Shown: positions 1 to 58,942 of the stretch, piece by piece | Layout: the number at the start of each line of letters is the position of its first letter | Position numbering within the stretch: the first letter of the stretch is position 1 | Origin: a virus | Taxonomy: Duplodnaviria > Caudoviricetes | Length of the DNA: 58,942 nt | Direction: 5' to 3' (one strand) | IMG/VR virus record: IMGVR_UViG_3300033143_005711 | Coordinates: 1 to 58,942 of that record | Position numbers and translations under genes: made by a program | Notes under the pieces: model-generated | The model's input: only the letters and a program-made list of their open reading frames with translations | The model's database searches: none | What the model was told of the DNA's origin: nothing

Positions 1-52
1 TCTTTAAACCTAAATGATTTAAATCATAAGACCTAAAATCTTTTGGTTTCAG
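1..52. repeat. 52-bp terminal direct repeat (copy 1; copy 2 at 58891-58942), circular closure
   Basis: tctttaaacc...ttttggtttcag is identical at both ends, and a gene reads in frame across the join. Confidence 0.95.
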
Positions 53-142
53 ATTTAATTTCCCTTTCTCATTTACCTTACTTAATAATTCTGGAGCATA
101 ATTAACTACACATCCATCTAAATCTATTCCTATTTTAGACAT
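1..142 (-). CDS. N-terminal part of HAD-family 5'(3')-deoxyribonucleotidase (continues at 58890-58436)
   Basis: ATG at 142 gives MSKIGIDLDGCVVNYAPELL...LGLKN, joining LVWQIVKEQW; HAD motif I DxDG. Confidence 0.85.
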   Translation of the reverse strand, partial: MSKIGIDLDGCVVNYAPELLSKVNEKGKLNLKPKDFRSYDLNHLGLK

Positions 143-276
143 TTTAACCTCTTAAAAAGTTCTTTGAATTGTTTTATTATGCTATAATATGAAAAGATAA
201 CCAAACCTAAAATTAAAGCAATCATAAAACCTATAGCAATTCCTAAAATCAATACCAATGCACTATTTTCTATCAT
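130..276 (-). CDS. small single-TM membrane protein (48 aa)
   Basis: hand translation MIENSALVLILGIAIGFMIALILGLVIFSLYSIIKQFKELFKRLKCLK; ATGA overlap with the upstream gene. Confidence 0.6.
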   Translation of the reverse strand: MIENSALVLILGIAIGFMIALILGLVIFSYYSIIKQFKELFKRLKCLK

Positions 277-1130
277 TCGCTCAACTCCTTCCCAAATGTT
301 TTTATTCTTCTTCTAGCATATTCTTGCCAACTTATTTCTCCTCTTTTTGCCAATACTGTATTTTTATAATCTTCATTCACAGCTGAACGGACATCTTTCT
401 TTAAAAATATCTCTTGTTCCCAAGTATCTGTTAAAAACTTCTTTGAACTCAATGGCTCATCATCACCCCGAAGGGCGTCAGAGGCTTGTTTAAACTGGTC
501 TCTATACCTAGTTACCTCTGACTTGCCTTCAGAGCGATATTCAGACTCTTTGTCCACTGCGTTGGAGGTGTATAACTCCTCTGATTTATTCTGATGACTA
601 TGATTTGAGCATTCAGGGCAAGTCCAATATTTTCCACATAATAATTCATTCTCCCAAATATCACTATAACATCTCTTCCCACAACCCTTTGTTTTTGGTT
701 TGAATTGTTTTAAATTGTTTATTCTTCCATCTTCTTCCATGTGACATTTCCTACAAAGATATTTCCACATAGATAAATCTCTTTTATAAACATCTTTTCT
801 TCCTTTAGTGTGGTCTTTATAACATAAATCCATTCTTTTAGGTCTCTTTCCACATTTTGGGCAAATATCTGGTCTTTTTAATCTTCTTCTTACCCAACCG
901 TGGATTCCATCATAATCTGTACTTTTTTCATTCCATCTTGGATTATTTTCATTTTTATAATCAGTAGATAAATTAAGTCCAAATGCTTTGTTCTTTATGG
1001 CACTTTCACTTCTTTTAATTTTTTCTGAAATTAATTTTACTGGAATTTTACGATAATTACCTTTAAGAAATTCTATATCTTCTTTACTCCAAAGTTTATA
1101 TTCTTTTCTTGCACATGTTTCTTTAGTCAT
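273..1130 (-). CDS. HNH-like endonuclease with N-terminal Myb/HTH-like repeat and Zn-finger segments
   Basis: WSKEDIEFLKGNY; IHGWVRR..CPKC...LCRKCH; further CxxC pairs. Confidence 0.6.
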   Translation of the reverse strand: MTKETCARKEYKLWSKEDIEFLKGNYRKIPVKLISEKIKRSESAIKNKAFGLNLSTDYKNENNPRWNEKSTDYDGIHGWVRRRLKRPDICPKCGKRPKRMDLCYKDHTKGRKDVYKRDLSMWKYLCRKCHMEEDGRINNLKQFKPKTKGCGKRCYSDIWENELLCGKYWTCPECSNHSHQNKSEELYTSNAVDKESEYRSEGKSEVTRYRDQFKQASDALRGDDEPLSSKKFLTDTWEQEIFLKKDVRSAVNEDYKNTVLAKRGEISWQEYARRRIKTFGKELSE

Positions 1131-1257
1131 AATGTAGCCTCCTTAAAATCTTTTACTTGTTGTAATATTTGTTCTCCAAACCCAAATGGGGCTTTCCAAT
1201 CGTTTAGCACTCTTTTTATATCTTCTTCTAATTGTTCTATATTTAACTTTACATCAC

Positions 1258-1488
1258 TCATGCCTCTGCCTCCTTTTTTAGTTTAATATTATTTCTTTTG
1301 CAATATGTTTCAGCATCTTTTTTTCTATAAAATATAAGTGAGTTTACAATATAATCTCTTTCTATGGCTTTTCTAATCTTCCATTCTTCTTTATTTTTAC
1401 CAAGAACATTTGTCCACCAACTATGTTCTATCACATACCCCGAGTTCACACAAGATGGATTAGGCGTAGTCTTAGGCATTTTCATCAA
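1258..1488 (-). CDS. hypothetical protein
   Basis: ORF in co-directional gene run. Confidence 0.5.
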   Translation of the reverse strand: MMKMPKTTPNPSCVNSGYVIEHSWWTNVLGKNKEEWKIRKAIERDYIVNSLIFYRKKDAETYCKRNNIKLKKEAEA

Positions 1489-1750
1489 TCTCCTTCTTTC
1501 TAATATCCAATTCTATCATAGTTCTTCCTTCAATTCCAGTATCTGAAACATCAAAACTATTTATCTCAAATGAAGTTTTTTCTACTGCTTTCTCAATTTT
1601 TTGTATTGCATCAATTGTTTCTTTATCTAATTTCACCATTTTTAATCTCCTTTTCATATTCTTTAATTCTATTGAATGGATTTCCACCACCTTTATCCCT
1701 TGTATTTGTAGCGACATAAGGAAACTTTTCTTTACATCCTTTACATACAT
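1472..1750 (-). CDS. hypothetical protein (true start probably MVKLDKE near 1639)
   Basis: AGGAG SD precedes the internal ATG. Confidence 0.5.
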   Translation of the reverse strand: MYVKDVKKSFLMSLQIQGIKVVEIHSIELKNMKRRLKMVKLDKETIDAIQKIEKAVEKTSFEINSFDVSDTGIEGRTMIELDIRKKEIDENA

Positions 1751-1952
1751 TCCTTCTTCCTGGATTCTTATTACATATCTTACAATTTGTTATTTTCATT
1801 TTTTTAAACTTTCGCTACTTCTATATCCATATTAAGATAGTTGTTCCCACACATAAGCCCTCTTCCAACCATTTTTTTATTATAACAATCTTCACAACAA
1901 GCATCTCCATCAATTATAGTAATAGCAAGATTTTTACAATAAACACATTTAA

Positions 1953-2243
1953 TCATATTTGTTCCCTATTTAATTTAATTATTTCTTTAATGTGTTTAGA
2001 TAAGGTTTTTCCTTTTTCTGTTAACCTATAACATGGTTTTTTACGTCCTGTTCTTTTAAGGATTTTGTTTTCTACAAAGTTTTTTCCCATTAGTACACTA
2101 AAATGTTTTGATAAATTTGCTGGATTTACATCTAAAGCTCTACAAATTTCTCTTCTACTAATCCAATCTTTAGTTCCCATAAATTTTATTACTTCTATAC
2201 CATAATTTCCAATTCCAAGTGTAAATTTTGTATTTTTTATCAT
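1953..2243 (-). CDS. winged-HTH DNA-binding protein (MarR/ArsR-like)
   Basis: SRREICRALDVNPANLSKHFSVL...YRLTEKG. Confidence 0.75.
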   Translation of the reverse strand: MIKNTKFTLGIGNYGIEVIKFMGTKDWISRREICRALDVNPANLSKHFSVLMGKNFVENKILKRTGRKKPCYRLTEKGKTLSKHIKEIIKLNREQI

Positions 2244-2248
2244 TTTAT

Positions 2249-3109
2249 TTAAATTTTACTAATCCTCTTTTTATACAATAATGCTGCTTTTTTTCCAATA
2301 CATTGTATTGATTCCTTTGATGATTTTATTTCTCCTTTTGATTCTCTCATAACATCTTCAATCATTGCTTTAATTACTTCCCTAGTTTTTTCTATTTCAG
2401 TAGGATTTCCAAGTTTATCTAAAACATGTGTAAGCCTCATAGGTGTTACCCATTCTTCTGCAATAGCTTTGGCATCTTCCAAAATCTTTAATTGTTCTGG
2501 ATTAACTTCTCTTTTTGTTTTAGTTTCTTTAAAAGAATCTCCCTTATGTTTTACAATTAATCTTTTTCCATTATTTTTAATAAGTTCCATTAAAGGTCTT
2601 AAAACTACACCTTCTCTCAATTTCCCTTCACCACAACCATTTCTTATCGCTTGTGTTGATTGTAAATCTCTTTGTTTATCTATTTCTTTTAAATCTGTTG
2701 TTATCTTTACATAATCTACAAATTCCAAACCAAGTTTCTTAGTAACATCTTCTGCATTTGGAATATCCAACCAATTACCATCTACTTTTACATCAAATAC
2801 AACAAACTTTAATTCTTTACCATAAGTTTCAGACATGCCCTGACATTTTCCACCATATGCTTCTCCAAAAACAACAACATTACCTTCAAATAATTCTGTA
2901 AATGTCTTTTCCAAATAATCTACATCAAATATTTTTTCAAACCTATTATGTTTTTCACCACCTGGAGATAAAGTTAATTTTCCATTCTTCCAACTAATAT
3001 TAGCTGATGTTCCATGAATCTTTTCCATAGCATAGCATTCTTTAAATAAAAGTATTTCAGTATTTTTATATAAATTATCTATATGTAAATATCCCATTAT
3101 TTTTTCCAC
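2249..3109 (-). CDS. ATP-dependent RNA ligase (Rnl2-like)
   Basis: nucleotidyltransferase motifs I EKIHGT, III FGE, IIIa FDV, IV EGVV, V KHK. Confidence 0.85.
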   Translation of the reverse strand: MEKIMGYLHIDNLYKNTEILLFKECYAMEKIHGTSANISWKNGKLTLSPGGEKHNRFEKIFDVDYLEKTFTELFEGNVVVFGEAYGGKCQGMSETYGKELKFVVFDVKVDGNWLDIPNAEDVTKKLGLEFVDYVKITTDLKEIDKQRDLQSTQAIRNGCGEGKLREGVVLRPLMELIKNNGKRLIVKHKGDSFKETKTKREVNPEQLKILEDAKAIAEEWVTPMRLTHVLDKLGNPTEIEKTREVIKAMIEDVMRESKGEIKSSKESIQCIGKKAALLYKKRISKI

Positions 3110-3342
3110 CTTTTAGGAAATGGTTTCAGATATAATTCTTCACCAATCCAATTTAATAATTCTTTTCTTCCTTTTTTAGTATCTTTAAAGCAAGTCGATT
3201 TTATAACATGTGGTTCAGTTATTTTTACACAAATTAACTTATCAATATATTCTGTAAAGTTTCCCTCTTTGAAAACTTCTCTAATTTTCTCTATCTTAAT
3301 TATTGCTTCAGTGTATTTTTTATCTTTTAATTGTCTTCTCAT
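3097..3342 (-). CDS. hypothetical protein
   Basis: ORF in operon. Confidence 0.55.
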   Translation of the reverse strand: MRRQLKDKKYTEAIIKIEKIREVFKEGNFTEYIDKLICVKITEPHVIKSTCFKDTKKGRKELLNWIGEELYLKPFPKRWKK

Positions 3343-3352
3343 TTTTTAACTC

Positions 3353-3610
3353 CTATCTATTAAGCCACCAACTTCTTATTTTATCTCCTAGTGCAAATCC
3401 ACATCCACCAAAACCAATCCAAACCATCAGCCTCCAAAAAGCAAATCCCTCAATTACAGCATTACCTGTCTCAGTTGGATTAATAATAAACCCAACTATT
3501 AGCAACCCAAAATAAAATATTACTAGTGGTATAAAGACATATTTTTTAAATAAACCATAAACAAACGATATTCCAAAAGCTACCAATATTTGTAATAATA
3601 CTTCATTCAT
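3353..3610 (-). CDS. membrane protein (about 3 TM)
   Basis: three hydrophobic segments. Confidence 0.65.
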   Translation of the reverse strand: MNEVLLQILVAFGISFVYGLFKKYVFIPLVIFYFGLLIVGFIINPTETGNAVIEGFAFWRLMVWIGFGGCGFALGDKIRSWWLNR

Positions 3611-3915
3611 TTCAAATCCTCCCCTGTAATATTATGAATATGTTTTAATATTTCAATTATATCCCCTGTATCTCCCCAAGCACCTAAACAACCTATAATT
3701 TCTTGCATATTTTTGTCTTTAGTATAATCTTTATTTTTCCACTTATCTTCAAATATTTTTAGTTCTTTAATCCATTTGATTATTTCTTGTTTTAATTTCC
3801 CAGAATTAACAGTTTTAAATTCAGAAGGACAATCCCCATTAACCATATATGGTGGTCCTTGCATTAATCTTGGAGTTCCCCTAATTTCAATATCTTTTAA
3901 TGTTTTTAATTCCAT
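3607..3915 (-). CDS. hypothetical protein, paralog of 47467-47718
   Basis: shared ELKTLKD start, KQ-x-x-IK core and NI-x-(x)-(E/D)DLK end. Confidence 0.65.
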   Translation of the reverse strand: MELKTLKDIEIRGTPRLMQGPPYMVNGDCPSEFKTVNSGKLKQEIIKWIKELKIFEDKWKNKDYTKDKNMQEIIGCLGAWGDTGDIIEILKHIHNITGEDLK

Positions 3916-3934
3916 GATTTAAATAGAAGAAAAA

Positions 3935-3949
3935 CCCTTTTAAATGTTT
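3935..3949 (-). promoter_or_regulatory. archaeal BRE/TATA promoter, leaderless transcript
   Basis: AAACATTTAAAAGGG about 25 bp upstream of ATG 3915; the same motif recurs genome-wide. Confidence 0.7.
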
Positions 3950-4004
3950 AGTTAAACTTTAAAGTAGTCACAAATCAACCTATCATAAGCATTATCTATT
4001 TGGT

Positions 4005-4199
4005 TCAATAGTGCTTCAACATCTTTAACAGAAATAGTATCTCCTTTTTTTCCTTTAATAGTTTCTTTTTTCCGTTTAAAAAATTTTGAAAACCCTTTAA
4101 ATCTGGTTTAATATAATTAGATTTTTTTTTAGTTTTTTTAACTTCTTCTCCAATAATTGTTTCAACAGGACAATTAGAATAGTTTATTATTTTACCCAT
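4005..4199 (-). CDS. small basic protein
   Basis: AAAGATATTTAAAA promoter about 25 bp upstream. Confidence 0.55.
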   Translation of the reverse strand: MGKIINYSNCPVETIIGEEVKKTKKKSNYIKPDLKGFQNFLNGKKKLLKEKKEILFLLKMLKHY

Positions 4200-4271
4200 A
4201 AGAAATTAAAGTGTGTTGTTTTTAAATATCTTTTGGAACGTTTTTTAATACGTTTTCATTTACATTTTAGA

Positions 4272-4868
4272 TTACTTTTTTTTAACTATTTTAAGATTAT
4301 CTTTCTTTGTGTCAAAATCAGATAAATACGGCACACCTATTTTACTATAATGTTGTCCATCAAACATAATTGCTTCATCCTTTTTTAAGTTTAGAATGTT
4401 TGTTCCCCTCTCATCCCCTTTATATTCAAGTATTATCCTTTTAACACTACTACCATTAATGAAATCTGCAAATGTTACTTTTTTATAAATTATTATATTA
4501 ATCTTACTTGAGATAAATTTCTTCAGGTTTTCAGGCACAGCAGATATGACCAATATATTATTATTATGATTGATAAGTCTTAGTGTCCTTTCTATTTGTT
4601 TTTTAGCTACACGATTATCCAAATCCCATAAAGACATAACTTCATCAAGAAAAATAATACTATCTTTAATTCCTTCTAATTCACTAACACTATTTATGTT
4701 TGTTGCATTTTCAATTTCCATCTTTAATCCAAATGTATAAAGATTGTATTTAAATTTTTTATCTAATTCTTTAATAAGGTAATATACTAAATTACTTTTA
4801 CCTTCATTTATATCTGAAACGATAGCTATTATACATGGCTTTGAGAATAAATCTACTATGTTATTCAT
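4272..4868 (-). CDS. P-loop NTPase (start refined to MNNIVDLF)
   Basis: Walker A SDINEGKS, Walker B IIFLDE; GGAGG SD. Confidence 0.75.
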   Translation of the reverse strand: MNNIVDLFSKPCIIAIVSDINEGKSNLVYYLIKELDKKFKYNLYTFGLKMEIENATNINSVSELEGIKDSIIFLDEVMSLWDLDNRVAKKQIERTLRLINHNNNILVISAVPENLKKFISSKINIIIYKKVTFADFINGSSVKRIILEYKGDERGTNILNLKKDEAIMFDGQHYSKIGVPYLSDFDTKKDNLKIVKKK

Positions 4869-5586
4869 ATTTCCCTCCTTTAACAAGATTTTCTCTCCAC
4901 CATAAAGGTTGAAGATTTGTATAATGAAATAACTTATATACTTCCTCTTCTGTTTTAGCTGAGCAAATAGGAATGATATGGTCAATGTGCCAACCAAACC
5001 TCCCATAGTTTTCCCAAGTCATCCCTTCTTTAAATAAACTTTCTAAGTATTCCCTAAGTTCTTCCACACTGCATCCCAAAATTTCTTTAAAATACTTTGT
5101 CTTTTTCATGTGTCCTTTTTTCAAATATCTTCTTAAATAAGTAGAAATATTTTTTCTTAACCTATATCTAAAATCTTCTTTTTCTTTAATTAATCTTTTT
5201 TTCATAAGAGATTTCTTATTCTTTTGAAAATATACTCTCATTCTTTTTCTTTCTAATTCCTTAGAACATTTTTCACAATATTTTCTTTTATGTGATTTTG
5301 GTGTTATTGTTAACTTTCTTTGACATAAGCCACAATTTATAATTAATAGTTTAGGAAGATAAGGTTGCTTATTTTTATGGTAATTTAATCTTTTGAATTT
5401 ATTTCTTCTCTTTCTTTGGATAGGAGTTATATTCTTCTGATATTCTTTAACTATCTCAGAGCAACATTGTTTACATTTGTAAATATACTTACCAGACATA
5501 AAATTTGTTAATGGTTTTTGTAGTTTACAAGTTTTACAAAGTAAAAATTCTCTTCCTTGTTCCTTTAATTTTAATCTATTAGCCAT
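4861..5586 (-). CDS. HNH homing-type endonuclease with Zn fingers (start refined to MANRLK)
   Basis: WENYG-x-x-GWHIDHIIP...FHYTNLQPLW-x-x-EN; CxxC pairs; own TATA box. Confidence 0.85.
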   Translation of the reverse strand: MANRLKLKEQGREFLLCKTCKLQKPLTNFMSGKYIYKCKQCCSEIVKEYQKNITPIQRKRRNKFKRLNYHKNKQPYLPKLLIINCGLCQRKLTITPKSHKRKYCEKCSKELERKRMRVYFQKNKKSLMKKRLIKEKEDFRYRLRKNISTYLRRYLKKGHMKKTKYFKEILGCSVEELREYLESLFKEGMTWENYGRFGWHIDHIIPICSAKTEEEVYKLFHYTNLQPLWWRENLVKGGKYE

Positions 5587-5684
5587 ATTATAAATAAAGA
5601 TACAATGATATAAAAAGTTTTCTACTCCAAAAGCTTTTGGTTTATCAAATATTGTTATCATTTTTTGTTTTAACACTCAATTTT

Positions 5685-6014
5685 TTAAAAAAGTGTATCG
5701 TTTTTATTTTCAAATTCAAGTTCTGGAATTCCAAAATTAAAATTTGTCTGTGTTTCAACAGGTAATTCTTTAGTAACATTTGTCTCATTAAGTAAATATT
5801 CATTTGTTTCATTAATTTGTAATTCAAGTTCTATTATTTTATTTTCAAGTTCTGAAATTTTTATAGCCAAATCCTCTAATTCTGTTTCATTAGTAACAAG
5901 AGTATAATTTATATTTAGTGCTGGTTCTTTTACTATGTCAAAATAAAAATTACCTGCAATAGATACAACCAATATTATTATCCCAATAATCCAAAGTATT
6001 TTTTCAAATTTCAT
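5685..6014 (-). CDS. membrane-anchored coiled-coil protein with N-x-T sequons
   Basis: N-terminal TM; NYT, NET x3, NVT, NDT. Confidence 0.65.
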   Translation of the reverse strand: MKFEKILWIIGIIILVVSIAGNFYFDIVKEPALNINYTLVTNETELEDLAIKISELENKIIELELQINETNEYLLNETNVTKELPVETQTNFNFGIPELEFENKNDTLF

Positions 6015-6095
6015 TTTCTTACCCCATTTTTAGTTATTTTGTCTTTTAAAATGTTTAGTTTTTTAGTAGTAATTTTATAGTTAAGACACTTCCTA

Positions 6096-6293
6096 TTAAT
6101 TGTTCATCTCATTAAACATTGGTTTTCCATTATCATCTTCATCATACACATAAGAGCTTTTATTGTCAAACTCTTCTTCTATGTCTCCTTCTGAAAACTT
6201 TTCTTTTGCCTCTTCTAAACTTTCAGCTTCAATAATCATACAACCATGAACTTCTTTTGTAAATCCTATACTATATCTCATCTTTCGCCTCAT
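6096..6293 (-). CDS. small acidic protein
   Basis: IEAESLEEAKEK motif common in small phage proteins. Confidence 0.6.
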   Translation of the reverse strand: MRRKMRYSIGFTKEVHGCMIIEAESLEEAKEKFSEGDIEEEFDNKSSYVYDEDDNGKPMFNEMNN

Positions 6294-6453
6294 TTATTTT
6301 AAGTATTTGATTAAACATAATTATACTTTCTTTTTCACTATCTTGTTTTATTTTAACCATAAATTTATTTTCTTCAATTACTTCTCCCTTTAAATTAATA
6401 TCTTTTAATTCCCCTTTAATTCTAATCCAATATTTTTTTCCTAATTCAAACAT
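6271..6453 (-). CDS. small Sm/SH3-like beta-barrel protein
   Basis: beta-rich pattern; GGAG SD. Confidence 0.5.
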   Translation of the reverse strand: MFELGKKYWIRIKGELKDINLKGEVIEENKFMVKIKQDSEKESIIMFNQILKINEAKDEI

Positions 6454-6607
6454 TTTAAATTACTCCTTATTATTTTTTTAGTAAAATTTATTTGAGTTAA
6501 AGCATCGTGAAAAGTTGAATAACATACCTGTTGAATACAATTTCCTTCATCTTCTTGAATATGTTTTCTTATTTCTTCCATAGTTTCATAATATTCATAT
6601 TTAAATT

Positions 6608-7357
6608 CTACCATTTTACTTCTCCTAAAACTTTACATTTTTTAACTCTAATCTTTCCCATTTGACAAGTAATTACATCTTTTAATTGGACTTCACAAGC
6701 AATTAAAGTATCTCCTTTATCCCAATAAAAGGGGGTAGATAAATGAATACCTTTTCCACAAGATTTATTTGATTTATCGTAATCTTTAACTTTAATCTCT
6801 TTTCCATCTTCATAAATAAATTCTTTATCATAACAACTTGAATATTTACCTCTAGATATTTGATTTACTCTTTTATACATTACAAAATTATCATTAGGAA
6901 TTATTCCTATTTGACTTGCTATCTGTTTTTTTATGTTATCTAGCTTTTTATTTATATATCCGGTTAAAATTAAATTTTCTCCATATACCCTAGCATCTCC
7001 ATATACCATAGCATCTCCAGATACCCTAGCATCTCCAGATACCCTAGCATCTCCAGATACCCTAGCATCTCCAGATACCATAGCATCTCCAGATACCCTA
7101 GCATCTCCATATACCATAGCATCTCCAGATACCCTAGCATCTCCATATACCATAGCATCTCCAGATACCATAGCATCTCCATATACCATAGCATCTCCAG
7201 ATACCATAGCATCTCCATTTTGACTTAAATTACTTTCTTTTTCTATCCAACCCCCTAATTCTCCTTTTTTAACACTTCCAAATTTCTCAATACATTCAAT
7301 TTGATAAAGTGTTCTTCCAAATATTTCTTTTTTGTTTTTTGTTAATTTATATTTCAT
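6608..7357 (-). CDS. hexapeptide-repeat (GDAxVx) beta-helix protein
   Basis: GELGGWIEKESNLSQ followed by 13 GDA(M/R)V(S/Y) repeats; C-terminal CGKGIH domain. Confidence 0.8.
   Translation of the reverse strand: MKYKLTKNKKEIFGRTLYQIECIEKFGSVKKGELGGWIEKESNLSQNGDAMVSGDAMVYGDAMVSGDAMVYGDARVSGDAMVYGDARVSGDAMVSGDARVSGDARVSGDARVSGDAMVYGDARVYGENLILTGYINKKLDNIKKQIASQIGIIPNDNFVMYKRVNQISRGKYSSCYDKEFIYEDGKEIKVKDYDKSNKSCGKGIHLSTPFYWDKGDTLIACEVQLKDVITCQMGKIRVKKCKVLGEVKW
6984..7217. repeat. 18-bp tandem repeat x13
   Basis: (g/t)atacc(a/c)tagcatctcca units. Confidence 0.9.
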
Positions 7358-7434
7358 TCTTTTACCTCTTCAATACTTGTAATATCATCTATAAAATTAT
7401 CCACATTTGTTTGAATATCATTTTTTGTTTCATT

Positions 7435-7638
7435 TTAATTATACATAAGTTTTTCATACAATTTAATTTCTGCTTCTTCTAGATTGTTTGTTATATCTTC
7501 CCCTGTCATTCTACTAAGAGCAATCAATTCTAATTTTAATTCTGAACTTAATTTAATCCATTCTCTTTCACTAACAATCACTTTCATTTTGTTTAATTCA
7601 TTAATTTTCATTTTCATTTTTTTTCCCTTTAATAACAA
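7435..7638 (-). CDS. hypothetical protein
   Basis: ORF in operon. Confidence 0.5.
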   Translation of the reverse strand: MLLKGKKMKMKINELNKMKVIVSEREWIKLSSELKLELIALSRMTGEDITNNLEEAEIKLYEKLMYN

Positions 7639-7907
7639 TAATTTTGTTTACTTAACCTAATTGAACAAACATTAATTGGGTTTATGAATACTGAAAAACC
7701 ATCATTAATATTTTTAATTTTCCATTCAAACAATTTTCCTTTATTTACTTGCTTAATCAAAAATTCTTTAACTTCTTCTGCTTCCTTTGATGTTTTAAAA
7801 CTATCAAAACAACCATTATATTTTCCATTTAAATTTACATAAACCTCATAATGAATTTTATAAATAGGTTTTTTTTCAACTCTCTTAATTTTTCTTTTAA
7901 ATATCAT
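7629..7907 (-). CDS. hypothetical protein
   Basis: TATA-like AAATGTTTAAAAGG upstream. Confidence 0.55.
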   Translation of the reverse strand: MIFKRKIKRVEKKPIYKIHYEVYVNLNGKYNGCFDSFKTSKEAEEVKEFLIKQVNKGKLFEWKIKNINDGFSVFINPINVCSIRLSKQNYCY

Positions 7908-7973
7908 CTTCTCTTAATTTTTATAGTTAATACTTCCTTTTAAACATTTAGTTTCATTTAAAAGTTAATACAC

Positions 7974-8192
7974 TTATATTTTAATACATTCAAACTTTTC
8001 AAACTTAAATAAGTTCTTAAAATCTTTAAATCTTACACTACCATAGCCAAATAAACCGAATAACTTAACCTTTAATTTAAATATTTCAAAATTATCTAAA
8101 AATTGTGGTTTAAACACCATTAATTTTCTTGCTTTAATTACATTATCTTTATCGTCGTAGATAGTATATTTAATTTTTTTAATTATTTTCAT
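7974..8192 (-). CDS. hypothetical protein
   Basis: ORF in operon. Confidence 0.5.
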   Translation of the reverse strand: MKIIKKIKYTIYDDKDNVIKARKLMVFKPQFLDNFEIFKLKVKLFGLFGYGSVRFKDFKNLFKFEKFECIKI

Positions 8193-8755
8193 TTTGTAAT
8201 TTTTTTATAATTTCTTCCCTTATATTTTCTCTGCGTAATATTAATATTCCCATTCTTTTCTCACTTCCATAATCTTTTTCAAAATCTATCTGTGCTTCAA
8301 CACTTTTAAGTTTTCTTTTTAATCTCCATTGTGGAAGTTTTTTCATTTTAATTATTTAAGTTGTTTACTTTATTTTCTAAATCAAAAAGATATTTTATTA
8401 CTTCGTCTATACTTTTAAAATCCTTTTCAATTTTTTTAAGCATTAACTTTTTATGTGTATTAAAATTAACGATTAAAGTTTTTTGTTGTTCTTTTTCTTC
8501 TTCCATTTTATTTTTTTAACTCCATTTTGAATATTTTTATGTTTTTTTCTCTGTGTATGTTTTTTTCTTTTTTCTCTAAACTCTTTAGGTGTTTAATTCT
8601 TCTTTGTAATTCTGCTTTACTCAACTTCTTTAATTCCATTTTTCACCCCTAAAATCTTCTTACTTAAATAAGAAAATCTTTTTAATTCCTCTTTTGTCAA
8701 TTCCCTTATATGACTTAAACTTCTCAATGCCTCAAATTCTCTTCTTTTTTTCATT

Positions 8756-9337
8756 TTAAAAATAAAACCTGTAATTTTCTTGGTTCTTTTCCCCTCTTAA
8801 TTTATTTAATACTAATTGGCTACAAATAGAAGCAACTATCAGGTTTCCATTTTGAATAATGTTGTTTTCTAACTCGTAACTTAATTGACAAGACATAGAT
8901 TTTTTATTTTTCAAATCAATAGTTCTTAAAATATCTTCTTTTTTCATTTTGTCTGTTTTAGTAAAGATAGCAATAGCTCTACTTTCAGCTCTTAAATCAA
9001 TAAAATATTTATTTTCTTTGAAACAATAATCTATTATTAGTTTTCTTGCCTTTGCATTATCAACGCAGGAAATTATAAAATTATATTCTTTGAGTTGTTC
9101 CTCGCTGGTTATTGCTTTCTCAATACAATTAAGGCAATACTTACTGCTTACGTCAGTTGTGAAGTTTTGGTATTTTATATTTTTTAACTCTACTTTGTCA
9201 AAATCTGCTAGAGTTATTTCAACTTGACTTAAATCAATCTGTTCATTTAAGATTAATCTGTTAAGTTCTCTTGCTAAATACGAACCAATACCACCACAAC
9301 CAACAACCAATATTTTATTTTCCATTTTATAAGTCAT
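8756..9337 (-). CDS. ThiF/MoeB/E1-like adenylating enzyme (compact, no CxxC Zn sites)
   Basis: ILVVGCGGIGS; DFDKVELKNIKYQ; SCVDNAKAR; candidate catalytic Cys in SMSCQL. Confidence 0.9.
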   Translation of the reverse strand: MTYKMENKILVVGCGGIGSYLARELNRLILNEQIDLSQVEITLADFDKVELKNIKYQNFTTDVSSKYCLNCIEKAITSEEQLKEYNFIISCVDNAKARKLIIDYCFKENKYFIDLRAESRAIAIFTKTDKMKKEDILRTIDLKNKKSMSCQLSYELENNIIQNGNLIVASICSQLVLNKLRGEKNQENYRFYF

Positions 9338-9563
9338 TGTTTCTTTCTTCTTCCCCTTTTGCTAATTTAATTAAGTGTTCTTCAACCAAGCCGTCTAATT
9401 TTTTGTTTATTAGCCCAACTATTGTTTTTCTTTCCTTAAGAGTTTGGAATAATTTTTTTTTATCTATTCTCAATTCTAAACTTCCTTTGTCTATTCCTAC
9501 TTCTATGTTGTTGTTGAAGTTTCCAACTAAACAAATTAGTTTCATTTCTGTTTGTATTTCCAT
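9327..9563 (-). CDS. hypothetical protein in the Ubl-E1 operon
   Basis: abuts the Ubl gene and overlaps the E1 gene. Confidence 0.7.
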   Translation of the reverse strand: MEIQTEMKLICLVGNFNNNIEVGIDKGSLELRIDKKKLFQTLKERKTIVGLINKKLDGLVEEHLIKLAKGEEERNNDL

Positions 9564-9565
9564 TT

Positions 9566-9781
9566 TTATCCTCCAAGTAAACCATTAACTAAAACGATTT
9601 CGTCTGCATTTGCTATATCGTTTTCTGTTAAAGTGTCAGAAGATTTAAAGTTTCCGTCCACATAACACCACTTTCCATTTTCGCTTGTTTCTTGTCTAAT
9701 TCTATCTAAAGCTAAAGACGGAACAAGTTTTAAAGTGTCATGTCCTCTCTCTGAAACCACTTTTAAAGTTATTTCTTTCAT
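9566..9781 (-). CDS. ubiquitin-like (beta-grasp, ThiS/SAMP-like) protein ending in Gly-Gly
   Basis: 71 aa, ends DEIVLVNGLLGG-stop; YVDG strand; strong AAGGAGG SD; two genes upstream of E1. Confidence 0.8.
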   Translation of the reverse strand: MKEITLKVVSERGHDTLKLVPSLALDRIRQETSENGKWCYVDGNFKSSDTLTENDIANADEIVLVNGLLGG

Positions 9782-9801
9782 TTTTTATTTTTCCTCCTTG
9801 A

Positions 9802-11691
9802 TTATAAAGTATAGATATTTTCTTTTAATAATGTATCGTTTGCACAAGCATAAAGCCGACTAATTAATAAATCTGTGCTGTTTAGAGTTGAATATTTACC
9901 TTTGTCTATAATACAAATATATTTCATACTTGGATAATTAAAAATTTTAAGTTTTTCTGTTATAAAATACTCTTTTCCAGATTTACCTTTTACAAGATAA
10001 CCTTTATCTTCTATCTCTGAATTTTCCACATCTATTTTTTTAATATTTAGTTTTGTTATTGTTTCCTCTAATAATTGTTTAGCTTTTTTCTTTGCGAGTT
10101 TATAATCTGCTAAACCTTTTTTTAATACAAGTAAAGAAGTATTATAATCAAGTTCAGAGTTTTTTTCTAAACCCTGTGCTATTGTGTGGGTATTTGTAAC
10201 ATTATTAGACCAATTTTCCATAGTAATTATATTTTTTATATTAGAAATTTGAAACTCTTTTTTTCCTAATTTTATAAAATGCCTGTTTTTCTTTCTTATT
10301 AATTCCACATTTGAAAATATTTTGTCTTCCCCATATTGATTTTTATTTAAGTAATATGTTAAACCACTACTTAATTTATTATGTATTTCTATTGAACATT
10401 TACTAACTTCCTTAAGAAATACTAAATAATCTTTTTTCTTATTATAACATAAGGCTTTCTTTAAAACTTCTTCTCTTTCTGCCTTATTTATTCTTATATC
10501 CTCTATATACCACCGATTATTTTCTTCTTCCATTTTTATTTTAAAATCCCCACAGAAAAGAATATTTTGTTTTTCATTATAATTATTGACAAAACTAAAA
10601 ACTACTTCATTAAATATATTGTTAAAATCTTTTTCTTCTTTATCTAAACGCATGACATCAAAATCTTTAAATCCTATTTTTTGTTTTTGATATTCAAAAA
10701 AACCTTTTTTTGTTCTTCTTATTCCATTAAGATTTATTTCGTTATTTTTTTCAAATTCAGAGTTTATTTTTTCATCAAGAGCATTTTCTTTATTTTGTTT
10801 TAATTCTTTCATTTTCTTTCTTAATTTTTCTTTACTACATAAACTTTTAAATTCATCATTTGTTATAAATTTAATCTTTTCTTTTATTTTATTTTTTATG
10901 TTGTTGTCGTCAAAAAATTTAAAATCTTCTTGAGTTATATCATCAAAAATATAAAATTTATTATCGCTATAACTCCCCCAATCAAGATAAAATTTTCTTC
11001 CCTCATCAAGATAATTATATATGCTAAACTCTGGTATAGCCATAATTATCTTATACACATAATTATCTCTACAAAATACAACCCTTAAATTATCTTTTTC
11101 AAATACCTTAATAATTTTGTTATTATCTTCTGTGTTTTCTTTAGGGTCATAATTTTCATTAAAAATGAAATTAATTATTTTTATTGCCGTTGAATAGCTA
11201 TGAGGAGTAGAAAAACAAAACTTATTTTCTTTTGTTTTTAACTCGTTTTTTATTTCCTTTATTATATCTTCTGTTCCATTTATATTAATATCAAATTTTT
11301 TAAATAACTCTTTAGATTTCTTTGTTTTTAATTCTTCACTTAATTTTTCTTTTATTTCGTTTTTTCCAATTAATTTAAGTTTGTTTGAATGATAATAGTT
11401 TCCTTCTTGATTTTCAATTTCGAACTTCAGACCAATATTTTCTTTACTTTCATAAACAACTCTTTCTTTAGAAATTTCGTTAAAGCTTTCATCATAAGTA
11501 ACTTTACCAATTCTTATAAAAAAATCATCTATTCCATACTCCGTATAAGTTTTTTTTGCGAATGTTAAAAATTCATCAAGAAGTTTACTATCTTTTTTAT
11601 TTAATCCTTTAATACTATTTGTTCCAACTATTAACTCTGCTTTTTTTTCTTCAATATTTCTTTCTAATTGTTCTATATTATAGCTTGTCAT
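9802..11691 (-). CDS. 629-aa protein heading the Ubl-E1 operon; C-terminal domain with YICII motif
   Basis: long ORF with its own TATA box; C-term YLVKGKSGKEYFI...YICII...DLLISRLYACAND. Confidence 0.75.
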   Translation of the reverse strand: MTSYNIEQLERNIEEKKAELIVGTNSIKGLNKKDSKLLDEFLTFAKKTYTEYGIDDFFIRIGKVTYDESFNEISKERVVYESKENIGLKFEIENQEGNYYHSNKLKLIGKNEIKEKLSEELKTKKSKELFKKFDININGTEDIIKEIKNELKTKENKFCFSTPHSYSTAIKIINFIFNENYDPKENTEDNNKIIKVFEKDNLRVVFCRDNYVYKIIMAIPEFSIYNYLDEGRKFYLDWGSYSDNKFYIFDDITQEDFKFFDDNNIKNKIKEKIKFITNDEFKSLCSKEKLRKKMKELKQNKENALDEKINSEFEKNNEINLNGIRRTKKGFFEYQKQKIGFKDFDVMRLDKEEKDFNNIFNEVVFSFVNNYNEKQNILFCGDFKIKMEEENNRWYIEDIRINKAEREEVLKKALCYNKKKDYLVFLKEVSKCSIEIHNKLSSGLTYYLNKNQYGEDKIFSNVELIRKKNRHFIKLGKKEFQISNIKNIITMENWSNNVTNTHTIAQGLEKNSELDYNTSLLVLKKGLADYKLAKKKAKQLLEETITKLNIKKIDVENSEIEDKGYLVKGKSGKEYFITEKLKIFNYPSMKYICIIDKGKYSTLNSTDLLISRLYACANDTLLKENIYTL

Positions 11692-11713
11692 TTTATATTT
11701 TATATAGTTAAAA

Positions 11714-11750
11714 CCCCTTTATATAGGTTTCTTGTCATTTTGTAGTTATG
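11714..11750 (-). promoter_or_regulatory. BRE/TATA promoter of the Ubl operon with upstream ATAACTACA motif
   Basis: AAACCTATATAAAGGGG about 25 bp before ATG 11691; T-rich terminator of the preceding gene at 11790-11820. Confidence 0.65.
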
Positions 11751-11821
11751 AATATTATGCACTTTGTTATGTTCTTTTAATCCTACATAAAAAGGATAAA
11801 AATAAAAAAAATAAAAAAAGA

Positions 11822-12301
11822 TTACTTCTTCTTTTTCTTCTTTGAAGTTTTCTTTAATGGTTTAATTGTTTTTAACTTAACCGACTTTTCAGCTTCATGT
11901 AAAGGAACTAATTTATAACCAATTATTCTTCCTGTCCAAGAACCATCATGAACTTTTTTGGTTAAATCTTCTTTTAGTTCTTTTTCTGTTTCCAATAACT
12001 TTCCTTTGTTATCACAACCTTGACCATAAACCATATATCTTGTTAAATCTTCTGGTTTTATTTTAACTTTGTTACTCATCTTATCCTTTGTTAATTCTAA
12101 TTCTCCCTCATAAAAGTTATGAGTAGTTTCATTTACTTTGTTGTATCCTTGTTTTATCTTCTTCCCAAAATCAACATAACAAGTATCATATGAACCCTCC
12201 TTTGAACCTGTAATTATACCAACCATTCCAATTAAGTGCCTGTCTGGTTCTTTTGCTTCGTTAATAACTTTAACTCTATCACCAACTTTAAATTTTCTCA
12301 T
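11822..12301 (-). CDS. SH3/KOW-like domain protein with basic tail
   Basis: KFKVGDRVKV...GMVGIITG...YEGELEL; GGAGGT SD. Confidence 0.65.
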   Translation of the reverse strand: MRKFKVGDRVKVINEAKEPDRHLIGMVGIITGSKEGSYDTCYVDFGKKIKQGYNKVNETTHNFYEGELELTKDKMSNKVKIKPEDLTRYMVYGQGCDNKGKLLETEKELKEDLTKKVHDGSWTGRIIGYKLVPLHEAEKSVKLKTIKPLKKTSKKKKKK

Positions 12302-12715
12302 TTTTATACCTCCCTAATTTAATTTGAATATTCATTTTATTAACCCTCTTTCAATAAGAGTAACTATTTTAGCATATTCTTTTAATAAAATCATATACAT
12401 CTTAACAACCTCTGCTTTCTTAAAATATCTGCTGTTAAGTATTTCTTCGTATGTTTGTTTTTTCTTTAATTCTTGTTTCATTTTAAAAATTCATCTACTA
12501 ATTTAATAAATTTCTTATCACATTTAGAGCATAAATCAAAACCAAAATATAGATAATAGGGAAATTGCCTTAAAATCCCAAATCTTACTATTGGTTTATG
12601 CTTTCTTTTTTTGCATTTATCACAATATTTTTTAATTGCTTTCATTTTAACTCGTCAAACTCCTTCCCTGCGAGTTTATCCATTTTATTATTTTTGTTGT
12701 TTAAACAACATTTAT

Positions 12716-13360
12716 TTATTTCTCTACCATACAAAACTCTGAATTACAAACTAAACACTTTGCCTGTAACTCATCACTTGCACACCTTATTTTAACACCA
12801 CAATTACATATATACAACCTTAACCGACTTCCTACTTTCTTTTTACCCTTTTGATTTTGAAATATATTAAACACTTCTTTACTTGGCTTAAATTCTTCTA
12901 CTAACTTGTTAAAATCCTCTGTTTCGCTTGTTTGATTATAACCTTTATTTCCTTTTTCTACTAATAACTTAAACTTTTCTGCTTGTTCTTTGAATTTCTT
13001 ATTATGATAACCATTGCTTGTAGTATCCTTTACGCCTTTTATGTGACTTACAAAATGTGCTAACTCGTGAGCCAATACCTCATAAGGATTACTTGTTTTA
13101 AGGTGTAATGTGTTTAAGTTTATATTGTTTAGGTCTTGTTTTGTATTTGTGAATCTATCTTCGCACTTATCACTCATAAAATAACCTATTGTTCTATTAC
13201 TTGCTTTATTTAAAGTTACAACATAATTACTTGGAAGTTTAAGAGAAAATCTAACATTAAGAAAACTTATGAATTTCTCACATTCCCTTATTGCAGGAAT
13301 GAAGCTGTTATTATTCTCTGGAATGGTGTTATTTGCTGTTTTAAGCTGTTCTGGTGTCAT
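12716..13360 (-). CDS. SprT-like zinc metalloprotease with C-terminal Zn ribbon
   Basis: LAHELAH, GYHNKKFK, CNCG...CLVC. Confidence 0.8.
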   Translation of the reverse strand: MTPEQLKTANNTIPENNNSFIPAIRECEKFISFLNVRFSLKLPSNYVVTLNKASNRTIGYFMSDKCEDRFTNTKQDLNNINLNTLHLKTSNPYEVLAHELAHFVSHIKGVKDTTSNGYHNKKFKEQAEKFKLLVEKGNKGYNQTSETEDFNKLVEEFKPSKEVFNIFQNQKGKKKVGSRLRLYICNCGVKIRCASDELQAKCLVCNSEFCMVEK

Positions 13361-14246
13361 TTTTTATTGTTTTTCTTGTCTTTGTCCGTGTAATTTATTT
13401 GATAAATTTTAGTATGTCTATGTGGTGGATATTATTTAGGATTACCCCACTGCTACTTATTCCAAATAACCCCTTTTAATAAATTCATAATCTTTCAAAA
13501 AGTTAATACATAACCCTTTAGATAAACCCTCATTGATAGCTTTATCTATTCTATTGAATATTTCTCTTATTTTTTGTGTTTCTTTCATTTTGTTTGTTTC
13601 TATCCTGTGCCTATTTTCTTGTTTCAGCTCCCACAATACCCCCTATTGCAGAGATAATACAAAAGTATCCCCTATGGGCTTTACCCCTTCATTTCCAGTG
13701 GAGATTACCCTTTTCTCGTCTTAATATACCCAAATTTAACCTTATTGGCTTATTTGGTGTTTTCTTAATAATGCCCAAATAAAGCAAGAATTTTCTTAAT
13801 TTCATTCTTTTCTTTAGTTATTGCCTTTTGGTATTGTTCTTCTGTTATACCTATCTCTTGTAATCCAGCTTTAAACCATTCGCTTATATGTTCTTTAGTC
13901 ATTTTAATTTGTTGCAGTGTTTTAACTACTACATTTATTTATTCTGTTTGTTTAGTTACTACATTATTTTCTCTATTTTCTATAATCTGCCTGTCTACTT
14001 CTTTACATTCTAATAACATAGTTCTTAATTTATCTTGTATCATTGTGAAACCTCATTAAGTAAGCTGTCTATATTTACCTTTGTTCTATTATTTTTATTA
14101 CTTTCTATACCTCTTTCTTTTATTAGTTGTAGTTCGTTTGTTTCTTCCATTTGAATATGTTTCTGTTCTGTTTATAATATGAGTGGGAACAGATAGCCAC
14201 CCTCTTTTTTTTTAGTTCGATAAAGGCAATATAATCAAGAATAACT

Positions 14247-14441
14247 TGTTTATAAATGTTTGTGTTATTTGTATTTCTTATAAAACTACAATACTACATA
14301 ATAGTTACAACAAAAAAAGAATTCTTGTTTCACGGAGGAGTGGTGAATTTTGTTAATAGTCATCTCATTTATGTAATTAGGGAAGATGCGAGGTAGTGTC
14401 ATTTATAAATGATTACATATAAAACGAAACATTTAAAAGGG
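14247..14441. promoter_or_regulatory. divergent promoter region at the strand switch
   Basis: AAACATTTATAAAC (minus, about 14247-14262) and AAACATTTAAAAGGG (plus, about 14427-14441); clustered ACTAC motifs. Confidence 0.65.
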
Positions 14442-14513
14442 AAGTTTTATTAGGTTTCACATGGTAAAGATAACTTATTGGAGGATTTTAAAAAAAAATT
14501 TAAAAATTTTAAA

Positions 14514-14855
14514 ATGAACCAAAAAGAAATAAACAAGCTCCTCGAGGGATTATTCGATGGGGGATATATCTTTGAAAAGAAGATAGGAAGAGCTACACCC
14601 TCTGCCGGAGCAATCTACCTTCCAAGAAAATTGATTGGAAAACATTTTAGAGTCATCTTGGTTCCTATGAAAGATGAAGAAGAACTTGAAAAAAACGGCG
14701 CGAAGACTCCGTCAGATGTAAGCCTTGGACATGAACCCCTGGCACCAATAAATACAAAAGAAGGACAAGAACAAAGAGATAGATTTAGAGAGAAACTATC
14801 TGAACAACCAGATAGAATTAAAATAAATACTGGAATCACGGAGAAAAGAGAATGA
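14514..14855 (+). CDS. DUF2080/AbrB-like swapped-hairpin DNA-binding protein
   Basis: EKKIGRATPSAGAIYLPRKLIGKHFRVIL. Confidence 0.6.
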   Translation: MNQKEINKLLEGLFDGGYIFEKKIGRATPSAGAIYLPRKLIGKHFRVILVPMKDEEELEKNGAKTPSDVSLGHEPLAPINTKEGQEQRDRFREKLSEQPDRIKINTGITEKRE

Positions 14856-15148
14856 GCATACCTGAAAAAATAATTTTATTTGGAGAAATTTATACAATCA
14901 AAAAAGTTACTAAACATGAACTTACTTGTGAAGAATGTGCTGAAAAGTGTATTGGAAAGATAGACCCTGAAGAAAAATTAATTCAAATAGCTATAGATGA
15001 TGATGAAATGACTGAAGAAGAATTACTCTTACATGAATTAGGACATTACTTTGGAAGGGTTATTACTGGAGAAGATAATGAATCCTCTGCTAACTCCTTT
15101 GCACATTATGTACTTTCAATAATTAAACAATTGGGATATAAAAAATGA
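14852..15148 (+). CDS. small zincin metallopeptidase
   Basis: LLHELGH plus downstream E-x-x-AN-x-FA. Confidence 0.7.
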   Translation: MSIPEKIILFGEIYTIKKVTKHELTCEECAEKCIGKIDPEEKLIQIAIDDDEMTEEELLLHELGHYFGRVITGEDNESSANSFAHYVLSIIKQLGYKK

Positions 15149-15573
15149 AATATAGATATAGAAAAATAAGACCAGAAGATGTAGAAAAGATGAAAAAATT
15201 TCGAGCCGAAGGACTTAGTTATAGGAAAATCAGTGAGGAGTTTAATATTAGTATGTCTGTTGTTCAATATCATCTTATTCCAAAATATAGGGAGCAAAGT
15301 CTGGCCAGGTCAAAAAAAAGAAATAAGTTAAAACCTCAAAAACCAAATCCAGAATATATTAAAAAATACATGAAAGAAAGATATAACAATGATGAAGAAT
15401 TTAGAAAAAGATTTATTGGTTTAGTTACTTCTAGTTATAAAAGGAGAAGGGAGTCCTGGATTGAAAAAGGATTATGTTCTGGTTGTGGAAGGGAAAGAGA
15501 AGACAAAAATCTTAAGACTTGTGATAAATGCCGTTATACTAAAAGACAAAAATATAAACAACATAAAATTTAA
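15145..15573 (+). CDS. HTH plus Zn-finger protein
   Basis: EGLSYRKISEEFNISMSVVQYHL; CSGC...CDKC. Confidence 0.7.
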   Translation: MKYRYRKIRPEDVEKMKKFRAEGLSYRKISEEFNISMSVVQYHLIPKYREQSLARSKKRNKLKPQKPNPEYIKKYMKERYNNDEEFRKRFIGLVTSSYKRRRESWIEKGLCSGCGREREDKNLKTCDKCRYTKRQKYKQHKI

Positions 15574-15623
15574 ATAGTCTGAACAACTTACAAATACGCA
15601 ATATTAAACTAAAAACAATAAAA

Positions 15624-16985
15624 ATGAAAAAAAGCTACATAATAACTGCAGCACAATCATATGCTTCTCCACATACAAATTTATTAAATGGTCTTAAGAA
15701 ATATGCTGAAAGAAATAATTCTGAATTAATTGTTTTACCAATGATTGGAAATTCTGCAAGACAAGATTGGGATGGGATTAAAGATATGTTTCAAGAATTT
15801 TTAGAATATAATAAAAGAAAATTAAATAGCAACATTAGAATAGGTCAACACCACATAAGACCATATATGATTGACCCAATTACTGGACTAAATAGATTTG
15901 CTCAAAGGGGAACTTCATTAATTGTTGGTAGCCCAAAACAAAGAATGAGGGCCATAGCACATTCAAATCATAAAATACCCAAATTAATTATGTCTACTGG
16001 GGCAGTCACAAGACCAAATTATGCAACAGGCAATGATATTAGTGCTGAAAGAAGAAGATTAGGTGGTATTGCATTAGAAGACCATACTTATGGTGCATTA
16101 GTTGTTGAAGTTATTAATGGAAACAAATATCATTTAAGAAACATAAGAGCAGATTCTAGAGGTAGGTTTATTGACCTTGGTAAGAAATTTGATGGTAAAA
16201 AAAGAGTTGGAAATGCTGATTTAGAAGCATTAGTTTTTGGAGATTGGCATAATGGATATACTGATAAAAAAGTTAGAAAAGCAAATTTTGAAATGATTGA
16301 AGAATATAATCCCAAAAAGGTAGTTTTACATGACTTCTTTGATGGGCATTCTGTTTCACACCACGCAAAAGGGCATCTAATTACTCAATTAATGCTCGAA
16401 GGTTCAGACAAAGGTTTTCTTTCATTAGAGGATGAATTAAAACTGAGTTATAACGAATTAATTGAAATAAATAAAAGAATGAAAAGAAGAGATAAGGAAA
16501 TATATGTTGTAGCTGCTAACCATTTAGAGTTTTTAGATAGATATTTGGATGAAGGCCGATTTATAAAAGACCCTGGTAATGCGAGGTTGGCATTCCATTT
16601 AGCTGCAGCACTAGCAGAAGATAAGAATCCTGTTGAAGTTGGCATAAAAATGATGGGTAATTTACCAAAAAGCATTAAATTTTTAAGAAGAGATGAAGAT
16701 TTAAAAGTTAGAGGTTATCAATTAGGTTCCCATGGTGATAAAGGGCCCAGTGGTGGAAGAGGAAGTATAAAGAGTAGAGAAAATGATTTTGGAAAAAGTA
16801 TAACGGGTCATTCACATAGTGCGGAAATATTAAGAGATACTTATATTGTTGGGACCTCTACACCCCTAACAATTTTTTATAGTAGAGGAACACCAACAAA
16901 ATGGACAAATACAAATGCATTACTTTGGGAAAATGGTATGGTTCAAATGGTACACATAATAAATGGAAAATGGAGAGACAAATGA
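15624..16985 (+). CDS. calcineurin-like metallophosphoesterase with N-terminal extension
   Basis: GDWH, HDFFDG, ANH, HGD, GHSH motifs. Confidence 0.8.
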   Translation: MKKSYIITAAQSYASPHTNLLNGLKKYAERNNSELIVLPMIGNSARQDWDGIKDMFQEFLEYNKRKLNSNIRIGQHHIRPYMIDPITGLNRFAQRGTSLIVGSPKQRMRAIAHSNHKIPKLIMSTGAVTRPNYATGNDISAERRRLGGIALEDHTYGALVVEVINGNKYHLRNIRADSRGRFIDLGKKFDGKKRVGNADLEALVFGDWHNGYTDKKVRKANFEMIEEYNPKKVVLHDFFDGHSVSHHAKGHLITQLMLEGSDKGFLSLEDELKLSYNELIEINKRMKRRDKEIYVVAANHLEFLDRYLDEGRFIKDPGNARLAFHLAAALAEDKNPVEVGIKMMGNLPKSIKFLRRDEDLKVRGYQLGSHGDKGPSGGRGSIKSRENDFGKSITGHSHSAEILRDTYIVGTSTPLTIFYSRGTPTKWTNTNALLWENGMVQMVHIINGKWRDK

Positions 16986-17377
16986 GAAAGACATTATTAG
17001 CATTACTATGTGCCGGATTATTAGCTTTTCCAACGGAAGCTGTAAAGCAAAGAATGCCTAAATTAAAAAAAGAAAATCTTGTTTCTGCACATCTAATAAA
17101 ATTAAATGGATTACTTGATTATGTTTTATTTTCTTATGATAGTAACTGGAATGGAAAGATAGATACAGAATCTTGGCACAATGTATTAGAAATGAGAGCT
17201 ATGGGAGATTCAGTTTATACAAAGCATGATACAATTCCAGAAACAATACAATATGATTTTAATGAAGATGGAAGAGCGGATTATAGATTAAATGATTGGG
17301 ATAAAGATGGTTTTATTGATGAAAGACAAAATCTTTTAGAAAAACAACAACCAGATTCAACAAGGAGTAAAATATAA
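16982..17377 (+). CDS. secreted protein with DxDxDG Ca-binding loops (start refined to MRKTLL)
   Basis: signal peptide; DSNWNGKID, DFNEDGRAD, DWDKDGFID. Confidence 0.65.
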   Translation: MRKTLLALLCAGLLAFPTEAVKQRMPKLKKENLVSAHLIKLNGLLDYVLFSYDSNWNGKIDTESWHNVLEMRAMGDSVYTKHDTIPETIQYDFNEDGRADYRLNDWDKDGFIDERQNLLEKQQPDSTRSKI

Positions 17378-17401
17378 TGGCTATCGTTAAAGGAGATTAA
17401 A

Positions 17402-17710
17402 ATGGCAAAGAAAAACACACATAGCAGACTAATAAATGATTTAGCTAAAAGATTAGAAGATAGTTCTCATGATTATATATTAAATAAAGAAATTATGTAT
17501 GGGATTCACCGTACAGGAAATATTGGTGAAATCGATTTATTAGCAACAAGCGATAATAATAAATATAAAATAATCTGTGAAATGAAAAGTCGAGATACAG
17601 ATAGAACAAGAGCTAAGGCTATGAAGCAATTAAGTAGAGCAAAGAGATATATGCGCGGAAAAATATATACTTTTTACGTAACACCTACTTGTTTGGAGTG
17701 GATAAGATGA
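17402..17710 (+). CDS. PD-(D/E)xK nuclease-fold protein
   Basis: GEIDLL...CEMKS...AMKQL. Confidence 0.7.
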   Translation: MAKKNTHSRLINDLAKRLEDSSHDYILNKEIMYGIHRTGNIGEIDLLATSDNNKYKIICEMKSRDTDRTRAKAMKQLSRAKRYMRGKIYTFYVTPTCLEWIR

Positions 17711-17797
17711 ATTTAGAAGAGAACTTAAAACGAATTAAAATAATCCAAATGCTTGGCGATGCAGGTATCTGCGATGAATATCAAGGGATAGTTAAAG

Positions 17798-18223
17798 ATG
17801 AATGTCCAATGTATGCTATTGATTGCCCAAGAACATGTACTTATGCTAAAAATCAGGAGAATAAAGATGAAATTAAGTATTGAAGAAAAAAAAGAAATTA
17901 TTGGAAAACAAATAATAGAATTGAAACAAGAATACCCCTACAAATATGATGAAGCATTAGTTGCTAGAAATATTAATAAATTAAACAATAGAGCTTATGA
18001 AGCGCAAGTCTTTTTCTATGATTGCTGTGAAGAAGCAGATGGAATAAACCGAACAGTTGATTCTACAATGCATAGTCATTTTTTCTGCAATTCAGCATTG
18101 ATTTATCTTCCCTTAATAGAATGGACTTTAGATGGCGATGAGGAATTAAGAGATTTTGATGATGATGATATAAGAAGATTATCTGTTGGGATTTTAGAAA
18201 ATCAATGCAGTGGAGATTGGTGA
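17798..18223 (+). CDS. hypothetical protein (likely start MKLSIEE near 17867)
   Basis: AGGAG SD before the internal ATG. Confidence 0.55.
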   Translation: MNVQCMLLIAQEHVLMLKIRRIKMKLSIEEKKEIIGKQIIELKQEYPYKYDEALVARNINKLNNRAYEAQVFFYDCCEEADGINRTVDSTMHSHFFCNSALIYLPLIEWTLDGDEELRDFDDDDIRRLSVGILENQCSGDW

Positions 18224-18540
18224 TGGATGAAATACCAAAAGAAGTAAGAAAAGCTATTGAAAGCAAGTTAGAAGAAGAATTAAAAGTAGAAGAACTATCT
18301 GAAATAGAATTTGACAGCGCTGTTTTTACTGGAATCCAACACTATTACAATCAAATGAAAGATACACAAGAGCAATACTTAAACATAATAGAACAACTAA
18401 AAAAACTATATTCTAGCAAAGAAAGATATAAAGGTTATAACCAAATAATGAAATATTTTCAACAAGGAGATAAACTTTGGTTTAAGGCAAGAGAAAAAAG
18501 AATAGGTTTCTTTGACGAAGGAGAAAACGATGGTGAATAA
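18205..18540 (+). CDS. hypothetical helical protein directly upstream of TerL
   Basis: position only. Confidence 0.55.
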   Translation: MQWRLVMDEIPKEVRKAIESKLEEELKVEELSEIEFDSAVFTGIQHYYNQMKDTQEQYLNIIEQLKKLYSSKERYKGYNQIMKYFQQGDKLWFKAREKRIGFFDEGENDGE

Positions 18541-19969
18541 AATTCCAGAAGGCGAAGAATTAGTAAACTTCTTGATGGAGTGTAGAATCAACTTTAAATT
18601 TTTTTGTGATAATGTGCTTTCAGATATTTTTATGGAAAAGTATGGTGGGCTTCAACCATACATGGAAGAGTGGTTTAATCTTATTCAAGAAAATTCAAGG
18701 GTTGGAATTTTTGCTGCAAGAGGTTATGCTAAAACTACAATCTTAGGTGTAGCCTATCCTTTATGGTTAGCATTCACAAAAAAGAATAAAGCAATTTTAG
18801 TTGTTTCTCGTTCTGAAGCTCAAGCAAAAAGAGTGTTGGCTGTAATAAAAGTTGCTATAGAACAAAATCCATTACTTGTAGAATTAAAACCAAAAGAAGC
18901 TAGAGACACTTGGTCTTCCAAACAAATAAATACAACTACTGGATGTAAAATATATTGCCGTCCATTTACTAAAAGTATTCTTGGAGAAAGAACAGACTTT
19001 GTTTTAATGGATGAAGCTGATTCATACGATTATCCAGAAAATTATTTTGACTATGTTGTTCCAACATTGAACCCAGGTGGAAAAATAGCTTTAATTTCTA
19101 CACCAAATACTGGTGCTAGTTTAATGTCTATGATTCAAGAAAGAAATTTGAAAGAACAATCAGGATATATTATGAGGACTTATCCTGCCATGGTGGATGG
19201 AGAATCTATTTGGAGTTCTAGATTTCCAGCAAAATGTTCATGTAAGAAATCTTGTGCTTGTGAAACATTAGAAAATAAAAGAAAAGAATTAGGAGAACAA
19301 TTATTTCAAAAAAACTTCATGTGTAATCCCGTTGCAGAAAGTGGAAGGTCCATATATACTGCTCAATCAATTAATGATTGTTCAGATTGGAATTCTACTT
19401 TTACTGAAAAAGGTTATGGTGGAGATATATTTATTGGATGTGACTTTGCCACGGCGACAGGCCCAACAGCAGATTTTGATTGTTATACTGTCGTAGAACG
19501 TAATGGAGATACTGGGGTTATTCGGTTTGCAGAATTCCATCGGACTCCAGATGTTGGAGCAAAGGTGGCAAGGATAATAGAATTATATGAGCGTTACGAC
19601 GCACAAGTAGTAATATGTGATGAGTCCTCTATAGGGGTAGCAGTTTTAGCTGAGTTACGTGGAGAAGGAATTTCAACAGAAGCACAATCATTCCAATCAA
19701 GAGCTAGAAATAAATTATTAACTAATCTTAAAACATTGTTAGACCATGGAAATCTAAAAATACCTAGAAGCCCAGAAGATTTACAGACTTCAAAATATTC
19801 ACAAAGGTTAGAAATAGAATTACTTTCCTTTCATGAAATAAAAACACTTTCTGGATTAACTACTTATAGGTCAGTTGGAGCTCATGATGATACGGCTGTT
19901 TCTTTAGCTATGGCTGTAAAACATATCCAAATAAAAAAAGTATTTGAAGATTATATTGGTGTAGCTTAA
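18530..19969 (+). CDS. terL: terminase large subunit
   Basis: Walker A ARGYAKTT, Walker B VLMDEAD, ISTP coupling motif, nuclease GCDFA and HDDTAVSLAMA. Confidence 0.93.
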   Translation: MVNKIPEGEELVNFLMECRINFKFFCDNVLSDIFMEKYGGLQPYMEEWFNLIQENSRVGIFAARGYAKTTILGVAYPLWLAFTKKNKAILVVSRSEAQAKRVLAVIKVAIEQNPLLVELKPKEARDTWSSKQINTTTGCKIYCRPFTKSILGERTDFVLMDEADSYDYPENYFDYVVPTLNPGGKIALISTPNTGASLMSMIQERNLKEQSGYIMRTYPAMVDGESIWSSRFPAKCSCKKSCACETLENKRKELGEQLFQKNFMCNPVAESGRSIYTAQSINDCSDWNSTFTEKGYGGDIFIGCDFATATGPTADFDCYTVVERNGDTGVIRFAEFHRTPDVGAKVARIIELYERYDAQVVICDESSIGVAVLAELRGEGISTEAQSFQSRARNKLLTNLKTLLDHGNLKIPRSPEDLQTSKYSQRLEIELLSFHEIKTLSGLTTYRSVGAHDDTAVSLAMAVKHIQIKKVFEDYIGVA

Positions 19970-20066
19970 TTAATAAAAAAACAAAAGATTTAAATAAGAA
20001 ACATACTTAAGTAATTCATAAGAAACCGGCAGGGTCGCTCCCTTAAAGCCAACACCTTATATTCAC

Positions 20067-20300
20067 ATGGCAACTAAAAAAAAATTAGGCTTCTTAGCCA
20101 AGCACAAGGAAAAATTAAGTAACTTAAAGGATTTTCTATTAACTGTAGTTGGATTTGGATTTATTATTAATATTATGCTCTTTGGAATTTTTGGATTATC
20201 TTTTACTTGGTATAGTTTTATATCTTATGGTATTCTTTATTATTTTTTGGATGTTGAATTAATTAAATGGATTAGGAAAATAAAATCTCCTCTAAGATAA
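20067..20300 (+). CDS. small 2-TM membrane protein
   Basis: two hydrophobic segments; promoter AAAGATTTAAATA at about 19984. Confidence 0.7.
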   Translation: MATKKKLGFLAKHKEKLSNLKDFLLTVVGFGFIINIMLFGIFGLSFTWYSFISYGILYYFLDVELIKWIRKIKSPLR

Positions 20301-20301
20301 A

Positions 20302-21774
20302 ATGACTTTTGGACAAATACTTGGGGTTGAAAAGACTATGACTTTGGCAGAGAATTCTTTACCAGTAGCCGGCAGGTCTGTAACTGTTTCTTCTTCAGAT
20401 TCTAAAACTGGAAATATTAGCCCAGCAGAATTAGAAAACACATATAGATATGACCCAATTACATTTAATTCCATAAATAAATCAGTACAAACAATAATGA
20501 GTGCAGGATATATGTTGGAAGCAAAAAGTGATAAAGTTAAAAAATGGTATAGGGATTTTTTCTCAAAAATTGGTTTAGTTGGAGACCAAATAACTACTCC
20601 TGAATTGCTATATACAATTTACCAAAACGAATTTATTTATGGTCAACATTTTATTGAAATAGTTTATAACAAAAATGAAACATCTATTGTTGATTTAAAG
20701 ACTCTTGACCCAAAAGAAATGGACTATGCAAGAAATTCTAGCCAAAACATTGTTTTAGATGAATTTGGAAAAATTGTAGGATATACCCAAACACTCCCAT
20801 ACTCTGTAGATACAGAAGGAAAAGGAGACCAAGTTCCAGAATCAGTAACATTAAATGCCCAGCAAATATTTTTACTCCCAAAAAGAATAGCCCATTTTAA
20901 ATTATACACTTACGGGGATAAATTTAACGCTGTAGGTTTAATTGAACCAGCATATAAATCAATAGTTAGAAGACAAAATATTGAAGAAGCACAAGCCAAT
21001 TCTATTTATGCTAGAGGAACCTATCCAGTTATAGATTATATTGGAGATGAAAATCATTTCCCAACACCAAATATGATTAAAGCTGCAACAGAGAAATTAA
21101 AATTATTACAACACAACAGATATTTTGCAGTACCTTACTGGCACAATATAAAACCTCTAGAAGTTAAACAATCAGAAGTTGTAGATAATACTCTTAAATA
21201 TCTTAGGGAAAATGCAAGCGCATCTCTTGGTTTACCAATTGCTTTGGCAACAGGAAGCGGAGAAGCAACAAATAGGGCGACTCTTGCTACCCAACAAAAG
21301 TTTTTAGAATATTCACTTAGAGATACAGTTCACAGAACAATGGCTCAATTTAGAGAACAAATATTTAAGAAGATAACAGTTCTTGAAAAATTTGATGAAA
21401 CACCTAAAATTGTTTGGGGTGATATAGATGTTGAAGATAAAGACGATAAGGCAAAAAGATTAGTTGCTTATGCAAACAACAAAGTTGGAATACTAAATCC
21501 AAAAGACGCAAGAGCATATGCTATGGGCTCTGAAAAATTAAAATTATTTGATGAATTTTCTCAAGACCTTAATAAGAAAGAAAAGAAAGTAGAACTAAGC
21601 AATAAAGATAATTTATCCAAGGAATTAAATGATACAAAAATTAAGTTGAATAAACTTTTGGAAAATGATAAAGAAATGAAAGAAAGAATAAAAAAATTAG
21701 AAAAAAATGATGGGGCTAATATTTACAAAAATCTTTCTCTATCCCCAGAAGAAATTCTAAAACTTATTGAGTGA
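20302..21774 (+). CDS. portal protein
   Basis: follows TerL; 490 aa; IAHFK..GLIEPAY, LGLPIAL-x-x-G-x-GE-x-TNRAT pattern. Confidence 0.85.
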   Translation: MTFGQILGVEKTMTLAENSLPVAGRSVTVSSSDSKTGNISPAELENTYRYDPITFNSINKSVQTIMSAGYMLEAKSDKVKKWYRDFFSKIGLVGDQITTPELLYTIYQNEFIYGQHFIEIVYNKNETSIVDLKTLDPKEMDYARNSSQNIVLDEFGKIVGYTQTLPYSVDTEGKGDQVPESVTLNAQQIFLLPKRIAHFKLYTYGDKFNAVGLIEPAYKSIVRRQNIEEAQANSIYARGTYPVIDYIGDENHFPTPNMIKAATEKLKLLQHNRYFAVPYWHNIKPLEVKQSEVVDNTLKYLRENASASLGLPIALATGSGEATNRATLATQQKFLEYSLRDTVHRTMAQFREQIFKKITVLEKFDETPKIVWGDIDVEDKDDKAKRLVAYANNKVGILNPKDARAYAMGSEKLKLFDEFSQDLNKKEKKVELSNKDNLSKELNDTKIKLNKLLENDKEMKERIKKLEKNDGANIYKNLSLSPEEILKLIE

Positions 21775-21782
21775 GGTTTTAT

Positions 21783-22160
21783 ATGGCAAGCAATGTTATT
21801 AAAAGAGATTCAGATGGGAGTACAATAGATATTTTTGAACAAGAAGCTGAACAAGCAGATGTTACTGCTAGAGCTAAAAGAGTTTTAATTGTTAATTCTG
21901 CTGGAACTGTTGTTAAATCCACCCTTCAAGAAGAAAATAGGTCTGGAGCAGATGCATCTGGTGCAGATGGTTCAACTGGAAGAATTTTAACTTTACAAAA
22001 TACAAGTGAATCTGGAAACCCTTCTTCTGTTTGGGTTGATGACCAAATAATTGCTGTTGCAGATTATACTGTGAGTCATCTTTCTGCTAGTTCAACAATA
22101 ACATTTGATAATATAAATTTATTTGATGCACAAACAGTGAGGGTGCAATATTATATATGA
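21783..22160 (+). CDS. small beta-rich virion-associated protein
   Basis: VWVDDQ...DYTVS...ITF...VRVQY pattern; GAGGT SD. Confidence 0.55.
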   Translation: MASNVIKRDSDGSTIDIFEQEAEQADVTARAKRVLIVNSAGTVVKSTLQEENRSGADASGADGSTGRILTLQNTSESGNPSSVWVDDQIIAVADYTVSHLSASSTITFDNINLFDAQTVRVQYYI

Positions 22161-25100
22161 TGAACTACAAGAAAATATTAGCTATTTTTTTAGCCATCTT
22201 ACTTACTGGCCTGACTCTTTCATTAGCTTCAGCAAGAATAGAAGTTTATGATTATGATGGATATAATCTTAGGCAAAAAATAAATTATACGCGTTTTGAT
22301 GCAGAAAATTTTACTGGGACGAGAATGAATTTAACTGAAAACGTTACTGCTAGTTGGTTTTCAGGAAAAATAAATTGGTCAGATATTCAACATAAATTTA
22401 TTGAGACTGTGGACAACATTTATATTTACATGTCTGGAACTACTGCTACTTTAAACGAAACAAAATTAAATAATACAATTGATTCTAGAGCAACTATTTT
22501 TAATGACTCAATTAAAAGCTATATTGATTCTCAAGACACCTCATTTAATGACACTATTGGAGCTTATGTCCTAGCAAAGAACAACACCTTGGGTGATTAT
22601 GTAATTGCTAAAAATAATTCATTAGGGTCATATATTGTAACAAAGAATAACTCAATGGGAACATATGTTAGGGCTCAAGATGTAATCTACAACACCACAA
22701 TGGGAACCTATGTTATTGCAAAAAATGCAACAATGGGAACTTATGCTCGAGCTCAAGATTTAATACAAGCAAAGAATGATAGTCTTGCAACTTGGGCTTC
22801 GGGCAAATTTATTGCTCAATCAGATGAAGGAAATTTAGATGTTAATTCTTCCACTTGGTGGGCTGGTTTAACTGCTTGGACAAGTGGTTGGTTTACAGAA
22901 GTTTCAAATAGTTTAGGATTTAATGCTACAAAGTTAAATGAGACTATTGGAATTTATAATGATTCTATGAAAGCATATTCAGATGCAAAAGATGTTTCTT
23001 ATAATTCTACAATGGGTTCTTATGTAATTGCTAAGAATAACACTATGGGTGCATATGTAATTGCAAAAAATGCATCAATGGGCTCATATGTTAATGCTCA
23101 AGACTTAAGCTATAATTCCACAATTGGAACATATATTTTAGCTAAGAATTCCTCAATGGGGAATTATGTGATTGCAAAGAATAACACAATGGGTTCTTAT
23201 GTAATTGCTAAGAATAATACACTTGGAGTATATGTTTTAGCTAAAAACAATTCAATGGGAACATATGTTAGGGCTCAAGATGTAATCTACAACACCACAA
23301 TGGGAACCTATGTTATTGCAAAAAATGCAACAATGGGAACTTATGCTCGAGCTCAAGATTTAATAGTTGCAGTAAATACAACGCAAGCGGATTGGGCGGA
23401 TAATAAATTTGTGGTAAATTCTGGTGGAGATAGTTTAAATGGACAATATGATTTTAATGGTGGATGGACTTCTAACGGGTTAAGTATAATAGATGGAAAT
23501 ATTTATGCTCAAACAGGATATTTCTATAATCTTACAGGATTGGATGTTAACACATTAAAGATAAATGGTTCTATTTTACCTCAAGTTGGATATGATAATC
23601 AATTTAATATTGGTTCAAGTTCTTTAAGGTGGAAAGACCTATATTTAGGTGGAGAAGTATTTTCAAACGGAACTGGAAATAATTATTTTTTAGGTAATGT
23701 TGGTATTGGAACAAGTAGTCCTGCAACAGATTTAGAAATAGTTAATAATACTCGTATTTCAGGAGCTGTTTTAAGAATAACAAATAGTGCTGAAAGTAGT
23801 TCATGGGTTGCGGGGGATGAAATGGGTTCTATTGAATTTTCTCAAACTGATGCTTCAGTTCCAAATAAATTAAGAGGAAAGATTGTAAGTATTGCTGAAT
23901 CCGGAGGTAATGCTGTTGCAGATGTTGGTTTAGCTTTTCATACAACTACTGATTTAGGGGTTACACTTCCTGAAAGGATGAGGATAAATCATGCAGGTAA
24001 TGTTGGAATTGGAACTGCTAGTCCTCAAAAATTATTACATTTAAATGGAGCTGGAGCCACTATAAGATTACAATCAGATGGAAGTAGTGATACAAGCATG
24101 CAATTTTATGATGGGGCAACGCAAAAGGGACAAATTTTATGGGACGAATCAGATGGAGTTATGAAGTTTGTAGCAGGCACAACTTCAAATGTGAACCATT
24201 TAATTATTGATTCCACAGGTAATGTTGGTATAGGAACTGATAGTCCTGATAGTAAATTAGATGTTCAGGGTGTTGATAATACAAATATTTTCCAAGTAAA
24301 AAGAACTGGTGGAGATGTAGTTGCAAGAATAAGAGCTGATTCTGATGGAGATGGATTACTTGTTTTAGAAAATAGTTCAAGTGATAATAAAGTTTTTTTA
24401 TATTCAAATGGAGACTCTTATTTTAATGGTGGTAATGTTGGAATTGGGACAACAACACCTGGAAATACTTTAAATGTTTTAGGTGATTTTAATGTTACAG
24501 GAAATACTTATTTTGGAAGTGATTTAAATTTAGATAATAACACTTTACAAGATGTTTATTGTGTAAATTTTTCAAATGGAGATACAATGTGTAGTGGTGG
24601 TTCAATTTCAATTAATATAGATGGTAATGAAAGATTATTATTAGGAGAAAATTATTCTCAATTTACATTAGATGTGAGAAATGTAGATAATATAAATGAT
24701 TGGTCAAGATTTTCAGAAAGAAATGAAAATAATGGGACTCATGCAATAGCTGGATTTACAGCACAAAATATAGATGGAGATGAAATAAGGATGGGAATAA
24801 CTTCAAGAGGTTTTAGTGTTGGAAATGCAAATCTCATAGGGGGGCAAAGTGGATTATTTTCAAATTCAAGTTCAGGAATAATGGGATTTAGTTTAGGGTA
24901 TAATATTGGCGGATTTAATTGGAGAACTAATCCTTTTAATGATGGCTCTCATGAAAATACAACAAAAATTTTAATGGATTTAGATAGTAATGGAAATTTA
25001 AATGTAACTGGAAATATAACAGCAAATAATTTTTATGGAGAAATTTATGGTGTAAATATCGGGGAAGTTATAATCGCATCATCTGGAGTTTATTATAATA

Positions 25101-25450
25101 TCACTAATACAACTTCTGGATTAAATAATGGATTCACATTCAATTCAAGTGGTCAAGGAGAATTAACAACAGAAAAAGCAGGAGTTTATTCTGTAACTTC
25201 ACAAATGAGTTTTTCAGATGGAGCAAATACTTTATTTCATATTACATTGGGAATTAATGGGGTCGGACAAAATAAATGTGAAGGTGGTAGAAAGATTGGA
25301 ACAGGTGGAGATGAAGGTTCTGCAAGTTATACTTGTTTTATTAATTTAAATATTGGAGATAAAATTAATGCAATGATTGTAAATGAAGATAATACAAACA
25401 ACCCAACAATAAATAGAGTTCAATTAAATTTGGTGAGGATTGGAAACTAA
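22157..25450 (+). CDS. exported fibre/adhesin-like protein: signal peptide, 11-aa repeat stalk, GNVGIGT repeats, C-terminal beta head
   Basis: KKILAIFLAILLTGLTLSLASA; MGxYVIAKNNT repeats; four GNVGIGT. Confidence 0.75.
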   Translation: MMNYKKILAIFLAILLTGLTLSLASARIEVYDYDGYNLRQKINYTRFDAENFTGTRMNLTENVTASWFSGKINWSDIQHKFIETVDNIYIYMSGTTATLNETKLNNTIDSRATIFNDSIKSYIDSQDTSFNDTIGAYVLAKNNTLGDYVIAKNNSLGSYIVTKNNSMGTYVRAQDVIYNTTMGTYVIAKNATMGTYARAQDLIQAKNDSLATWASGKFIAQSDEGNLDVNSSTWWAGLTAWTSGWFTEVSNSLGFNATKLNETIGIYNDSMKAYSDAKDVSYNSTMGSYVIAKNNTMGAYVIAKNASMGSYVNAQDLSYNSTIGTYILAKNSSMGNYVIAKNNTMGSYVIAKNNTLGVYVLAKNNSMGTYVRAQDVIYNTTMGTYVIAKNATMGTYARAQDLIVAVNTTQADWADNKFVVNSGGDSLNGQYDFNGGWTSNGLSIIDGNIYAQTGYFYNLTGLDVNTLKINGSILPQVGYDNQFNIGSSSLRWKDLYLGGEVFSNGTGNNYFLGNVGIGTSSPATDLEIVNNTRISGAVLRITNSAESSSWVAGDEMGSIEFSQTDASVPNKLRGKIVSIAESGGNAVADVGLAFHTTTDLGVTLPERMRINHAGNVGIGTASPQKLLHLNGAGATIRLQSDGSSDTSMQFYDGATQKGQILWDESDGVMKFVAGTTSNVNHLIIDSTGNVGIGTDSPDSKLDVQGVDNTNIFQVKRTGGDVVARIRADSDGDGLLVLENSSSDNKVFLYSNGDSYFNGGNVGIGTTTPGNTLNVLGDFNVTGNTYFGSDLNLDNNTLQDVYCVNFSNGDTMCSGGSISINIDGNERLLLGENYSQFTLDVRNVDNINDWSRFSERNENNGTHAIAGFTAQNIDGDEIRMGITSRGFSVGNANLIGGQSGLFSNSSSGIMGFSLGYNIGGFNWRTNPFNDGSHENTTKILMDLDSNGNLNVTGNITANNFYGEIYGVNIGEVIIASSGVYYNITNTTSGLNNGFTFNSSGQGELTTEKAGVYSVTSQMSFSDGANTLFHITLGINGVGQNKCEGGRKIGTGGDEGSASYTCFINLNIGDKINAMIVNEDNTNNPTINRVQLNLVRIGN
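22652..23365. repeat. 114-bp exact direct repeat (22652-22765 and 23252-23365) within the stalk
   Basis: identical tcaatgggaacatatgtt...caagatttaata copies 600 bp apart. Confidence 0.9.
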
Positions 25451-25842
25451 TGGAAGCAATAACAAAACAAAATATAGGAATTGGAGCCACCTCTATTATG
25501 GCAATTTTAGCTTTAGTTTTACAATTTGGATTTGTTGGACAAGACAATGTTTATGCTTGTGAAGATTTAGGAATTGCTATGCAATGTCCTGAAGGTTTAA
25601 GCAAGGTAAATCCTAATGGTCTTCAAACACAATGTAAGTTTTTTTCAGAAAAGTTAAATCGTTCAACATATAAAAAATGTAAAACTGGCTGGTTACCTTA
25701 TGACCCTAAAATTGAAAGCAAAACATTAAATTTTTCAAGGGAGAACCCAGTATATTTACTTTGTGAAAAAACAAATGAAGTAATTAATGAATGTCAAATA
25801 ATAGACCAAAATGAAACAATTTATAAAGTGGAGGTTAATTAA
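25450..25842 (+). CDS. membrane-anchored Cys-rich protein
   Basis: N-terminal TM; six Cys; sequons NRS, NFS, NET. Confidence 0.7.
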   Translation: MEAITKQNIGIGATSIMAILALVLQFGFVGQDNVYACEDLGIAMQCPEGLSKVNPNGLQTQCKFFSEKLNRSTYKKCKTGWLPYDPKIESKTLNFSRENPVYLLCEKTNEVINECQIIDQNETIYKVEVN

Positions 25843-25848
25843 TATAGC

Positions 25849-26142
25849 ATGGCATGGAACTTCCCAGAAGGAATTGAAAAAGAACAAAAGATTTCTGAAT
25901 TGGATAATTTATCATTAGAAGATTACCATGGTAAAATGCATATTTTTTGGGATAAATTAAAAGACGGGTTTATTTTTGATTGGACATTTAGAGATATATT
26001 TCAAAAACATAAAGAAACAGTTATAGAACTTATTAAAAGAAAAATAAGGCATATTAATCCAATAAATAATTTAGATTTAGTCCCTTTAACTAAAGGAAAA
26101 GAAGAAATGAAAGACTTTTTAAAGTCAATAGTAAAGAAATAG
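25849..26142 (+). CDS. hypothetical protein
   Basis: GGAGGT SD; ORF in operon. Confidence 0.6.
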   Translation: MAWNFPEGIEKEQKISELDNLSLEDYHGKMHIFWDKLKDGFIFDWTFRDIFQKHKETVIELIKRKIRHINPINNLDLVPLTKGKEEMKDFLKSIVKK

Positions 26143-26154
26143 AAAGTACATAAA

Positions 26155-26195
26155 TGTAGTTATACATAACTACAAAAATAGAAAGATTTAAATAG
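26155..26195 (+). promoter_or_regulatory. palindromic operator-like site plus BRE/TATA of the head operon
   Basis: TGTAGTTAT-AC-ATAACTACA followed by GAAAGATTTAAATAG. Confidence 0.6.
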
Positions 26196-26215
26196 TTAAT
26201 AGATTTACATATTTC

Positions 26216-27214
26216 ATGGAATCTAAAACTGCAATACTTTTTTCTGAATTAGAAAATATTCAACCAGTGTCAATTCCAGATGTTTTACTTATTTGTCCAG
26301 GCAATTGGAACGAAGTTGATTATACTGGAAAGGAATTAAAGAAAGCATTTGAATTAACAGATTGGGAAGATAAAAGCAATACTCATTTATATTTAGACCA
26401 CCAAGACACACAAAAAAGAGGGGTTGGAAATTGGGCAGGATATGTTAAAAATATTAGGTTAATTGGAAATGATTTGTATGGTGATTTAGAATTATGGAAT
26501 TTGCAAATGGCAACCTATCTTAAAGCTGCTAAAGCTAAATTTGGAATTTCTGCTACACTTAAGGGGATGTACAATGAAAAATCAAATACCATGGAAAACT
26601 TTAGATATGAAAGTTTTAGCATCGTAACTGAACCAGCCTGTGCACCAGCATATATTAATTTATCTAAGGAAAAGGAATTAAATGCTAATGAAAAAGAAAT
26701 TAGTGTTACACTTGGAAAATTAGATTTATCTTTGACACAACTGAAAGGAGGTTTAAAAAATAATATGCTTAAAGAAGAAAAAAAGCTAGAAGAAGAATCT
26801 AAAGAGGAACCTGTTGAAGAAGTTAAAGAGGAACCTAAAGAAGAATCTGAATCTAAAGAAGCCCCTGAAGAAAAAAAGGAAGAAGTAGAAGAAGAAAAAT
26901 CTGACCTTTCAGCTAATGGTTTGAAAGAACTTTCAACTAAAGTTGATGCATTAACTGAAAAATTAAGTGCTTTCGTTTCTGCTTTTGAAAAAAGCTTACA
27001 ATCTGAGGAAAAAGTTGAAGAAGCCCCAAAGGAAGAAGCTAAAGAAGAAGTAGTGGAAGAAAAAGAAGATGAACTTGCAAAAGTTCAAAAAGAACTTGCT
27101 GCATTACAAGAAAAAGTAAATGCACCAGTAAGTAAAACACTATCTTCATCATCAGGAGCATCTAACGCCGACCCAAACGTGGGCATGCTTAACTTTTTAA
27201 AGAGAAGAGTTTAA
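26216..27214 (+). CDS. prohead protease with C-terminal acidic scaffold
   Basis: LYLDH, FGISA, FSIVTEPAC; Glu/Lys-rich coiled coil; directly upstream of the capsid gene. Confidence 0.8.
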   Translation: MESKTAILFSELENIQPVSIPDVLLICPGNWNEVDYTGKELKKAFELTDWEDKSNTHLYLDHQDTQKRGVGNWAGYVKNIRLIGNDLYGDLELWNLQMATYLKAAKAKFGISATLKGMYNEKSNTMENFRYESFSIVTEPACAPAYINLSKEKELNANEKEISVTLGKLDLSLTQLKGGLKNNMLKEEKKLEEESKEEPVEEVKEEPKEESESKEAPEEKKEEVEEEKSDLSANGLKELSTKVDALTEKLSAFVSAFEKSLQSEEKVEEAPKEEAKEEVVEEKEDELAKVQKELAALQEKVNAPVSKTLSSSSGASNADPNVGMLNFLKRRV

Positions 27215-27215
27215 A

Positions 27216-28301
27216 ATGAAAGAAACAATACAAGAATTAGCCACAGGAAGAACAAAACAATCTGATGTAGAAGGTTCAGCAACATCAAGTACAGCTTTAG
27301 AACCAGCAGTTTGGTTAAAAGTTATTATTGATGCAGCTAAAACAAGATTATTCTTTACAAATTTTGTTTACACAACAAATTTACAAAAAGGACAAAAAGA
27401 TGTAGTTATCCCATATAGGAGTTTATATCTTGGAAGTACAGGAATAACATACGCTACAAGTACACCTAACGATGCTACAGCAATTACCTCAACTAAACTT
27501 GATAACTTAGATGGTGTTACAATTACACCAGCTATGCAAGCAAGTAGAATTACAATTGGTAATTATGCTTTGAACACAAATGCTATCGATTTAATTAGAG
27601 CAGCTCAAGAAGAACTAACTTACTCTATTGGAGATAAGGTAGACGCTTATGTAGCAACTCAAATTGGAGACGCATCAAGTTCAACAAGTTCAGCAACTGG
27701 AGCACAAACACTTTATGGTGGAGATGCTACAAGTGATGCAACTTTAGCAACAGGAGATATTATAACAACTGATTTAGTTGCAGAAGGTAGAAAGTTACTT
27801 ATGAGTAAGAATAAACAATATAGAGCAAGTACAGGTACTGGAGGAGGCTATGGAGCAGTTTCAGGAACTGTTACTGGAAATCCATGGATAAGTTCACCAG
27901 ATGACCCATTTGTTTTATTTATTGGTCCATCACAAGAAGAAGCTTTCCTAAAAGATTCACAGTTTGTTAACGCAGCTGAATATGGAAATAATGAAATCGT
28001 TATGAATGGTGAAATTGGAAGATACCTTGGAATAAAGATTGTTGTTACAAATAATGTTGAACAAGTAGCAAGCGGTTCAGAAGGTCCAGATGCAGAAACA
28101 GCTAACGCTGGAGCAACTATGACTAGATGTATTATGATGAAAGGTAAAAAAGCATGTGCTTTAGCATGGGGACAAAAACCTTCACTAAAGTTCTATGACA
28201 ATATACCAGAAGTTTCACAAGACGTTGTCTTAGAAACAGCTTATGCAGCTAGTGTTGTACACGCAGATGCAATAGTATTCATCGACGTATCAGACGCTTA
28301 G
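27216..28301 (+). CDS. major capsid protein (HK97 fold)
   Basis: LEPAVW...; FLKDSQFVNAAEYG; GEIGRYLGIKIVVTNNV; position. Confidence 0.9.
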   Translation: MKETIQELATGRTKQSDVEGSATSSTALEPAVWLKVIIDAAKTRLFFTNFVYTTNLQKGQKDVVIPYRSLYLGSTGITYATSTPNDATAITSTKLDNLDGVTITPAMQASRITIGNYALNTNAIDLIRAAQEELTYSIGDKVDAYVATQIGDASSSTSSATGAQTLYGGDATSDATLATGDIITTDLVAEGRKLLMSKNKQYRASTGTGGGYGAVSGTVTGNPWISSPDDPFVLFIGPSQEEAFLKDSQFVNAAEYGNNEIVMNGEIGRYLGIKIVVTNNVEQVASGSEGPDAETANAGATMTRCIMMKGKKACALAWGQKPSLKFYDNIPEVSQDVVLETAYAASVVHADAIVFIDVSDA

Positions 28302-28309
28302 ATTTAATA

Positions 28310-28336
28310 AATTTTTTAATTTTTTTTTGTTTTTTT
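28310..28336 (+). terminator. T-rich archaeal-type terminator after the capsid gene
   Basis: long oligo-T runs. Confidence 0.55.
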
Positions 28337-28347
28337 ATAAAACAAAA

Positions 28348-28448
28348 GGGTATCTACGAGCCCAGGGAGTAGGCGGGTTGTTCACGATAAGAACTTCATA
28401 TTCAACACTCTCAACGAAAGTTGATTGAGTCCCTCTTAGGAGGTTGAG
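28348..28448 (+). ncRNA. candidate structured RNA (pseudoknot plus three-way junction)
   Basis: GC-rich island; UCAAC-GAAA-GUUGA, CCUC-UUAG-GAGG and GUUC/GAAC hairpins. Confidence 0.45.
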
Positions 28449-28547
28449 GTTAAAAATGAAAACACAAATAAAAAAAACCGATTTGCAAGTTTTTAATAAT
28501 TTTAATTCTATTATATTTATACAGATGAAAGGAGGTTTAGAAAAAAA

Positions 28548-30155
28548 ATGAGTAGAAAATTTGGGTGGCACAGTGGAACTGTTACTGCCCAAGATGGTAA
28601 ATTTAAAGGAGATTTATATGTTCAAGATGATATTGTATTCTCAGACGTAAGCGCAGGAGTTTTAGGAGTTACTGGTGGAATTGATATGACTGGCACAACT
28701 AGCGCAGTTGGTCTTGATTTTAATACTGGAACTTTTTCAACAGCTGAAATAAGATTAGGTAATGCAGCAACAATTGACAATTCAACAAACGGGATAGTTA
28801 TTTGTACTGAACCTACTTGGAATTTCAGAGCAACAACTGGATTTATACATTCTTATGATGCAAGTAATTATTTAACTTCAACTGTGGCTTCTAATGGTGT
28901 TTGTAAATTAGCAACAACTGGAAGTGCAGATAGTTTTGAAATAGAAACTTCTGATGGTGGAATTACTTTGGATGCAGCAAATAATATTACATTAGATGCT
29001 GGAACTGGAGATGTTGATTTTACTACAGATGCTTTATTTGCAACAGCTGAAAAATGTCAATTTAGAGATACTGGTTTATATATTCACTCAAGTACAGATG
29101 GTCAATTAGATATTGTAGCAGATACTACTGTAGCAATTTCAGGTGCTTTAACTGCTGATTCAACATTTGTATTAACAGGGGATTTCACTTGTAATGGTGG
29201 AGATATTACTATTACCGAAACTGCTGATACAGCAACAGGTGCAGAAATTAATCTTAGTCAAGTTAGTGCAAGTCCAGCAGCAAATGATAATGTTGGTATC
29301 CTTAACTTTTTGGGTAAAGATGATGGTGGTTCAGATACTGAAACATATGCTCAAATTACAGGAACAATTGATGACCCAGCAGATGGTGCTGAATTTGGAA
29401 GTATTAGATTTTCAGTATTAAATGGTACTGGCTCTACATTAGTAGCTTGTGGTAGAATATATAATGATGGAAGTTATGGAACAATAGCAGCAGGTAGTGG
29501 TGCAGCAGCTGGTGTAATTAAATCTGTAGGGGATTACGATTTAATTATTGAAACAGGTAATTCTACAACAGGAACTATTACTCTTACTGATGGAGCTAAT
29601 GGAAATATTACTTTAGCTACAAATGGTACAGGGATATTTGATGTTAATAGTGTACTTAATGTTGAAGATACAATTACTGGTGGTGCATCTAATGGAAATA
29701 TTATTAAGAAAACATTACAAGCTGGAGAAGCTTATACTGGAACAACTGCTGGTTTAATGGTTAAATGTTATGATGCCGATGGAACTGTAACAGTTCCAAG
29801 TGGTGAATTTACTGGATTATATGTTAATCTTAAAGGTTTACATACAGACCCAGGAAATAATACTTCTTTAATATCAGCACATGTTCATGCAAGTAATACT
29901 ACAACCGTTCACGCAGGATTGTGGTTATATGGAGATATGACTAATGGTGTGAAAATGAGTGGTTCAACTTTAACATCTGCAATTGATATTAGTGAAGCAA
30001 CAGCAGTAACACATTTATTCGATTTACCAGCTGGAGGAACAGCCCCAGTAACAGCAGCAACAGGTGCAGTAGGAAATACTACACATAAAATTGCTATTGA
30101 TATTGGAGGTACTACAAGATATTTAGTTGTTTATGACGATATTGCAGCTTCTTAA
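28548..30155 (+). CDS. Gly/Thr/Asp-rich fibre or head decoration protein
   Basis: beta-solenoid-like composition; C-terminal IAIDIGGTTRYLVVY; after the capsid gene. Confidence 0.65.
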   Translation: MSRKFGWHSGTVTAQDGKFKGDLYVQDDIVFSDVSAGVLGVTGGIDMTGTTSAVGLDFNTGTFSTAEIRLGNAATIDNSTNGIVICTEPTWNFRATTGFIHSYDASNYLTSTVASNGVCKLATTGSADSFEIETSDGGITLDAANNITLDAGTGDVDFTTDALFATAEKCQFRDTGLYIHSSTDGQLDIVADTTVAISGALTADSTFVLTGDFTCNGGDITITETADTATGAEINLSQVSASPAANDNVGILNFLGKDDGGSDTETYAQITGTIDDPADGAEFGSIRFSVLNGTGSTLVACGRIYNDGSYGTIAAGSGAAAGVIKSVGDYDLIIETGNSTTGTITLTDGANGNITLATNGTGIFDVNSVLNVEDTITGGASNGNIIKKTLQAGEAYTGTTAGLMVKCYDADGTVTVPSGEFTGLYVNLKGLHTDPGNNTSLISAHVHASNTTTVHAGLWLYGDMTNGVKMSGSTLTSAIDISEATAVTHLFDLPAGGTAPVTAATGAVGNTTHKIAIDIGGTTRYLVVYDDIAAS

Positions 30156-30196
30156 ATAATCAAAACATTTAAAAACTCAAAAATATTTAATTGCAC

Positions 30197-30520
30197 ATGA
30201 GAAAAATAAAATTAGCTAATAAGTGGAAATCAAAAGATTTTTCAGGAAATTTAGTTGAAGAAGATTTACTTGCAGCACTTAATGTGTTAATAACTAATAA
30301 AAAGCCAGAAGATATGCCAAGAGGACTAGATAAATTTAGAACATTTGGTAGATTAAGTAAGGCTTTTGAAAAGGCAGATAAATCTAGAGTTCTTGAACTT
30401 GAAGAAGCAGACTATAAGTTCTTAAAAGATTCTATAGAAAGTGAAGTTCCAAGTTCTTGGGGATTAAGTCCAAATATCTCAAAAGCAATTGAAGAGTTTT
30501 TGGAAGCTAAAGAACAATAA
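30197..30520 (+). CDS. hypothetical protein (possible fibre chaperone)
   Basis: LELEEADYKFLK motif; follows the fibre gene; own TATA. Confidence 0.6.
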   Translation: MRKIKLANKWKSKDFSGNLVEEDLLAALNVLITNKKPEDMPRGLDKFRTFGRLSKAFEKADKSRVLELEEADYKFLKDSIESEVPSSWGLSPNISKAIEEFLEAKEQ

Positions 30521-30521
30521 A

Positions 30522-30932
30522 ATGTTAACAAAAGCAGAAGAGAAAAGATTCTTTGCTAGAAAAACAAATAAACCTAATAGAGTTTCTATGGGTGGAAAAA
30601 AATTAGTTTTAGCTAATATGCCTAAAGAAATTAAAGATAAATTAGTTAGTAGACTTGCAGAAAAAGATGAAGTTTTAGCTAAAGGTTTAGCTGGAGAACT
30701 TCCAGGTCTTAAAATAGATGGTCGACAAGTTACTAGAGACAATATCCATGAATTCGAAAAAGGATTCAAGGATGCTAAAAAACCAAAAGTTAAATCTGAG
30801 GAAAAATTAAAGTATTCTGAAGATGAACTTAAGAAACTTAGTTTTAATAAACTTAAGAAGTTAGCTAAAAGTCTTGGGGAAACTGGTAGAAGCAAATTTG
30901 GTTTAATCAAAGACATCTTAAAACATAAGTAA
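30522..30932 (+). CDS. protein with C-terminal HeH/Rho-N-like domain
   Basis: LKKLSFNKLKKLAKSLG...KFGLIKDIL. Confidence 0.65.
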   Translation: MLTKAEEKRFFARKTNKPNRVSMGGKKLVLANMPKEIKDKLVSRLAEKDEVLAKGLAGELPGLKIDGRQVTRDNIHEFEKGFKDAKKPKVKSEEKLKYSEDELKKLSFNKLKKLAKSLGETGRSKFGLIKDILKHK

Positions 30933-31068
30933 ATAATATACAAATAAAATTTTTATTTTAGGTTGCTCGCAATTAAATTTCCTGCGAGATTCTTTTTTTT
31001 AGGAAAGGTTTAAATAGTAGTATAAACTATAATATTTATAATACCTGTAAGGGGGTTTAATGTATTAG

Positions 31069-31266
31069 ATGGCAACAACAACAGCAAACACAAAAAGCGT
31101 AAACAATGTAGATGCACCAAAAATAAAAATAGTTAATACTATTCCAGCACTTAAGAATACTGAGCTTGGAGAAATGTATTTATTAATTTCAGATGGTGCT
31201 ACCGATGATAAAAAAATCCATGTTAGAGTGGCAACTGGTTGGTTAAAGTCTGCAGCATTATCTTAA
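31069..31266 (+). CDS. small virion-associated protein
   Basis: promoter AAAGGTTTAAATAG upstream; GWLKSAALS end. Confidence 0.6.
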   Translation: MATTTANTKSVNNVDAPKIKIVNTIPALKNTELGEMYLLISDGATDDKKIHVRVATGWLKSAALS

Positions 31267-31267
31267 T

Positions 31268-31468
31268 ATGGCAGTACAAATAGATACCAGCACTAATGGA
31301 GCATATGTAATGTTTAGTTCAGAAAATGCAACTTTAGCAACAGCATTAGCAGAAGTATTAGACGAATTGGATACTCAAAAGAAACCAAAAAGTCAAACAA
31401 CTCTTCAATTAACTTGGAATGCAACTTCAAATAAATACGCATTTGTGGCAATAGTAAAGGGGCATTAA
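31268..31468 (+). CDS. small hypothetical protein
   Basis: tightly coupled ORF. Confidence 0.6.
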   Translation: MAVQIDTSTNGAYVMFSSENATLATALAEVLDELDTQKKPKSQTTLQLTWNATSNKYAFVAIVKGH

Positions 31469-31473
31469 TTAAA

Positions 31474-32112
31474 ATGGCATACACTACTACTGCGAAAGTA
31501 AGATTAATAACAAATCTAGTTGTAGCAGACATTTCTGATGCAGATGTTACTAGCTTAATTGACCAAGCAACTTACCAACTTAATGCAGATTTAAACACCA
31601 GAGTTTACAGAGAAAAGATAGGGTACATAGATAATACTAGAAAAAATAGCATTGATAATTCAAATACTACTTATTATGTTAAAAATTGGAGGGGAAAATA
31701 TATTGCAGATGGAGATAACGATGGTGATGTAGATACTTCAGATATTACAGTCCACCAAGTAGCAACAGATGGAACAGAAACTACTCTAACTGTAAGCACA
31801 ATTACTCCAACTACAGGAGAATTTACTCTTAGCGCAGCACCAAGTTCTGGTGTTGATTTATATGTCACTTATGAGTGGTGTTTTAGGGATGAAAGTGAAC
31901 CAGATAAATTAATAGAATTAGCTTGTTCATTACTTGCTGCTTCATATTGTTTTGAAAAAATAGAAAGGGGGTTATCGCCACAACAAGTTTTTGGAAATGT
32001 TAGATTGTATAGGGATATGCAAGCTGGAAATGTTTTTTTCCAAAGATACAAACAAGTTATTGATGAAATAAATTCAGAAATGATAGAGTTTGGAGAGGCT
32101 AAAATATTTTAA
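31474..32112 (+). CDS. head-tail adaptor
   Basis: MAYTT-x-x-KVR, ISDADV-x-x-LI-x-x-AT, LIELAC-x-x-LAA pattern and position. Confidence 0.7.
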   Translation: MAYTTTAKVRLITNLVVADISDADVTSLIDQATYQLNADLNTRVYREKIGYIDNTRKNSIDNSNTTYYVKNWRGKYIADGDNDGDVDTSDITVHQVATDGTETTLTVSTITPTTGEFTLSAAPSSGVDLYVTYEWCFRDESEPDKLIELACSLLAASYCFEKIERGLSPQQVFGNVRLYRDMQAGNVFFQRYKQVIDEINSEMIEFGEAKIF

Positions 32113-32230
32113 AATGAATGAAGAACAAGAAAATCCTAATCAAATTTTAGAATCTGGTCAAAGAGAAGCAGAGGATGCTACTAAAATTTTTAATGAAGGA
32201 GTTAAAGAAGTCATTAAGGGGGAAGAATAA

Positions 32231-32593
32231 ATGGGTTTAGTTAGTAAATCTTGGATTCTTAAACAATTAGGAATTAATGCTAATACTTGTACAGTTACAA
32301 CTGTTAGTACAGCACATGGAACTGATGAATACCGTCTTGAAACAGATACAACTGTAGATTATGATGATATTAATTGTCATGTTCAAATTCTTTCTGAAGA
32401 AGATGATTCTGTAAAACAAGGTGAAGCAAGAGCTGGAGACTTAGTTTTCTGGTTTGATTATGCTCAAGAATCTTATTGTTCTAATGGAAATAAGATAACT
32501 TTTGATTCTAAAACTTACCAAATTTATGATGTTCATAATTTTGATGTTAGTGGTGTAACTATGTTGATTGAATGTAGAACTAGAAAGATTTAA
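32231..32593 (+). CDS. head closure/stopper protein
   Basis: 120-aa beta protein, NKITFDSKTYQI; position. Confidence 0.65.
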   Translation: MGLVSKSWILKQLGINANTCTVTTVSTAHGTDEYRLETDTTVDYDDINCHVQILSEEDDSVKQGEARAGDLVFWFDYAQESYCSNGNKITFDSKTYQIYDVHNFDVSGVTMLIECRTRKI

Positions 32594-32666
32594 ATACTTT
32601 AAAGTTTTGTATTTATATATAATCTAATCTCTAATGCGTTAGAGATGAATTCCAGGAGGGAAAGAT

Positions 32667-33113
32667 ATGACAGTACAAGTAGAAAAATCAACAATAATAG
32701 AAAATATATATAAGAACTTTTATGATATTATTAAAACGGTAACAGGGTTTACAACTTTAATTTATCCTGCTTTCCCTGAAGTAAGTTTAGAAAGTAAATC
32801 AAGTTATCCAATTGCAATACTTAATTCTCCAGAAATTAGTTCAAGTCAACTTTCTATTGGAAAGGGAATGATTGAAGGAACAATTTCTATGGATATATTT
32901 ACAGCTGATGACCCAAAAACTTGTGATTCATATTCTAGTGATGTAATTGATAAAGTTGAAACTTCAAAGTATACTCTTGCAACAGTAGGAATTAGACAAG
33001 TTCAATTAGCATCTACAAATAAAGAAGTAGTTTTACAAGGAAAAATAAAAGTTCATACTAAAACTTTAATTTTTGAATATAAATTTTATTATGATAAAAC
33101 GAGGTCTTTTTAA
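32667..33113 (+). CDS. tail terminator-like protein
   Basis: YPIAIL...ISMDIFT; position. Confidence 0.6.
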   Translation: MTVQVEKSTIIENIYKNFYDIIKTVTGFTTLIYPAFPEVSLESKSSYPIAILNSPEISSSQLSIGKGMIEGTISMDIFTADDPKTCDSYSSDVIDKVETSKYTLATVGIRQVQLASTNKEVVLQGKIKVHTKTLIFEYKFYYDKTRSF

Positions 33114-33114
33114 T

Positions 33115-33567
33115 ATGGTTATGAAAGTACAAATACGTGGAGCAAAAAAAACAAAGAATTTCTTAGTAAATCTTAGTCCTCAAATGAATAAAGAGATGAT
33201 TAGAAAATCTGAAGAATTTTCAAGATTTGTCCAAAAATCAGCTAAATTGCATGCTCCAAGAATGACTGGAAGATTAGCAGATAGTATTATAGTAAAAAAA
33301 ACAAAAAATAATGAAATTAGAGTTATTGTTGGACATCCTGCTGGAATTTTCCAAGAAGAAGGATTTACTGCACACTGGGTACACTCAGACATGTCAGATA
33401 GAATGGGTGGAACTATTGGAGGGTTGTTTGGAAGACAAGGATTTTTCTTTGTCTCTAAATCTAAACCTTTTATGAAACCAGCATTAGAAGCAGGAATATC
33501 AAGATTGCCACAAATGGTTAATCAAGGAGCTGTTAGGGCTATTAGGAAAGCGGAGGGTAAAAGATGA
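33115..33567 (+). CDS. HK97 gp10-like neck/tail completion protein
   Basis: AKLHAPRMTGRLADSI...KPFMKPAL. Confidence 0.8.
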   Translation: MVMKVQIRGAKKTKNFLVNLSPQMNKEMIRKSEEFSRFVQKSAKLHAPRMTGRLADSIIVKKTKNNEIRVIVGHPAGIFQEEGFTAHWVHSDMSDRMGGTIGGLFGRQGFFFVSKSKPFMKPALEAGISRLPQMVNQGAVRAIRKAEGKR

Positions 33568-34241
33568 GTAAAAAAATTATTGAATTAAATGCTGAAATTA
33601 TAGCCAAATATAGGTTAAAACATTTAAAAGAAACTAAAAAGTTATTGGATAAATTAAAAATACCATTTTTCCTTGAAGCAGGAACATGTTTGGGAGCAAT
33701 TAGAGAAGGGAAATTTATTGAAGGAGACACAGACATAGACTTAGGAATTTTAGCAGAAGATATTGAAGATGTAGATAAGTTTAAAAATGAATTTTTAAAG
33801 ATTAATGAAGATTTAATAGTCTTTGGCAAATATCAACTTGCCTTATGTAAAAATTTTGATGGTTTTAGGAGCATAATAGATATTAGTTTTTACCACAAGT
33901 ATTTAGATAAAAGAATCTCCACCTTTAATATGGTGTTGCTTGTTTTTCCAGAATATAAATGTGAAAAAATAAAGTTTTATGATTTGATAGTTAACGTACC
34001 ATCACCACCAGAAAAATATTTGGAAATGATTTATAATGATTGGAAAGTAGTAAAAAAAGAAAAAGACCCAGAATATCTCCCAAATCTTCCTAGATTTCCC
34101 AACATAAAAATAAAACAAATGGATGTGGAAGAAATAGAAAAACATAAAAAATTACAAGAAACTTGGTGTAAGCATGAAAGAAAATTTGTATATAACCCAA
34201 CATGTAAAAAACATTGCCCATATTGTAGGAGGTTATTATGA
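33564..34241 (+). CDS. licD: LicD/fukutin-family nucleotidyltransferase
   Basis: GTCLGAIREGKFIEGDTDIDLG; PEKYLEMIYNDW. Confidence 0.85.
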   Translation: MSKKIIELNAEIIAKYRLKHLKETKKLLDKLKIPFFLEAGTCLGAIREGKFIEGDTDIDLGILAEDIEDVDKFKNEFLKINEDLIVFGKYQLALCKNFDGFRSIIDISFYHKYLDKRISTFNMVLLVFPEYKCEKIKFYDLIVNVPSPPEKYLEMIYNDWKVVKKEKDPEYLPNLPRFPNIKIKQMDVEEIEKHKKLQETWCKHERKFVYNPTCKKHCPYCRRLL

Positions 34242-34978
34242 GTTCTAAATTTCCAAAAGTTTTATTAGCTTGTCCAACTTATGAAGGAAAAGGGTATATT
34301 TTAGAAAGATTTGTAGAAAGAATTAAAAGTTTAACTTATTCTAACCTTGATATTCTTTTTGTGGATAATTCTAAAGGGAAAAAATATTTCAACAAAATAA
34401 AGAAACTTGGAATTCCAGTTGAAAAGGGAGAATGGAATGAACAAAGTAAAATTAGATTAACTAATTCTCAAAATCAATTAAGAGATAGATTTTTAGAAGG
34501 AGATTATGATTACTTTTTTTCCCTCGAACAAGATTTAATACCACCAAAAGATATAATTGAACAATTGATTGCTCACGATAAGGATGTTGTTGGTGGTTGG
34601 TATTATATTACTGATGTTCCAAGACCATGTTTAAGTAGGGAATGGAAACTTGTTGATATGCAATTTTCACACACAACTCCAGTTCTAGAAGATATGGCTA
34701 AAGAAAAACTAATGAAATGTTTCTTGGCAAGTTGGGGTTGTTGTTTAATTAAAAGAAAAGTTTTGGAGAAAATAAAAATGAAAGTATATCAAACATTTTC
34801 ACAACATTCTGATACTTGGTTTTATTTTGATTGTGAAAAAAATAATTTTGATGTTTATGTGGATACAGATTTACTTATACCACACTTTCAAGATTACGAA
34901 TGGGATAAAATTCTTAAAAACGATAAAGTTATTGAAAAAGAAAAAATTAAATTAAAATTAGAGGTTGGACTAAAATGA
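34238..34978 (+). CDS. GT-A fold glycosyltransferase (GT2-like)
   Basis: ACPTY, FVDNS, SLEQD (DxD-like), DVVGGWY, GCCLIKRKVLE, SDTWFY. Confidence 0.85.
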   Translation: MSSKFPKVLLACPTYEGKGYILERFVERIKSLTYSNLDILFVDNSKGKKYFNKIKKLGIPVEKGEWNEQSKIRLTNSQNQLRDRFLEGDYDYFFSLEQDLIPPKDIIEQLIAHDKDVVGGWYYITDVPRPCLSREWKLVDMQFSHTTPVLEDMAKEKLMKCFLASWGCCLIKRKVLEKIKMKVYQTFSQHSDTWFYFDCEKNNFDVYVDTDLLIPHFQDYEWDKILKNDKVIEKEKIKLKLEVGLK

Positions 34979-35011
34979 ATTCTCAATTAAATAAACAGGA
35001 GGAAATATAAA

Positions 35012-35572
35012 ATGGCCGCACCAGACGCATGGACAGAGTATGCCCTAATTAACTTAAATGATGGCACTACAGACATGTCCATTCATGCAATAACAGAAAC
35101 TATAGATATAGATGCTGGAGCAAGACCCGTAGATAGCATACCAACAGTCGCAGGTGGAAGAGTTAAAAACTTTAAACCTGAAGAAGACACAATGATTACC
35201 TTTGAAGGGTATCCCATTGGAATTGGAGACAAAGATGCAACTAGCCAAGAAGGACTTGATTTATTCTTTCACGGTGGAACAGCTTCAGTAGCCCCATTTA
35301 GTGTAAGCTCAAGTAAGGCAAGAACAAACTTTGCAGTTACTATAATGTGGACCGATGGAACAGCAACAAGCGCAACAAGTTCGGTACTATCCGGAAACTA
35401 TGCACTTAGATATAACTTTGCTAATTGTGATATGATTAGTTGTAAGCCAAGTTTTACTGATGGTATTTTGAAAGCAACTTATGTATTCAAATGCCCAGCT
35501 AAGAACAAAGCAGGCACTTCAAACATTACAAAAGAAAGCACAGATGGAACAGCAAGCATGCCAACAATCTAA
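35012..35572 (+). CDS. major tail tube protein
   Basis: 186 aa, Thr/Ser-rich; AGGAGG SD; precedes chaperone and tape measure. Confidence 0.7.
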   Translation: MAAPDAWTEYALINLNDGTTDMSIHAITETIDIDAGARPVDSIPTVAGGRVKNFKPEEDTMITFEGYPIGIGDKDATSQEGLDLFFHGGTASVAPFSVSSSKARTNFAVTIMWTDGTATSATSSVLSGNYALRYNFANCDMISCKPSFTDGILKATYVFKCPAKNKAGTSNITKESTDGTASMPTI

Positions 35573-35606
35573 ATTTAATTCCTGAATAGAAATATTGAAT
35601 AGAAAA

Positions 35607-35927
35607 ATGGAAATAGAAGAATTAAAGAAAAAAGTTAAAGAGCAATCCTTAGGGATAAGTAGAGTTCCTAAAGAAACAAAAAAGGAATTCGTAGCTTATG
35701 CTAACTCAGAATTTTGTGGGGATTATGGTATGACTCTTAAATATATTTGGGATAATTTTAAAATTGGAAAAATATTCATTGAAAATTTAAGTTATAAACT
35801 TGATGAGATACTTAGAAGGGTAGAACCTTCTAATGAAGAGAGTCCAGAACAAGAAGAAGGTATTACCTTGCTTTCTGGCAGAAAAGTTGAAAAGGGAGGT
35901 AAAACACAAAATGGGAAGTTTAAGTAA
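35607..35927 (+). CDS. hypothetical protein (RHH-like segment)
   Basis: LGISRVPKETKKEF-x-x-YA. Confidence 0.55.
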   Translation: MEIEELKKKVKEQSLGISRVPKETKKEFVAYANSEFCGDYGMTLKYIWDNFKIGKIFIENLSYKLDEILRRVEPSNEESPEQEEGITLLSGRKVEKGGKTQNGKFK

Positions 35928-36225
35928 TTTTTTAGGAAAACCAAAAGAAATTGAATTAGATGGAATTAAAATAATGCTTCATCCACTTAAAGTAAAGGAT
36001 ATGAGTTTATTTCAATCTGAAGGAAAAAGCGCAGAAGAAATAGCTAAAATTAGCACAGATATTTTGAAATTATCAATTCCAGATACTACAGATGAAGAAA
36101 TAGATGGATTATCATTAGAAAAATTCATAATCATAATGGAGGAAATCAATAAATTAAATGGATTCACGGACAAAAGACTTGATGCGATTAAAGAATCGAT
36201 TAAGCAAAAAAAATCCGGAAGGTAA
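35911..36225 (+). CDS. tail assembly chaperone (gpG-like)
   Basis: position; HPLKVKD, EEIDGL pattern; ends at an A8 run. Confidence 0.75.
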   Translation: MGSLSNFLGKPKEIELDGIKIMLHPLKVKDMSLFQSEGKSAEEIAKISTDILKLSIPDTTDEEIDGLSLEKFIIIMEEINKLNGFTDKRLDAIKESIKQKKSGR

Positions 36226-36373
36226 TGAAATAAGAACCTTGTATTTAGTAATGGAAAAGGTAGGCGGATATGAACAACTTATGAATTTGACGTTGCCTTC
36301 ATTAGGGGAAATAATTAAATGTATGGAATACTTCAATAAGGAAGAATCTAAAAAAGAAATGAGAAAAAGATAA
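36206..36373 (+). CDS. frameshifted chaperone extension (gpT-like)
   Basis: +1/-2 frame open from the A8 run: NPEGNEIRTLYLVMEKVGGYEQLMNLTL. Confidence 0.55.
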   Translation, partial: KKNPEGNEIRTLYLVMEKVGGYEQLMNLTLPSLGEIIKCMEYFNKEESKKEMRKR

Positions 36374-36374
36374 T

Positions 36375-37580
36375 ATGGTAATTAGCACACAAAAAATACA
36401 AATCATTACAGAGTATTTGCAGAAAGGTCTAGCCAAGGCTAAAGAAGGTTATAATAATTTTAATCAAGGGATGGCTGTATCTACTAATCGTATGAAGGAG
36501 TTACAAACAACCCAAGGAAAATGGAATAAAAGAATGGGTGAATCTAGAACTGCAGCTGGAAGGGCTGCTTTAGGAATTAGGAATGCAACTCATGGTCTTA
36601 GGGGATTTAGAATGGAAATGCTTGGAGTTATGTTCTTTGGTATGGCTTTAAATCGTGCCTTTGGTAGTTTATTTAAAACTTCTTTAGATTGGATGGGTGT
36701 AACTGAACTAATGACTCAAACACTTGGAATATTATTTTTACCAGTTGCAGAATTAGCCCTTAAATGGGCTCTTTGGTTCTTAGATATAGTTATGAATTTA
36801 ACAGAATCTCAAAAAGCATGGATTGGAGTTATTGCACTTACAGGAACAGCCATAGGTGGACTTTTATTTATACTTGGAACTTTTGCTCTTGGAATTGGTT
36901 CTCTTATTTTAGTATTTAAGGGATTAACTGGCCCTCTTACTTTAATTATTGCCTTATTTTCTGCATTTGCAATTGGAGCAATTATAAGCCAATTTGATTT
37001 ATTTGGTTCTAAAACTGACGATTTAACTACTAAATTATCAGCATTTGGAGTTACATCTGAAGTATTTACAAAAGTATTTGATAAAATAAAGGAAATAGGT
37101 GGAAAGATTATATCTTATATTTCAGAAAATTATCAAGAATGGCTAGATGCAGGATTAGAGATTTTAACTGGTTTATTAGAAGGTTTGGAATCTAATAAAG
37201 AAGCCATAGGTGAGGCTATGTCAAATATAATTCAAACTATGGTTGATTGGGTGGGGGATAATGGTTTAAAAATTTTATCTATTGGAGCACATATTGCTGG
37301 TGGCATTATGAAAGGAATAGTGGATGGCCTTGGAGACATAGTTGGTCTTGATATTGAAAAGTTAACTGGAAATAATGTTGTTCCTGAACTTAATAATGCT
37401 GGAACAAGCCTAGTCAATTTTCAAACTTCTGGAAGACCATCTCTTCCTTCGGGTGGACAATCAATAGAAGTTTCTCCTAGTTACTTTGTAACCGTTTCTG
37501 ATAAAAGTGAATTTGAATCTATGCTTGAAGAAAATAATAGACAATTAGCAGAAGATGTAAGGAGGGTTGTACAACAATAA
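36375..37580 (+). CDS. tape measure protein (short, 401 aa)
   Basis: helical, Gly/Ala-rich with hydrophobic segments; position. Confidence 0.8.
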   Translation: MVISTQKIQIITEYLQKGLAKAKEGYNNFNQGMAVSTNRMKELQTTQGKWNKRMGESRTAAGRAALGIRNATHGLRGFRMEMLGVMFFGMALNRAFGSLFKTSLDWMGVTELMTQTLGILFLPVAELALKWALWFLDIVMNLTESQKAWIGVIALTGTAIGGLLFILGTFALGIGSLILVFKGLTGPLTLIIALFSAFAIGAIISQFDLFGSKTDDLTTKLSAFGVTSEVFTKVFDKIKEIGGKIISYISENYQEWLDAGLEILTGLLEGLESNKEAIGEAMSNIIQTMVDWVGDNGLKILSIGAHIAGGIMKGIVDGLGDIVGLDIEKLTGNNVVPELNNAGTSLVNFQTSGRPSLPSGGQSIEVSPSYFVTVSDKSEFESMLEENNRQLAEDVRRVVQQ

Positions 37581-37581
37581 A

Positions 37582-38013
37582 ATGGTAAGTGAATTAACAA
37601 TAGTTAAAGGGGCTTTTTCAGTTACTCTTTATAGCACCATAATTGCAGAAAATTATACAAACAAGATTTTTTTAATTACCCCTGCTCAATCATCAGTAAA
37701 TCAGGCTTCAGGAGCAGTAGACACCAAAGTTGTAGACTTGCTTAGAGTTACACATCAATTAGTAATAAAATGTTTTTTAACTGGAACTGAAACAAAAACA
37801 GCAAAACAAGTAAAAGATGATTTGATTTCTATATTCAATGGTGGTGGTGTGGCTGGTGGAACAACTACTTTAACTTATGATAGTGATGAAATAAATGGGT
37901 ATATAGAAAAGGTTAATATAGTTGAGAAATCTTCTGATGACCAAAGTACTGCAATTAGGGACGAGGCAAAATATGAAGTTTCTTTAACATTTGTAGGAGG
38001 GGTAACAGTATAA
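37582..38013 (+). CDS. distal tail (Dit-like) protein
   Basis: follows the tape measure; beta-rich 143 aa. Confidence 0.55.
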   Translation: MVSELTIVKGAFSVTLYSTIIAENYTNKIFLITPAQSSVNQASGAVDTKVVDLLRVTHQLVIKCFLTGTETKTAKQVKDDLISIFNGGGVAGGTTTLTYDSDEINGYIEKVNIVEKSSDDQSTAIRDEAKYEVSLTFVGGVTV

Positions 38014-41000
38014 TGGCAAAAAGGGTATATAAAAACACGGTATTGAAGTGGGCACAAGATAATAAACTTGTAGCTGGTGGTTCAGTTTCAGGAACAATTA
38101 TCATCGGATTATATTTTATTTTTTTAGCTTCAATTGGAGCAATAACAATAACAGATTATTCTGGTGATTCAATATGTGCCGGAACAATTGAAGACCCTTG
38201 TTATGCTTACATAAATTTTACAGCAAATGAAGATATATTTATTTATCCTTTGGATTATGACCCTTACAATAGAGATATGGGTATAAATTTTAATCCAGAG
38301 GTTGAATCTTGGAAACTTGAAAGGAGTTGGGGTTCAGGATGGAGAGAAATAAATCTTAATAATACTTGCAAAGGAACTTGGTGTGGAGCCCCATACGGAG
38401 AAAAAGAAGCAGCTTATTCTTATGCTTTTAGAGAAGGTAGAGATTATAAAATTAGAATAACAGTCAATAAAAATAATTTTAATGATAGCGTTCAATTATC
38501 AGCATTTGGTGTGGACCCCTTATTTTTAAGTGAAGAAAACATTGTTGGAGAATATTCTAATAACGACCTTGATTATACTATTAAAGATGAAAAATTTGAT
38601 TTGGAAGTTGCTGAATTCAAATTAAAATCCCATCATTCTGTTAATTATGTTAAACCGCTTGGCCCCGGAAAACAAGTTGTAATGTATTATGAAACAAATT
38701 CTAAAAATGGGTTAAATAATGTTTTAGGTGAACCAGAATTTATTGATTTGAATACTGGGAAAAAAATAAATAAATCTTGGAAATATGTTTATTTAGGAAC
38801 AGAAAAATATCAAAAACCAATTTTTGAGTATGATACTTTTACATTTGAAAATGGAACTGCATATGAAGTATATATTAAATCTGGTTTTATAGAAAAAGAA
38901 AGAGAAAAATGGCACCCTTATAATTCAACAAATATCCCAAAAGGAAATATTACTATTGGAATAGAAGTTGAAGTTTATCTTGGAGAATATGTAGATGGAA
39001 TTTGGAATGTTGGTGGAAATAAGATTAGCAAACATATTAGTTGGATTGGAAGTTTTGAAACAAATATGGTTGCTTTTTATCGTTTTGATGAAGAAGGTAC
39101 TGGTGGTTCTACTATAGAAGATGAAACAGAAAATAATAATGGTGTTGGTTATCATATTACAAATGTTTCTGGTGTTGATAAATATGCTTATGAGTATGAT
39201 GGAACAAATTCTTTAATAAATATTTCAGATTCTTCTCCATTAGATTTAACAGATGACCTTTCAATAGCTTTTTGGGTTAAATATAATTCTTCAAATACAG
39301 GAGATAGAGGTTTTATTTCTAAAGAAGATGTTGGAAATAGTGGTTGGATGGTTTATTGGGATGATGCAGCAAAAGCATTTAATTTATTTACTTATGGTCT
39401 TTCAGATGTAAATATTGCTTCTGGAGCAGTTAGAGAAGATGTATATTATCATGTTATTATGAATTATGATGGAAGTAATAAATATATTTATATAAATAAT
39501 TCTTTAAATACAACAGAAGGAGCAACAGGAAGTATTACAGCAAATGCTTTAGATTTATTAATTGGAGAATATAATACAGGTGGAACAAAAACTGCAATGA
39601 GATTAGATGAATTAGGAATTTGGAATAGAACATTAACAAGTGCAGAAAGGGGATATTTATTTAATAAAACCGCTTATTTACCTGATGTTGATAATCCTCC
39701 AAAATATTCTGATTGGAATTTTGTGAACAATTCAAATTATTCTTCATACAATGTTAATGCTAATGCAACTTGGTGGGACGATATTAATTTACTAAATGCA
39801 AGTGTTTATGTTGATGGAGTAATTAATCAAACAAATAGTTCAGGTCAAAATGACACAACTTATTATTTTGATTTAGTTATTCCTGAAGGAATTCACACAT
39901 TATATATGGATGCTTGGGATAATTCTTCACAACAAAATACAACAGAAACAAGATATGTAAGAATAGATACTATATCACCTATAATTAATTATGGTTTAAA
40001 TACCCAAAATAATAATAGTTTTGTTAATAATAATTGGGTTTTTGTAAATATTACATATGCTGAAACAAATCCAAAGAATATAACTTTTAATATATTTAAT
40101 GATACTGGAACATGGAATTCAACAACCTATACAAATACAAATATAAAGGATATTAATTTCACTGGACTTTTAGACGGAGAATATGAATACAATGTTTCCA
40201 TGTATGATATTGTAAGTAATTTTGGAATTTCAGATTTAAGAAGAATTACTTTAGATAGTAGTGGACCTGAATTAGGATTTGTTCAACCAACAAATAATAG
40301 TGCTTATAATATAGATTATATTTATGTTGAAGTTGATGTTAATGAAACAAACCCTGATTTTGTAGTTTATAATTTATGGAATTCAACAGGAACTATAAAC
40401 CACACAGTATATCCAATGTCAACAGATACTTCAAATGTCACAATAAATTTTACTGAATTATCTTATGGTATTTATGAAATAAATGTAACTGCAAATGATA
40501 GTTCAGGTTTAGAAACAACAATTGGAAATAGAAGGGTTACTTTAATGGACTTAGATATTTTTATTGAAAGTATTGAATCTAATGCCACAGTTGAACTTGG
40601 AACATCTATAACAATAGTTGCTAATTCATCTATAAATGCTTTAATTTGTATAGATATAGACCACCCAAGTTATGGTGATAATTATAATTGTTCAACTCAA
40701 AATGTTAGTGTTGAATTTCTTCCAACTTTTTTTAGAAGAACTAATTTTAGCATAGATGATGATAACTATACTGTTGATTTTAGTGGTTTACCTGAGACCT
40801 ATAATTTTACTGTAGATTCTCACCAATATGATGAACCAATTGATTTATCAGTAAATATTTCTGGAACAACAAATCCTATGAATATTTTATTCCATCTTTT
40901 AAACCATAGCGCAGTAAATGTTTCTAATAGTACAGAATTATTGAGAAGTACAGATAGATATTTTAGAGGAAAATTAAATGGTAGCCTTATCTGGCTTAAT

Positions 41001-43079
41001 GAAGATTCAGATTATTCAAGTTCTACAAATTTAACTTATACTTCTTCAGGAGAAAAGACAATCTACTTTATTTTGGATGATGTAATAGATGGTTCAAATA
41101 ATAATATTTATAATTTTTTCTTAAACTTAACAGGTTATTCTTTTGGAATAAATGATGCTTATGGAAATTCTACATCAGGTTATGAAGGTTTTTCAAACTA
41201 CAGTAAAATTGATAAAACAATAACTAATTGCCAATTAGATGCTTCAGGAGCAATTATGCCAAAAAATGATACTAGAGATATTTATACTTATGATAATTTT
41301 AATAGTGGAATAATAAATCAAAGTTTATGGGTTAACTCTTCTTGCACAGGTAGCGGTGATAATCTAGGATGTGTTGATGAATTTGGGAATAAGATGAGAT
41401 TTAGAGGGAGGTTGGATGCGGGAGTTTCAGGAAGTAATGGTGGGCAAGCATGGGGTATAAATTTGAATAGATTTGAATCTGATGAAATAAATTTCACAAT
41501 TTCTGGTTCTTATGAAGGTAGGATGTATACAAACACACCTTCAGCAAACCATACTATTTGGTTTGGTGGTTTGGTTTGGAATATGACAACCTGTCCTGTT
41601 GATACAGACCCAGGAGATACGCAGGCTACAACAAATTATAATCTTGATATTAATTTATTTAAAATAAACAAAACTACTTGGGGTGTTAAAAAATATGGTA
41701 CTGAAAATGTAACTGGAAGAGAAGAAGATTGTGGCCCATCAAGATTAAGAGAGTTTGTTTATTCTGGAGAAGTAAATTATTTTGACGATGGTAGTAATAT
41801 CCTAAAATTTTATATGGTTTCTGGTGCTGGATTGGATGCTGATTCATTTAGTGAAATGTTGGTTGATGATGTTACCAATTCACTTTGGACTAGGTCTAAT
41901 TGTACAACATATTCAAATTCAATTTATAATTCTGGTGGAGACATAACAAAAGCAACAGCTTGGCTTGCTGGGCAAAATGCTGACGGAGAATCTATCTCTT
42001 TATTACTTAGTGCAGATAATGGTGATAATTGGGAATCTGCTTCAAATGGTGTTGAACATTCTTTTAGTAATACAGGAACAAATTTAAAATGGGCAACCAT
42101 TTTTAATATTACTGGAACCGATAATTGGAATTCAACAACAAAACTTTGGCAAGTAAATGTTTCAATCCCTTCTGGAAATATAACAAACGTGTCAATAGAT
42201 TGGGGTGGAGATGGCACATGGGAATATAATCTTACTGGACAATTAAATAGTACAAACGAAGATACTTTAGTTAATTTATCTTATATTAATTTATCTTCTT
42301 CTTTTATTGAAACAAATAGAATCCTTACAGGGTATGCTCCACACACATACAAAATCCCATTAATTATTTCGTCAGATGAGGTAGGAATTATAAACATACA
42401 CAACATTAATTTAACCTATAATCCAAATCCCGTTAAACTTAACTATTCTGCTAACTTAACAAACATACTTGGCAATTCTACAAACTTCACAACATTTAGA
42501 ATTCCAATGTCTGCACAAAATTCAACAATTGGAAGTACAGGAATTATTAGGGTTGATGATTTAAGATATGATTATGCTGGTGGAAATCAAACTTACACTA
42601 TTTTAGCCCATGCTGGAGATTATTCCTTAAATGTTTCTAGGAAATTAATTTACTATTATTCAAGATGGGATTATTTATTTGTTCCATCATATGTAAATTA
42701 TCTTGAATTCATCCCTTCATCACCTACTTCAAGTAATGTGACACCTTTTGGACAAATGTCTTGGCCAAATTCTAAACCTATTTTTAATATAACAAATTAT
42801 GGGTATGGTGGAAAGACAACAAATCTTTCAATTTATTTAAATGATACTCTTGCTTGTGTAGATTTAACAATGAGTATAACTGAAAACAAATCAGATGGTT
42901 CTTTGATTAATAAATCTTGGGTTCAACTTGATTCTGGAATAGGTTATTTAGAAACAATAAATACTTCTATGTGGGCAGATTATAGTTGTTCTTATAATAA
43001 TTGGACATTATTTCAACCATATATATACTTTAGACAATGTCCATATGATGTTGATTTTTGTTCGGAGGATTTAGAATGA
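38013..43079 (+). CDS. 1688-aa membrane-anchored surface protein with LamG/ConA and Ig-like domains
   Basis: N-terminal TM; AFYRFDE, SIAFWVK, LDELGIWNRTLT; many N-x-S/T; paired Cys. Confidence 0.8.
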   Translation: MAKRVYKNTVLKWAQDNKLVAGGSVSGTIIIGLYFIFLASIGAITITDYSGDSICAGTIEDPCYAYINFTANEDIFIYPLDYDPYNRDMGINFNPEVESWKLERSWGSGWREINLNNTCKGTWCGAPYGEKEAAYSYAFREGRDYKIRITVNKNNFNDSVQLSAFGVDPLFLSEENIVGEYSNNDLDYTIKDEKFDLEVAEFKLKSHHSVNYVKPLGPGKQVVMYYETNSKNGLNNVLGEPEFIDLNTGKKINKSWKYVYLGTEKYQKPIFEYDTFTFENGTAYEVYIKSGFIEKEREKWHPYNSTNIPKGNITIGIEVEVYLGEYVDGIWNVGGNKISKHISWIGSFETNMVAFYRFDEEGTGGSTIEDETENNNGVGYHITNVSGVDKYAYEYDGTNSLINISDSSPLDLTDDLSIAFWVKYNSSNTGDRGFISKEDVGNSGWMVYWDDAAKAFNLFTYGLSDVNIASGAVREDVYYHVIMNYDGSNKYIYINNSLNTTEGATGSITANALDLLIGEYNTGGTKTAMRLDELGIWNRTLTSAERGYLFNKTAYLPDVDNPPKYSDWNFVNNSNYSSYNVNANATWWDDINLLNASVYVDGVINQTNSSGQNDTTYYFDLVIPEGIHTLYMDAWDNSSQQNTTETRYVRIDTISPIINYGLNTQNNNSFVNNNWVFVNITYAETNPKNITFNIFNDTGTWNSTTYTNTNIKDINFTGLLDGEYEYNVSMYDIVSNFGISDLRRITLDSSGPELGFVQPTNNSAYNIDYIYVEVDVNETNPDFVVYNLWNSTGTINHTVYPMSTDTSNVTINFTELSYGIYEINVTANDSSGLETTIGNRRVTLMDLDIFIESIESNATVELGTSITIVANSSINALICIDIDHPSYGDNYNCSTQNVSVEFLPTFFRRTNFSIDDDNYTVDFSGLPETYNFTVDSHQYDEPIDLSVNISGTTNPMNILFHLLNHSAVNVSNSTELLRSTDRYFRGKLNGSLIWLNEDSDYSSSTNLTYTSSGEKTIYFILDDVIDGSNNNIYNFFLNLTGYSFGINDAYGNSTSGYEGFSNYSKIDKTITNCQLDASGAIMPKNDTRDIYTYDNFNSGIINQSLWVNSSCTGSGDNLGCVDEFGNKMRFRGRLDAGVSGSNGGQAWGINLNRFESDEINFTISGSYEGRMYTNTPSANHTIWFGGLVWNMTTCPVDTDPGDTQATTNYNLDINLFKINKTTWGVKKYGTENVTGREEDCGPSRLREFVYSGEVNYFDDGSNILKFYMVSGAGLDADSFSEMLVDDVTNSLWTRSNCTTYSNSIYNSGGDITKATAWLAGQNADGESISLLLSADNGDNWESASNGVEHSFSNTGTNLKWATIFNITGTDNWNSTTKLWQVNVSIPSGNITNVSIDWGGDGTWEYNLTGQLNSTNEDTLVNLSYINLSSSFIETNRILTGYAPHTYKIPLIISSDEVGIINIHNINLTYNPNPVKLNYSANLTNILGNSTNFTTFRIPMSAQNSTIGSTGIIRVDDLRYDYAGGNQTYTILAHAGDYSLNVSRKLIYYYSRWDYLFVPSYVNYLEFIPSSPTSSNVTPFGQMSWPNSKPIFNITNYGYGGKTTNLSIYLNDTLACVDLTMSITENKSDGSLINKSWVQLDSGIGYLETINTSMWADYSCSYNNWTLFQPYIYFRQCPYDVDFCSEDLE

Positions 43080-44560
43080 GTCCAGCAGTAAGGAATATTT
43101 CTGGAATTGGTTCACGTAAACCAATACCTGTACATGTTTGGATTCCACCAAAATACAGCCCAGTTTATAAAATAGAAATTTATGATGGCACAACTGCCAC
43201 AGATATAACTAGCATAATAATTGAAGGTGATTATCTTGATGGAGTTACCTCAACAATTGGAAGCTTTAGTTTTAAAATAGATAATTCTTCCCAAGAATAT
43301 ACTAATTCTTTTAGCACATACAATAAAATAAGAATATATTTAGATTATGATACAACTGCCACAACTCAAAGATTTGAAGGTTTTATTGAAAGAATTTCCA
43401 AAACTAACAACACAATAGTATTTACTGGTAGGGGTTTAGCTGCAAAGTATACAAGTAAAAATGTTACTTATGCTGCAACAGATACTGCTAGAAGTACAAT
43501 TTTAAGTGAAATCATCGCAAAGTATTTTTCTGATTTAACAACTACAAATCTTTCTACAGATTCAACAACTAAAACAGTCAACTATTTTGATAAACCTTTT
43601 TTGGAAGTTGTAGAAGAAATATGTAATGAAGCAGATTTTGATGCATACATAAATAAAGATAATGATTTTAATTATTTCGCTAAAGATTCTCGTGCTAATT
43701 CTAAAGAAGCGGTAGTTCATGAATATAATATTATTTCTACTGGAGATTTTACCCCAGATGCTTCAGAGATTTGGAATAAAGTAAAAGTATATGGTAGATT
43801 AATAGATGACCAACCAATTATTGCTACTGCTTCAGATTCAACTTCTCAAGGAACATATGGAGTTAAAGAATTAAAAATAAATGATGATAGTATAAATACA
43901 ATAGTTCAAGCACAAGCAAGAGCAGATTATGAACTAGCAAATAATAAAAACCCACCAATTGTTGGTCAAGTTACTTCCCTTGGATTGCCCACTATTTTAC
44001 CTGGTGAAATGTTAAGAATATCTGACCCAATGAATGGTTTAGAACCAAAATATTATACTATTGAACAATTTAGGCACGTTTTTTCAAATGATGAACCTTT
44101 TCAAACTATTTTAACAGTTAAAAAAGAAAGAAGTTCACTCCATAGTATTCTTAAAAAACGTATTCAATTTGAAAATGCAATTTCTTCTAATGATAATCCA
44201 AATGAAATGGATTACTCTTATGTTTGGGATTTTTCAACAGATACTGGAACACATTCAAGCACACAAATAACTGTTAGTTCTTATACTGGAAAAGGACAAT
44301 TAACTGTTAGTACTGGTTCTACTGGAACTTGGATAAGTGAATTAGTTTCACTTGATTCAGATATAACTAGCTATGAGGTAAGAATTAATGGTTCAAATGT
44401 TGGAAGTGTTCAAGTGTTCTTAAGTACAGATAGTGGTAATACTTTTACCCCTTTAGTATCTGGGGCAGTAGTTCCTGCTGGGAAAAAAATTAAAATAAAA
44501 CTTGTGTTGAATTCATCTACTACAATAATAGAATCAGTTTCATTCTTATATAAACTATGA
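43076..44560 (+). CDS. tail hub/baseplate (Tal-like) protein
   Basis: FSFKIDN, WNKVKVYG, SQGTYGVKE, PGEMLRI pattern. Confidence 0.7.
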   Translation: MSPAVRNISGIGSRKPIPVHVWIPPKYSPVYKIEIYDGTTATDITSIIIEGDYLDGVTSTIGSFSFKIDNSSQEYTNSFSTYNKIRIYLDYDTTATTQRFEGFIERISKTNNTIVFTGRGLAAKYTSKNVTYAATDTARSTILSEIIAKYFSDLTTTNLSTDSTTKTVNYFDKPFLEVVEEICNEADFDAYINKDNDFNYFAKDSRANSKEAVVHEYNIISTGDFTPDASEIWNKVKVYGRLIDDQPIIATASDSTSQGTYGVKELKINDDSINTIVQAQARADYELANNKNPPIVGQVTSLGLPTILPGEMLRISDPMNGLEPKYYTIEQFRHVFSNDEPFQTILTVKKERSSLHSILKKRIQFENAISSNDNPNEMDYSYVWDFSTDTGTHSSTQITVSSYTGKGQLTVSTGSTGTWISELVSLDSDITSYEVRINGSNVGSVQVFLSTDSGNTFTPLVSGAVVPAGKKIKIKLVLNSSTTIIESVSFLYKL

Positions 44561-44604
44561 TTTTAGGGAAAGATATATAAATACAAAATACTTATAACTA
44601 TACA

Positions 44605-44856
44605 ATGACAAATAAACAAGACCAAATACTTAATTGTATTTTAGATGTGCAAAAAGATGTAGGAGAAATTAATGGCCATCTTAAGGCACTTAATGGTAGT
44701 GTAAAAAGAAATGTGAATGATATACATAATAATGCAACTGACATTAAACTTTCAGATAAGAGGGTTGATAAAATAGAAAATAAAGTATATTATTTGATAG
44801 GAATTTTAGTGGCAATCCAAATAGGTATTGGTTTATATTTTAACTTAATTAAATAA
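44605..44856 (+). CDS. coiled-coil protein with C-terminal TM (lysis-module-like)
   Basis: HLKALNGSV; C-terminal hydrophobic helix; own TATA. Confidence 0.6.
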   Translation: MTNKQDQILNCILDVQKDVGEINGHLKALNGSVKRNVNDIHNNATDIKLSDKRVDKIENKVYYLIGILVAIQIGIGLYFNLIK

Positions 44857-44870
44857 AGGAAATAAAAAAA

Positions 44871-45071
44871 ATGAGCAAACGTTTTAATTTGAATGGGGAA
44901 GATTTCAAGAAGTTGGGAAAAGGTGCTTTAATTGCTGGTGGTGGAGCAGTTATTACATATCTTTTAGAAGTATTACCAGGAATGGACTTTGGAGTATATA
45001 CTGCAATGATTGCTGGTATTGCTGGTATTGCACTTAACTTTTTAAGAAAATTTCTTGTTGAACAACAATAA
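44871..45071 (+). CDS. holin-like 2-TM protein
   Basis: KLGKGALIAGGGAVITY...IALNFLRKF. Confidence 0.6.
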   Translation: MSKRFNLNGEDFKKLGKGALIAGGGAVITYLLEVLPGMDFGVYTAMIAGIAGIALNFLRKFLVEQQ

Positions 45072-45104
45072 AAATATAGAATATTATAATTAATAATAAT
45101 TTTG

Positions 45105-45152
45105 GGAGTCTCTCCTTCTTCCAGTTAGAAGTGTATTTAGGAGAGTTTCTCC
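45105..45152. terminator. hairpin at the convergence of the two transcription arms
   Basis: ggag/tctcct/cttc pairs with gaag/aggaga/ctcc, AT-rich flanks. Confidence 0.5.
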
Positions 45153-45265
45153 ATTTTATATATAAATTATATATAATCTATAAAAATTAGGACTATTTAA
45201 ATGTTATGGTTCTGTAATTCAGGAGTAGTAACTACGTTTTTACTTAATTTTTTACTAATTACTAC

Positions 45266-45565
45266 TTATTTTCTTTTTAATGTTAATTCAATAGTTGATA
45301 CAGAAAGTTCTAACTCTCCCTTTTCAGGGTCTGTTTTTTTAAACTTTTCAGTGTTGGTTTTTATGTTTGAAACTTCAAGATTAAGGTCCTTACAGAACTT
45401 ATTCTTACTTGCTTCACATAAATCAACAGCCCTTCCCATATTCTTTCCTCTAGCTTTTACAACTATATACTTTAAATTCTTTTTCTTTAAAAGAATTTCA
45501 ATACTCCTTATATAAATTAAGAAGGGCTTTGCACCAACTAAAACTTCGTTTTCTTTTCTTTCCAT
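45266..45565 (-). CDS. albA: Alba DNA/RNA-binding chromatin protein
   Basis: VLVGAKP-x-x-x-Y, VVKARGKNMGRAVDL-x-E, VSTIELTL. Confidence 0.9.
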   Translation of the reverse strand: MERKENEVLVGAKPFLIYIRSIEILLKKKNLKYIVVKARGKNMGRAVDLCEASKNKFCKDLNLEVSNIKTNTEKFKKTDPEKGELELSVSTIELTLKRK

Positions 45566-45566
45566 G

Positions 45567-45932
45567 TTATATTTCAAATTCTTCGACGTTAAAGTCTTTT
45601 GTTTTTATTTTAATTAGCATAAATTCTTTTGGGTATTTAGTTTTTTTAAGTTCAAAGCTTGCATCTGATTCTGAATGAAGTATCTCCACTATATAACCTT
45701 TTCCCCCAAATATAGCTACAATGTCTGCTCTAGTTCCATTACTGAATATAGCTTCAGTCCATACTTCAAAACCAGATTTGATTAGTTTCTTGTATACTTG
45801 ATATTTTGTATCTTCATGTTCGTCTGTATTGTTTTGATGGTATCTGAAACAATTTTTATGGCTTCCACTACGATTAGAAAATCTCATACTCTGAATTAAG
45901 TTATTTCTCATGAAGTATTCTTTGTTAGTCAT
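45567..45932 (-). CDS. PD-(D/E)xK nuclease-fold protein
   Basis: HE-x-x-K...WTEA...RADIV...IVEI. Confidence 0.7.
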   Translation of the reverse strand: MTNKEYFMRNNLIQSMRFSNRSGSHKNCFRYHQNNTDEHEDTKYQVYKKLIKSGFEVWTEAIFSNGTRADIVAIFGGKGYIVEILHSESDASFELKKTKYPKEFMLIKIKTKDFNVEEFEI

Positions 45933-46348
45933 TCTACTATTAGTTTTCTACCTTTATATTTACCAACTTCTCCTTTGTAGGTTGTTCCTTTGTATTTCTT
46001 CTTATCTGTAAATAAGGAAGTGTTTTTTATTATTTCAAACTCTGCTGAACTGATTTTATGGTAAGGTGTTCTTTTTTGTATATCCATCCTTAATCCAAGT
46101 AAATCAATTACTGCATTACGTATCCTATGGTTTCTTAACTCTCTTTGAGAAAGCTTAACATAGTACACATATTTGTCTTCTTCATTTTCTTCTTCCAAAT
46201 CTTTTACTTCTTCAACTTTTTCTTCTTCAGGAACTTCTAAGTTTTTTGTTTCTTCGGTTTCTGTTGGTGTAGAAACTTTGGCTTTAGTAGAAACTGTAGT
46301 CATCAAGACTTCTTTCTTCTTTGTTACTTTTTTAGTTTTTTTAGCCAT
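45929..46348 (-). CDS. hypothetical protein with charged N-terminus
   Basis: ORF in operon. Confidence 0.6.
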   Translation of the reverse strand: MAKKTKKVTKKKEVLMTTVSTKAKVSTPTETEETKNLEVPEEEKVEEVKDLEEENEEDKYVYYVKLSQRELRNHRIRNAVIDLLGLRMDIQKRTPYHKISSAEFEIIKNTSLFTDKKKYKGTTYKGEVGKYKGRKLIVE

Positions 46349-46441
46349 TATTAAATTCCTTATATTTTATTGTTCCTCTTTTTTCCCCTTTAGATGCAAT
46401 GAATATCCTTGAAAATATTTGATTATCTATTAACCATTTGC

Positions 46442-46699
46442 TCATTTTATGAATTTCCCTTGTTTATTTCTTTTTCTATTTGAAATTTTAGGTAGGGTTT
46501 TTTTTATTTGTTTATACCACTCTTTTCCCCTGTGCTGTTTTGAATGGCAACTTCTACACAAAATTAATAAGTTAGATATTTGATTATTTTTTCTATTTTC
46601 ATCAATGTGATGAATTTGTAAGTCTTTTTTATTCCCACATAACTTACAACTTTCCCCTTGTTTCAATTCCTTAAACCAATTATCTAATTTTGTTGCCAT
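46442..46699 (-). CDS. HNH endonuclease
   Basis: CKLC...IHHIDENRKNNQISNLLILCRSCH. Confidence 0.85.
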   Translation of the reverse strand: MATKLDNWFKELKQGESCKLCGNKKDLQIHHIDENRKNNQISNLLILCRSCHSKQHRGKEWYKQIKKTLPKISNRKRNKQGKFIK

Positions 46700-47210
46700 A
46701 TTTCTCCTCAAAATCTTCATATTTAATTTTTATTTTATTCTTTTCTTTGTACTTAGATGCTACCAATATCTTTGAGAACACCTTGTTTTGTAACAACCAA
46801 AAGCATTTCTCTTTTTCTTCTTTATCTAAGTATCCATTTGATTTTGATTCAACACCAATTATGCACGATAGTCTAATATGTTTAAATTCAATATTTCCAG
46901 GGTTAATTGTATCTTTATCAAAAATTAAATCACGCCATTGGCTTGTGTCATGCCCAAAAGCAATAAAGTCTGGAAATCCTGTTCCTATAGCCATCGGTAT
47001 TCCTGTCCCTCTAAATTTATGTTTAGCAGGTATCAATTCTGCTCCAGATGTTTCTTCACCATTTGATTGGTCAATCCAAAATCTAATATTATTCATCCAT
47101 TTAGAAACAATCCAACCTTTAGACTCTAAGTCTTTTCTCACTTTAAGTTCAAATCTAGCTCCTGCTGCTTTTGACTTCTTTCCCATTGCTACTTTTTTTG
47201 GGTCTTTCAT
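46680..47210 (-). CDS. hjc: archaeal-type Holliday junction resolvase (Hjc-like)
   Basis: GARFE-x-x-V-x-x-x-LE-x-x-GW, GFPDFIA, GVESK. Confidence 0.7.
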   Translation of the reverse strand: MKDPKKVAMGKKSKAAGARFELKVRKDLESKGWIVSKWMNNIRFWIDQSNGEETSGAELIPAKHKFRGTGIPMAIGTGFPDFIAFGHDTSQWRDLIFDKDTINPGNIEFKHIRLSCIIGVESKSNGYLDKEEKEKCFWLLQNKVFSKILVASKYKEKNKIKIKYEDFEEKYGNKIR

Positions 47211-47470
47211 GGTCTTGAATTAAATTGACTATTGTCTTTTACTTTTTCTTTGAATTTATTTGTTTGACTTTCATCATATTCTTCTAATGCTTGTTTCATA
47301 TGTTTACACATCTTTGTTATGTTTTTTTGTCTCCATCTATACCAACTTCCCCAAATACAAGTACAACTAGATGCTTCTGGAATAAGTTCTTCATTTTCAT
47401 CAAAGACCAACATAATTCCATGTATTATATCTTCTGTTGAACTTTTAACTGACCAAGGTATTCTTTTCAT
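47207..47470 (-). CDS. SWIM zinc-finger protein
   Basis: CTC...CKH. Confidence 0.7.
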   Translation of the reverse strand: MKRIPWSVKSSTEDIIHGIMLVFDENEELIPEASSCTCIWGSWYRWRQKNITKMCKHMKQALEEYDESQTNKFKEKVKDNSQFNSRP

Positions 47471-47718
47471 TTTAAATCATCCCCTATATTAAAGAACGTT
47501 TTAATAAATTCTATTACTTTTAAATTACAATTATCATATTCGTTTTTATCTTCATCTGGAAACATAGTAAGGAATTCAAGGTGTTTAATGGCTGCTTGTT
47601 TTACTCTTTCAAGTTGTGGTGTTAAAGCATCTGCAGGAAGTAAAGTCATACCAGATATTTCTAATATTTCCTTTCTCCATTCATTGTCTACATCTTTTAA
47701 AGTTTTAAGTTCAGTCAT
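47467..47718 (-). CDS. hypothetical protein, paralog of 3607-3915
   Basis: ELKTLKD start and NIGDDLK end. Confidence 0.65.
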   Translation of the reverse strand: MTELKTLKDVDNEWRKEILEISGMTLLPADALTPQLERVKQAAIKHLEFLTMFPDEDKNEYDNCNLKVIEFIKTFFNIGDDLK

Positions 47719-47951
47719 TTTTTCTTTCCATATTTAATTATCCAAATTCCACATTTACATCTTACTGACCTCTTTGGGATTTTATCAGCCAGACTATATT
47801 TATATTCTTTTCCACAATCACATTCTATTTTTAAATAAGGTTTATCTTCACTATAATCATTATCATAATTTTTTCTTGATATTATATAGCCCTCCATCCA
47901 ATTTAAAAAAAGTTCTCTACTTTCTGCATGAACCATCATTTTTTCTACCAT
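47715..47951 (-). CDS. Zn-ribbon protein
   Basis: CDCG...CKCG. Confidence 0.6.
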   Translation of the reverse strand: MVEKMMVHAESRELFLNWMEGYIISRKNYDNDYSEDKPYLKIECDCGKEYKYSLADKIPKRSVRCKCGIWIIKYGKKK

Positions 47952-48211
47952 AGGGTATAACCTCTTTCTATTAATTCTTTTCTAATTACAGCTTTAACTG
48001 GAAGTACCTTATCAAAAGAATCTATAAGAATAACAATACTAACAAGAGAAATTAAAACCCAGAATAACCATCTAGCATAACCAGTATAAAATAACACTAG
48101 CATAAAGGTCATCCACAATGTACTACCTATTGAGAACTTTATACCCGTATATTTATTGTATTCTGTTAGTAAAGTTAAATCACTTTCTTCGTTTATTTTT
48201 TTTGTTTTCAT
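47945..48211 (-). CDS. 2-TM membrane protein
   Basis: two hydrophobic segments. Confidence 0.6.
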   Translation of the reverse strand: MKTKKINEESDLTLLTEYNKYTGIKFSIGSTLWMTFMLVLFYTGYARWLFWVLISLVSIVILIDSFDKVLPVKAVIRKELIERGYTLW

Positions 48212-48668
48212 TTTTTATTGGGTGTTTCTTTTCGTATTCTTTTAATTTTTCTTTAAGAACGTTAACTTCTGAACATTTCCATTGAGGTTTAAAATCTCCT
48301 TTTTGGTCCCATTGACTCAAACAATAATCTATTTCTGCTTTTTCAGAATCACCTAATTCATCCCAAGTACATACAACTTTATCTCTATCATAACTAAAAG
48401 AGCTATAACTTTCAATATATTCACCACATTCAGCACAATAAATTGTAAGACCTATTTCCCTTACATTATAAGTCCTATTACCTCTATTTCCTATAATCCC
48501 ATAATCATCATCTTCAGCAACAACACCTAAGTTTGTTTTAATATAACATAAATATGAGCCACAGCAATCGCAAGCAACAGTATTTTCATTAAGATTAAGT
48601 CCAAATATTTCCTTACTTTCTATTTCATCTACTCTGATGACGCTTTTCGGAATTCTTTTTTTAAACAT
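48180..48668 (-). CDS. Zn-finger protein
   Basis: CDCC...CAEC. Confidence 0.6.
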   Translation of the reverse strand: MFKKRIPKSVIRVDEIESKEIFGLNLNENTVACDCCGSYLCYIKTNLGVVAEDDDYGIIGNRGNRTYNVREIGLTIYCAECGEYIESYSSFSYDRDKVVCTWDELGDSEKAEIDYCLSQWDQKGDFKPQWKCSEVNVLKEKLKEYEKKHPIKNENKKNKRRK

Positions 48669-48761
48669 TTTTTATTTATATAATTACATTTTTTACAATG
48701 TATATCTCCTTGTTCGTTTACAACTATCTTTGTACTGCTACATACAGGACAATTTTTCATA

Positions 48762-49163
48762 TTATCTTAGCCAAGCCACACAATCATAGTTTTCGCCTTT
48801 TGGATAAAGTTGTGAAGCCATTGTATCTAACTTATTAAGTTCTTCAACAATAGTTTTTAAGGGCATATTTTCCCAACATAAAACTCTATCTCTCTTAACT
48901 GCTGGTGTAGGTGGTGTTTGTGGTGCTGGAGCAGGTGTTGCTCCCTCAACCAGATACAATCCAACAATATTTTTGAAGTCTCCTTTTTCCCTCATATCTA
49001 CATTCAATGTTGCAGGTAAAGCCATTGCTTCAATCTTACTAGCTATTTCTGCATCAAAGATAGACATTTTACCTTCACTTGTTTCTGCACTCCAAAAATC
49101 CTTTCCAGTGTTCTTACTTGTTCTTTTTTCTATTCTTTGTACGGTTAAATTTTTTTCTACCAT
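48762..49163 (-). CDS. OB-fold ssDNA-binding-like protein
   Basis: RTSKNTGKDFW...MSIFD...KGDFKNI; Pro-rich linker. Confidence 0.55.
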   Translation of the reverse strand: MVEKNLTVQRIEKRTSKNTGKDFWSAETSEGKMSIFDAEIASKIEAMALPATLNVDMREKGDFKNIVGLYLVEGATPAPAPQTPPTPAVKRDRVLCWENMPLKTIVEELNKLDTMASQLYPKGENYDCVAWLR

Positions 49164-49178
49164 TTTAAGTTTGTTTAT

Positions 49179-49520
49179 TTATTTAAGTGGTTTTGTGAAA
49201 TCTGGTTGTTTACCATCTTTAAGCTGTATCTTAATTGCTTTTATGTTCCGACCATAAAGCTCAATCATATCTCCTAGCTCTTTTAAGCCATCCTGAGCAT
49301 CTTTTTTAGGGTCTTTGGCTTTAGCTAGCTTAAGTTGTTCTTTTATGTTTTCTACCCTTATTTCTTTCTCTTTTTCTACAATACCATTAGATATTCTTTC
49401 AGAATAATATTTCATTTTTACCTTTGCTACTTCTACTTCCATTTCCATATTAGCCAATTGAATTGCCTTATCTCTTATTTCCTTATTTGTAAGTTTTATC
49501 ATCTTTAATTTTTCTTTCAT
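49179..49520 (-). CDS. coiled-coil protein
   Basis: heptad-like charged helix. Confidence 0.6.
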   Translation of the reverse strand: MKEKLKMIKLTNKEIRDKAIQLANMEMEVEVAKVKMKYYSERISNGIVEKEKEIRVENIKEQLKLAKAKDPKKDAQDGLKELGDMIELYGRNIKAIKIQLKDGKQPDFTKPLK

Positions 49521-49523
49521 TGT

Positions 49524-49724
49524 TTAAACACCAACTTCTCCTATATATTTGAATTTGAATCCTTCAGCACATTCTATTAAACCTAAAGCATTAAGTCTTT
49601 CCATAGCCGCTTTCCTAGTTATTGGACTTGAATATGCTGCATTAAAATCATCAAGCATTAAAAATCCTTTTTCTTTAGCTACCTCGATAAGTTTCTTTTG
49701 TGTTTTTGTTAATGTGTATTCCAT
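49524..49724 (-). CDS. small winged-helix-like protein
   Basis: LTKTQKKL...MERLNALGLI; own TATA. Confidence 0.55.
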   Translation of the reverse strand: MEYTLTKTQKKLIEVAKEKGFLMLDDFNAAYSSPITRKAAMERLNALGLIECAEGFKFKYIGEVGV

Positions 49725-49794
49725 GTTAAAATTAGAAATAATGACTATATAAATGTTTGTATTTGTGTGTGTTTATTTTAATGTAGTAACATAA

Positions 49795-49896
49795 ACCCTA
49801 AGAGGGTACTTTTGCATAAATCTGAGACCTTACACCTCAAATTTACCAAGCATCAAAAAGTCGCTTGGAGTCCCCTCTTGGGTAAAAAGAGGTGAT
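49795..49896 (-). ncRNA. candidate small structured RNA with its own promoter
   Basis: closing stem ACCCAAGAGGG/CCCUCUUAGGGU, two internal hairpins, TATA at about 49917-49930. Confidence 0.55.
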
Positions 49897-49934
49897 AATA
49901 AATATAATAATAATGGGTTTATAAATGTTTGCTT

Positions 49935-50513
49935 TTAATCAATATATAATTTCTTTTTAACTTTTCCAGTTTTTTTATCTACAATTTTAATTTCGTTTTC
50001 TTTAACTTTTTTCTTCATTTCTTTATCCATGATATTCATAATTTGTAATGGAGAGTATACTACATTTTTTTGATTTACTATTATTTGTTCTTGTTGTTTT
50101 TTAATAAAAAGTAATTGATTAAGAATTTCCCTGCACACAGCTAAACCTGTTGGTATTAATTTAATATAAGTTAATTTATTTTCTGACCCCATTGATTCAT
50201 CAAATAAATCTTCAAGAACTTCCATAAACTTATTTGTCATACTATCTATTTTATTAAATTTTTCTTCTAACTTTTTATTCCAATCAATTGTTAATTCTTT
50301 AGCTCTACGCTTATCAGTTCTAAGAGAATTAGTTATTACTTGTCCCCTTCTAACATAATCTTCATAATATGTTTTAATTGTTTGTCTATGTATTTTTGTT
50401 TCAAATGTATTTTCAATCTCTTTAGAAATAGCTTCCCAATCCAATCCTTTATTTCTAAGTTCATAAATTTTCTTAAAAAGTTTAGGGTCGGTGTGTTTAT
50501 GTCCTTTAACCAT
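49935..50513 (-). CDS. HTH/coiled-coil protein (possible terminase small subunit)
   Basis: LRNKGLDWEAIS...IHRQTI; helical C-terminus. Confidence 0.55.
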   Translation of the reverse strand: MVKGHKHTDPKLFKKIYELRNKGLDWEAISKEIENTFETKIHRQTIKTYYEDYVRRGQVITNSLRTDKRRAKELTIDWNKKLEEKFNKIDSMTNKFMEVLEDLFDESMGSENKLTYIKLIPTGLAVCREILNQLLFIKKQQEQIIVNQKNVVYSPLQIMNIMDKEMKKKVKENEIKIVDKKTGKVKKKLYID

Positions 50514-50547
50514 ATATAATCTAAGTTTCTTTATTTTATAAATTTAT

Positions 50548-50799
50548 CTATTTGAATTTTTTCCTTCCAATCTTTTTATATAACTCTGGATTTTGGAATT
50601 TTAATTCTGTTAGTATTTTTTTTGGGTTTTTATTTAGAAGTTGATAAAAATATATTGACTTATTAATCAAATCAGTTGTATTACAAACAGAATTGACTAC
50701 CCCTACATTTTCTTGTTTTATTCTAAAACTAACAGTATCACCTGTCTTTAACTTTCTTTTACTCTTTCTTTTTTTTAGATTACGAATTATGTTTATCAT
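50548..50799 (-). CDS. hypothetical protein (RHH-like)
   Basis: TVSFRI...TTDLINKSI. Confidence 0.55.
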   Translation of the reverse strand: MINIIRNLKKRKSKRKLKTGDTVSFRIKQENVGVVNSVCNTTDLINKSIYFYQLLNKNPKKILTELKFQNPELYKKIGRKKFK

Positions 50800-51018
50800 T
50801 TTCTCTCTTTTTTTAAAAAGGTTTTTTACACCTTAACAAACCTCATCATAATACAAAATCCTAAAATAACTCAAGCCTGAGGCCGAACGGGGATATGGTT
50901 GCCCAACAAATACCAAGCCACTAATAGGGAGAACTAGATTACCATTAGATATTAAATTTAATTGACTAGACATTTAGATAAAAAAATTTGTTGGTTTATA
51001 AATTTATCCCAATAAATA

Positions 51019-51090
51019 AGCTCCCGTAGAGACTTGCACTCTACTCTCCGGTTTACAAGACCGGTACATCGCTATCTATGCTTCGGAAGC
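51019..51090 (-). tRNA. tRNA-Thr(UGU)
   Basis: cloverleaf; anticodon arm CCGGU-CUUGUAA-ACCGG. Confidence 0.85.
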
Positions 51091-51092
51091 AA

Positions 51093-51166
51093 TAGCCCTA
51101 CTCGGATTCGAACCGAGGTCTCCAGTGTCAAAGACTGGTATTCTTGTCCAGCTAAACTATAGGGCT
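51093..51166 (-). tRNA. tRNA-Gln(UUG)
   Basis: A1-U72 archaeal type; loop CUUUGAC. Confidence 0.9.
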
Positions 51167-51169
51167 TTA

Positions 51170-51241
51170 TATCTCCAGCAGGAATTGAACCTACATCTCA
51201 AGGGTCGAAGCCTAGTATTCTATCTGTTGAACTATGGAGAT
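51170..51241 (-). tRNA. tRNA-Arg(UCG)
   Basis: loop CUUCGAC; GUUCAAUU T-loop. Confidence 0.85.
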
Positions 51242-51245
51242 TTGA

Positions 51246-51317
51246 TGGTTCATGAAAGAATTGAACTTTCTTCTCCCGAGCTTCAGTCAGGTGTAATACC
51301 CAATATACGAATGAACC
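51246..51317 (-). tRNA. tRNA-Phe(GAA)
   Basis: loop CUGAAGC. Confidence 0.85.
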
Positions 51318-51320
51318 AAA

Positions 51321-51393
51321 TGACCCTAGGGGGATTTGAACCCCCATGTACCGGTTAAAAGCCGGTTACTCTACCAGATTGAGCTATAGAGCC
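51321..51393 (-). tRNA. tRNA-Lys(UUU)
   Basis: ACCGG-CUUUUAA-CCGGU. Confidence 0.9.
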
Positions 51394-51394
51394 T

Positions 51395-51469
51395 TGGTGG
51401 GCCCAGCCGGAATCCAACCGACGTCTAGGGATTAGAAGTCCCTTATTCTATGCCCTGAACTATGGGCCC
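51395..51469 (-). tRNA. tRNA-Arg(UCU), CCA encoded
   Basis: AGGGA-CUUCUAA-UCCCU; atypical T-loop UUGGAUU. Confidence 0.85.
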
Positions 51470-51472
51470 AAA

Positions 51473-51545
51473 CGTATCCGGTTGGATTTGAACCAACGAC
51501 CTTCCGGTTAACAGCCGGATGCTACCACCACTGAGCTACGGACAC
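51473..51545 (-). tRNA. tRNA-Asn(GUU)
   Basis: UCCGG-CUGUUAA-CCGGA; G73. Confidence 0.9.
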
Positions 51546-51548
51546 ATA

Positions 51549-51619
51549 AGACTTTGCCGTGAATCGAACACGGGTCAAAAGGGTTGCAATCTTTTGGGAT
51601 ACCACTACCTCACAAAGTC
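51549..51619 (-). tRNA. tRNA-Cys(GCA)
   Basis: loop UUGCAAC; U73. Confidence 0.9.
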
Positions 51620-51621
51620 AA

Positions 51622-51705
51622 TGGGAGTAGGGGGAATCGAACCCACCACAGCACACTAAGGCTCCAATCTTAAGTCGGATGTATTTTCCAATTTACTATA
51701 CTCCC
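51622..51705 (-). tRNA. tRNA-Leu(UAA)
   Basis: loop CUUAAGA; long variable arm. Confidence 0.9.
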
Positions 51706-51708
51706 TTA

Positions 51709-51790
51709 TGGGCGAACTTGGATTCGAACCAAGACAGACACTAAGCCACGAGTTCTAAGCCCGTTGCGTTTTCCAATTCGCTATACGCCC
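51709..51790 (-). tRNA. tRNA-Leu(UAG)
   Basis: loop CUUAGAA; long variable arm. Confidence 0.9.
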
Positions 51791-51791
51791 T

Positions 51792-51865
51792 TGGTCTCCC
51801 TTGTCCGAGTTGCACGAACCTCCTACGGTTTACAGCCGTTTGTCGCACTCCGCGACTTAAGAGAG
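51792..51865 (-). tRNA. tRNA-Tyr(GUA), archaeal type, CCA encoded
   Basis: C1-G72, short variable loop, loop CUGUAAA. Confidence 0.8.
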
Positions 51866-51868
51866 TTA

Positions 51869-51941
51869 TGACCCCACCCAGATTTGAACTGGGATGTTCT
51901 GGTTAAGAGCCAGATACTCTGCCAAGTTGAGCTATGGAGCC
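51869..51941 (-). tRNA. tRNA-Lys(CUU)
   Basis: UCUGG-CUCUUAA-CCAGA. Confidence 0.9.
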
Positions 51942-51943
51942 AA

Positions 51944-52014
51944 TGAGAGAACTAGGATTCGCACCTAGACCTAATGGGTTGGAGCCATTTATGCTGCTAT
52001 TACACCAAACTCTC
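51944..52014 (-). tRNA. tRNA-Trp(CCA), intronless
   Basis: AAUGG-CUCCAAC-CCAUU; two U-U mismatches in the acceptor stem. Confidence 0.8.
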
Positions 52015-52017
52015 AAA

Positions 52018-52090
52018 TTGGTTCGAGGGGATTTTAACCCCTGGTCTCCCGCATATAAGACGGGTGCATTAAACACTATGCTACGAACCA
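52018..52090 (-). tRNA. tRNA-Ile(UAU)
   Basis: CCCGU-CUUAUAU-GCGGG. Confidence 0.85.
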
Positions 52091-52091
52091 C

Positions 52092-52165
52092 TGGTAGGCC
52101 CAGAGAGAATCGAACTCCCGTTGCTGGCATATCAGGCCAGTAGTCTACCATTAACTTATGAGCCT
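52092..52165 (-). tRNA. tRNA-Ile(GAU), CCA encoded
   Basis: CUGGC-CUGAUAU-GCCAG. Confidence 0.9.
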
Positions 52166-52168
52166 TTA

Positions 52169-52243
52169 CGCCCCCTACGGGATTTGAACCCGTGTCTTCA
52201 GGTTGAAAACCTGACATACTTGGCCGGACTATACGAAGGGGGC
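52169..52243 (-). tRNA. tRNA-Glu(UUC)
   Basis: UCAGG-UUUUCAA-CCUGA. Confidence 0.9.
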
Positions 52244-52247
52244 AAAG

Positions 52248-52320
52248 GATGAATGGAGAGACTTGAACTCTCTTCTCCTGGACCACAGCCAGGCACATTA
52301 CCACATATGCTACACCCATC
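52248..52320 (-). tRNA. tRNA-His(GUG) with encoded G-1:C73
   Basis: CCUGG-CUGUGGU-CCAGG. Confidence 0.9.
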
Positions 52321-52362
52321 ATTAAGTACATCCTCCCTAGAATCTTATCTAGGAAATCATCA

Positions 52363-52445
52363 CGCCGACAGCTGGAGTCGAACCAACTCACCTAAAGGTG
52401 ACCTCAGCTTAGCAAGCTGGTGCATTACCGTTCTGCCATATCGGC
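52363..52445 (-). tRNA. tRNA-Ser(GCU)
   Basis: loop UUGCUAA; long variable arm; G73. Confidence 0.9.
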
Positions 52446-52448
52446 TTA

Positions 52449-52528
52449 CGCCGTCGAGAGGAATCGAACCTCCATACACTAAGGAAATTGGGTTCAAGCC
52501 AATCGGGCTACCACTGCCCAACGACGGC
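52449..52528 (-). tRNA. tRNA-Ser(UGA)
   Basis: AUUGG-CUUGAAC-CCAAU; extended variable region; G73. Confidence 0.85.
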
Positions 52529-52530
52529 AA

Positions 52531-52601
52531 CGCCCAGTGCGGGAATCGGACCCGCGCTTGATGGCTGACAACCATCTGTACTACCATTATACTAACTGGG
52601 C
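52531..52601 (-). tRNA. tRNA-Asp(GUC)
   Basis: GAUGG-UUGUCAG-CCAUC; G73. Confidence 0.85.
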
Positions 52602-52603
52602 AA

Positions 52604-52674
52604 TGGATGAACCTGGAATCGAACCAGGACCTTCTCGATGTAAGCGAGATATTCTACCACTAGACTATACATCC
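52604..52674 (-). tRNA. tRNA-Val(UAC)
   Basis: UCUCG-CUUACAU-CGAGA. Confidence 0.9.
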
Positions 52675-52677
52675 AAA

Positions 52678-52748
52678 TGGACCAACCGAGAATCGAACTC
52701 AGACCTCTTCGTTGCAAACGAAGTATACTACCATTGTACTATTAGCCC
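52678..52748 (-). tRNA. tRNA-Ala(UGC)
   Basis: G3:U70; loop UUUGCAA. Confidence 0.9.
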
Positions 52749-52749
52749 C

Positions 52750-52826
52750 TGGTGGGGTATCTTGGATTTGAACCAAGATTATACGGTTCCAAACCGCAGG
52801 TGTTACCAACTTATCACTAATACCCC
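52750..52826 (-). tRNA. tRNA-Pro(UGG), CCA encoded
   Basis: GGGG start (archaeal type); loop UUUGGAA. Confidence 0.9.
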
Positions 52827-52829
52827 ATA

Positions 52830-52900
52830 TGCGCTAACTCGTACTTAAACCGAGACAAATAGTTTGGAAGACTATTATGCTATCATTACATCATTAACGC
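52830..52900 (-). tRNA. tRNA-Gly(UCC)
   Basis: GCG/CGC acceptor, A73; loop CUUCCAA; degenerate T-arm. Confidence 0.8.
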
Positions 52901-53220
52901 GTTTTATTATGTTCCTTTCGATGGCAATTTGAGCAAAGCACAACACATTTTGAAATCTCTTCTAGGATTTTCTTTATTGAGTACCCATGCGTGGCCATTA
53001 TAGAAATCTCGTTTTCCTTATTTGATTCTTTATGGTGAAACTCTAAACAAGCAGGATGTTTTTCAGGGCATCTATCACATTTAAGTTTCTTTTTGTAATT
53101 AAAATACCAAGCTTTTATCCTTGCCCTATGTTCTATTGTTCGTCTCCTTTCAGAATCCTTATTTTTTTGATACCATTTCCTTCTAAACTCTCTCCGTTTT
53201 TCTACATCTTTATATGGCAT
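52894..53220 (-). CDS. HNH endonuclease in the tRNA array (start refined to MPYKD)
   Basis: CDRC...LEFHH...KCVVLCSNCH; own TATA at about 53241-53254. Confidence 0.85.
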   Translation of the reverse strand: MPYKDVEKRREFRRKWYQKNKDSERRRTIEHRARIKAWYFNYKKKLKCDRCPEKHPACLEFHHKESNKENEISIMATHGYSIKKILEEISKCVVLCSNCHRKEHNKTR

Positions 53221-53266
53221 GTTTCTATTAAGGATACATACTTTAAAAAGGTTTGTAAACCACATA

Positions 53267-53337
53267 TAGCAGTATCCTGAATCGAACAGGAATTTTGAGA
53301 GCATGAGTCTCATAGGTTACCTTTACCTCATACTGCT
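53267..53337 (-). tRNA. tRNA-Met(CAU), A1-U72
   Basis: UGAGA-CUCAUGC-UCUCA; initiator or elongator identity unclear. Confidence 0.8.
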
Positions 53338-53630
53338 TTACTTGTTTCCTTAAAATGTATCCAATTATGGCAATTTGCACAAAGCAAATCACATTTATTT
53401 ATCTCATCAATAATTGTTTGTTTTTTATAATTTCCTAAGTTACCAACACTAAATTTGAATCTTTTATCTTTTGGATTTCTATGGTGGAATTGAAGTATTT
53501 CAAAATGTTCATCATAACCACATTTCTGACATTTATTTATCTTCTTTTTTATACTAAAGATAAATTTCCTATATTCATCTCTTCTATTTGTTTGCCACCT
53601 ATAAAAATCTTTTATATCTTTATATGCCAT
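53328..53630 (-). CDS. HNH endonuclease in the tRNA array
   Basis: CQKC...LQFHH...KCDLLCANCH; own TATA AAAGCTTATAAA. Confidence 0.85.
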   Translation of the reverse strand: MAYKDIKDFYRWQTNRRDEYRKFIFSIKKKINKCQKCGYDEHFEILQFHHRNPKDKRFKFSVGNLGNYKKQTIIDEINKCDLLCANCHNWIHFKETSKAV

Positions 53631-53661
53631 TAGAAGGGTTATGTTTTAAGGTTTATAAGCT

Positions 53662-53682
53662 TTGCCATTACACCACACTGCT
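53662..53682 (-). pseudogene. 5' fragment of a tRNA(Met)-like gene
   Basis: AGCAGTGTGGTGTAATGGCAA: acceptor 5' strand sharing AGCAGT with tRNA-Met, plus the start of a D-arm. Confidence 0.55.
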
Positions 53683-53693
53683 ATTAACACCCA

Positions 53694-53824
53694 ATCTTGA
53701 ATCAGAAGTTATTTATGACAAATATTAATTGGATATGGGATAACTTGAATGTTGTTTGGCTGTATCGCCAACTAAGAAAATATTTAGTTCTCTCTTCCAG
53801 GTCCGATTCAAGATATTTGTCATA
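53694..53824 (-). ncRNA. candidate structured RNA leading the tRNA array transcript
   Basis: 10-12 bp closing stem, three internal helices, 12-bp crossing helix; promoter AAAACATTTAAAAAG at about 53844-53858. Confidence 0.6.
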
Positions 53825-53921
53825 GAAAGAGATTGATTTGTGCCTTTTTAAATGTTTTGGAGTTACCACTAAGTGTTAAAAAAAATAAAAATAAAAAAAA
53901 ATAAAAAAAAATAAACTAAGT

Positions 53922-55343
53922 TTATATTAAACTGAAGGAACCTTCAAGTTTTTCTTCTGGTACAGTGATAGAATACTCGTTGTCTTCTGCAGAATCTTCT
54001 GGGTTTACTATACTTATTCCGAATTCAGATAAGTGAGTTTCGTCGTCTGTTAAGACTACTCCATTCGCTTTTGAAACATTCAAGTCATAGTTAACTCTAA
54101 AGTCTTCAATAACAATCCAGCTTGCTTTTCTTTCAAGAACTAATCCTGAGTCTTCTAATTCAACTTCATCTGAGTCGATTAAAACTAAATCTCTGTCATA
54201 GATACCTGTAGCATTTATGTAAACTCTACTATAGTCTTCAAGTCCACTTAAGAAATTTCCATCTGTTCTAACATACCAGTTACCATCTAATTCATCTAAT
54301 CTGAAAGAAACTTCTTCAGCATCATCTTCAGATATTCCGTTGAACTTAATACATACATAGTCGTTTGGTAAACAAAGTGATTCATCAACTCCAATTGCTT
54401 GGAATTCTTTATCTCCATCAGCATCAACTTCATCAAAGTCTTCTGCTAATATAATACCAAGAGAATTTGCTCCAATTACCCAATTCCATGGACTATCTTC
54501 TGCATATTCATCTCCATCGAATACTTCATTTTCAATATCTTCTGCTACGATTATCTTAGCTTTTCCAGTTACGAAATCGCTAGTTTCATACGCATACTCA
54601 AGTTTAACTTGTATTCCATTGATTGTTTTAACTTCTCCTTCATCTAGTTCTTTTGTATCTTCTCCTACACTAATTAATGCTTCATCATCACCAACTAATA
54701 TCAAGGTGATTTCTTTGTCATCAAAAGTTATAGATTCTCCTTCAGAAAGAACATGTGAAACTCCTTGGAAAAATTTAACAGAATCTACATTCCATTCTGA
54801 AACTTCTAATTCATTTCCTAAGAACTCAAAACTAAGTGAATCTTCTTCAGAAATTAAGCTTGTATTTAAATCACTATCAAAACTCATTTTATATTCAACT
54901 GCTTCCTTTGGAACGTTCATATAAACTTTTTCTTCATAGTCATGTTCATTTGCTAATAAAACAATATCTTTTAATACAAATGTTTCTTCTGCATCATATT
55001 CGTTGTTTCCAAAATCAATTTCTCCATCAAATAAATTTAATTCTCTATCCGAATAAATATCTTGAACAAATGGAACTCCTAAGAATAATTCATCAACTAG
55101 AAATCCTAAACTTATTACTTCTTCTTCAGCATTAATTATTTCTTGAGCTTCATAATTAGCAATAGCATTAGCAACTGCTAAATCAATTGAATATTGTACT
55201 TGTGTTTCATTCATTAAACCTTCCGGAATATTGTCTGGACCAAAAGCAGCCATAGCGGCAAAGATAAGAACTAATACTGCGACTACACCTATAAACCAGG
55301 TGAAGCCTTTACTCATTCTAACACTTTTTTTTGCTTGTGTCAT
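53922..55343 (-). CDS. acidic S-layer-like protein
   Basis: N-terminal TM, very Asp/Glu-rich, FEFLGNELEV, LSEGESIT, ELDEGEVKTINGIQV; GGAGGT SD; T-rich terminator. Confidence 0.7.
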   Translation of the reverse strand: MTQAKKSVRMSKGFTWFIGVVAVLVLIFAAMAAFGPDNIPEGLMNETQVQYSIDLAVANAIANYEAQEIINAEEEVISLGFLVDELFLGVPFVQDIYSDRELNLFDGEIDFGNNEYDAEETFVLKDIVLLANEHDYEEKVYMNVPKEAVEYKMSFDSDLNTSLISEEDSLSFEFLGNELEVSEWNVDSVKFFQGVSHVLSEGESITFDDKEITLILVGDDEALISVGEDTKELDEGEVKTINGIQVKLEYAYETSDFVTGKAKIIVAEDIENEVFDGDEYAEDSPWNWVIGANSLGIILAEDFDEVDADGDKEFQAIGVDESLCLPNDYVCIKFNGISEDDAEEVSFRLDELDGNWYVRTDGNFLSGLEDYSRVYINATGIYDRDLVLIDSDEVELEDSGLVLERKASWIVIEDFRVNYDLNVSKANGVVLTDDETHLSEFGISIVNPEDSAEDNEYSITVPEEKLEGSFSLI

Positions 55344-56376
55344 ATTTTTTTATACCTCCTTCTAACTCTATAGAAAAAGAACTATGTGAGTACTTTAAGG
55401 TACTTTTATCTATCATTTTAATAGTAAATGCATTAGTTAACTTAGTATTTAAATGTTTCTAATTCTATTTTTCGTATAATATCTTTGGCTAAAACTACTT
55501 CCCTAGAACCAAATTTATATTTTAAAAACAAATCAGATGCTTTGACACCATCGGCTAGTAACAACACTATTTCAAGCACCTCTACCACTTTTTTTTTCAT
55601 TTTATTTAATTAAGGAATAAGAGAACCCCTACTCAGCAGGGGTTTCTACGGGAACTTCTTCTGGTGCTTTTTCTTCAACTGTTTCTTCTTCTACAGTTTC
55701 AGTTTTATTTTCTTCATCCATTTTTATTACCTCCATAATTTACTTTGGTGAACATTAGAAATTTCTTTTCATCTTTGGTTTAATTTTTATGTCCTTTGGC
55801 TTAACTACTGCTTTACAATCTTTACAATACATAGTAGGTGAAGATTTTCTTCCAAAAGGAAAATTCTTTTTAACTCTTTTATGTGAACAATTACGCATCT
55901 TTATTTACCTTATGATTTAATGTTTGTTCTTTTCCAGATACTTCTAATTCAAAGTCTTGAAGATTCTCATTGAACCATCTTTTTAATCTAACAAAGATTA
56001 ATTCTTCTGATTCTTCTGTATTTATTTTTCCACTAAATGTTATTATCATTTTTTATTCATTAGCAAAAGCTTTCCCCATATTTTTTTCAATTTGAAATAT
56101 AAGATAAAGAACAATAAATACATCAATTAGAATACCCCACCAAGTAAGATTTGACACACTATAAAAAATCATAAATATTAAAAAAATAATACAAACTATC
56201 GCCCAACCTAATGGTTTTCCGTTTATTTTCATTCTAATAACTCCAGAGTATTTGGTATGTCTATTCCTTTTTTTATTCTTTCAAGATTATCTGTTTTTAG
56301 CTTTCTAAAGCATCTCCAACAAACATTATGTGTTCTTATTATAGCTGTGGCTTTTGAACCACAATTACAAGTTTCA

Positions 56377-56688
56377 TTAATTCTCATTTTGTTCTTTTTT
56401 AAATTTAATTACATCTTTTCCTTTTTCAGTTATTTTCCAAAAAGAGACTCTTTGACCAGTAGCTGGACAAATTCCTTTATGCGACTCTTCTACAAGAAAT
56501 TTCTTCCTAAGTTCATTAGTTCTTCCAGTAACACAATTTATTGGTAATTTAATACTTCCTGCAATCATTGTATTTGAAGCATCACCAACCCAACTAAGAT
56601 GTTCTAAGACTAATTCTTGTCTTAATCCTATCTTTGGAAGTATCTTTTCAAATGCTTCCAAACTTGTATTACTCATTAATGTTTTCAT
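56377..56688 (-). CDS. winged-helix protein
   Basis: TSLEAF...INCVTGRTNELRKKFLVEE...CPATG. Confidence 0.7.
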   Translation of the reverse strand: MKTLMSNTSLEAFEKILPKIGLRQELVLEHLSWVGDASNTMIAGSIKLPINCVTGRTNELRKKFLVEESHKGICPATGQRVSFWKITEKGKDVIKFKKEQNEN

Positions 56689-56867
56689 TTTTATTTCTTA
56701 TATTTTTTTAATTTATTTCCTATTTAAACATTTCTTATCACTATGTAGTGACTTATAATAATTAATATTTAGCAAGTTCCCCCAGCAACTTTCTATCCTC
56801 TAATAACACAAGTTCTGAAGCTAACTTAAACGTTCTCAAAAACTTCTTTTCTTCTTTTGTTAATTTA

Positions 56868-57281
56868 TTATTCATTTTTGGGTATACACTTTTTTTTCAA
56901 TTTAATTTTATCTTCATTAGTGTCTTTATTCCCATTTATATCAACTTTTAATTTATCCATTAAGTATACTATTCCGTTAAGATTAAAAGCTATTGCTGCT
57001 GCATGGTCTTCATCTGTTTCTCCACCCATTAATTGAAAAGTATGTCTTAAAAAACTAGCTTTGAATCTATTTAACTCTTCTACCGAATTAGCTTTCTCCC
57101 AATTTCTTTCTGAATATTTAACTGCACCTCTATCCATTAACATAGACCACCTGCATAATAAAGTTTGTTCATATTTTTGTGATTCTGGTATTAATAAATC
57201 AAATCTAGGTTTATTTTCTTGTGGTTCTCTTTCCATACCAGATTTGAAATTCTTTCTTTTTCCACCGTCTTTTGTTATCAT
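56868..57281 (-). CDS. dATP/dGTP diphosphohydrolase-like (DUF5664/MazG-like) protein
   Basis: KPRFDLL, GAVKYSERNWEK, RH, EDHAAAIAFN. Confidence 0.8.
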   Translation of the reverse strand: MITKDGGKRKNFKSGMEREPQENKPRFDLLIPESQKYEQTLLCRWSMLMDRGAVKYSERNWEKANSVEELNRFKASFLRHTFQLMGGETDEDHAAAIAFNLNGIVYLMDKLKVDINGNKDTNEDKIKLKKKCIPKNE

Positions 57282-57411
57282 TTTTTCTCCTCCCATTCAC
57301 ACCTACAACTATGACAAAAATATTTATTATTTATTTTTGACTCACTTGACATTTGTGTGGTGTTATAACATTTACAGTGTGGACATTGTTTGTTTCCTTT
57401 TCTTGTTATTT

Positions 57412-57615
57412 TCATTTTTTACCCCACCTGATTCTTTTCCAAAGTCTTTCGTGTATAAAATACCAAACCCATTTAAGTATAAACTCAGCCATTCCTATCT
57501 TCCAAACATAAGAGAAATCTTTAGTTATAAGATAAACTAAAATTACAATTATAAATGTGGATGATACCCTATAGGTTAAACCTTTTACTAAACTTCTTAT
57601 TTTTGTGCTACTCAT
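57412..57615 (-). CDS. DUF2061-like small membrane protein
   Basis: RSLVKGLTYRV...YFIHERLWKRIRWG. Confidence 0.75.
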   Translation of the reverse strand: MSSTKIRSLVKGLTYRVSSTFIIVILVYLITKDFSYVWKIGMAEFILKWVWYFIHERLWKRIRWGKK

Positions 57616-57964
57616 TAAAATATCTCCTTGTTTGTGGGTAAAGTTCCTTTAAAAATTTTAGCCTTTCTGGATAATGCTCATAAACTAATCTTGCCCTATG
57701 TTCCACACTAGCTTCATACATATTTCCTTTTAAATTTTCAATACCCCAAATATAATCATCATGTATATGTTGGAATTCATGAAGTAAAGTCATATCAAAA
57801 TCTTCTTTTCCTGCAATCATTTGCTTATAAAGAACAACCAATTTAGAATCAAATTTACATACACCCCTAATATCTGAATCTAAGTTTGTAATAACTACCT
57901 CCCAATCTTCTCTGGCGGCTCTTTCAATTGTTTCTTCGTTTAATATTGATTCAAAACTCATCAT
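57608..57964 (-). CDS. small zincin metallopeptidase
   Basis: IRGVC...TLLHEFQH...EASVE. Confidence 0.7.
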   Translation of the reverse strand: MMSFESILNEETIERAAREDWEVVITNLDSDIRGVCKFDSKLVVLYKQMIAGKEDFDMTLLHEFQHIHDDYIWGIENLKGNMYEASVEHRARLVYEHYPERLKFLKELYPQTRRYFNE

Positions 57965-58242
57965 AATATAATTGCTAGTATGAAAGAGGTTATTAATCCC
58001 GGCACAATATCATATTGATGTGTTAAAACATCTTTTACTCTGCCTCTAACAATCTTCCATCCTTGTTTAGTTACTGGGAAAAGATATTCTCTTCCTTTGA
58101 TTACGAATAAAACTTTGAAATAAGGTCTCCATTCGTTTGTTCCATACCATTTATAATCTGCGGGAATCCAAAATAAATTATCTGTGGACATTGCAAACAT
58201 AACTCCAAGATAGCAAATTAACCATTTAAATATAAATATCAT
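57961..58242 (-). CDS. membrane protein
   Basis: terminal hydrophobic segments. Confidence 0.55.
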   Translation of the reverse strand: MIFIFKWLICYLGVMFAMSTDNLFWIPADYKWYGTNEWRPYFKVLFVIKGREYLFPVTKQGWKIVRGRVKDVLTHQYDIVPGLITSFILAIIL

Positions 58243-58466
58243 TGTACCAACCCATTAACAAAAGCCTGTAATCTTTTACAAATATTTGTTTTACATAATT
58301 TATCTGCTTCACATTTACAATATAGACCTTCATAACCCAAAACCAATAAACATCTTTCAGTATTACATTTTTTACAAGTATTTGCTTCTTTAACAATATC
58401 CATTGCTTCTATAATATCTTTTAGTGTTAGTTTGCTCATTTTATTTTCCTCACAAATCCACTCCAA
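58239..58466 (-). CDS. small Cys-rich protein (likely start MSKLTL)
   Basis: CKKC, CKC and further Cys. Confidence 0.55.
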   Translation of the reverse strand: MEWICEENKMSKLTLKDIIEAMDIVKEANTCKKCNTERCLLVLGYEGLYCKCEADKLCKTNICKRLQAFVNGLVQ

Positions 58467-58890
58467 GTTTTAACTCTATGAATATATTTTTGAAAATAAC
58501 TTGCTTTTGCTTCTGTTGTCCAAGGTGCTTGAAATGAACTCATATCTCTATTATAGGGCGCATCAAATATAAAAATGTTACTCCTTCTTTTTCCATGAAG
58601 TGCAATATCTTTTGCATTATCTAAATTATCTTCAATAAAATAATCAATTCCAAGTAGTTTTGCTAATTTTCCTTTTTCTTTTGTAAAGCTTAAAGTATCA
58701 TATTCAATACCATGTTTATTTAGCCAATAAGGTGTGAAATCTCTAGCTTTATCATCACGATAAGTAATAATATGTATTGAATGTCCTTTTTCTTTTAATT
58801 GTTGAAGTCCAGAAATAGCACCAACAATAGGCCTAAGTGATTTGAATGTATTGTCATTCCATTGTTCTTTAACAATTTGCCAAACCAAAT
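58436..58890 (-). CDS. C-terminal part of HAD 5'(3')-deoxyribonucleotidase (start at 142 across the join)
   Basis: PIVGA, IITYR, FIEDN, APYN motifs of the NT5C family. Confidence 0.85.
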
Positions 58891-58942
58891 TCTTTAAACC
58901 TAAATGATTTAAATCATAAGACCTAAAATCTTTTGGTTTCAG
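58891..58942. repeat. 52-bp terminal direct repeat (copy 2)
   Basis: identical to 1-52. Confidence 0.95.

Follow-up and report, generated by a model that had tools for sequence, protein, structure and literature searches.

The last ~115 residues of a 629-residue phage protein, here called BIG, may well form a divergent, minimal E2-like domain that is related to DUF7737, carries a Ubl on a cysteine and is fused to a large module. The protein is encoded in a window of 58,942 nucleotides (the whole stretch of DNA that was analysed) from a virus of the class Caudoviricetes. The carrier function is proposed because a loosely E2-shaped domain with a cysteine that never changes always accompanies a Ubl and an E1. 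The initial annotation of this DNA had suggested that the C-terminal domain might be a Cys-dependent surrogate of an E2/E3 enzyme or else the substrate of the modification.

The features of the cassette are collected in Table 1. Its genes are read from the minus strand in the order BIG, a 20-nt gap, Ubl, a 78-aa ORF and E1, the last of which overlaps the 78-aa ORF by 11 nt. No terminator-like site was found on the minus strand across the cassette, and BIG, Ubl and E1 are presumably co-transcribed. The two terminal glycines of the Ubl are invariant in its family alignment; the protein did not match Prok_Ub (Pfam) and gave only noise in searches of PDB sequence profiles. The 78-aa ORF matched no family in Pfam, NCBIfam, PHROG or PADLOC, and its homologs occur only at two related loci (L001 and L002), where they follow the JAB gene and have not kept its single cysteine. 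For E1, the best NCBIfam model was PRTRC_ThiF (1e-10; 41.4 bits, the cut-off being 144.75), and the PDB profile matches include a ThiF-type protein (9egc), MccB, the NEDD8 E1 subunit, Cap2 and UBA5 (1.4e-4). The E1 family keeps the GxGGIGS motif, several Asp/Arg columns and one invariant cysteine, C150, which by its conservation is a candidate for the E1 thioester cysteine. Going by the retained motifs of E1, the partner genes of BIG look active. JAB is absent from the complete genome of the window phage, which represents the minimal case, a cassette of three genes whose Ubl is encoded already mature.

Table 1 Features of the cassette and their positions in the window
Feature	Position	Strand	Basis or remark
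BIG, 629 aa	11691..9802	minus	ORF list; large uncharacterised phage family
BIG C-terminal domain, residues 516-629	9805..10146	minus	predicted secondary structure, structure-alignment rows, DUF7737 sub-threshold matches
C593 codon (TGT), candidate thioester acceptor	9913..9915	minus	codon checked; family alignments
C616 codon, second domain cysteine, not conserved	9844..9846	minus	column Leu in 143/149 rows, Cys in 4
Shine-Dalgarno AAGGAGG before Ubl	9793..9799	minus	within 20-nt gap after BIG stop
Ubl, 71 aa, ends LLGG then stop	9566..9781	minus	homolog directly after BIG in 34/34 loci
78-aa ORF	9327..9563	minus	occupies JAB position of other loci
E1, 193 aa, minimal ThiF-like adenylating enzyme	8756..9337	minus	Pfam ThiF 2e-17
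E1 C150 codon, S-C-Q motif	8888..8890	minus	invariant in 23/23 E1s; codon checked

Residues 548-629 of BIG and the stop codon are encoded by positions 9802-10050 of the window on the minus strand, and on checking the translation all the motif strings quoted in the initial annotation were recovered from this C-terminus. A Lys/Glu-rich stretch followed by a compact alpha/beta unit had been described there, and both are borne out. Lys and Glu account for 31% of the helix 516-547, 44% of the helix 278-316 and 27% of BIG as a whole, and the AlphaFold2 model shows, with high confidence, a five-strand beta-meander and a helix after the long Lys/Glu-rich helix. The predicted strands of the meander span residues 551-556, 561-568, 574-578, 583-586 and 590-592, and the helix spans residues 605-617. 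The full-length model has a pLDDT of 89.5 and a pTM of 0.79, with per-block pLDDT values of 81-98 in the C-terminal unit as far as residue 620, and a model of residues 499-629 alone has a pLDDT of 93. A fold of the UBC type has a helix at its N-terminus, an antiparallel meander of four strands and a crossing helix, and the E2 cysteine lies in the loop between the final strand and that helix. C593 directly follows the strand 590-592 and leads through a lower-confidence loop into the helix 605-617; from the order of elements in the E2 fold, this place presumably matches the topological site of the E2 catalytic cysteine.

No family in Pfam, NCBIfam, PHROG or PADLOC was matched by BIG. Its own family comprises 321 representatives at E<=1e-3 (clusters at 50% identity), the members being 600-800 aa long with the E2-like part in the C-terminal ~115 residues, and this C-terminal domain, being the best-conserved part of the protein, is well beyond a chance feature. 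When BFVD was searched with the BIG model, only three viral proteins of 416-452 aa were returned (E ~1e-8), which are probably shorter members of the family. One pattern scan yielded 31 loci from IMG/VR, and scans of IMG/VR and GTDB with an alignment of close BIG homologs found nothing. Of 50,697 deposited phage records, none was matched in tblastn searches with the BIG proteins of the window and of two related loci (L004 and L009), and no stand-alone short homologs of the C-terminal domain were found by a word-index search. The related loci that carry BIG come mostly from uncultivated phages.

The expectation that the domain would hold an invariant cysteine was tested on a sample of 151 sequences (150 of the 321 representatives plus one), 149 of which gave aligned rows. 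It was found that C593 is present in 148 of these 149 rows, the lone exception being a fragment of 410 aa, the alignment of which stops short of the domain. The residue is kept without exception in alignments of 132, 138 and 23 rows; the first of these is made up of near-full-length sequences with 18-48% identity to the query BIG, and only three of its columns are invariant, namely C593, Y575 and D619. BIG has eight cysteines, and C593 is the sole invariant one. The second cysteine of the domain (C616 in YACAND) turned out to be irrelevant, as its column is Leu in 143 of the 149 rows. A zinc site formed by C415, C432, H437 and C593 was considered and rejected. C415, C432 and H437 are lost one at a time and independently, in different sequences that retain C593, which places C593 outside any obligatory metal site with them.

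This conservation also bears on a different, unlikely explanation, according to which BIG is a substrate or scaffold, its C-terminus is a non-catalytic module of the UEV/RWD type that docks Ubl or E1, C593 is a structural residue of the core, and E1 passes the Ubl directly to lysine. Conjugation without an E2 does exist in systems of the SAMP/TtuB type. UEV and RWD domains, however, do without the cysteine, whereas C593 is the most conserved residue in a family that diverges to ~20% identity, and a structural cysteine would be expected to be swapped with Ser, Ala or Val in some of the 149 rows.

With regard to the fold, the predicted topology of the BIG C-terminus weakly suggests an E2/UEV/RWD-like arrangement in a loose sense. 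The comparison with Foldseek that had been proposed for recognising an E2 fold did not bear the idea out: neither the full nor the domain model gave a match in the PDB at E<=1e-3, E2 folds included. The best 50 matches of a wide structure search with the isolated domain model were to its long first helix, with no E2 among them, and in the structure-alignment rows on residues 521-629 non-E2 folds (frataxin, AvaII, Mediator subunits) score about equally. No match to UQ_con or Prok-E2 (Pfam) was found for the window BIG (E<=1), for 57 family members (E<=1e-3) or for 23 C-terminal domains (E<=10). On aligning BIG with the Prok-E2_D profile of PRTRC systems, hhalign gave a probability of 0.1-0.3%, and PDB sequence-profile searches with BIG and with its C-terminus returned only noise. 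In E2 enzymes the cysteine is preceded, at a distance of about 8-10 residues, by a His-Pro-Asn motif. This canonical motif is absent from the BIG family; at positions -7 and -6 from C593, Tyr586 is found in 100 of 148 rows and Pro587 in 97 of 149, and neither His nor Asn is conserved at this place. Several prokaryotic E2-like families likewise lack the His (Iyer 2006). Complex prediction with two copies of E1, the Ubl and residues 512-629 of BIG gave a median of 0.37, and a control in which E1 was replaced gave 0.69, an outcome that speaks neither way on binding.

The gene neighbourhood is strictly conserved. Homologs occurring mostly without the partner genes had been named in the initial annotation as an argument against an E2 role, and the reverse was observed: all 34 related loci, which amount to 23 distinct sequence sets, carry a Ubl and a ~200-aa E1 on the strand of BIG. 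A Gly-ended Ubl and an E1 beside the candidate carrier, the gene setting of E2 families, occur in the window and in 34/34 related loci. A JAB peptidase is also encoded in each of the 34, and the Ubl already ends in Gly-Gly in 17 of the 23 distinct loci (18 of 24 with the window counted). A 137-aa gene lying upstream is missing from six loci and from the window and holds no invariant cysteine, and there is no other universally conserved cassette gene able to supply an E2. In the viral loci, the cassette lies among genes for RecU, dUTPase, ribonucleotide reductase, DNA polymerase A and dNMP kinase.

The same neighbourhood could be taken for a sulfur relay, in which the Gly-Gly end of the Ubl would be converted by the E1 to a thiocarboxylate in the style of ThiS, MoaD or CysO, C593 of BIG would serve as a persulfide or acyl carrier in the thiolation of a nucleotide, tRNA or DNA precursor, and JAB would perform Mec+-like trimming. 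The E1 is of the minimal ThiF/MoeB type, with ThiF and MoeB models among its NCBIfam matches, yet scans of the cassette proteins and of conserved neighbouring genes revealed none of the domains that handle sulfur, such as rhodanese, cysteine desulfurase or PP-loop. Triads of Ubl, JAB and E1 are described in sulfur assimilation (Iyer et al. 2006), and the viral cassettes adjoin nucleotide and replication genes, but the fold searches with BIG revealed no enzyme fold suited to this chemistry. JAB is moreover present in 23/23 distinct loci despite 17 mature Ubls, which fits deconjugation at least equally with trimming, and a sulfur relay is clearly unlikely on balance. A small cysteine peptidase or deconjugase that uses C593 as its nucleophile to process or remove the Ubl is highly improbable. 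The domain lacks a conserved His, even though polar residues (D619, N618, R612 and D596) are invariant or near-invariant alongside C593, and no papain-like or other peptidase fold was seen in the structure alignments that cover residues 521-629. While the window phage keeps BIG without having JAB, its Ubl needs no processing, and JAB fills the peptidase role in 34/34 related loci.

DUF7737 is the C-terminal domain of bacterial DUF4132 proteins. A likeness of the BIG C-terminus to the module of such proteins had been suggested in the initial annotation, and this gains sub-threshold support from some relatives but not from the window's own sequence. The domains of six of the 23 relatives match DUF7737 (Pfam PF24879) below threshold and collinearly, on profile positions 5-66 of 103, a stretch that takes in both the meander and the Cys motif, the best match having E 3.1e-4 and 21.1 bits against a gathering cut-off of 27 bits; the window's BIG domain has no match, nor does anything elsewhere in the window genome. 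These collinear matches lend some support to the suggested likeness. A structure-alignment row from the Atlas, belonging to a DUF4132/DUF7737 cluster, has a TM of 0.59 over 101 residues, the underlying model being poor. BIG differs from the DUF4132-DUF7737 proteins in that it has no DUF4132 domain upstream, and none was found with Pfam in the window BIG or in 57 family members. Comparison of BIG with E. coli YehI by hhalign gave 0.15%; YehI consists of DUF4132 only, without DUF7737, and the comparison is therefore uninformative on the DUF7737 link. No DUF7737 proteins were found in 301 Thermoplasmatota genomes, nor in the MAG that holds one of the related loci (L003).

If the BIG C-terminus is indeed a Ubl carrier, the 71-aa Ubl would be adenylated at its free Gly-Gly end by the 193-aa E1 and loaded onto Cys150 of that enzyme, from which it would pass by trans-thioesterification to C593 of BIG. 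BIG might then place the Ubl onto a lysine of BIG itself or of a phage or host protein, and its N-terminal and middle region would hold the target, giving an E2/E3-in-one arrangement. In the relatives, the JAB metallopeptidase would trim or remove the tag, and the window phage may have lost JAB and make a Ubl that is already mature.

A published phage-encoded cassette of Ubl, E1, E2 and JAB was not found in the literature, where the supplementary lists of the Bil and Bub papers might include phage-borne operons. The nearest case described is that of E1 homologs in Asgard viruses. As a wider and tentative proposal, DUF7737-type domains would be an unrecognised class of E2, and many tailed-phage lineages would carry in their replication module a full tagging machine, in which an E2 joined to a large body that selects substrates works with a minimal E1, a Gly-Gly Ubl and JAB, and with which host or phage proteins are tagged during infection. 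Such tagging could, for example, neutralise host defences or regulate factors of replication and transcription. Bacterial Ubl conjugation (CBASS Cap2, Bil, Bub) has so far been known as a weapon of the host against phages, whereas here the cassette is owned by the phage and common among uncultivated phages. Should C593 carry the tag, a new class of E2-like fold would be gained, together with a function for DUF7737 and a foothold on the DUF4132 proteins. A testable question is thereby opened, namely what the phage tags, and why.

In the UFM1 cascade, UBA5 is a minimal E1 and UFC1 a minimal E2. UFC1 carries one more helix at its N-terminus and is without the HPN motif and the C-terminal helices, a shape that we take to be that of the BIG C-terminal domain. 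The phage E1 resembles UBA5 in being small and without a separate catalytic-cysteine domain. BIG and UFC1 have no detectable sequence relation, however, and JAB takes the place of the cysteine protease. In comparison with type II CBASS, in which Cap2 is an E2-E1 fusion and Cap3 a JAB, the cassette has no CD-NTase, its Ubl is separate, its E2-like part is not fused to E1 and BIG matches no PADLOC model.

The nearest named relatives of the small E1 are the ThiF proteins of PRTRC systems (ParB-related, ThiF-related), which form class 6d of Iyer et al. 2006; E1 is 27-31% identical to PRTRC ThiF proteins on plasmids (tblastn). The layout is parallel as well, a large protein, Ubl and E2 with further PRTRC genes being followed by ThiF. 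The PRTRC E2, in contrast, is a separate Prok-E2_D protein that is unrelated to BIG by profile, and the present cassette is without Prok-E2_D and Prok_Ub. That BIG could be the ParB-family protein of PRTRC was considered and rejected (hhalign probability 0.2%).

Cassettes of like gene content carry out genuine conjugation, namely Bil (Ubl, E2, JAB, E1), Bub and CBASS Cap2 (PMC11601603, PMC11601596), and the Bil operon encodes the Ubl BilA, the E2 BilB, the JAB BilC and the E1 BilD (PMC11601603). Set against the Bil system as it is described there, the present cassette is phage-borne and does not lie in a host defence island, its E2-like part is the end of a 600-800-aa protein that matches no E2 family by sequence, its E1 has only ~200 aa, and the window phage lacks JAB. 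The likeness is one of gene content, in that a Gly-ended Ubl, a Cys protein at the E2 position, JAB and E1 are encoded compactly and in the same direction; with the BIG C-terminus counted as the E2, the Bil-type content of Ubl, E2, JAB and E1 is found in 34/34 relatives. Since conjugation by Bil has been demonstrated, Bil is the best working model for the phage cassette.

The C-terminal segment under study encodes residues 548-629 of BIG, the 629-aa protein, followed by the stop codon, and all the strings quoted for it in the initial annotation are present. The compact unit described there after a Lys/Glu-rich region agrees with the AlphaFold2 model, in which a long Lys/Glu-rich helix (residues 516-547) is predicted to lead into five short strands (551-592) and, beyond a loop, a helix at 605-617. 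The full-length model, calculated with a 132-row alignment as input, had a pLDDT of 89.5 and a pTM of 0.79; residues 499-629 folded separately gave a pLDDT of 93.

BIG has no family match in Pfam, NCBIfam, PHROG or PADLOC. When all 1.84 billion representatives were scanned, 321 proteins matched at E ≤ 1e-3, 203 of them also at 1e-10 and 36 at 1e-30, and nearly all the alignments listed reach the last query residues. The family alignment comprised 151 sequences, namely 150 listed of the 321 representatives and one from a separate search. A cysteine of this domain had been proposed as the acceptor of the ubiquitin-like protein, and the alignment bears out an invariant one: C593 is kept in 148 of the 149 rows with a residue in the column, the exception being a 410-aa fragment whose match stops at query residue 582. 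Among the 132 near-full-length rows (18-48% identity to the query), only Y575, C593 and D619 are invariant, and G564, Y565, G569, R612, A615, L616, N618, T628 and L629 are conserved in at least 90%. The other cysteine, C616, is a local oddity (Leu in 143 of 149 rows at this column). An invariant cysteine could also belong to a small cysteine peptidase, a reading of the domain that is considered very improbable. An obligatory metal site formed by C415, C432 and H437 with C593 was rejected, since each of these three is replaced alone in different sequences while C593 stays. A second, strongly conserved patch, at residues ~391-458, has near-invariant R400, N402, E405, C415, S433, H437, G443 and R466. 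It matched neither a fold nor a family, the one hint being that residues 357-442 weakly match the Pfam model of the BsuBI/PstI restriction endonuclease domain (E 0.002).

Foldseek searches of the PDB with the full-length and domain models gave no match at E ≤ 1e-3. With a Foldseek-independent aligner, the full model was compared with 48,161 chains; the best 50 rows had Z of 3.5-4.9, and 23 of these covered residues 521-629. The latter included one chain of the BubCD-BubB-BubA complex, seven RWD or kinetochore RWD-type chains, two Mediator subunits and one protein of unknown function. A rival reading, in which the domain serves for docking only (UEV/RWD-type, non-catalytic) and BIG would be a scaffold or the substrate, is regarded as rather unlikely beside the invariance of C593. 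E2 models matched neither BIG, its relatives nor 23 C-terminal domains, and profile comparison with the small PRTRC Prok-E2_D alignment (proteins from plasmids) gave a probability of 0.1%. The likeness to the C-terminal module of DUF4132-associated proteins suggested in the initial annotation was supported in part. When the 23 domains were scanned alone (cut-off 27 bits), DUF7737 was the family matched by most, with six sub-threshold matches (E 3.1e-4 to 0.014), all on profile positions 5-66 of 103 and spanning the meander and the Cys motif; the window's own domain gave no such match. Comparison of BIG with E. coli YehI was negative; YehI carries DUF4132 only and is thus the wrong comparator for this module. 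Two Atlas structure rows, both resting on a poor Atlas model, point the same way as a DUF7737/E2-like reading: a DUF4132/DUF7737 cluster (TM 0.59 over 101 residues) and a cluster with Prok-E2_B in 63% of its members (TM 0.44).

The window is a complete tailed-phage genome of 58,942 bp with direct terminal repeats, a G+C content of ~30%, and genes for the terminase, the portal and the major head protein. Four close-packed minus-strand genes form one unit (see table); the 20-nt gap between BIG and the gene of the ubiquitin-like protein (Ubl) contains an AAGGAGG site, and no terminator-like site was found on the cassette (minus) strand.

Cassette genes and other features of the window
Feature	Position	Strand	Basis or remark
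BIG, 629 aa	11691..9802	minus	ORF
BIG, residues 548-629 and stop codon	9802-10050		
BIG, second conserved patch	10317-10518		
Ubl, 71 aa	9781..9566	minus	ORF; LLGG immediately before stop codon
78-aa ORF	9563..9327	minus	ORF
E1, ThiF-type, 193 aa	9337..8756	minus	Pfam ThiF 2e-17
249-aa protein	6608-7357	minus	Long near-perfect hexapeptide repeat run G-D-A-M/R-V-S/Y, from which spurious ORFs also arise out of frame; matches PHROGs of unknown function (phrog_5070, 1.6e-48)
SprT-like metalloprotease	12716-13360	minus	Two genes upstream of BIG; Cys-rich C-terminal end; Pfam 1.3e-6, phrog_6361 9e-18
453-aa phage 'DNA transfer protein' homolog	15624-16985	plus	Metallophosphoesterase core; opens plus-strand gene block; phrog_1745, 1.2e-92
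22 tRNA genes	51093-53337	minus	22 different anticodons; near head-to-tail array

Pattern scans gave 34 related loci (31 IMG/VR viral contigs, two metagenome contigs and one contig binned in an archaeal MAG), of which 11 are sequence duplicates and 23 distinct, and the cassette genes were located by iterated profile searches of all their ORFs. The partnership assumed in the initial annotation holds throughout: in 34/34 loci, BIG is followed on the same strand by Ubl directly downstream and by the adenylating enzyme E1 further downstream. All 34 carry a JAB/MPN+ metallopeptidase between Ubl and E1, one of which was confirmed as Prok-JAB (1.5e-11). In the complete genome of the window, the Pfam model found no JAB candidate, and a cassette-specific profile, searched unfiltered, reached no better than E = 1. 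Where JAB would lie, the window has the 78-aa ORF, found elsewhere only in the two closest loci (L001 and L002), after their JAB. In 28 of the 34 loci (e.g. L004, 7560-7988), BIG is immediately preceded by a ~137-aa gene that is lacking in the window and in L001-L003 and has no match in Pfam, PHROG or PADLOC. An extra gene of 226-273 aa lies between Ubl and JAB in L012, L013, L019, L020 and L021, that of L013 having no Pfam or PHROG match. In the archaeal-binned contig (L003, Methanomassiliicoccaceae MAG), JAB is divided between two ORFs (3515-3661; 3689-3940), and the ORFs beyond the cassette group with the genes for the sigma-70-type factor and DNA polymerase A of the phages; this contig is probably phage DNA that was placed in an archaeal bin.

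The two terminal Gly of Ubl are invariant. They are directly followed by the stop codon in 18 of the 24 distinct cassettes (window counted), and by 1-4 extra residues in the other six. In the E1s, the nucleotide-binding motif GxGGIGS is retained, several Asp/Arg columns are invariant, and so is a single Cys, C150 of the window protein, which lies in an S-C-Q motif. In the viral loci, the neighbours of the cassette are ribonucleotide reductase, dUTPase and RecU at one end and, at the opposite end, a sigma-70-type factor, DNA polymerase A and a dNMP kinase; the cassette belongs to the replication and early-gene module and not to the virion module. Next to such neighbours, a ThiS/MoaD-style sulfur relay in the service of nucleotide chemistry is an alternative reading, judged improbable. 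The gene content of the cassette, the fact that BIG alone among the universally linked proteins is a candidate for the E2 role, and an invariant Cys in an E2-like setting together favour a Cys-dependent E2-like carrier at the C-terminus of BIG, to which we give about an even chance. The chemical steps, all of which we infer, would be adenylation of Ubl by E1, formation of a thioester on C150, movement of Ubl onto C593 and, lastly, its transfer to a lysine of a protein chosen by the large body of BIG, or of BIG itself. Judged by its own genes alone, the window phage, which has no JAB and makes Ubl with the Gly-Gly end already exposed, would tag irreversibly.

On searching 50,697 deposited phage genomes by tblastn, BIG of the window and two distant relatives gave no match, and E1 gave three weak ones. 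The literature searched yielded no account of a Ubl/E1/E2/JAB cassette carried by a phage, the nearest parallel in it being E1 homologs in Asgard viruses. With moderate confidence, the locus may be a phage-owned ubiquitin-like conjugation cassette in which a large protein ends in an E2-like domain, related to DUF7737 and so far unrecognised. The nearest named kin of the mini-E1 are PRTRC ThiF proteins, but the cassette lacks the remaining PRTRC components, and BIG is distinct from the ParB protein of that system. Bil (Ubl, E2, JAB and E1), Bub and CBASS Cap2/Cap3 were shown to conjugate proteins, and the phage cassette has a gene content of this kind if the C-terminus of BIG is counted as the E2 (PMC11601603; PMC11601596; classes of Iyer et al. 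2006).

Follow-up and report, generated by a model that had tools for sequence, protein, structure and literature searches.

A dense array of 25 tRNA genes, with a single U34 tRNA for each four-codon box, in a 59-kb tailed virus of a probable archaeal host

The window, the whole 58,942-base stretch of DNA that we analysed, carries a real array of 25 tRNA genes that is probably functional and may free the translation of A/U-rich viral genes largely from the host tRNA pool. Reading from the sequence, we put the probability of this explanation at roughly 0.55; it is weighed down by a tRNA-Tyr that fails both Rfam and default ARAGORN, and by a closest IMG/VR relative with no tRNA in its recovered part. 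The preliminary description spoke of a virus of about 59 kb, and this was borne out: the window is an entire IMG/VR record with a 52-base terminal repeat, and a PHROG search of its ORFs matched terminase, portal, major capsid and tail proteins. The tailed-virus genome is complete. For annotation, 47 ORFs (about half) were scanned against Pfam, PHROGs or NCBIfam, and many ORFs carry no annotation.

At default settings, ARAGORN identified 22 tRNAs in the window, all within 51093–53337 and all encoded on the minus strand. Rfam RF00005 reported 24 at its gathering score (46.3–67.8 bits; cut-off 29), adding Thr-UGU (51019–51090) and Gly-UCC (52830–52900) to the ARAGORN set, and 24 of the 25 genes are thus at least 17 bits over the cut-off. 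The remaining gene, tRNA-Tyr, appeared when ARAGORN was run at lowered thresholds (-ps80 and -ps85), which completes the 25 tRNAs previously placed at 51019–53337. The -ps80 run gave 28 predictions, of which 3 overlapping ones were discarded as spurious: two plus-strand predictions and a Pro-CGG within Ser-GCU. Neither default ARAGORN nor Rfam found a tRNA outside the array in the remainder of the 58,942 bases. The array and the elements discussed with it are as follows, with the evidence in brackets.

53844..53856, minus: candidate BRE/TATA-like promoter AACATTTAAAAAG, upstream of the array (sequence reading, motif copies)
53328..53630, minus: HNH endonuclease gene (Pfam HNH E 0.0013, below cut-off; paralogy E 3e-14)
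53267..53337, minus: tRNA-Met (CAU) (ARAGORN default; Rfam 58.1 bits; A1-U72, G37, anticodon stem UGAGA/UCUCA)
52894..53220, minus: HNH endonuclease gene between tRNA-Met and tRNA-Gly (PHROG HNH families, E 7e-22)
52830..52900, minus: tRNA-Gly (UCC) (Rfam 49.1 bits; ARAGORN at lowered threshold only; D-loop without GG, T-loop UUUAAGU)
52750..52826, minus: tRNA-Pro (UGG), encoded CCA (ARAGORN default, Rfam)
52678..52748, minus: tRNA-Ala (UGC), G3:U70 (ARAGORN default, Rfam; pair from sequence)
52604..52674, minus: tRNA-Val (UAC) (ARAGORN default, Rfam)
52531..52601, minus: tRNA-Asp (GUC) (ARAGORN default, Rfam)
52449..52528, minus: tRNA-Ser (UGA), long variable arm (ARAGORN default, Rfam)
52363..52445, minus: tRNA-Ser (GCU), long variable arm (ARAGORN default, Rfam)
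52248..52319, minus: tRNA-His (GUG) (ARAGORN default, Rfam; G-1 encoded at 52320, opposite C73)
52169..52243, minus: tRNA-Glu (UUC) (ARAGORN default, Rfam)
52092..52165, minus: tRNA-Ile (GAU), encoded CCA (ARAGORN default, Rfam)
52018..52090, minus: tRNA-Ile (UAU), AUA decoder (ARAGORN default; Rfam 67.1 bits)
51944..52014, minus: tRNA-Trp (CCA) (ARAGORN default, Rfam; T-loop UGCGAAU, D-loop without GG)
51869..51941, minus: tRNA-Lys (CUU), the sole truly redundant member (ARAGORN default, Rfam)
51792..51865, minus: tRNA-Tyr (GUA), the weakest of the 25 (ARAGORN -ps80/-ps85 only; minimum-energy cloverleaf)
51709..51790, minus: tRNA-Leu (UAG), long variable arm (ARAGORN default, Rfam)
51622..51705, minus: tRNA-Leu (UAA), long variable arm (ARAGORN default, Rfam)
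51549..51619, minus: tRNA-Cys (GCA) (ARAGORN default, Rfam)
51473..51545, minus: tRNA-Asn (GUU) (ARAGORN default, Rfam)
51395..51469, minus: tRNA-Arg (UCU), encoded CCA (ARAGORN default, Rfam)
51321..51393, minus: tRNA-Lys (UUU) (ARAGORN default; Rfam 67.8 bits)
51246..51317, minus: tRNA-Phe (GAA), G37 (ARAGORN default, Rfam; anticodon loop CUGAAGC)
51170..51241, minus: tRNA-Arg (UCG), for a box of 52 codons (ARAGORN default, Rfam)
51093..51166, minus: tRNA-Gln (UUG) (ARAGORN default, Rfam)
51019..51090, minus: tRNA-Thr (UGU), the array's final gene (Rfam 46.3 bits; ARAGORN at lowered threshold; T-loop UGCAAGU)
2249..3109, minus: Rnl2-family RNA ligase (Pfam PF09414 2.8e-13; PHROG 548 2.4e-28)

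The 25 genes occupy 2319 bases (10.8 per kb), with 24 of them in 1882 bases (12.8 per kb), and they constitute a viral tRNA gene cluster as defined by Morgado and Vicente (at least 15 tRNAs at a density of at least 2 per kb in a virus genome). The tight spacing, absence of introns and four CCA-encoding genes described earlier all held. In Rfam coordinates, the spacers are 2–4 nt at 22 of the 24 junctions, and the long ones measure 43 nt (between Ser-GCU and His) and 366 nt (between Met and Gly, where an HNH gene lies); the genes are 71–84 nt long, none has an intron, and CCA is encoded only by Pro, Ile-GAU, Tyr and Arg-UCU, leaving 21 without it. The stop codon of the HNH gene at 52894..53220 overlaps the first bases of tRNA-Gly, and that at 53328..53630 has a TAA stop covering two bases at the start of tRNA-Met (53337); these two genes are paralogues (35% identity, E 3e-14), and a third HNH gene lies at 46442–46720. 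The BRE/TATA-like element at 53844..53856 could be the promoter of the array. It comes after roughly 40 T-rich nt (about 53875–53918) that end the preceding gene, and T-runs are found downstream of tRNA-Thr at the array end.

All 25 genes have U33 and 18–23 paired stem positions, with zero mismatches among the drawn pairs, and the identity elements that we checked are intact (Ala G3:U70, His G-1 and Tyr C1-G72). The G+C content of the array is 47.7%, above the 30.0% of the genome, as expected if selection keeps the stems. Five tRNAs have no GG in the D-loop and seven have a non-canonical T-loop, so some members may function poorly. The gene for tRNA-Tyr drew no Rfam report even at E ≤ 10 and was missed by default ARAGORN. 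It exactly occupies the gap separating Lys-CUU from Leu-UAG, and when folded without constraints it adopts a cloverleaf as its minimum-energy structure, with an energy z-score of only -1.32. The predicted tRNA is of class I, with a short variable loop, C1-G72, A73, encoded CCA and the T-loop UGCAACU; this odd T-loop (UGCAAYU) is also present in an unrelated-looking viral array, and its recurrence suggests that tRNA-Tyr is under constraint.

Exactly one U34 tRNA serves each of the eight four-codon boxes (UAG, UAC, UGA, UGG, UGU, UGC, UCG and UCC), as had been noted, and ARAGORN and Rfam found no G34, C34 or A34 partner for these boxes in the window. Every split box is covered, and the set also holds Lys-CUU, Ile-GAU, Ile-UAU and one CAU tRNA; no anticodon is duplicated and no codon box is missing. 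The preliminary description counted Lys-CUU and Ile-UAU as extras. Lys-CUU is indeed redundant, but AUA accounts for 589 of the 1354 viral Ile codons (44%), which makes Ile-UAU a required decoder. Similarly, the claim of a complete set for 20 amino acids stands for the boxes but not for initiation: in place of an initiator and elongator pair of tRNA-Met genes, the window has a single CAU tRNA, with A1-U72 and G37, and this is no clear initiator, as its anticodon stem is not G-C-rich and has no run of three G-C pairs.

By ordinary wobble, this set decodes 83.8% of viral codon occurrences. If U34 is assumed to read four ways, every one of the 61 sense codons and all 16657 occurrences can be decoded, and full coverage requires such reading. 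The one-tRNA-per-box, near-minimal design proposed earlier is maintained even where codon use favours it less: G34 would read more viral codons than U34 in four of the eight boxes (CUN 74%, GUN 56%, UCN 53% and CGN 63%), and the CGN box keeps its own tRNA for 52 of 16657 codons (0.3%). The set covers 24 decoding units with one redundancy, for which P = 6.7e-7 under a crude null in which 25 are drawn at random from 46 archaeal anticodon classes. Selection seems to have favoured a full set over the supply of a few frequent codons.

These observations bear on codon-bias compensation, the classical account of phage tRNAs as given in PMC6409571 and PMC13532342. On this account, the tRNAs would boost the supply for A-ending and split-box codons while host G34 tRNAs read NNU and NNC, and completeness would be a by-product. 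The account suits a virus of 30% G+C in which A/U-ending codons dominate (GAA is 88% of Glu, AAA 81% of Lys and AGA 70% of Arg) and in which ordinary wobble already reads most occurrences. We nevertheless consider it plausible but on balance improbable, because very rare codons are still served (CUA plus CUG, with 113 codons, as well as CGN), G34 would suit half of the four-codon boxes better than the U34 present, and full box coverage with one redundancy is very unlikely to arise by chance.

The preliminary description had proposed that the array could replace the host tRNA pool wholesale. In its strict form, in which U34, either unmodified or suitably modified, reads all four codons (superwobble) and the 25 tRNAs stand in for a host pool destroyed by the virus or by a defence nuclease of the host, we regard this as unlikely. 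Four-way reading would make the set sufficient for every sense codon, and G34 and C34 are absent from the four-codon boxes not only of the window but of two related arrays, one with U34 only and another with U34 or A34. Ile-UAU would make the host agmatidine enzyme unnecessary (background in PMC3575796), and phage tRNAs have been proposed, for bacteria, as a counter to tRNA-targeting defences (PMC10264068). The virus also encodes the Rnl2-family ligase (NCBIfam Rnl2 1e-13, below cut-off; T4 Rnl2 in PDB 1.6e-4, a weak match), which lies far from the array and is a possible tRNA-repair partner. Of the T4 Rnl plus Pnkp repair module, however, only the ligase was recognised: no polynucleotide kinase/phosphatase was seen in the 47 ORFs scanned. 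The same scan revealed no tRNA-targeting nuclease and no tRNA enzyme besides the ligase; a recognisable initiator is missing; and the virus would still need the synthetases, RNase P, RNase Z and CCA enzyme of its host.

At least one tRNA is present in 22 of 80 related IMG/VR records, and six of these have arrays that either hold at least 18 tRNAs or run off a contig. Over the array, three of these six match one another exactly, which leaves four distinct viruses: three have at least 18 tRNAs, and one (G010) has 4 and is cut at the contig end. The tRNAs of different viral arrays are mutually about 60–70% identical. The closest IMG/VR relative (capsid 70% identical, 61% complete) has zero tRNAs in its recovered part; another close relative, a contig of 59461 bases, has a capsid that is 80% identical. 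This patchy distribution would fit a selfish or hitch-hiking cassette, maintained by HNH endonucleases or captured whole from a cellular or mobile-element cluster, that brings little benefit and has decaying members. Two paralogous HNH genes in the array and a third elsewhere, five D-loops without GG and the low-scoring tRNA-Tyr agree with this, and archaeal mobile elements are described as carrying tRNA clusters with many pseudogene calls (PMC6333295). A decaying cassette is very unlikely, however, given the raised G+C content with intact stems, the filling of every box without duplication, the preserved Ala, His and Tyr identity elements, and the recurrence of the tRNA-Tyr T-loop in an unrelated-looking array.

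An archaeon, possibly of DPANN type, is the most likely host. Bacterial tRNA-Tyr has a long arm and G1-C72, whereas the archaeal and eukaryal forms have a short variable loop and C1-G72; we found class I tRNA-Tyr with C1-G72 in the window, in three of three other viral arrays and in a Nanoarchaeota genome (G171), the one archaeal genome with which the rule was compared and with which it agrees. At position 37 of tRNA-Phe, archaea have G and bacteria A, and the window has G37. The capsid relatives found in species genomes lie in archaeal MAGs in seven of seven cases (an indirect host link, made by the binning of viral contigs into MAGs), and a neighbouring 473-aa protein has its best match in a Methanosarcina S-layer domain. 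The window shows no enrichment of promoter or terminator sites of bacterial type (9 sigma-70-like sites found, 11.0 expected). Together, these features point to an archaeal host, in keeping with the earlier expectation. The Nanoarchaeota genome, from a phylum with related capsid genes in MAGs, has 46 tRNA matches, close to the figure of about 45 given before for archaea, with G34, U34 and C34 tRNAs in each four-codon box; among 201 genomes of this phylum, the best matches to the array reached 74–85% across one tRNA length. A bacterial host (such as one of the ultra-small CPR bacteria) or an assembly chimera with an organelle or other genome is scarcely credible: the capsid belongs to the widespread N4-gp56 type, Shine-Dalgarno-like motifs (common to bacteria and many archaea) precede 25–33 of 92 genes and the AT-rich tRNAs with weak elbows are reminiscent of organelles, but tRNA-Tyr has the archaeal and eukaryal form, the capsid relatives lie in archaeal MAGs, related complete viral records have arrays of their own, and the viral genes on either side continue the array in strand and in HNH paralogues.

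In our preferred explanation, a functional array that largely frees viral translation from the host pool, the genes would probably be transcribed as a single unit, and the long precursor would be cleaved by host RNase P and RNase Z. A host enzyme would add CCA to the products of the 21 genes without it, and host synthetases would charge the tRNAs, the identity elements of which are archaeal in style. With one broad-reading tRNA per codon box, the virus would depend little on host tRNA supply, and the inserted HNH homing endonuclease genes probably aid the spread and persistence of the array. A bolder proposal, which we hold to be doubtful, is that a lineage of small tailed viruses that infect archaea, possibly DPANN, carries an organelle-like, self-sufficient elongator set that outlasts removed or disabled host tRNAs; the four-way tRNAs would then have U34 in the window virus and U34 or A34 in its relative. 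If true, this would be the first minimal decoding system from a virus, and archaeal viruses and their hosts would contend over the tRNA pool.

Among known systems, HGTV-1 (Hagravirus capitaneum) is likewise an archaeal member of the Caudoviricetes with a huge tRNA complement for nearly all amino acids and with Rnl2-family RNA ligases, as described in PMC8651126 and PMC13532342. According to these accounts, it has 34–36 tRNAs, including pseudogenes, in 143.9 kb, compared with 25 in 58.9 kb here; its set is redundant and GC-rich, whereas that of the window is non-redundant with U34-only four-codon boxes; it also has a CCA enzyme, LysRS and RtcB, where we recognised only the ligase in the 47 ORFs scanned; and a 2026 re-analysis reports that its tRNA-His was not found. 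DNTV-1, a tailed virus of Nanohaloarchaeota (DPANN), is described with 29 tRNAs for 19 amino acids and two T4-like Rnl2 ligases in 103.4 kb (bioRxiv 10.1101/2025.02.15.638363); with five tRNAs for Asp and Glu, its set is enriched rather than minimal. As reported, both viruses pair many tRNAs with Rnl2 ligases, in parallel with the window virus.

The survey of Morgado and Vicente in 2019 (T5, mycobacteriophages, vibriophages and others; PMC6409571) found clusters mostly in virulent tailed viruses, often with homing endonucleases, and reported all 20 isotypes in only 8 of 228 clusters; it covered a single archaeal virus. The median genome with a cluster there is 148 kb, and cluster densities are about 2–10 tRNAs per kb; the set in the window is smaller, denser and free of duplicates. 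Clusters in archaeal genomes (haloarchaea and Methanobrevibacter; PMC6333295) are also dense, linked to mobile elements and close to HNH genes, but those described hold 10–29 genes, reach at most 9.17 per kb, mostly duplicate the host set and include many pseudogene calls; one has all 20 isotypes, and that source reports none from DPANN. Mitochondria, plastids and Mollicutes share with the window a single U34 tRNA per four-codon box and AT-rich tRNAs, some with weakened D-loop/T-loop contacts, and Mycoplasma mobile is described as having a UAU tRNA-Ile that replaces the modified CAU tRNA (PMC3575796). Those sets are the sole pool of their compartment and their U34 is unmodified, whereas here the host pool coexists unless destroyed, and the likeness is one of design, not of descent. 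The window array is a viral tRNA cluster of a known kind, distinguished by its small genome, its density and its non-redundancy.

The 25 tRNA genes claimed in the preliminary description for 51019-53337 (minus strand) were borne out by ARAGORN and Rfam together, with one weak member. ARAGORN, which that description had proposed as a check, called 22 genes at default settings, all on the minus strand (51093-53337), and the rest of the 25 at a lowered threshold. The Rfam tRNA model identified 24 at its gathering score (46.3-67.8 bits against a cut-off of 29), adding Thr-UGU (51019-51090) and Gly-UCC (52830-52900) to the default ARAGORN set; neither method at these settings found a further tRNA in the rest of the 58942 bases. 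The weak member, a Tyr-GUA candidate, occupies a 77-base gap between Lys-CUU and Leu-UAG. It was called by ARAGORN at lowered thresholds only and was absent from the Rfam matches even at E<=10; its unconstrained minimum-energy fold forms a cloverleaf whose acceptor stem has 7 bp, at an ordinary energy (z = -1.32). Of the 28 calls in the low-threshold ARAGORN output we discarded two plus-strand calls and a Pro-CGG within Ser-GCU, regarding all three as spurious.

Several features speak for real tRNAs. U33 is present in all 25, 18-23 stem positions are paired in the ARAGORN drawings, and the array has a G+C content of 47.7% versus 30.0% for the genome. Read from the sequence, tRNA-Ala carries G3:U70 and tRNA-His an encoded G-1 opposite C73. 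On the other side, five D-loops lack GG (Gly, Trp, Arg-UCG, Thr and Ile-UAU) and seven tRNAs have non-canonical T-loops, three of which (Trp, Tyr and Thr) start with UGC. Such a T-loop could reflect decay or constraint. For tRNA-Tyr, the motif UGCAAYU recurs in the corresponding tRNA of a viral array that is dissimilar in other respects, which argues for constraint.

We next considered the anticodons. Each of the eight four-codon boxes has a single tRNA, with U34 in every case, as the preliminary description had stated, and there is one tRNA for each of the thirteen two-codon families, plus Trp. Ile is served by GAU and UAU, Lys by UUU and CUU, and a single tRNA has the anticodon CAU. Two statements of that description needed revision. 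It named Lys-CUU and Ile-UAU as extras; Lys-CUU is redundant, but Ile-UAU is required because AUA, which GAU cannot read, makes up 589 of the 1354 viral Ile codons, leaving Lys-CUU as the sole redundancy. It also called the set complete; every box is covered, but a recognisable initiator is missing. The CAU tRNA (53267-53337, minus strand) has A1-U72, the anticodon stem UGAGA/UCUCA and G37. In tRNAs for ANN codons the usual state is A37. G37 is also found in a deviant CAU tRNA of the unrelated-looking array of G037, a related viral record (L091, 1026-1113), and A37 in both Met tRNAs of a Nanoarchaeota genome (G171).

The layout is as compact as first described: spacers measure 2-4 nt at 22 of 24 junctions (Rfam coordinates), the two longer ones being the Ser-GCU/His spacer of 43 nt and the Met/Gly spacer of 366 nt, and only Pro, Ile-GAU, Tyr and Arg-UCU have an encoded CCA. 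The Ser-GCU/His spacer (52320-52362, minus strand) is the sole long non-coding gap within the tRNA run and holds an inverted repeat, CCUAGA...UCUAGG. The larger gap and the upstream flank contain genes.

Genes within and directly upstream of the array
52894-53220, minus strand: HNH endonuclease gene, in the 366-nt Met-Gly gap
53328-53630, minus strand: HNH paralogue, 35% identical to the former, its end reaching the first bases of tRNA-Met
53922-55343, minus strand: 473-aa protein, directly upstream of the array

To relate the set to codon usage, a comparison that the preliminary description had suggested, we counted 16657 codons in 93 ORFs chosen by strand and length, which are crude gene calls. 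Viral codons mostly end in A or U. Under ordinary wobble, in which U34 pairs with A and G and G34 with U and C, the set decodes 45 of 61 sense codons and 83.8% of occurrences; completeness holds if each U34 tRNA reads all four codons of its box (superwobble), in which case all codons would be decoded. G34 would out-read the present U34 in CUN (74%), GUN (56%), UCN (53%) and CGN (63%), and the CGN box, with just 52 codons, nonetheless keeps its tRNA. In a crude null model that draws 25 from 46 archaeal anticodon classes, all 24 decoding units are covered with P = 6.7e-7. Because the rare CGN box is kept, U34 is chosen over a better-matching G34 and chance coverage is so improbable, we consider selection for completeness, at one tRNA per box, more likely than a simple match to abundant codons. 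The pattern is the one expected if U34 reads broadly, which falls short of proof; superwobble and wholesale replacement of the host pool are hypotheses.

Several features bear on the host. Scanning a single genome of each prokaryotic species with a capsid profile gave seven loci, all in archaeal MAGs (labelled Nanoarchaeia, Woesearchaeota, Aenigmatarchaeota, Methanosarcinales twice, Thermococci, and 'archaeon' only); an additional homologue is labelled Pacearchaeota. In bacteria, tRNA-Tyr carries G1-C72 and a long variable arm; in the window its variable loop is 4 nt long and the terminal pair is C1-G72, a form shared with three other viral arrays and a 0.97-Mb Nanoarchaeota genome. tRNA-Phe carries G37, an archaeal and eukaryal trait. 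Around the array, sigma-70-like bacterial promoters were not enriched (9 versus 11.0 expected), and no intrinsic terminators were found on the coding strand. A T-rich tract of ~40 nt ends the preceding gene and is followed by the BRE/TATA-like AACATTTAAAAAG, and T-runs lie after tRNA-Thr; these are suggestive of archaeal-type transcription signals. An exact 13-mer, AACATTTAAAAGG, occurs at 3936-3948 (minus strand) and 14428-14440 (plus strand), with gene starts 21 and 37 nt downstream of the respective copies, and may be a BRE/TATA-type promoter. It is not enriched at up to 3 mismatches (94 copies versus 92.5 expected); all 15 copies with up to 2 mismatches are oriented as the local genes, for which strand composition could account. 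Shine-Dalgarno enrichment is real, and we rejected it as a host-domain marker since it does not separate bacteria from archaea. In a DNA search of the array against 201 genomes of the Nanoarchaeota phylum, with two candidates scored per genome, matches came from 144; the highest identities over a tRNA length were 74-85%, with some short T-arm matches at 94-97%, and these matches assign no host. We put the probability that the host is an archaeon at about 0.85-0.9, and consider a DPANN host close to an even bet.

The window is the entire record, with its first 52 bases repeated at its end. PHROG profiles matched the large terminase, portal, major capsid protein (family label N4-gp56 in the sources) and tail proteins. 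Genes run leftward in 1-13.5 kb and 45.5-58.9 kb and rightward in between; the array shares the second of the leftward blocks with nucleotide-metabolism genes.

Other genes of the virus
2249-3109, minus strand: Rnl2-family RNA ligase
4861-5676, minus strand: endonuclease VII-like protein (PHROG 3.6e-15)
6608-7357, minus strand: YdcK beta-solenoid repeat protein (5.2e-20)
8756-9337, minus strand: 193-aa ThiF/MoeB-family E1-like protein (Pfam ThiF 2e-17)
9566-9781, minus strand: 71-aa protein ending ...LLGG, two genes upstream of the E1-like protein
46442-46720, minus strand: third HNH endonuclease (Pfam 5.4e-7)
56868-57296, minus strand: dATP/dGTP diphosphohydrolase N-terminal domain (MazZ-like, 8.6e-11)
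58436-58888, minus strand: NT5C-type 5' deoxynucleotidase (2.8e-9)

Among the ORFs scanned there was no PurZ-like gene and thus no evidence of a modified-base pathway, and no polynucleotide kinase/phosphatase was recognised among 47 ORFs scanned. The 71-aa and 193-aa proteins look like a ubiquitin-like/E1 pair. The best NCBIfam match of the E1-like protein is the PRTRC ThiF family, below cut-off, and the closest atlas clusters are viral hypothetical proteins, with a ThiS-family cluster only at 0.82. Archaeal ubiquitin-like/E1 pairs also provide sulfur for 2-thiolation of U34, and a tie between this pair and the tRNA set through that modification is conceivable. Two AT-rich stretches, 8193-8755 (22.7% G+C) and 55344-56376 (27.4% G+C), have no ORF of at least 60 aa on the coding strand.

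The 473-aa neighbour has 88 homologues besides itself and is conserved in the virus group; an IMG/VR scan with it found no relatives. Three of the 88 contain the archaeal S-layer Pfam domain PF05124. Its structural model, a confident one (mean pLDDT 84.4), comprises two N-terminal helices followed by beta-rich domains, and the best PDB match is the Methanosarcina acetivorans S-layer DUF1608 domain (E 8.6e-6, with a TM-score of just 0.22-0.31). We had considered a tRNA enzyme, but the protein is S-layer-like and beta-rich, and as such it counts among the features that point to an archaeal host. We propose that the array would be expressed as a single transcript starting upstream of 53630, that host RNase P and RNase Z would cut the precursor, and that the host would add CCA and charge the tRNAs with its synthetases; the Rnl2-family ligase is a possible partner.

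We then turned to related viruses. A related capsid is encoded by 80 IMG/VR records, and the tRNA model found at least one tRNA in 22 of them (16 from the first 50 and 6 from the other 30), including five of the seven that are at least 90% complete.

Large tRNA arrays in related records
G047, 61193 b, complete, capsid 49% identical: 28 Rfam matches, 29 genes with low-threshold ARAGORN; a single U34 or A34 tRNA in each four-codon box (Thr has both), none with G34 or C34
G037, G038 and G277, identical in their array and therefore one virus: 23 tRNAs including the deviant CAU tRNA, read by eye; seven four-codon boxes recovered, U34 throughout, with only Leu-CUN missing
G284, 45.8 kb, partial: 21 tRNAs; four-codon boxes mixed, G34 among them

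Ile-UAU is present in all four arrays, that of the window included. The A34 tRNAs of G047 (Thr-AGU, Arg-ACG, Leu-AAG and Ser-AGA, in L090, positions 44500-56500) occur beside an archaeal-type tRNA-Tyr; they are odd because neither A34 tRNAs nor an inosine-making deaminase is known from archaea. Long tRNAs of 111-151 nt occur in G037 (L091, 1419-1569) and in two further related records, G012 and G013, and ARAGORN called a 61-nt intron in Leu-UAA of G037. Intron-bearing viral tRNAs would depend on the host splicing endonuclease.

Among the IMG/VR records, the nearest relative is 61% complete, its capsid is 70% identical, and the part recovered shows no tRNA. The best relative overall is the metagenome contig SDBT01000551.1 (59461 b; capsid 80% identical, structural genes at 69-82% DNA identity), and the stretch around its capsid gene has no tRNA. 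Exact-match IMG/VR scans with an 18-mer of tRNA-Tyr and a 17-mer of tRNA-Ile-UAU gave no matches. When tRNAs that share an anticodon are compared between viral arrays, their identity is about 55-74%, which does not exceed that of unrelated tRNA pairs, so that tRNA identity speaks neither for nor against a shared origin. Large arrays recur across this virus assemblage, whether by descent or by repeated assembly. Recurrence of the design in related viruses, in one of them with A34, suggests that it is a broader habit of the group, one not described so far.

Why viruses carry tRNAs is debated; the main proposals are that they match viral codon usage, that they let the virus survive when host tRNAs are lost, and that they evade defences which cut tRNAs. 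For archaeal viruses there is almost no knowledge on this point. Most large viral sets belong to genomes of more than 100 kb and contain redundant tRNAs, so that the signal is blurred. The set described here is duplicate-free and gap-free, provides a tRNA even for a barely used box and employs the broadest wobble base despite a better-matching narrower one; such a design argues that selection has acted to make the virus independent of the host tRNA pool. The preliminary description thus holds as an observation and is partly supported as an interpretation, and the set yields a clean, testable prediction, namely four-way reading by U34 in archaeal cells.

One survey describes 228 genomes with clusters of 15-37 tRNAs at ~2-10 tRNAs per kb (median genome 148 kb), eight of them with all 20 isotypes and one an archaeal virus (PMC6409571). 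HGTV-1 (143.9 kb) is the stated archaeal record, with 34-36 tRNAs and two Rnl2 ligases (PMC8651126); a 2026 re-analysis found no tRNA-His in it (PMC13532342). The Nanohaloarchaeota virus DNTV-1 (103.4 kb) is reported to have 29 tRNAs, which serve 19 amino acids, together with two Rnl2 ligases (bioRxiv 10.1101/2025.02.15.638363), and tRNA clusters of archaeal chromosomes and mobile elements to reach 29 genes and 9.17 per kb (PMC6333295). In the literature searched, which did not extend to the supplementary tRNA tables of HGTV-1 and DNTV-1, no viral set was described as non-redundant and U34-only or as relying on superwobble. The Ile-UAU of the window resembles the UAU tRNA-Ile that replaces the modified CAU form in Mycoplasma mobile and a few archaea (PMC3575796). 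Viral tRNA clusters are thus already known, and the present one is the smallest and densest complete-isotype set that we found for a putative archaeal virus.
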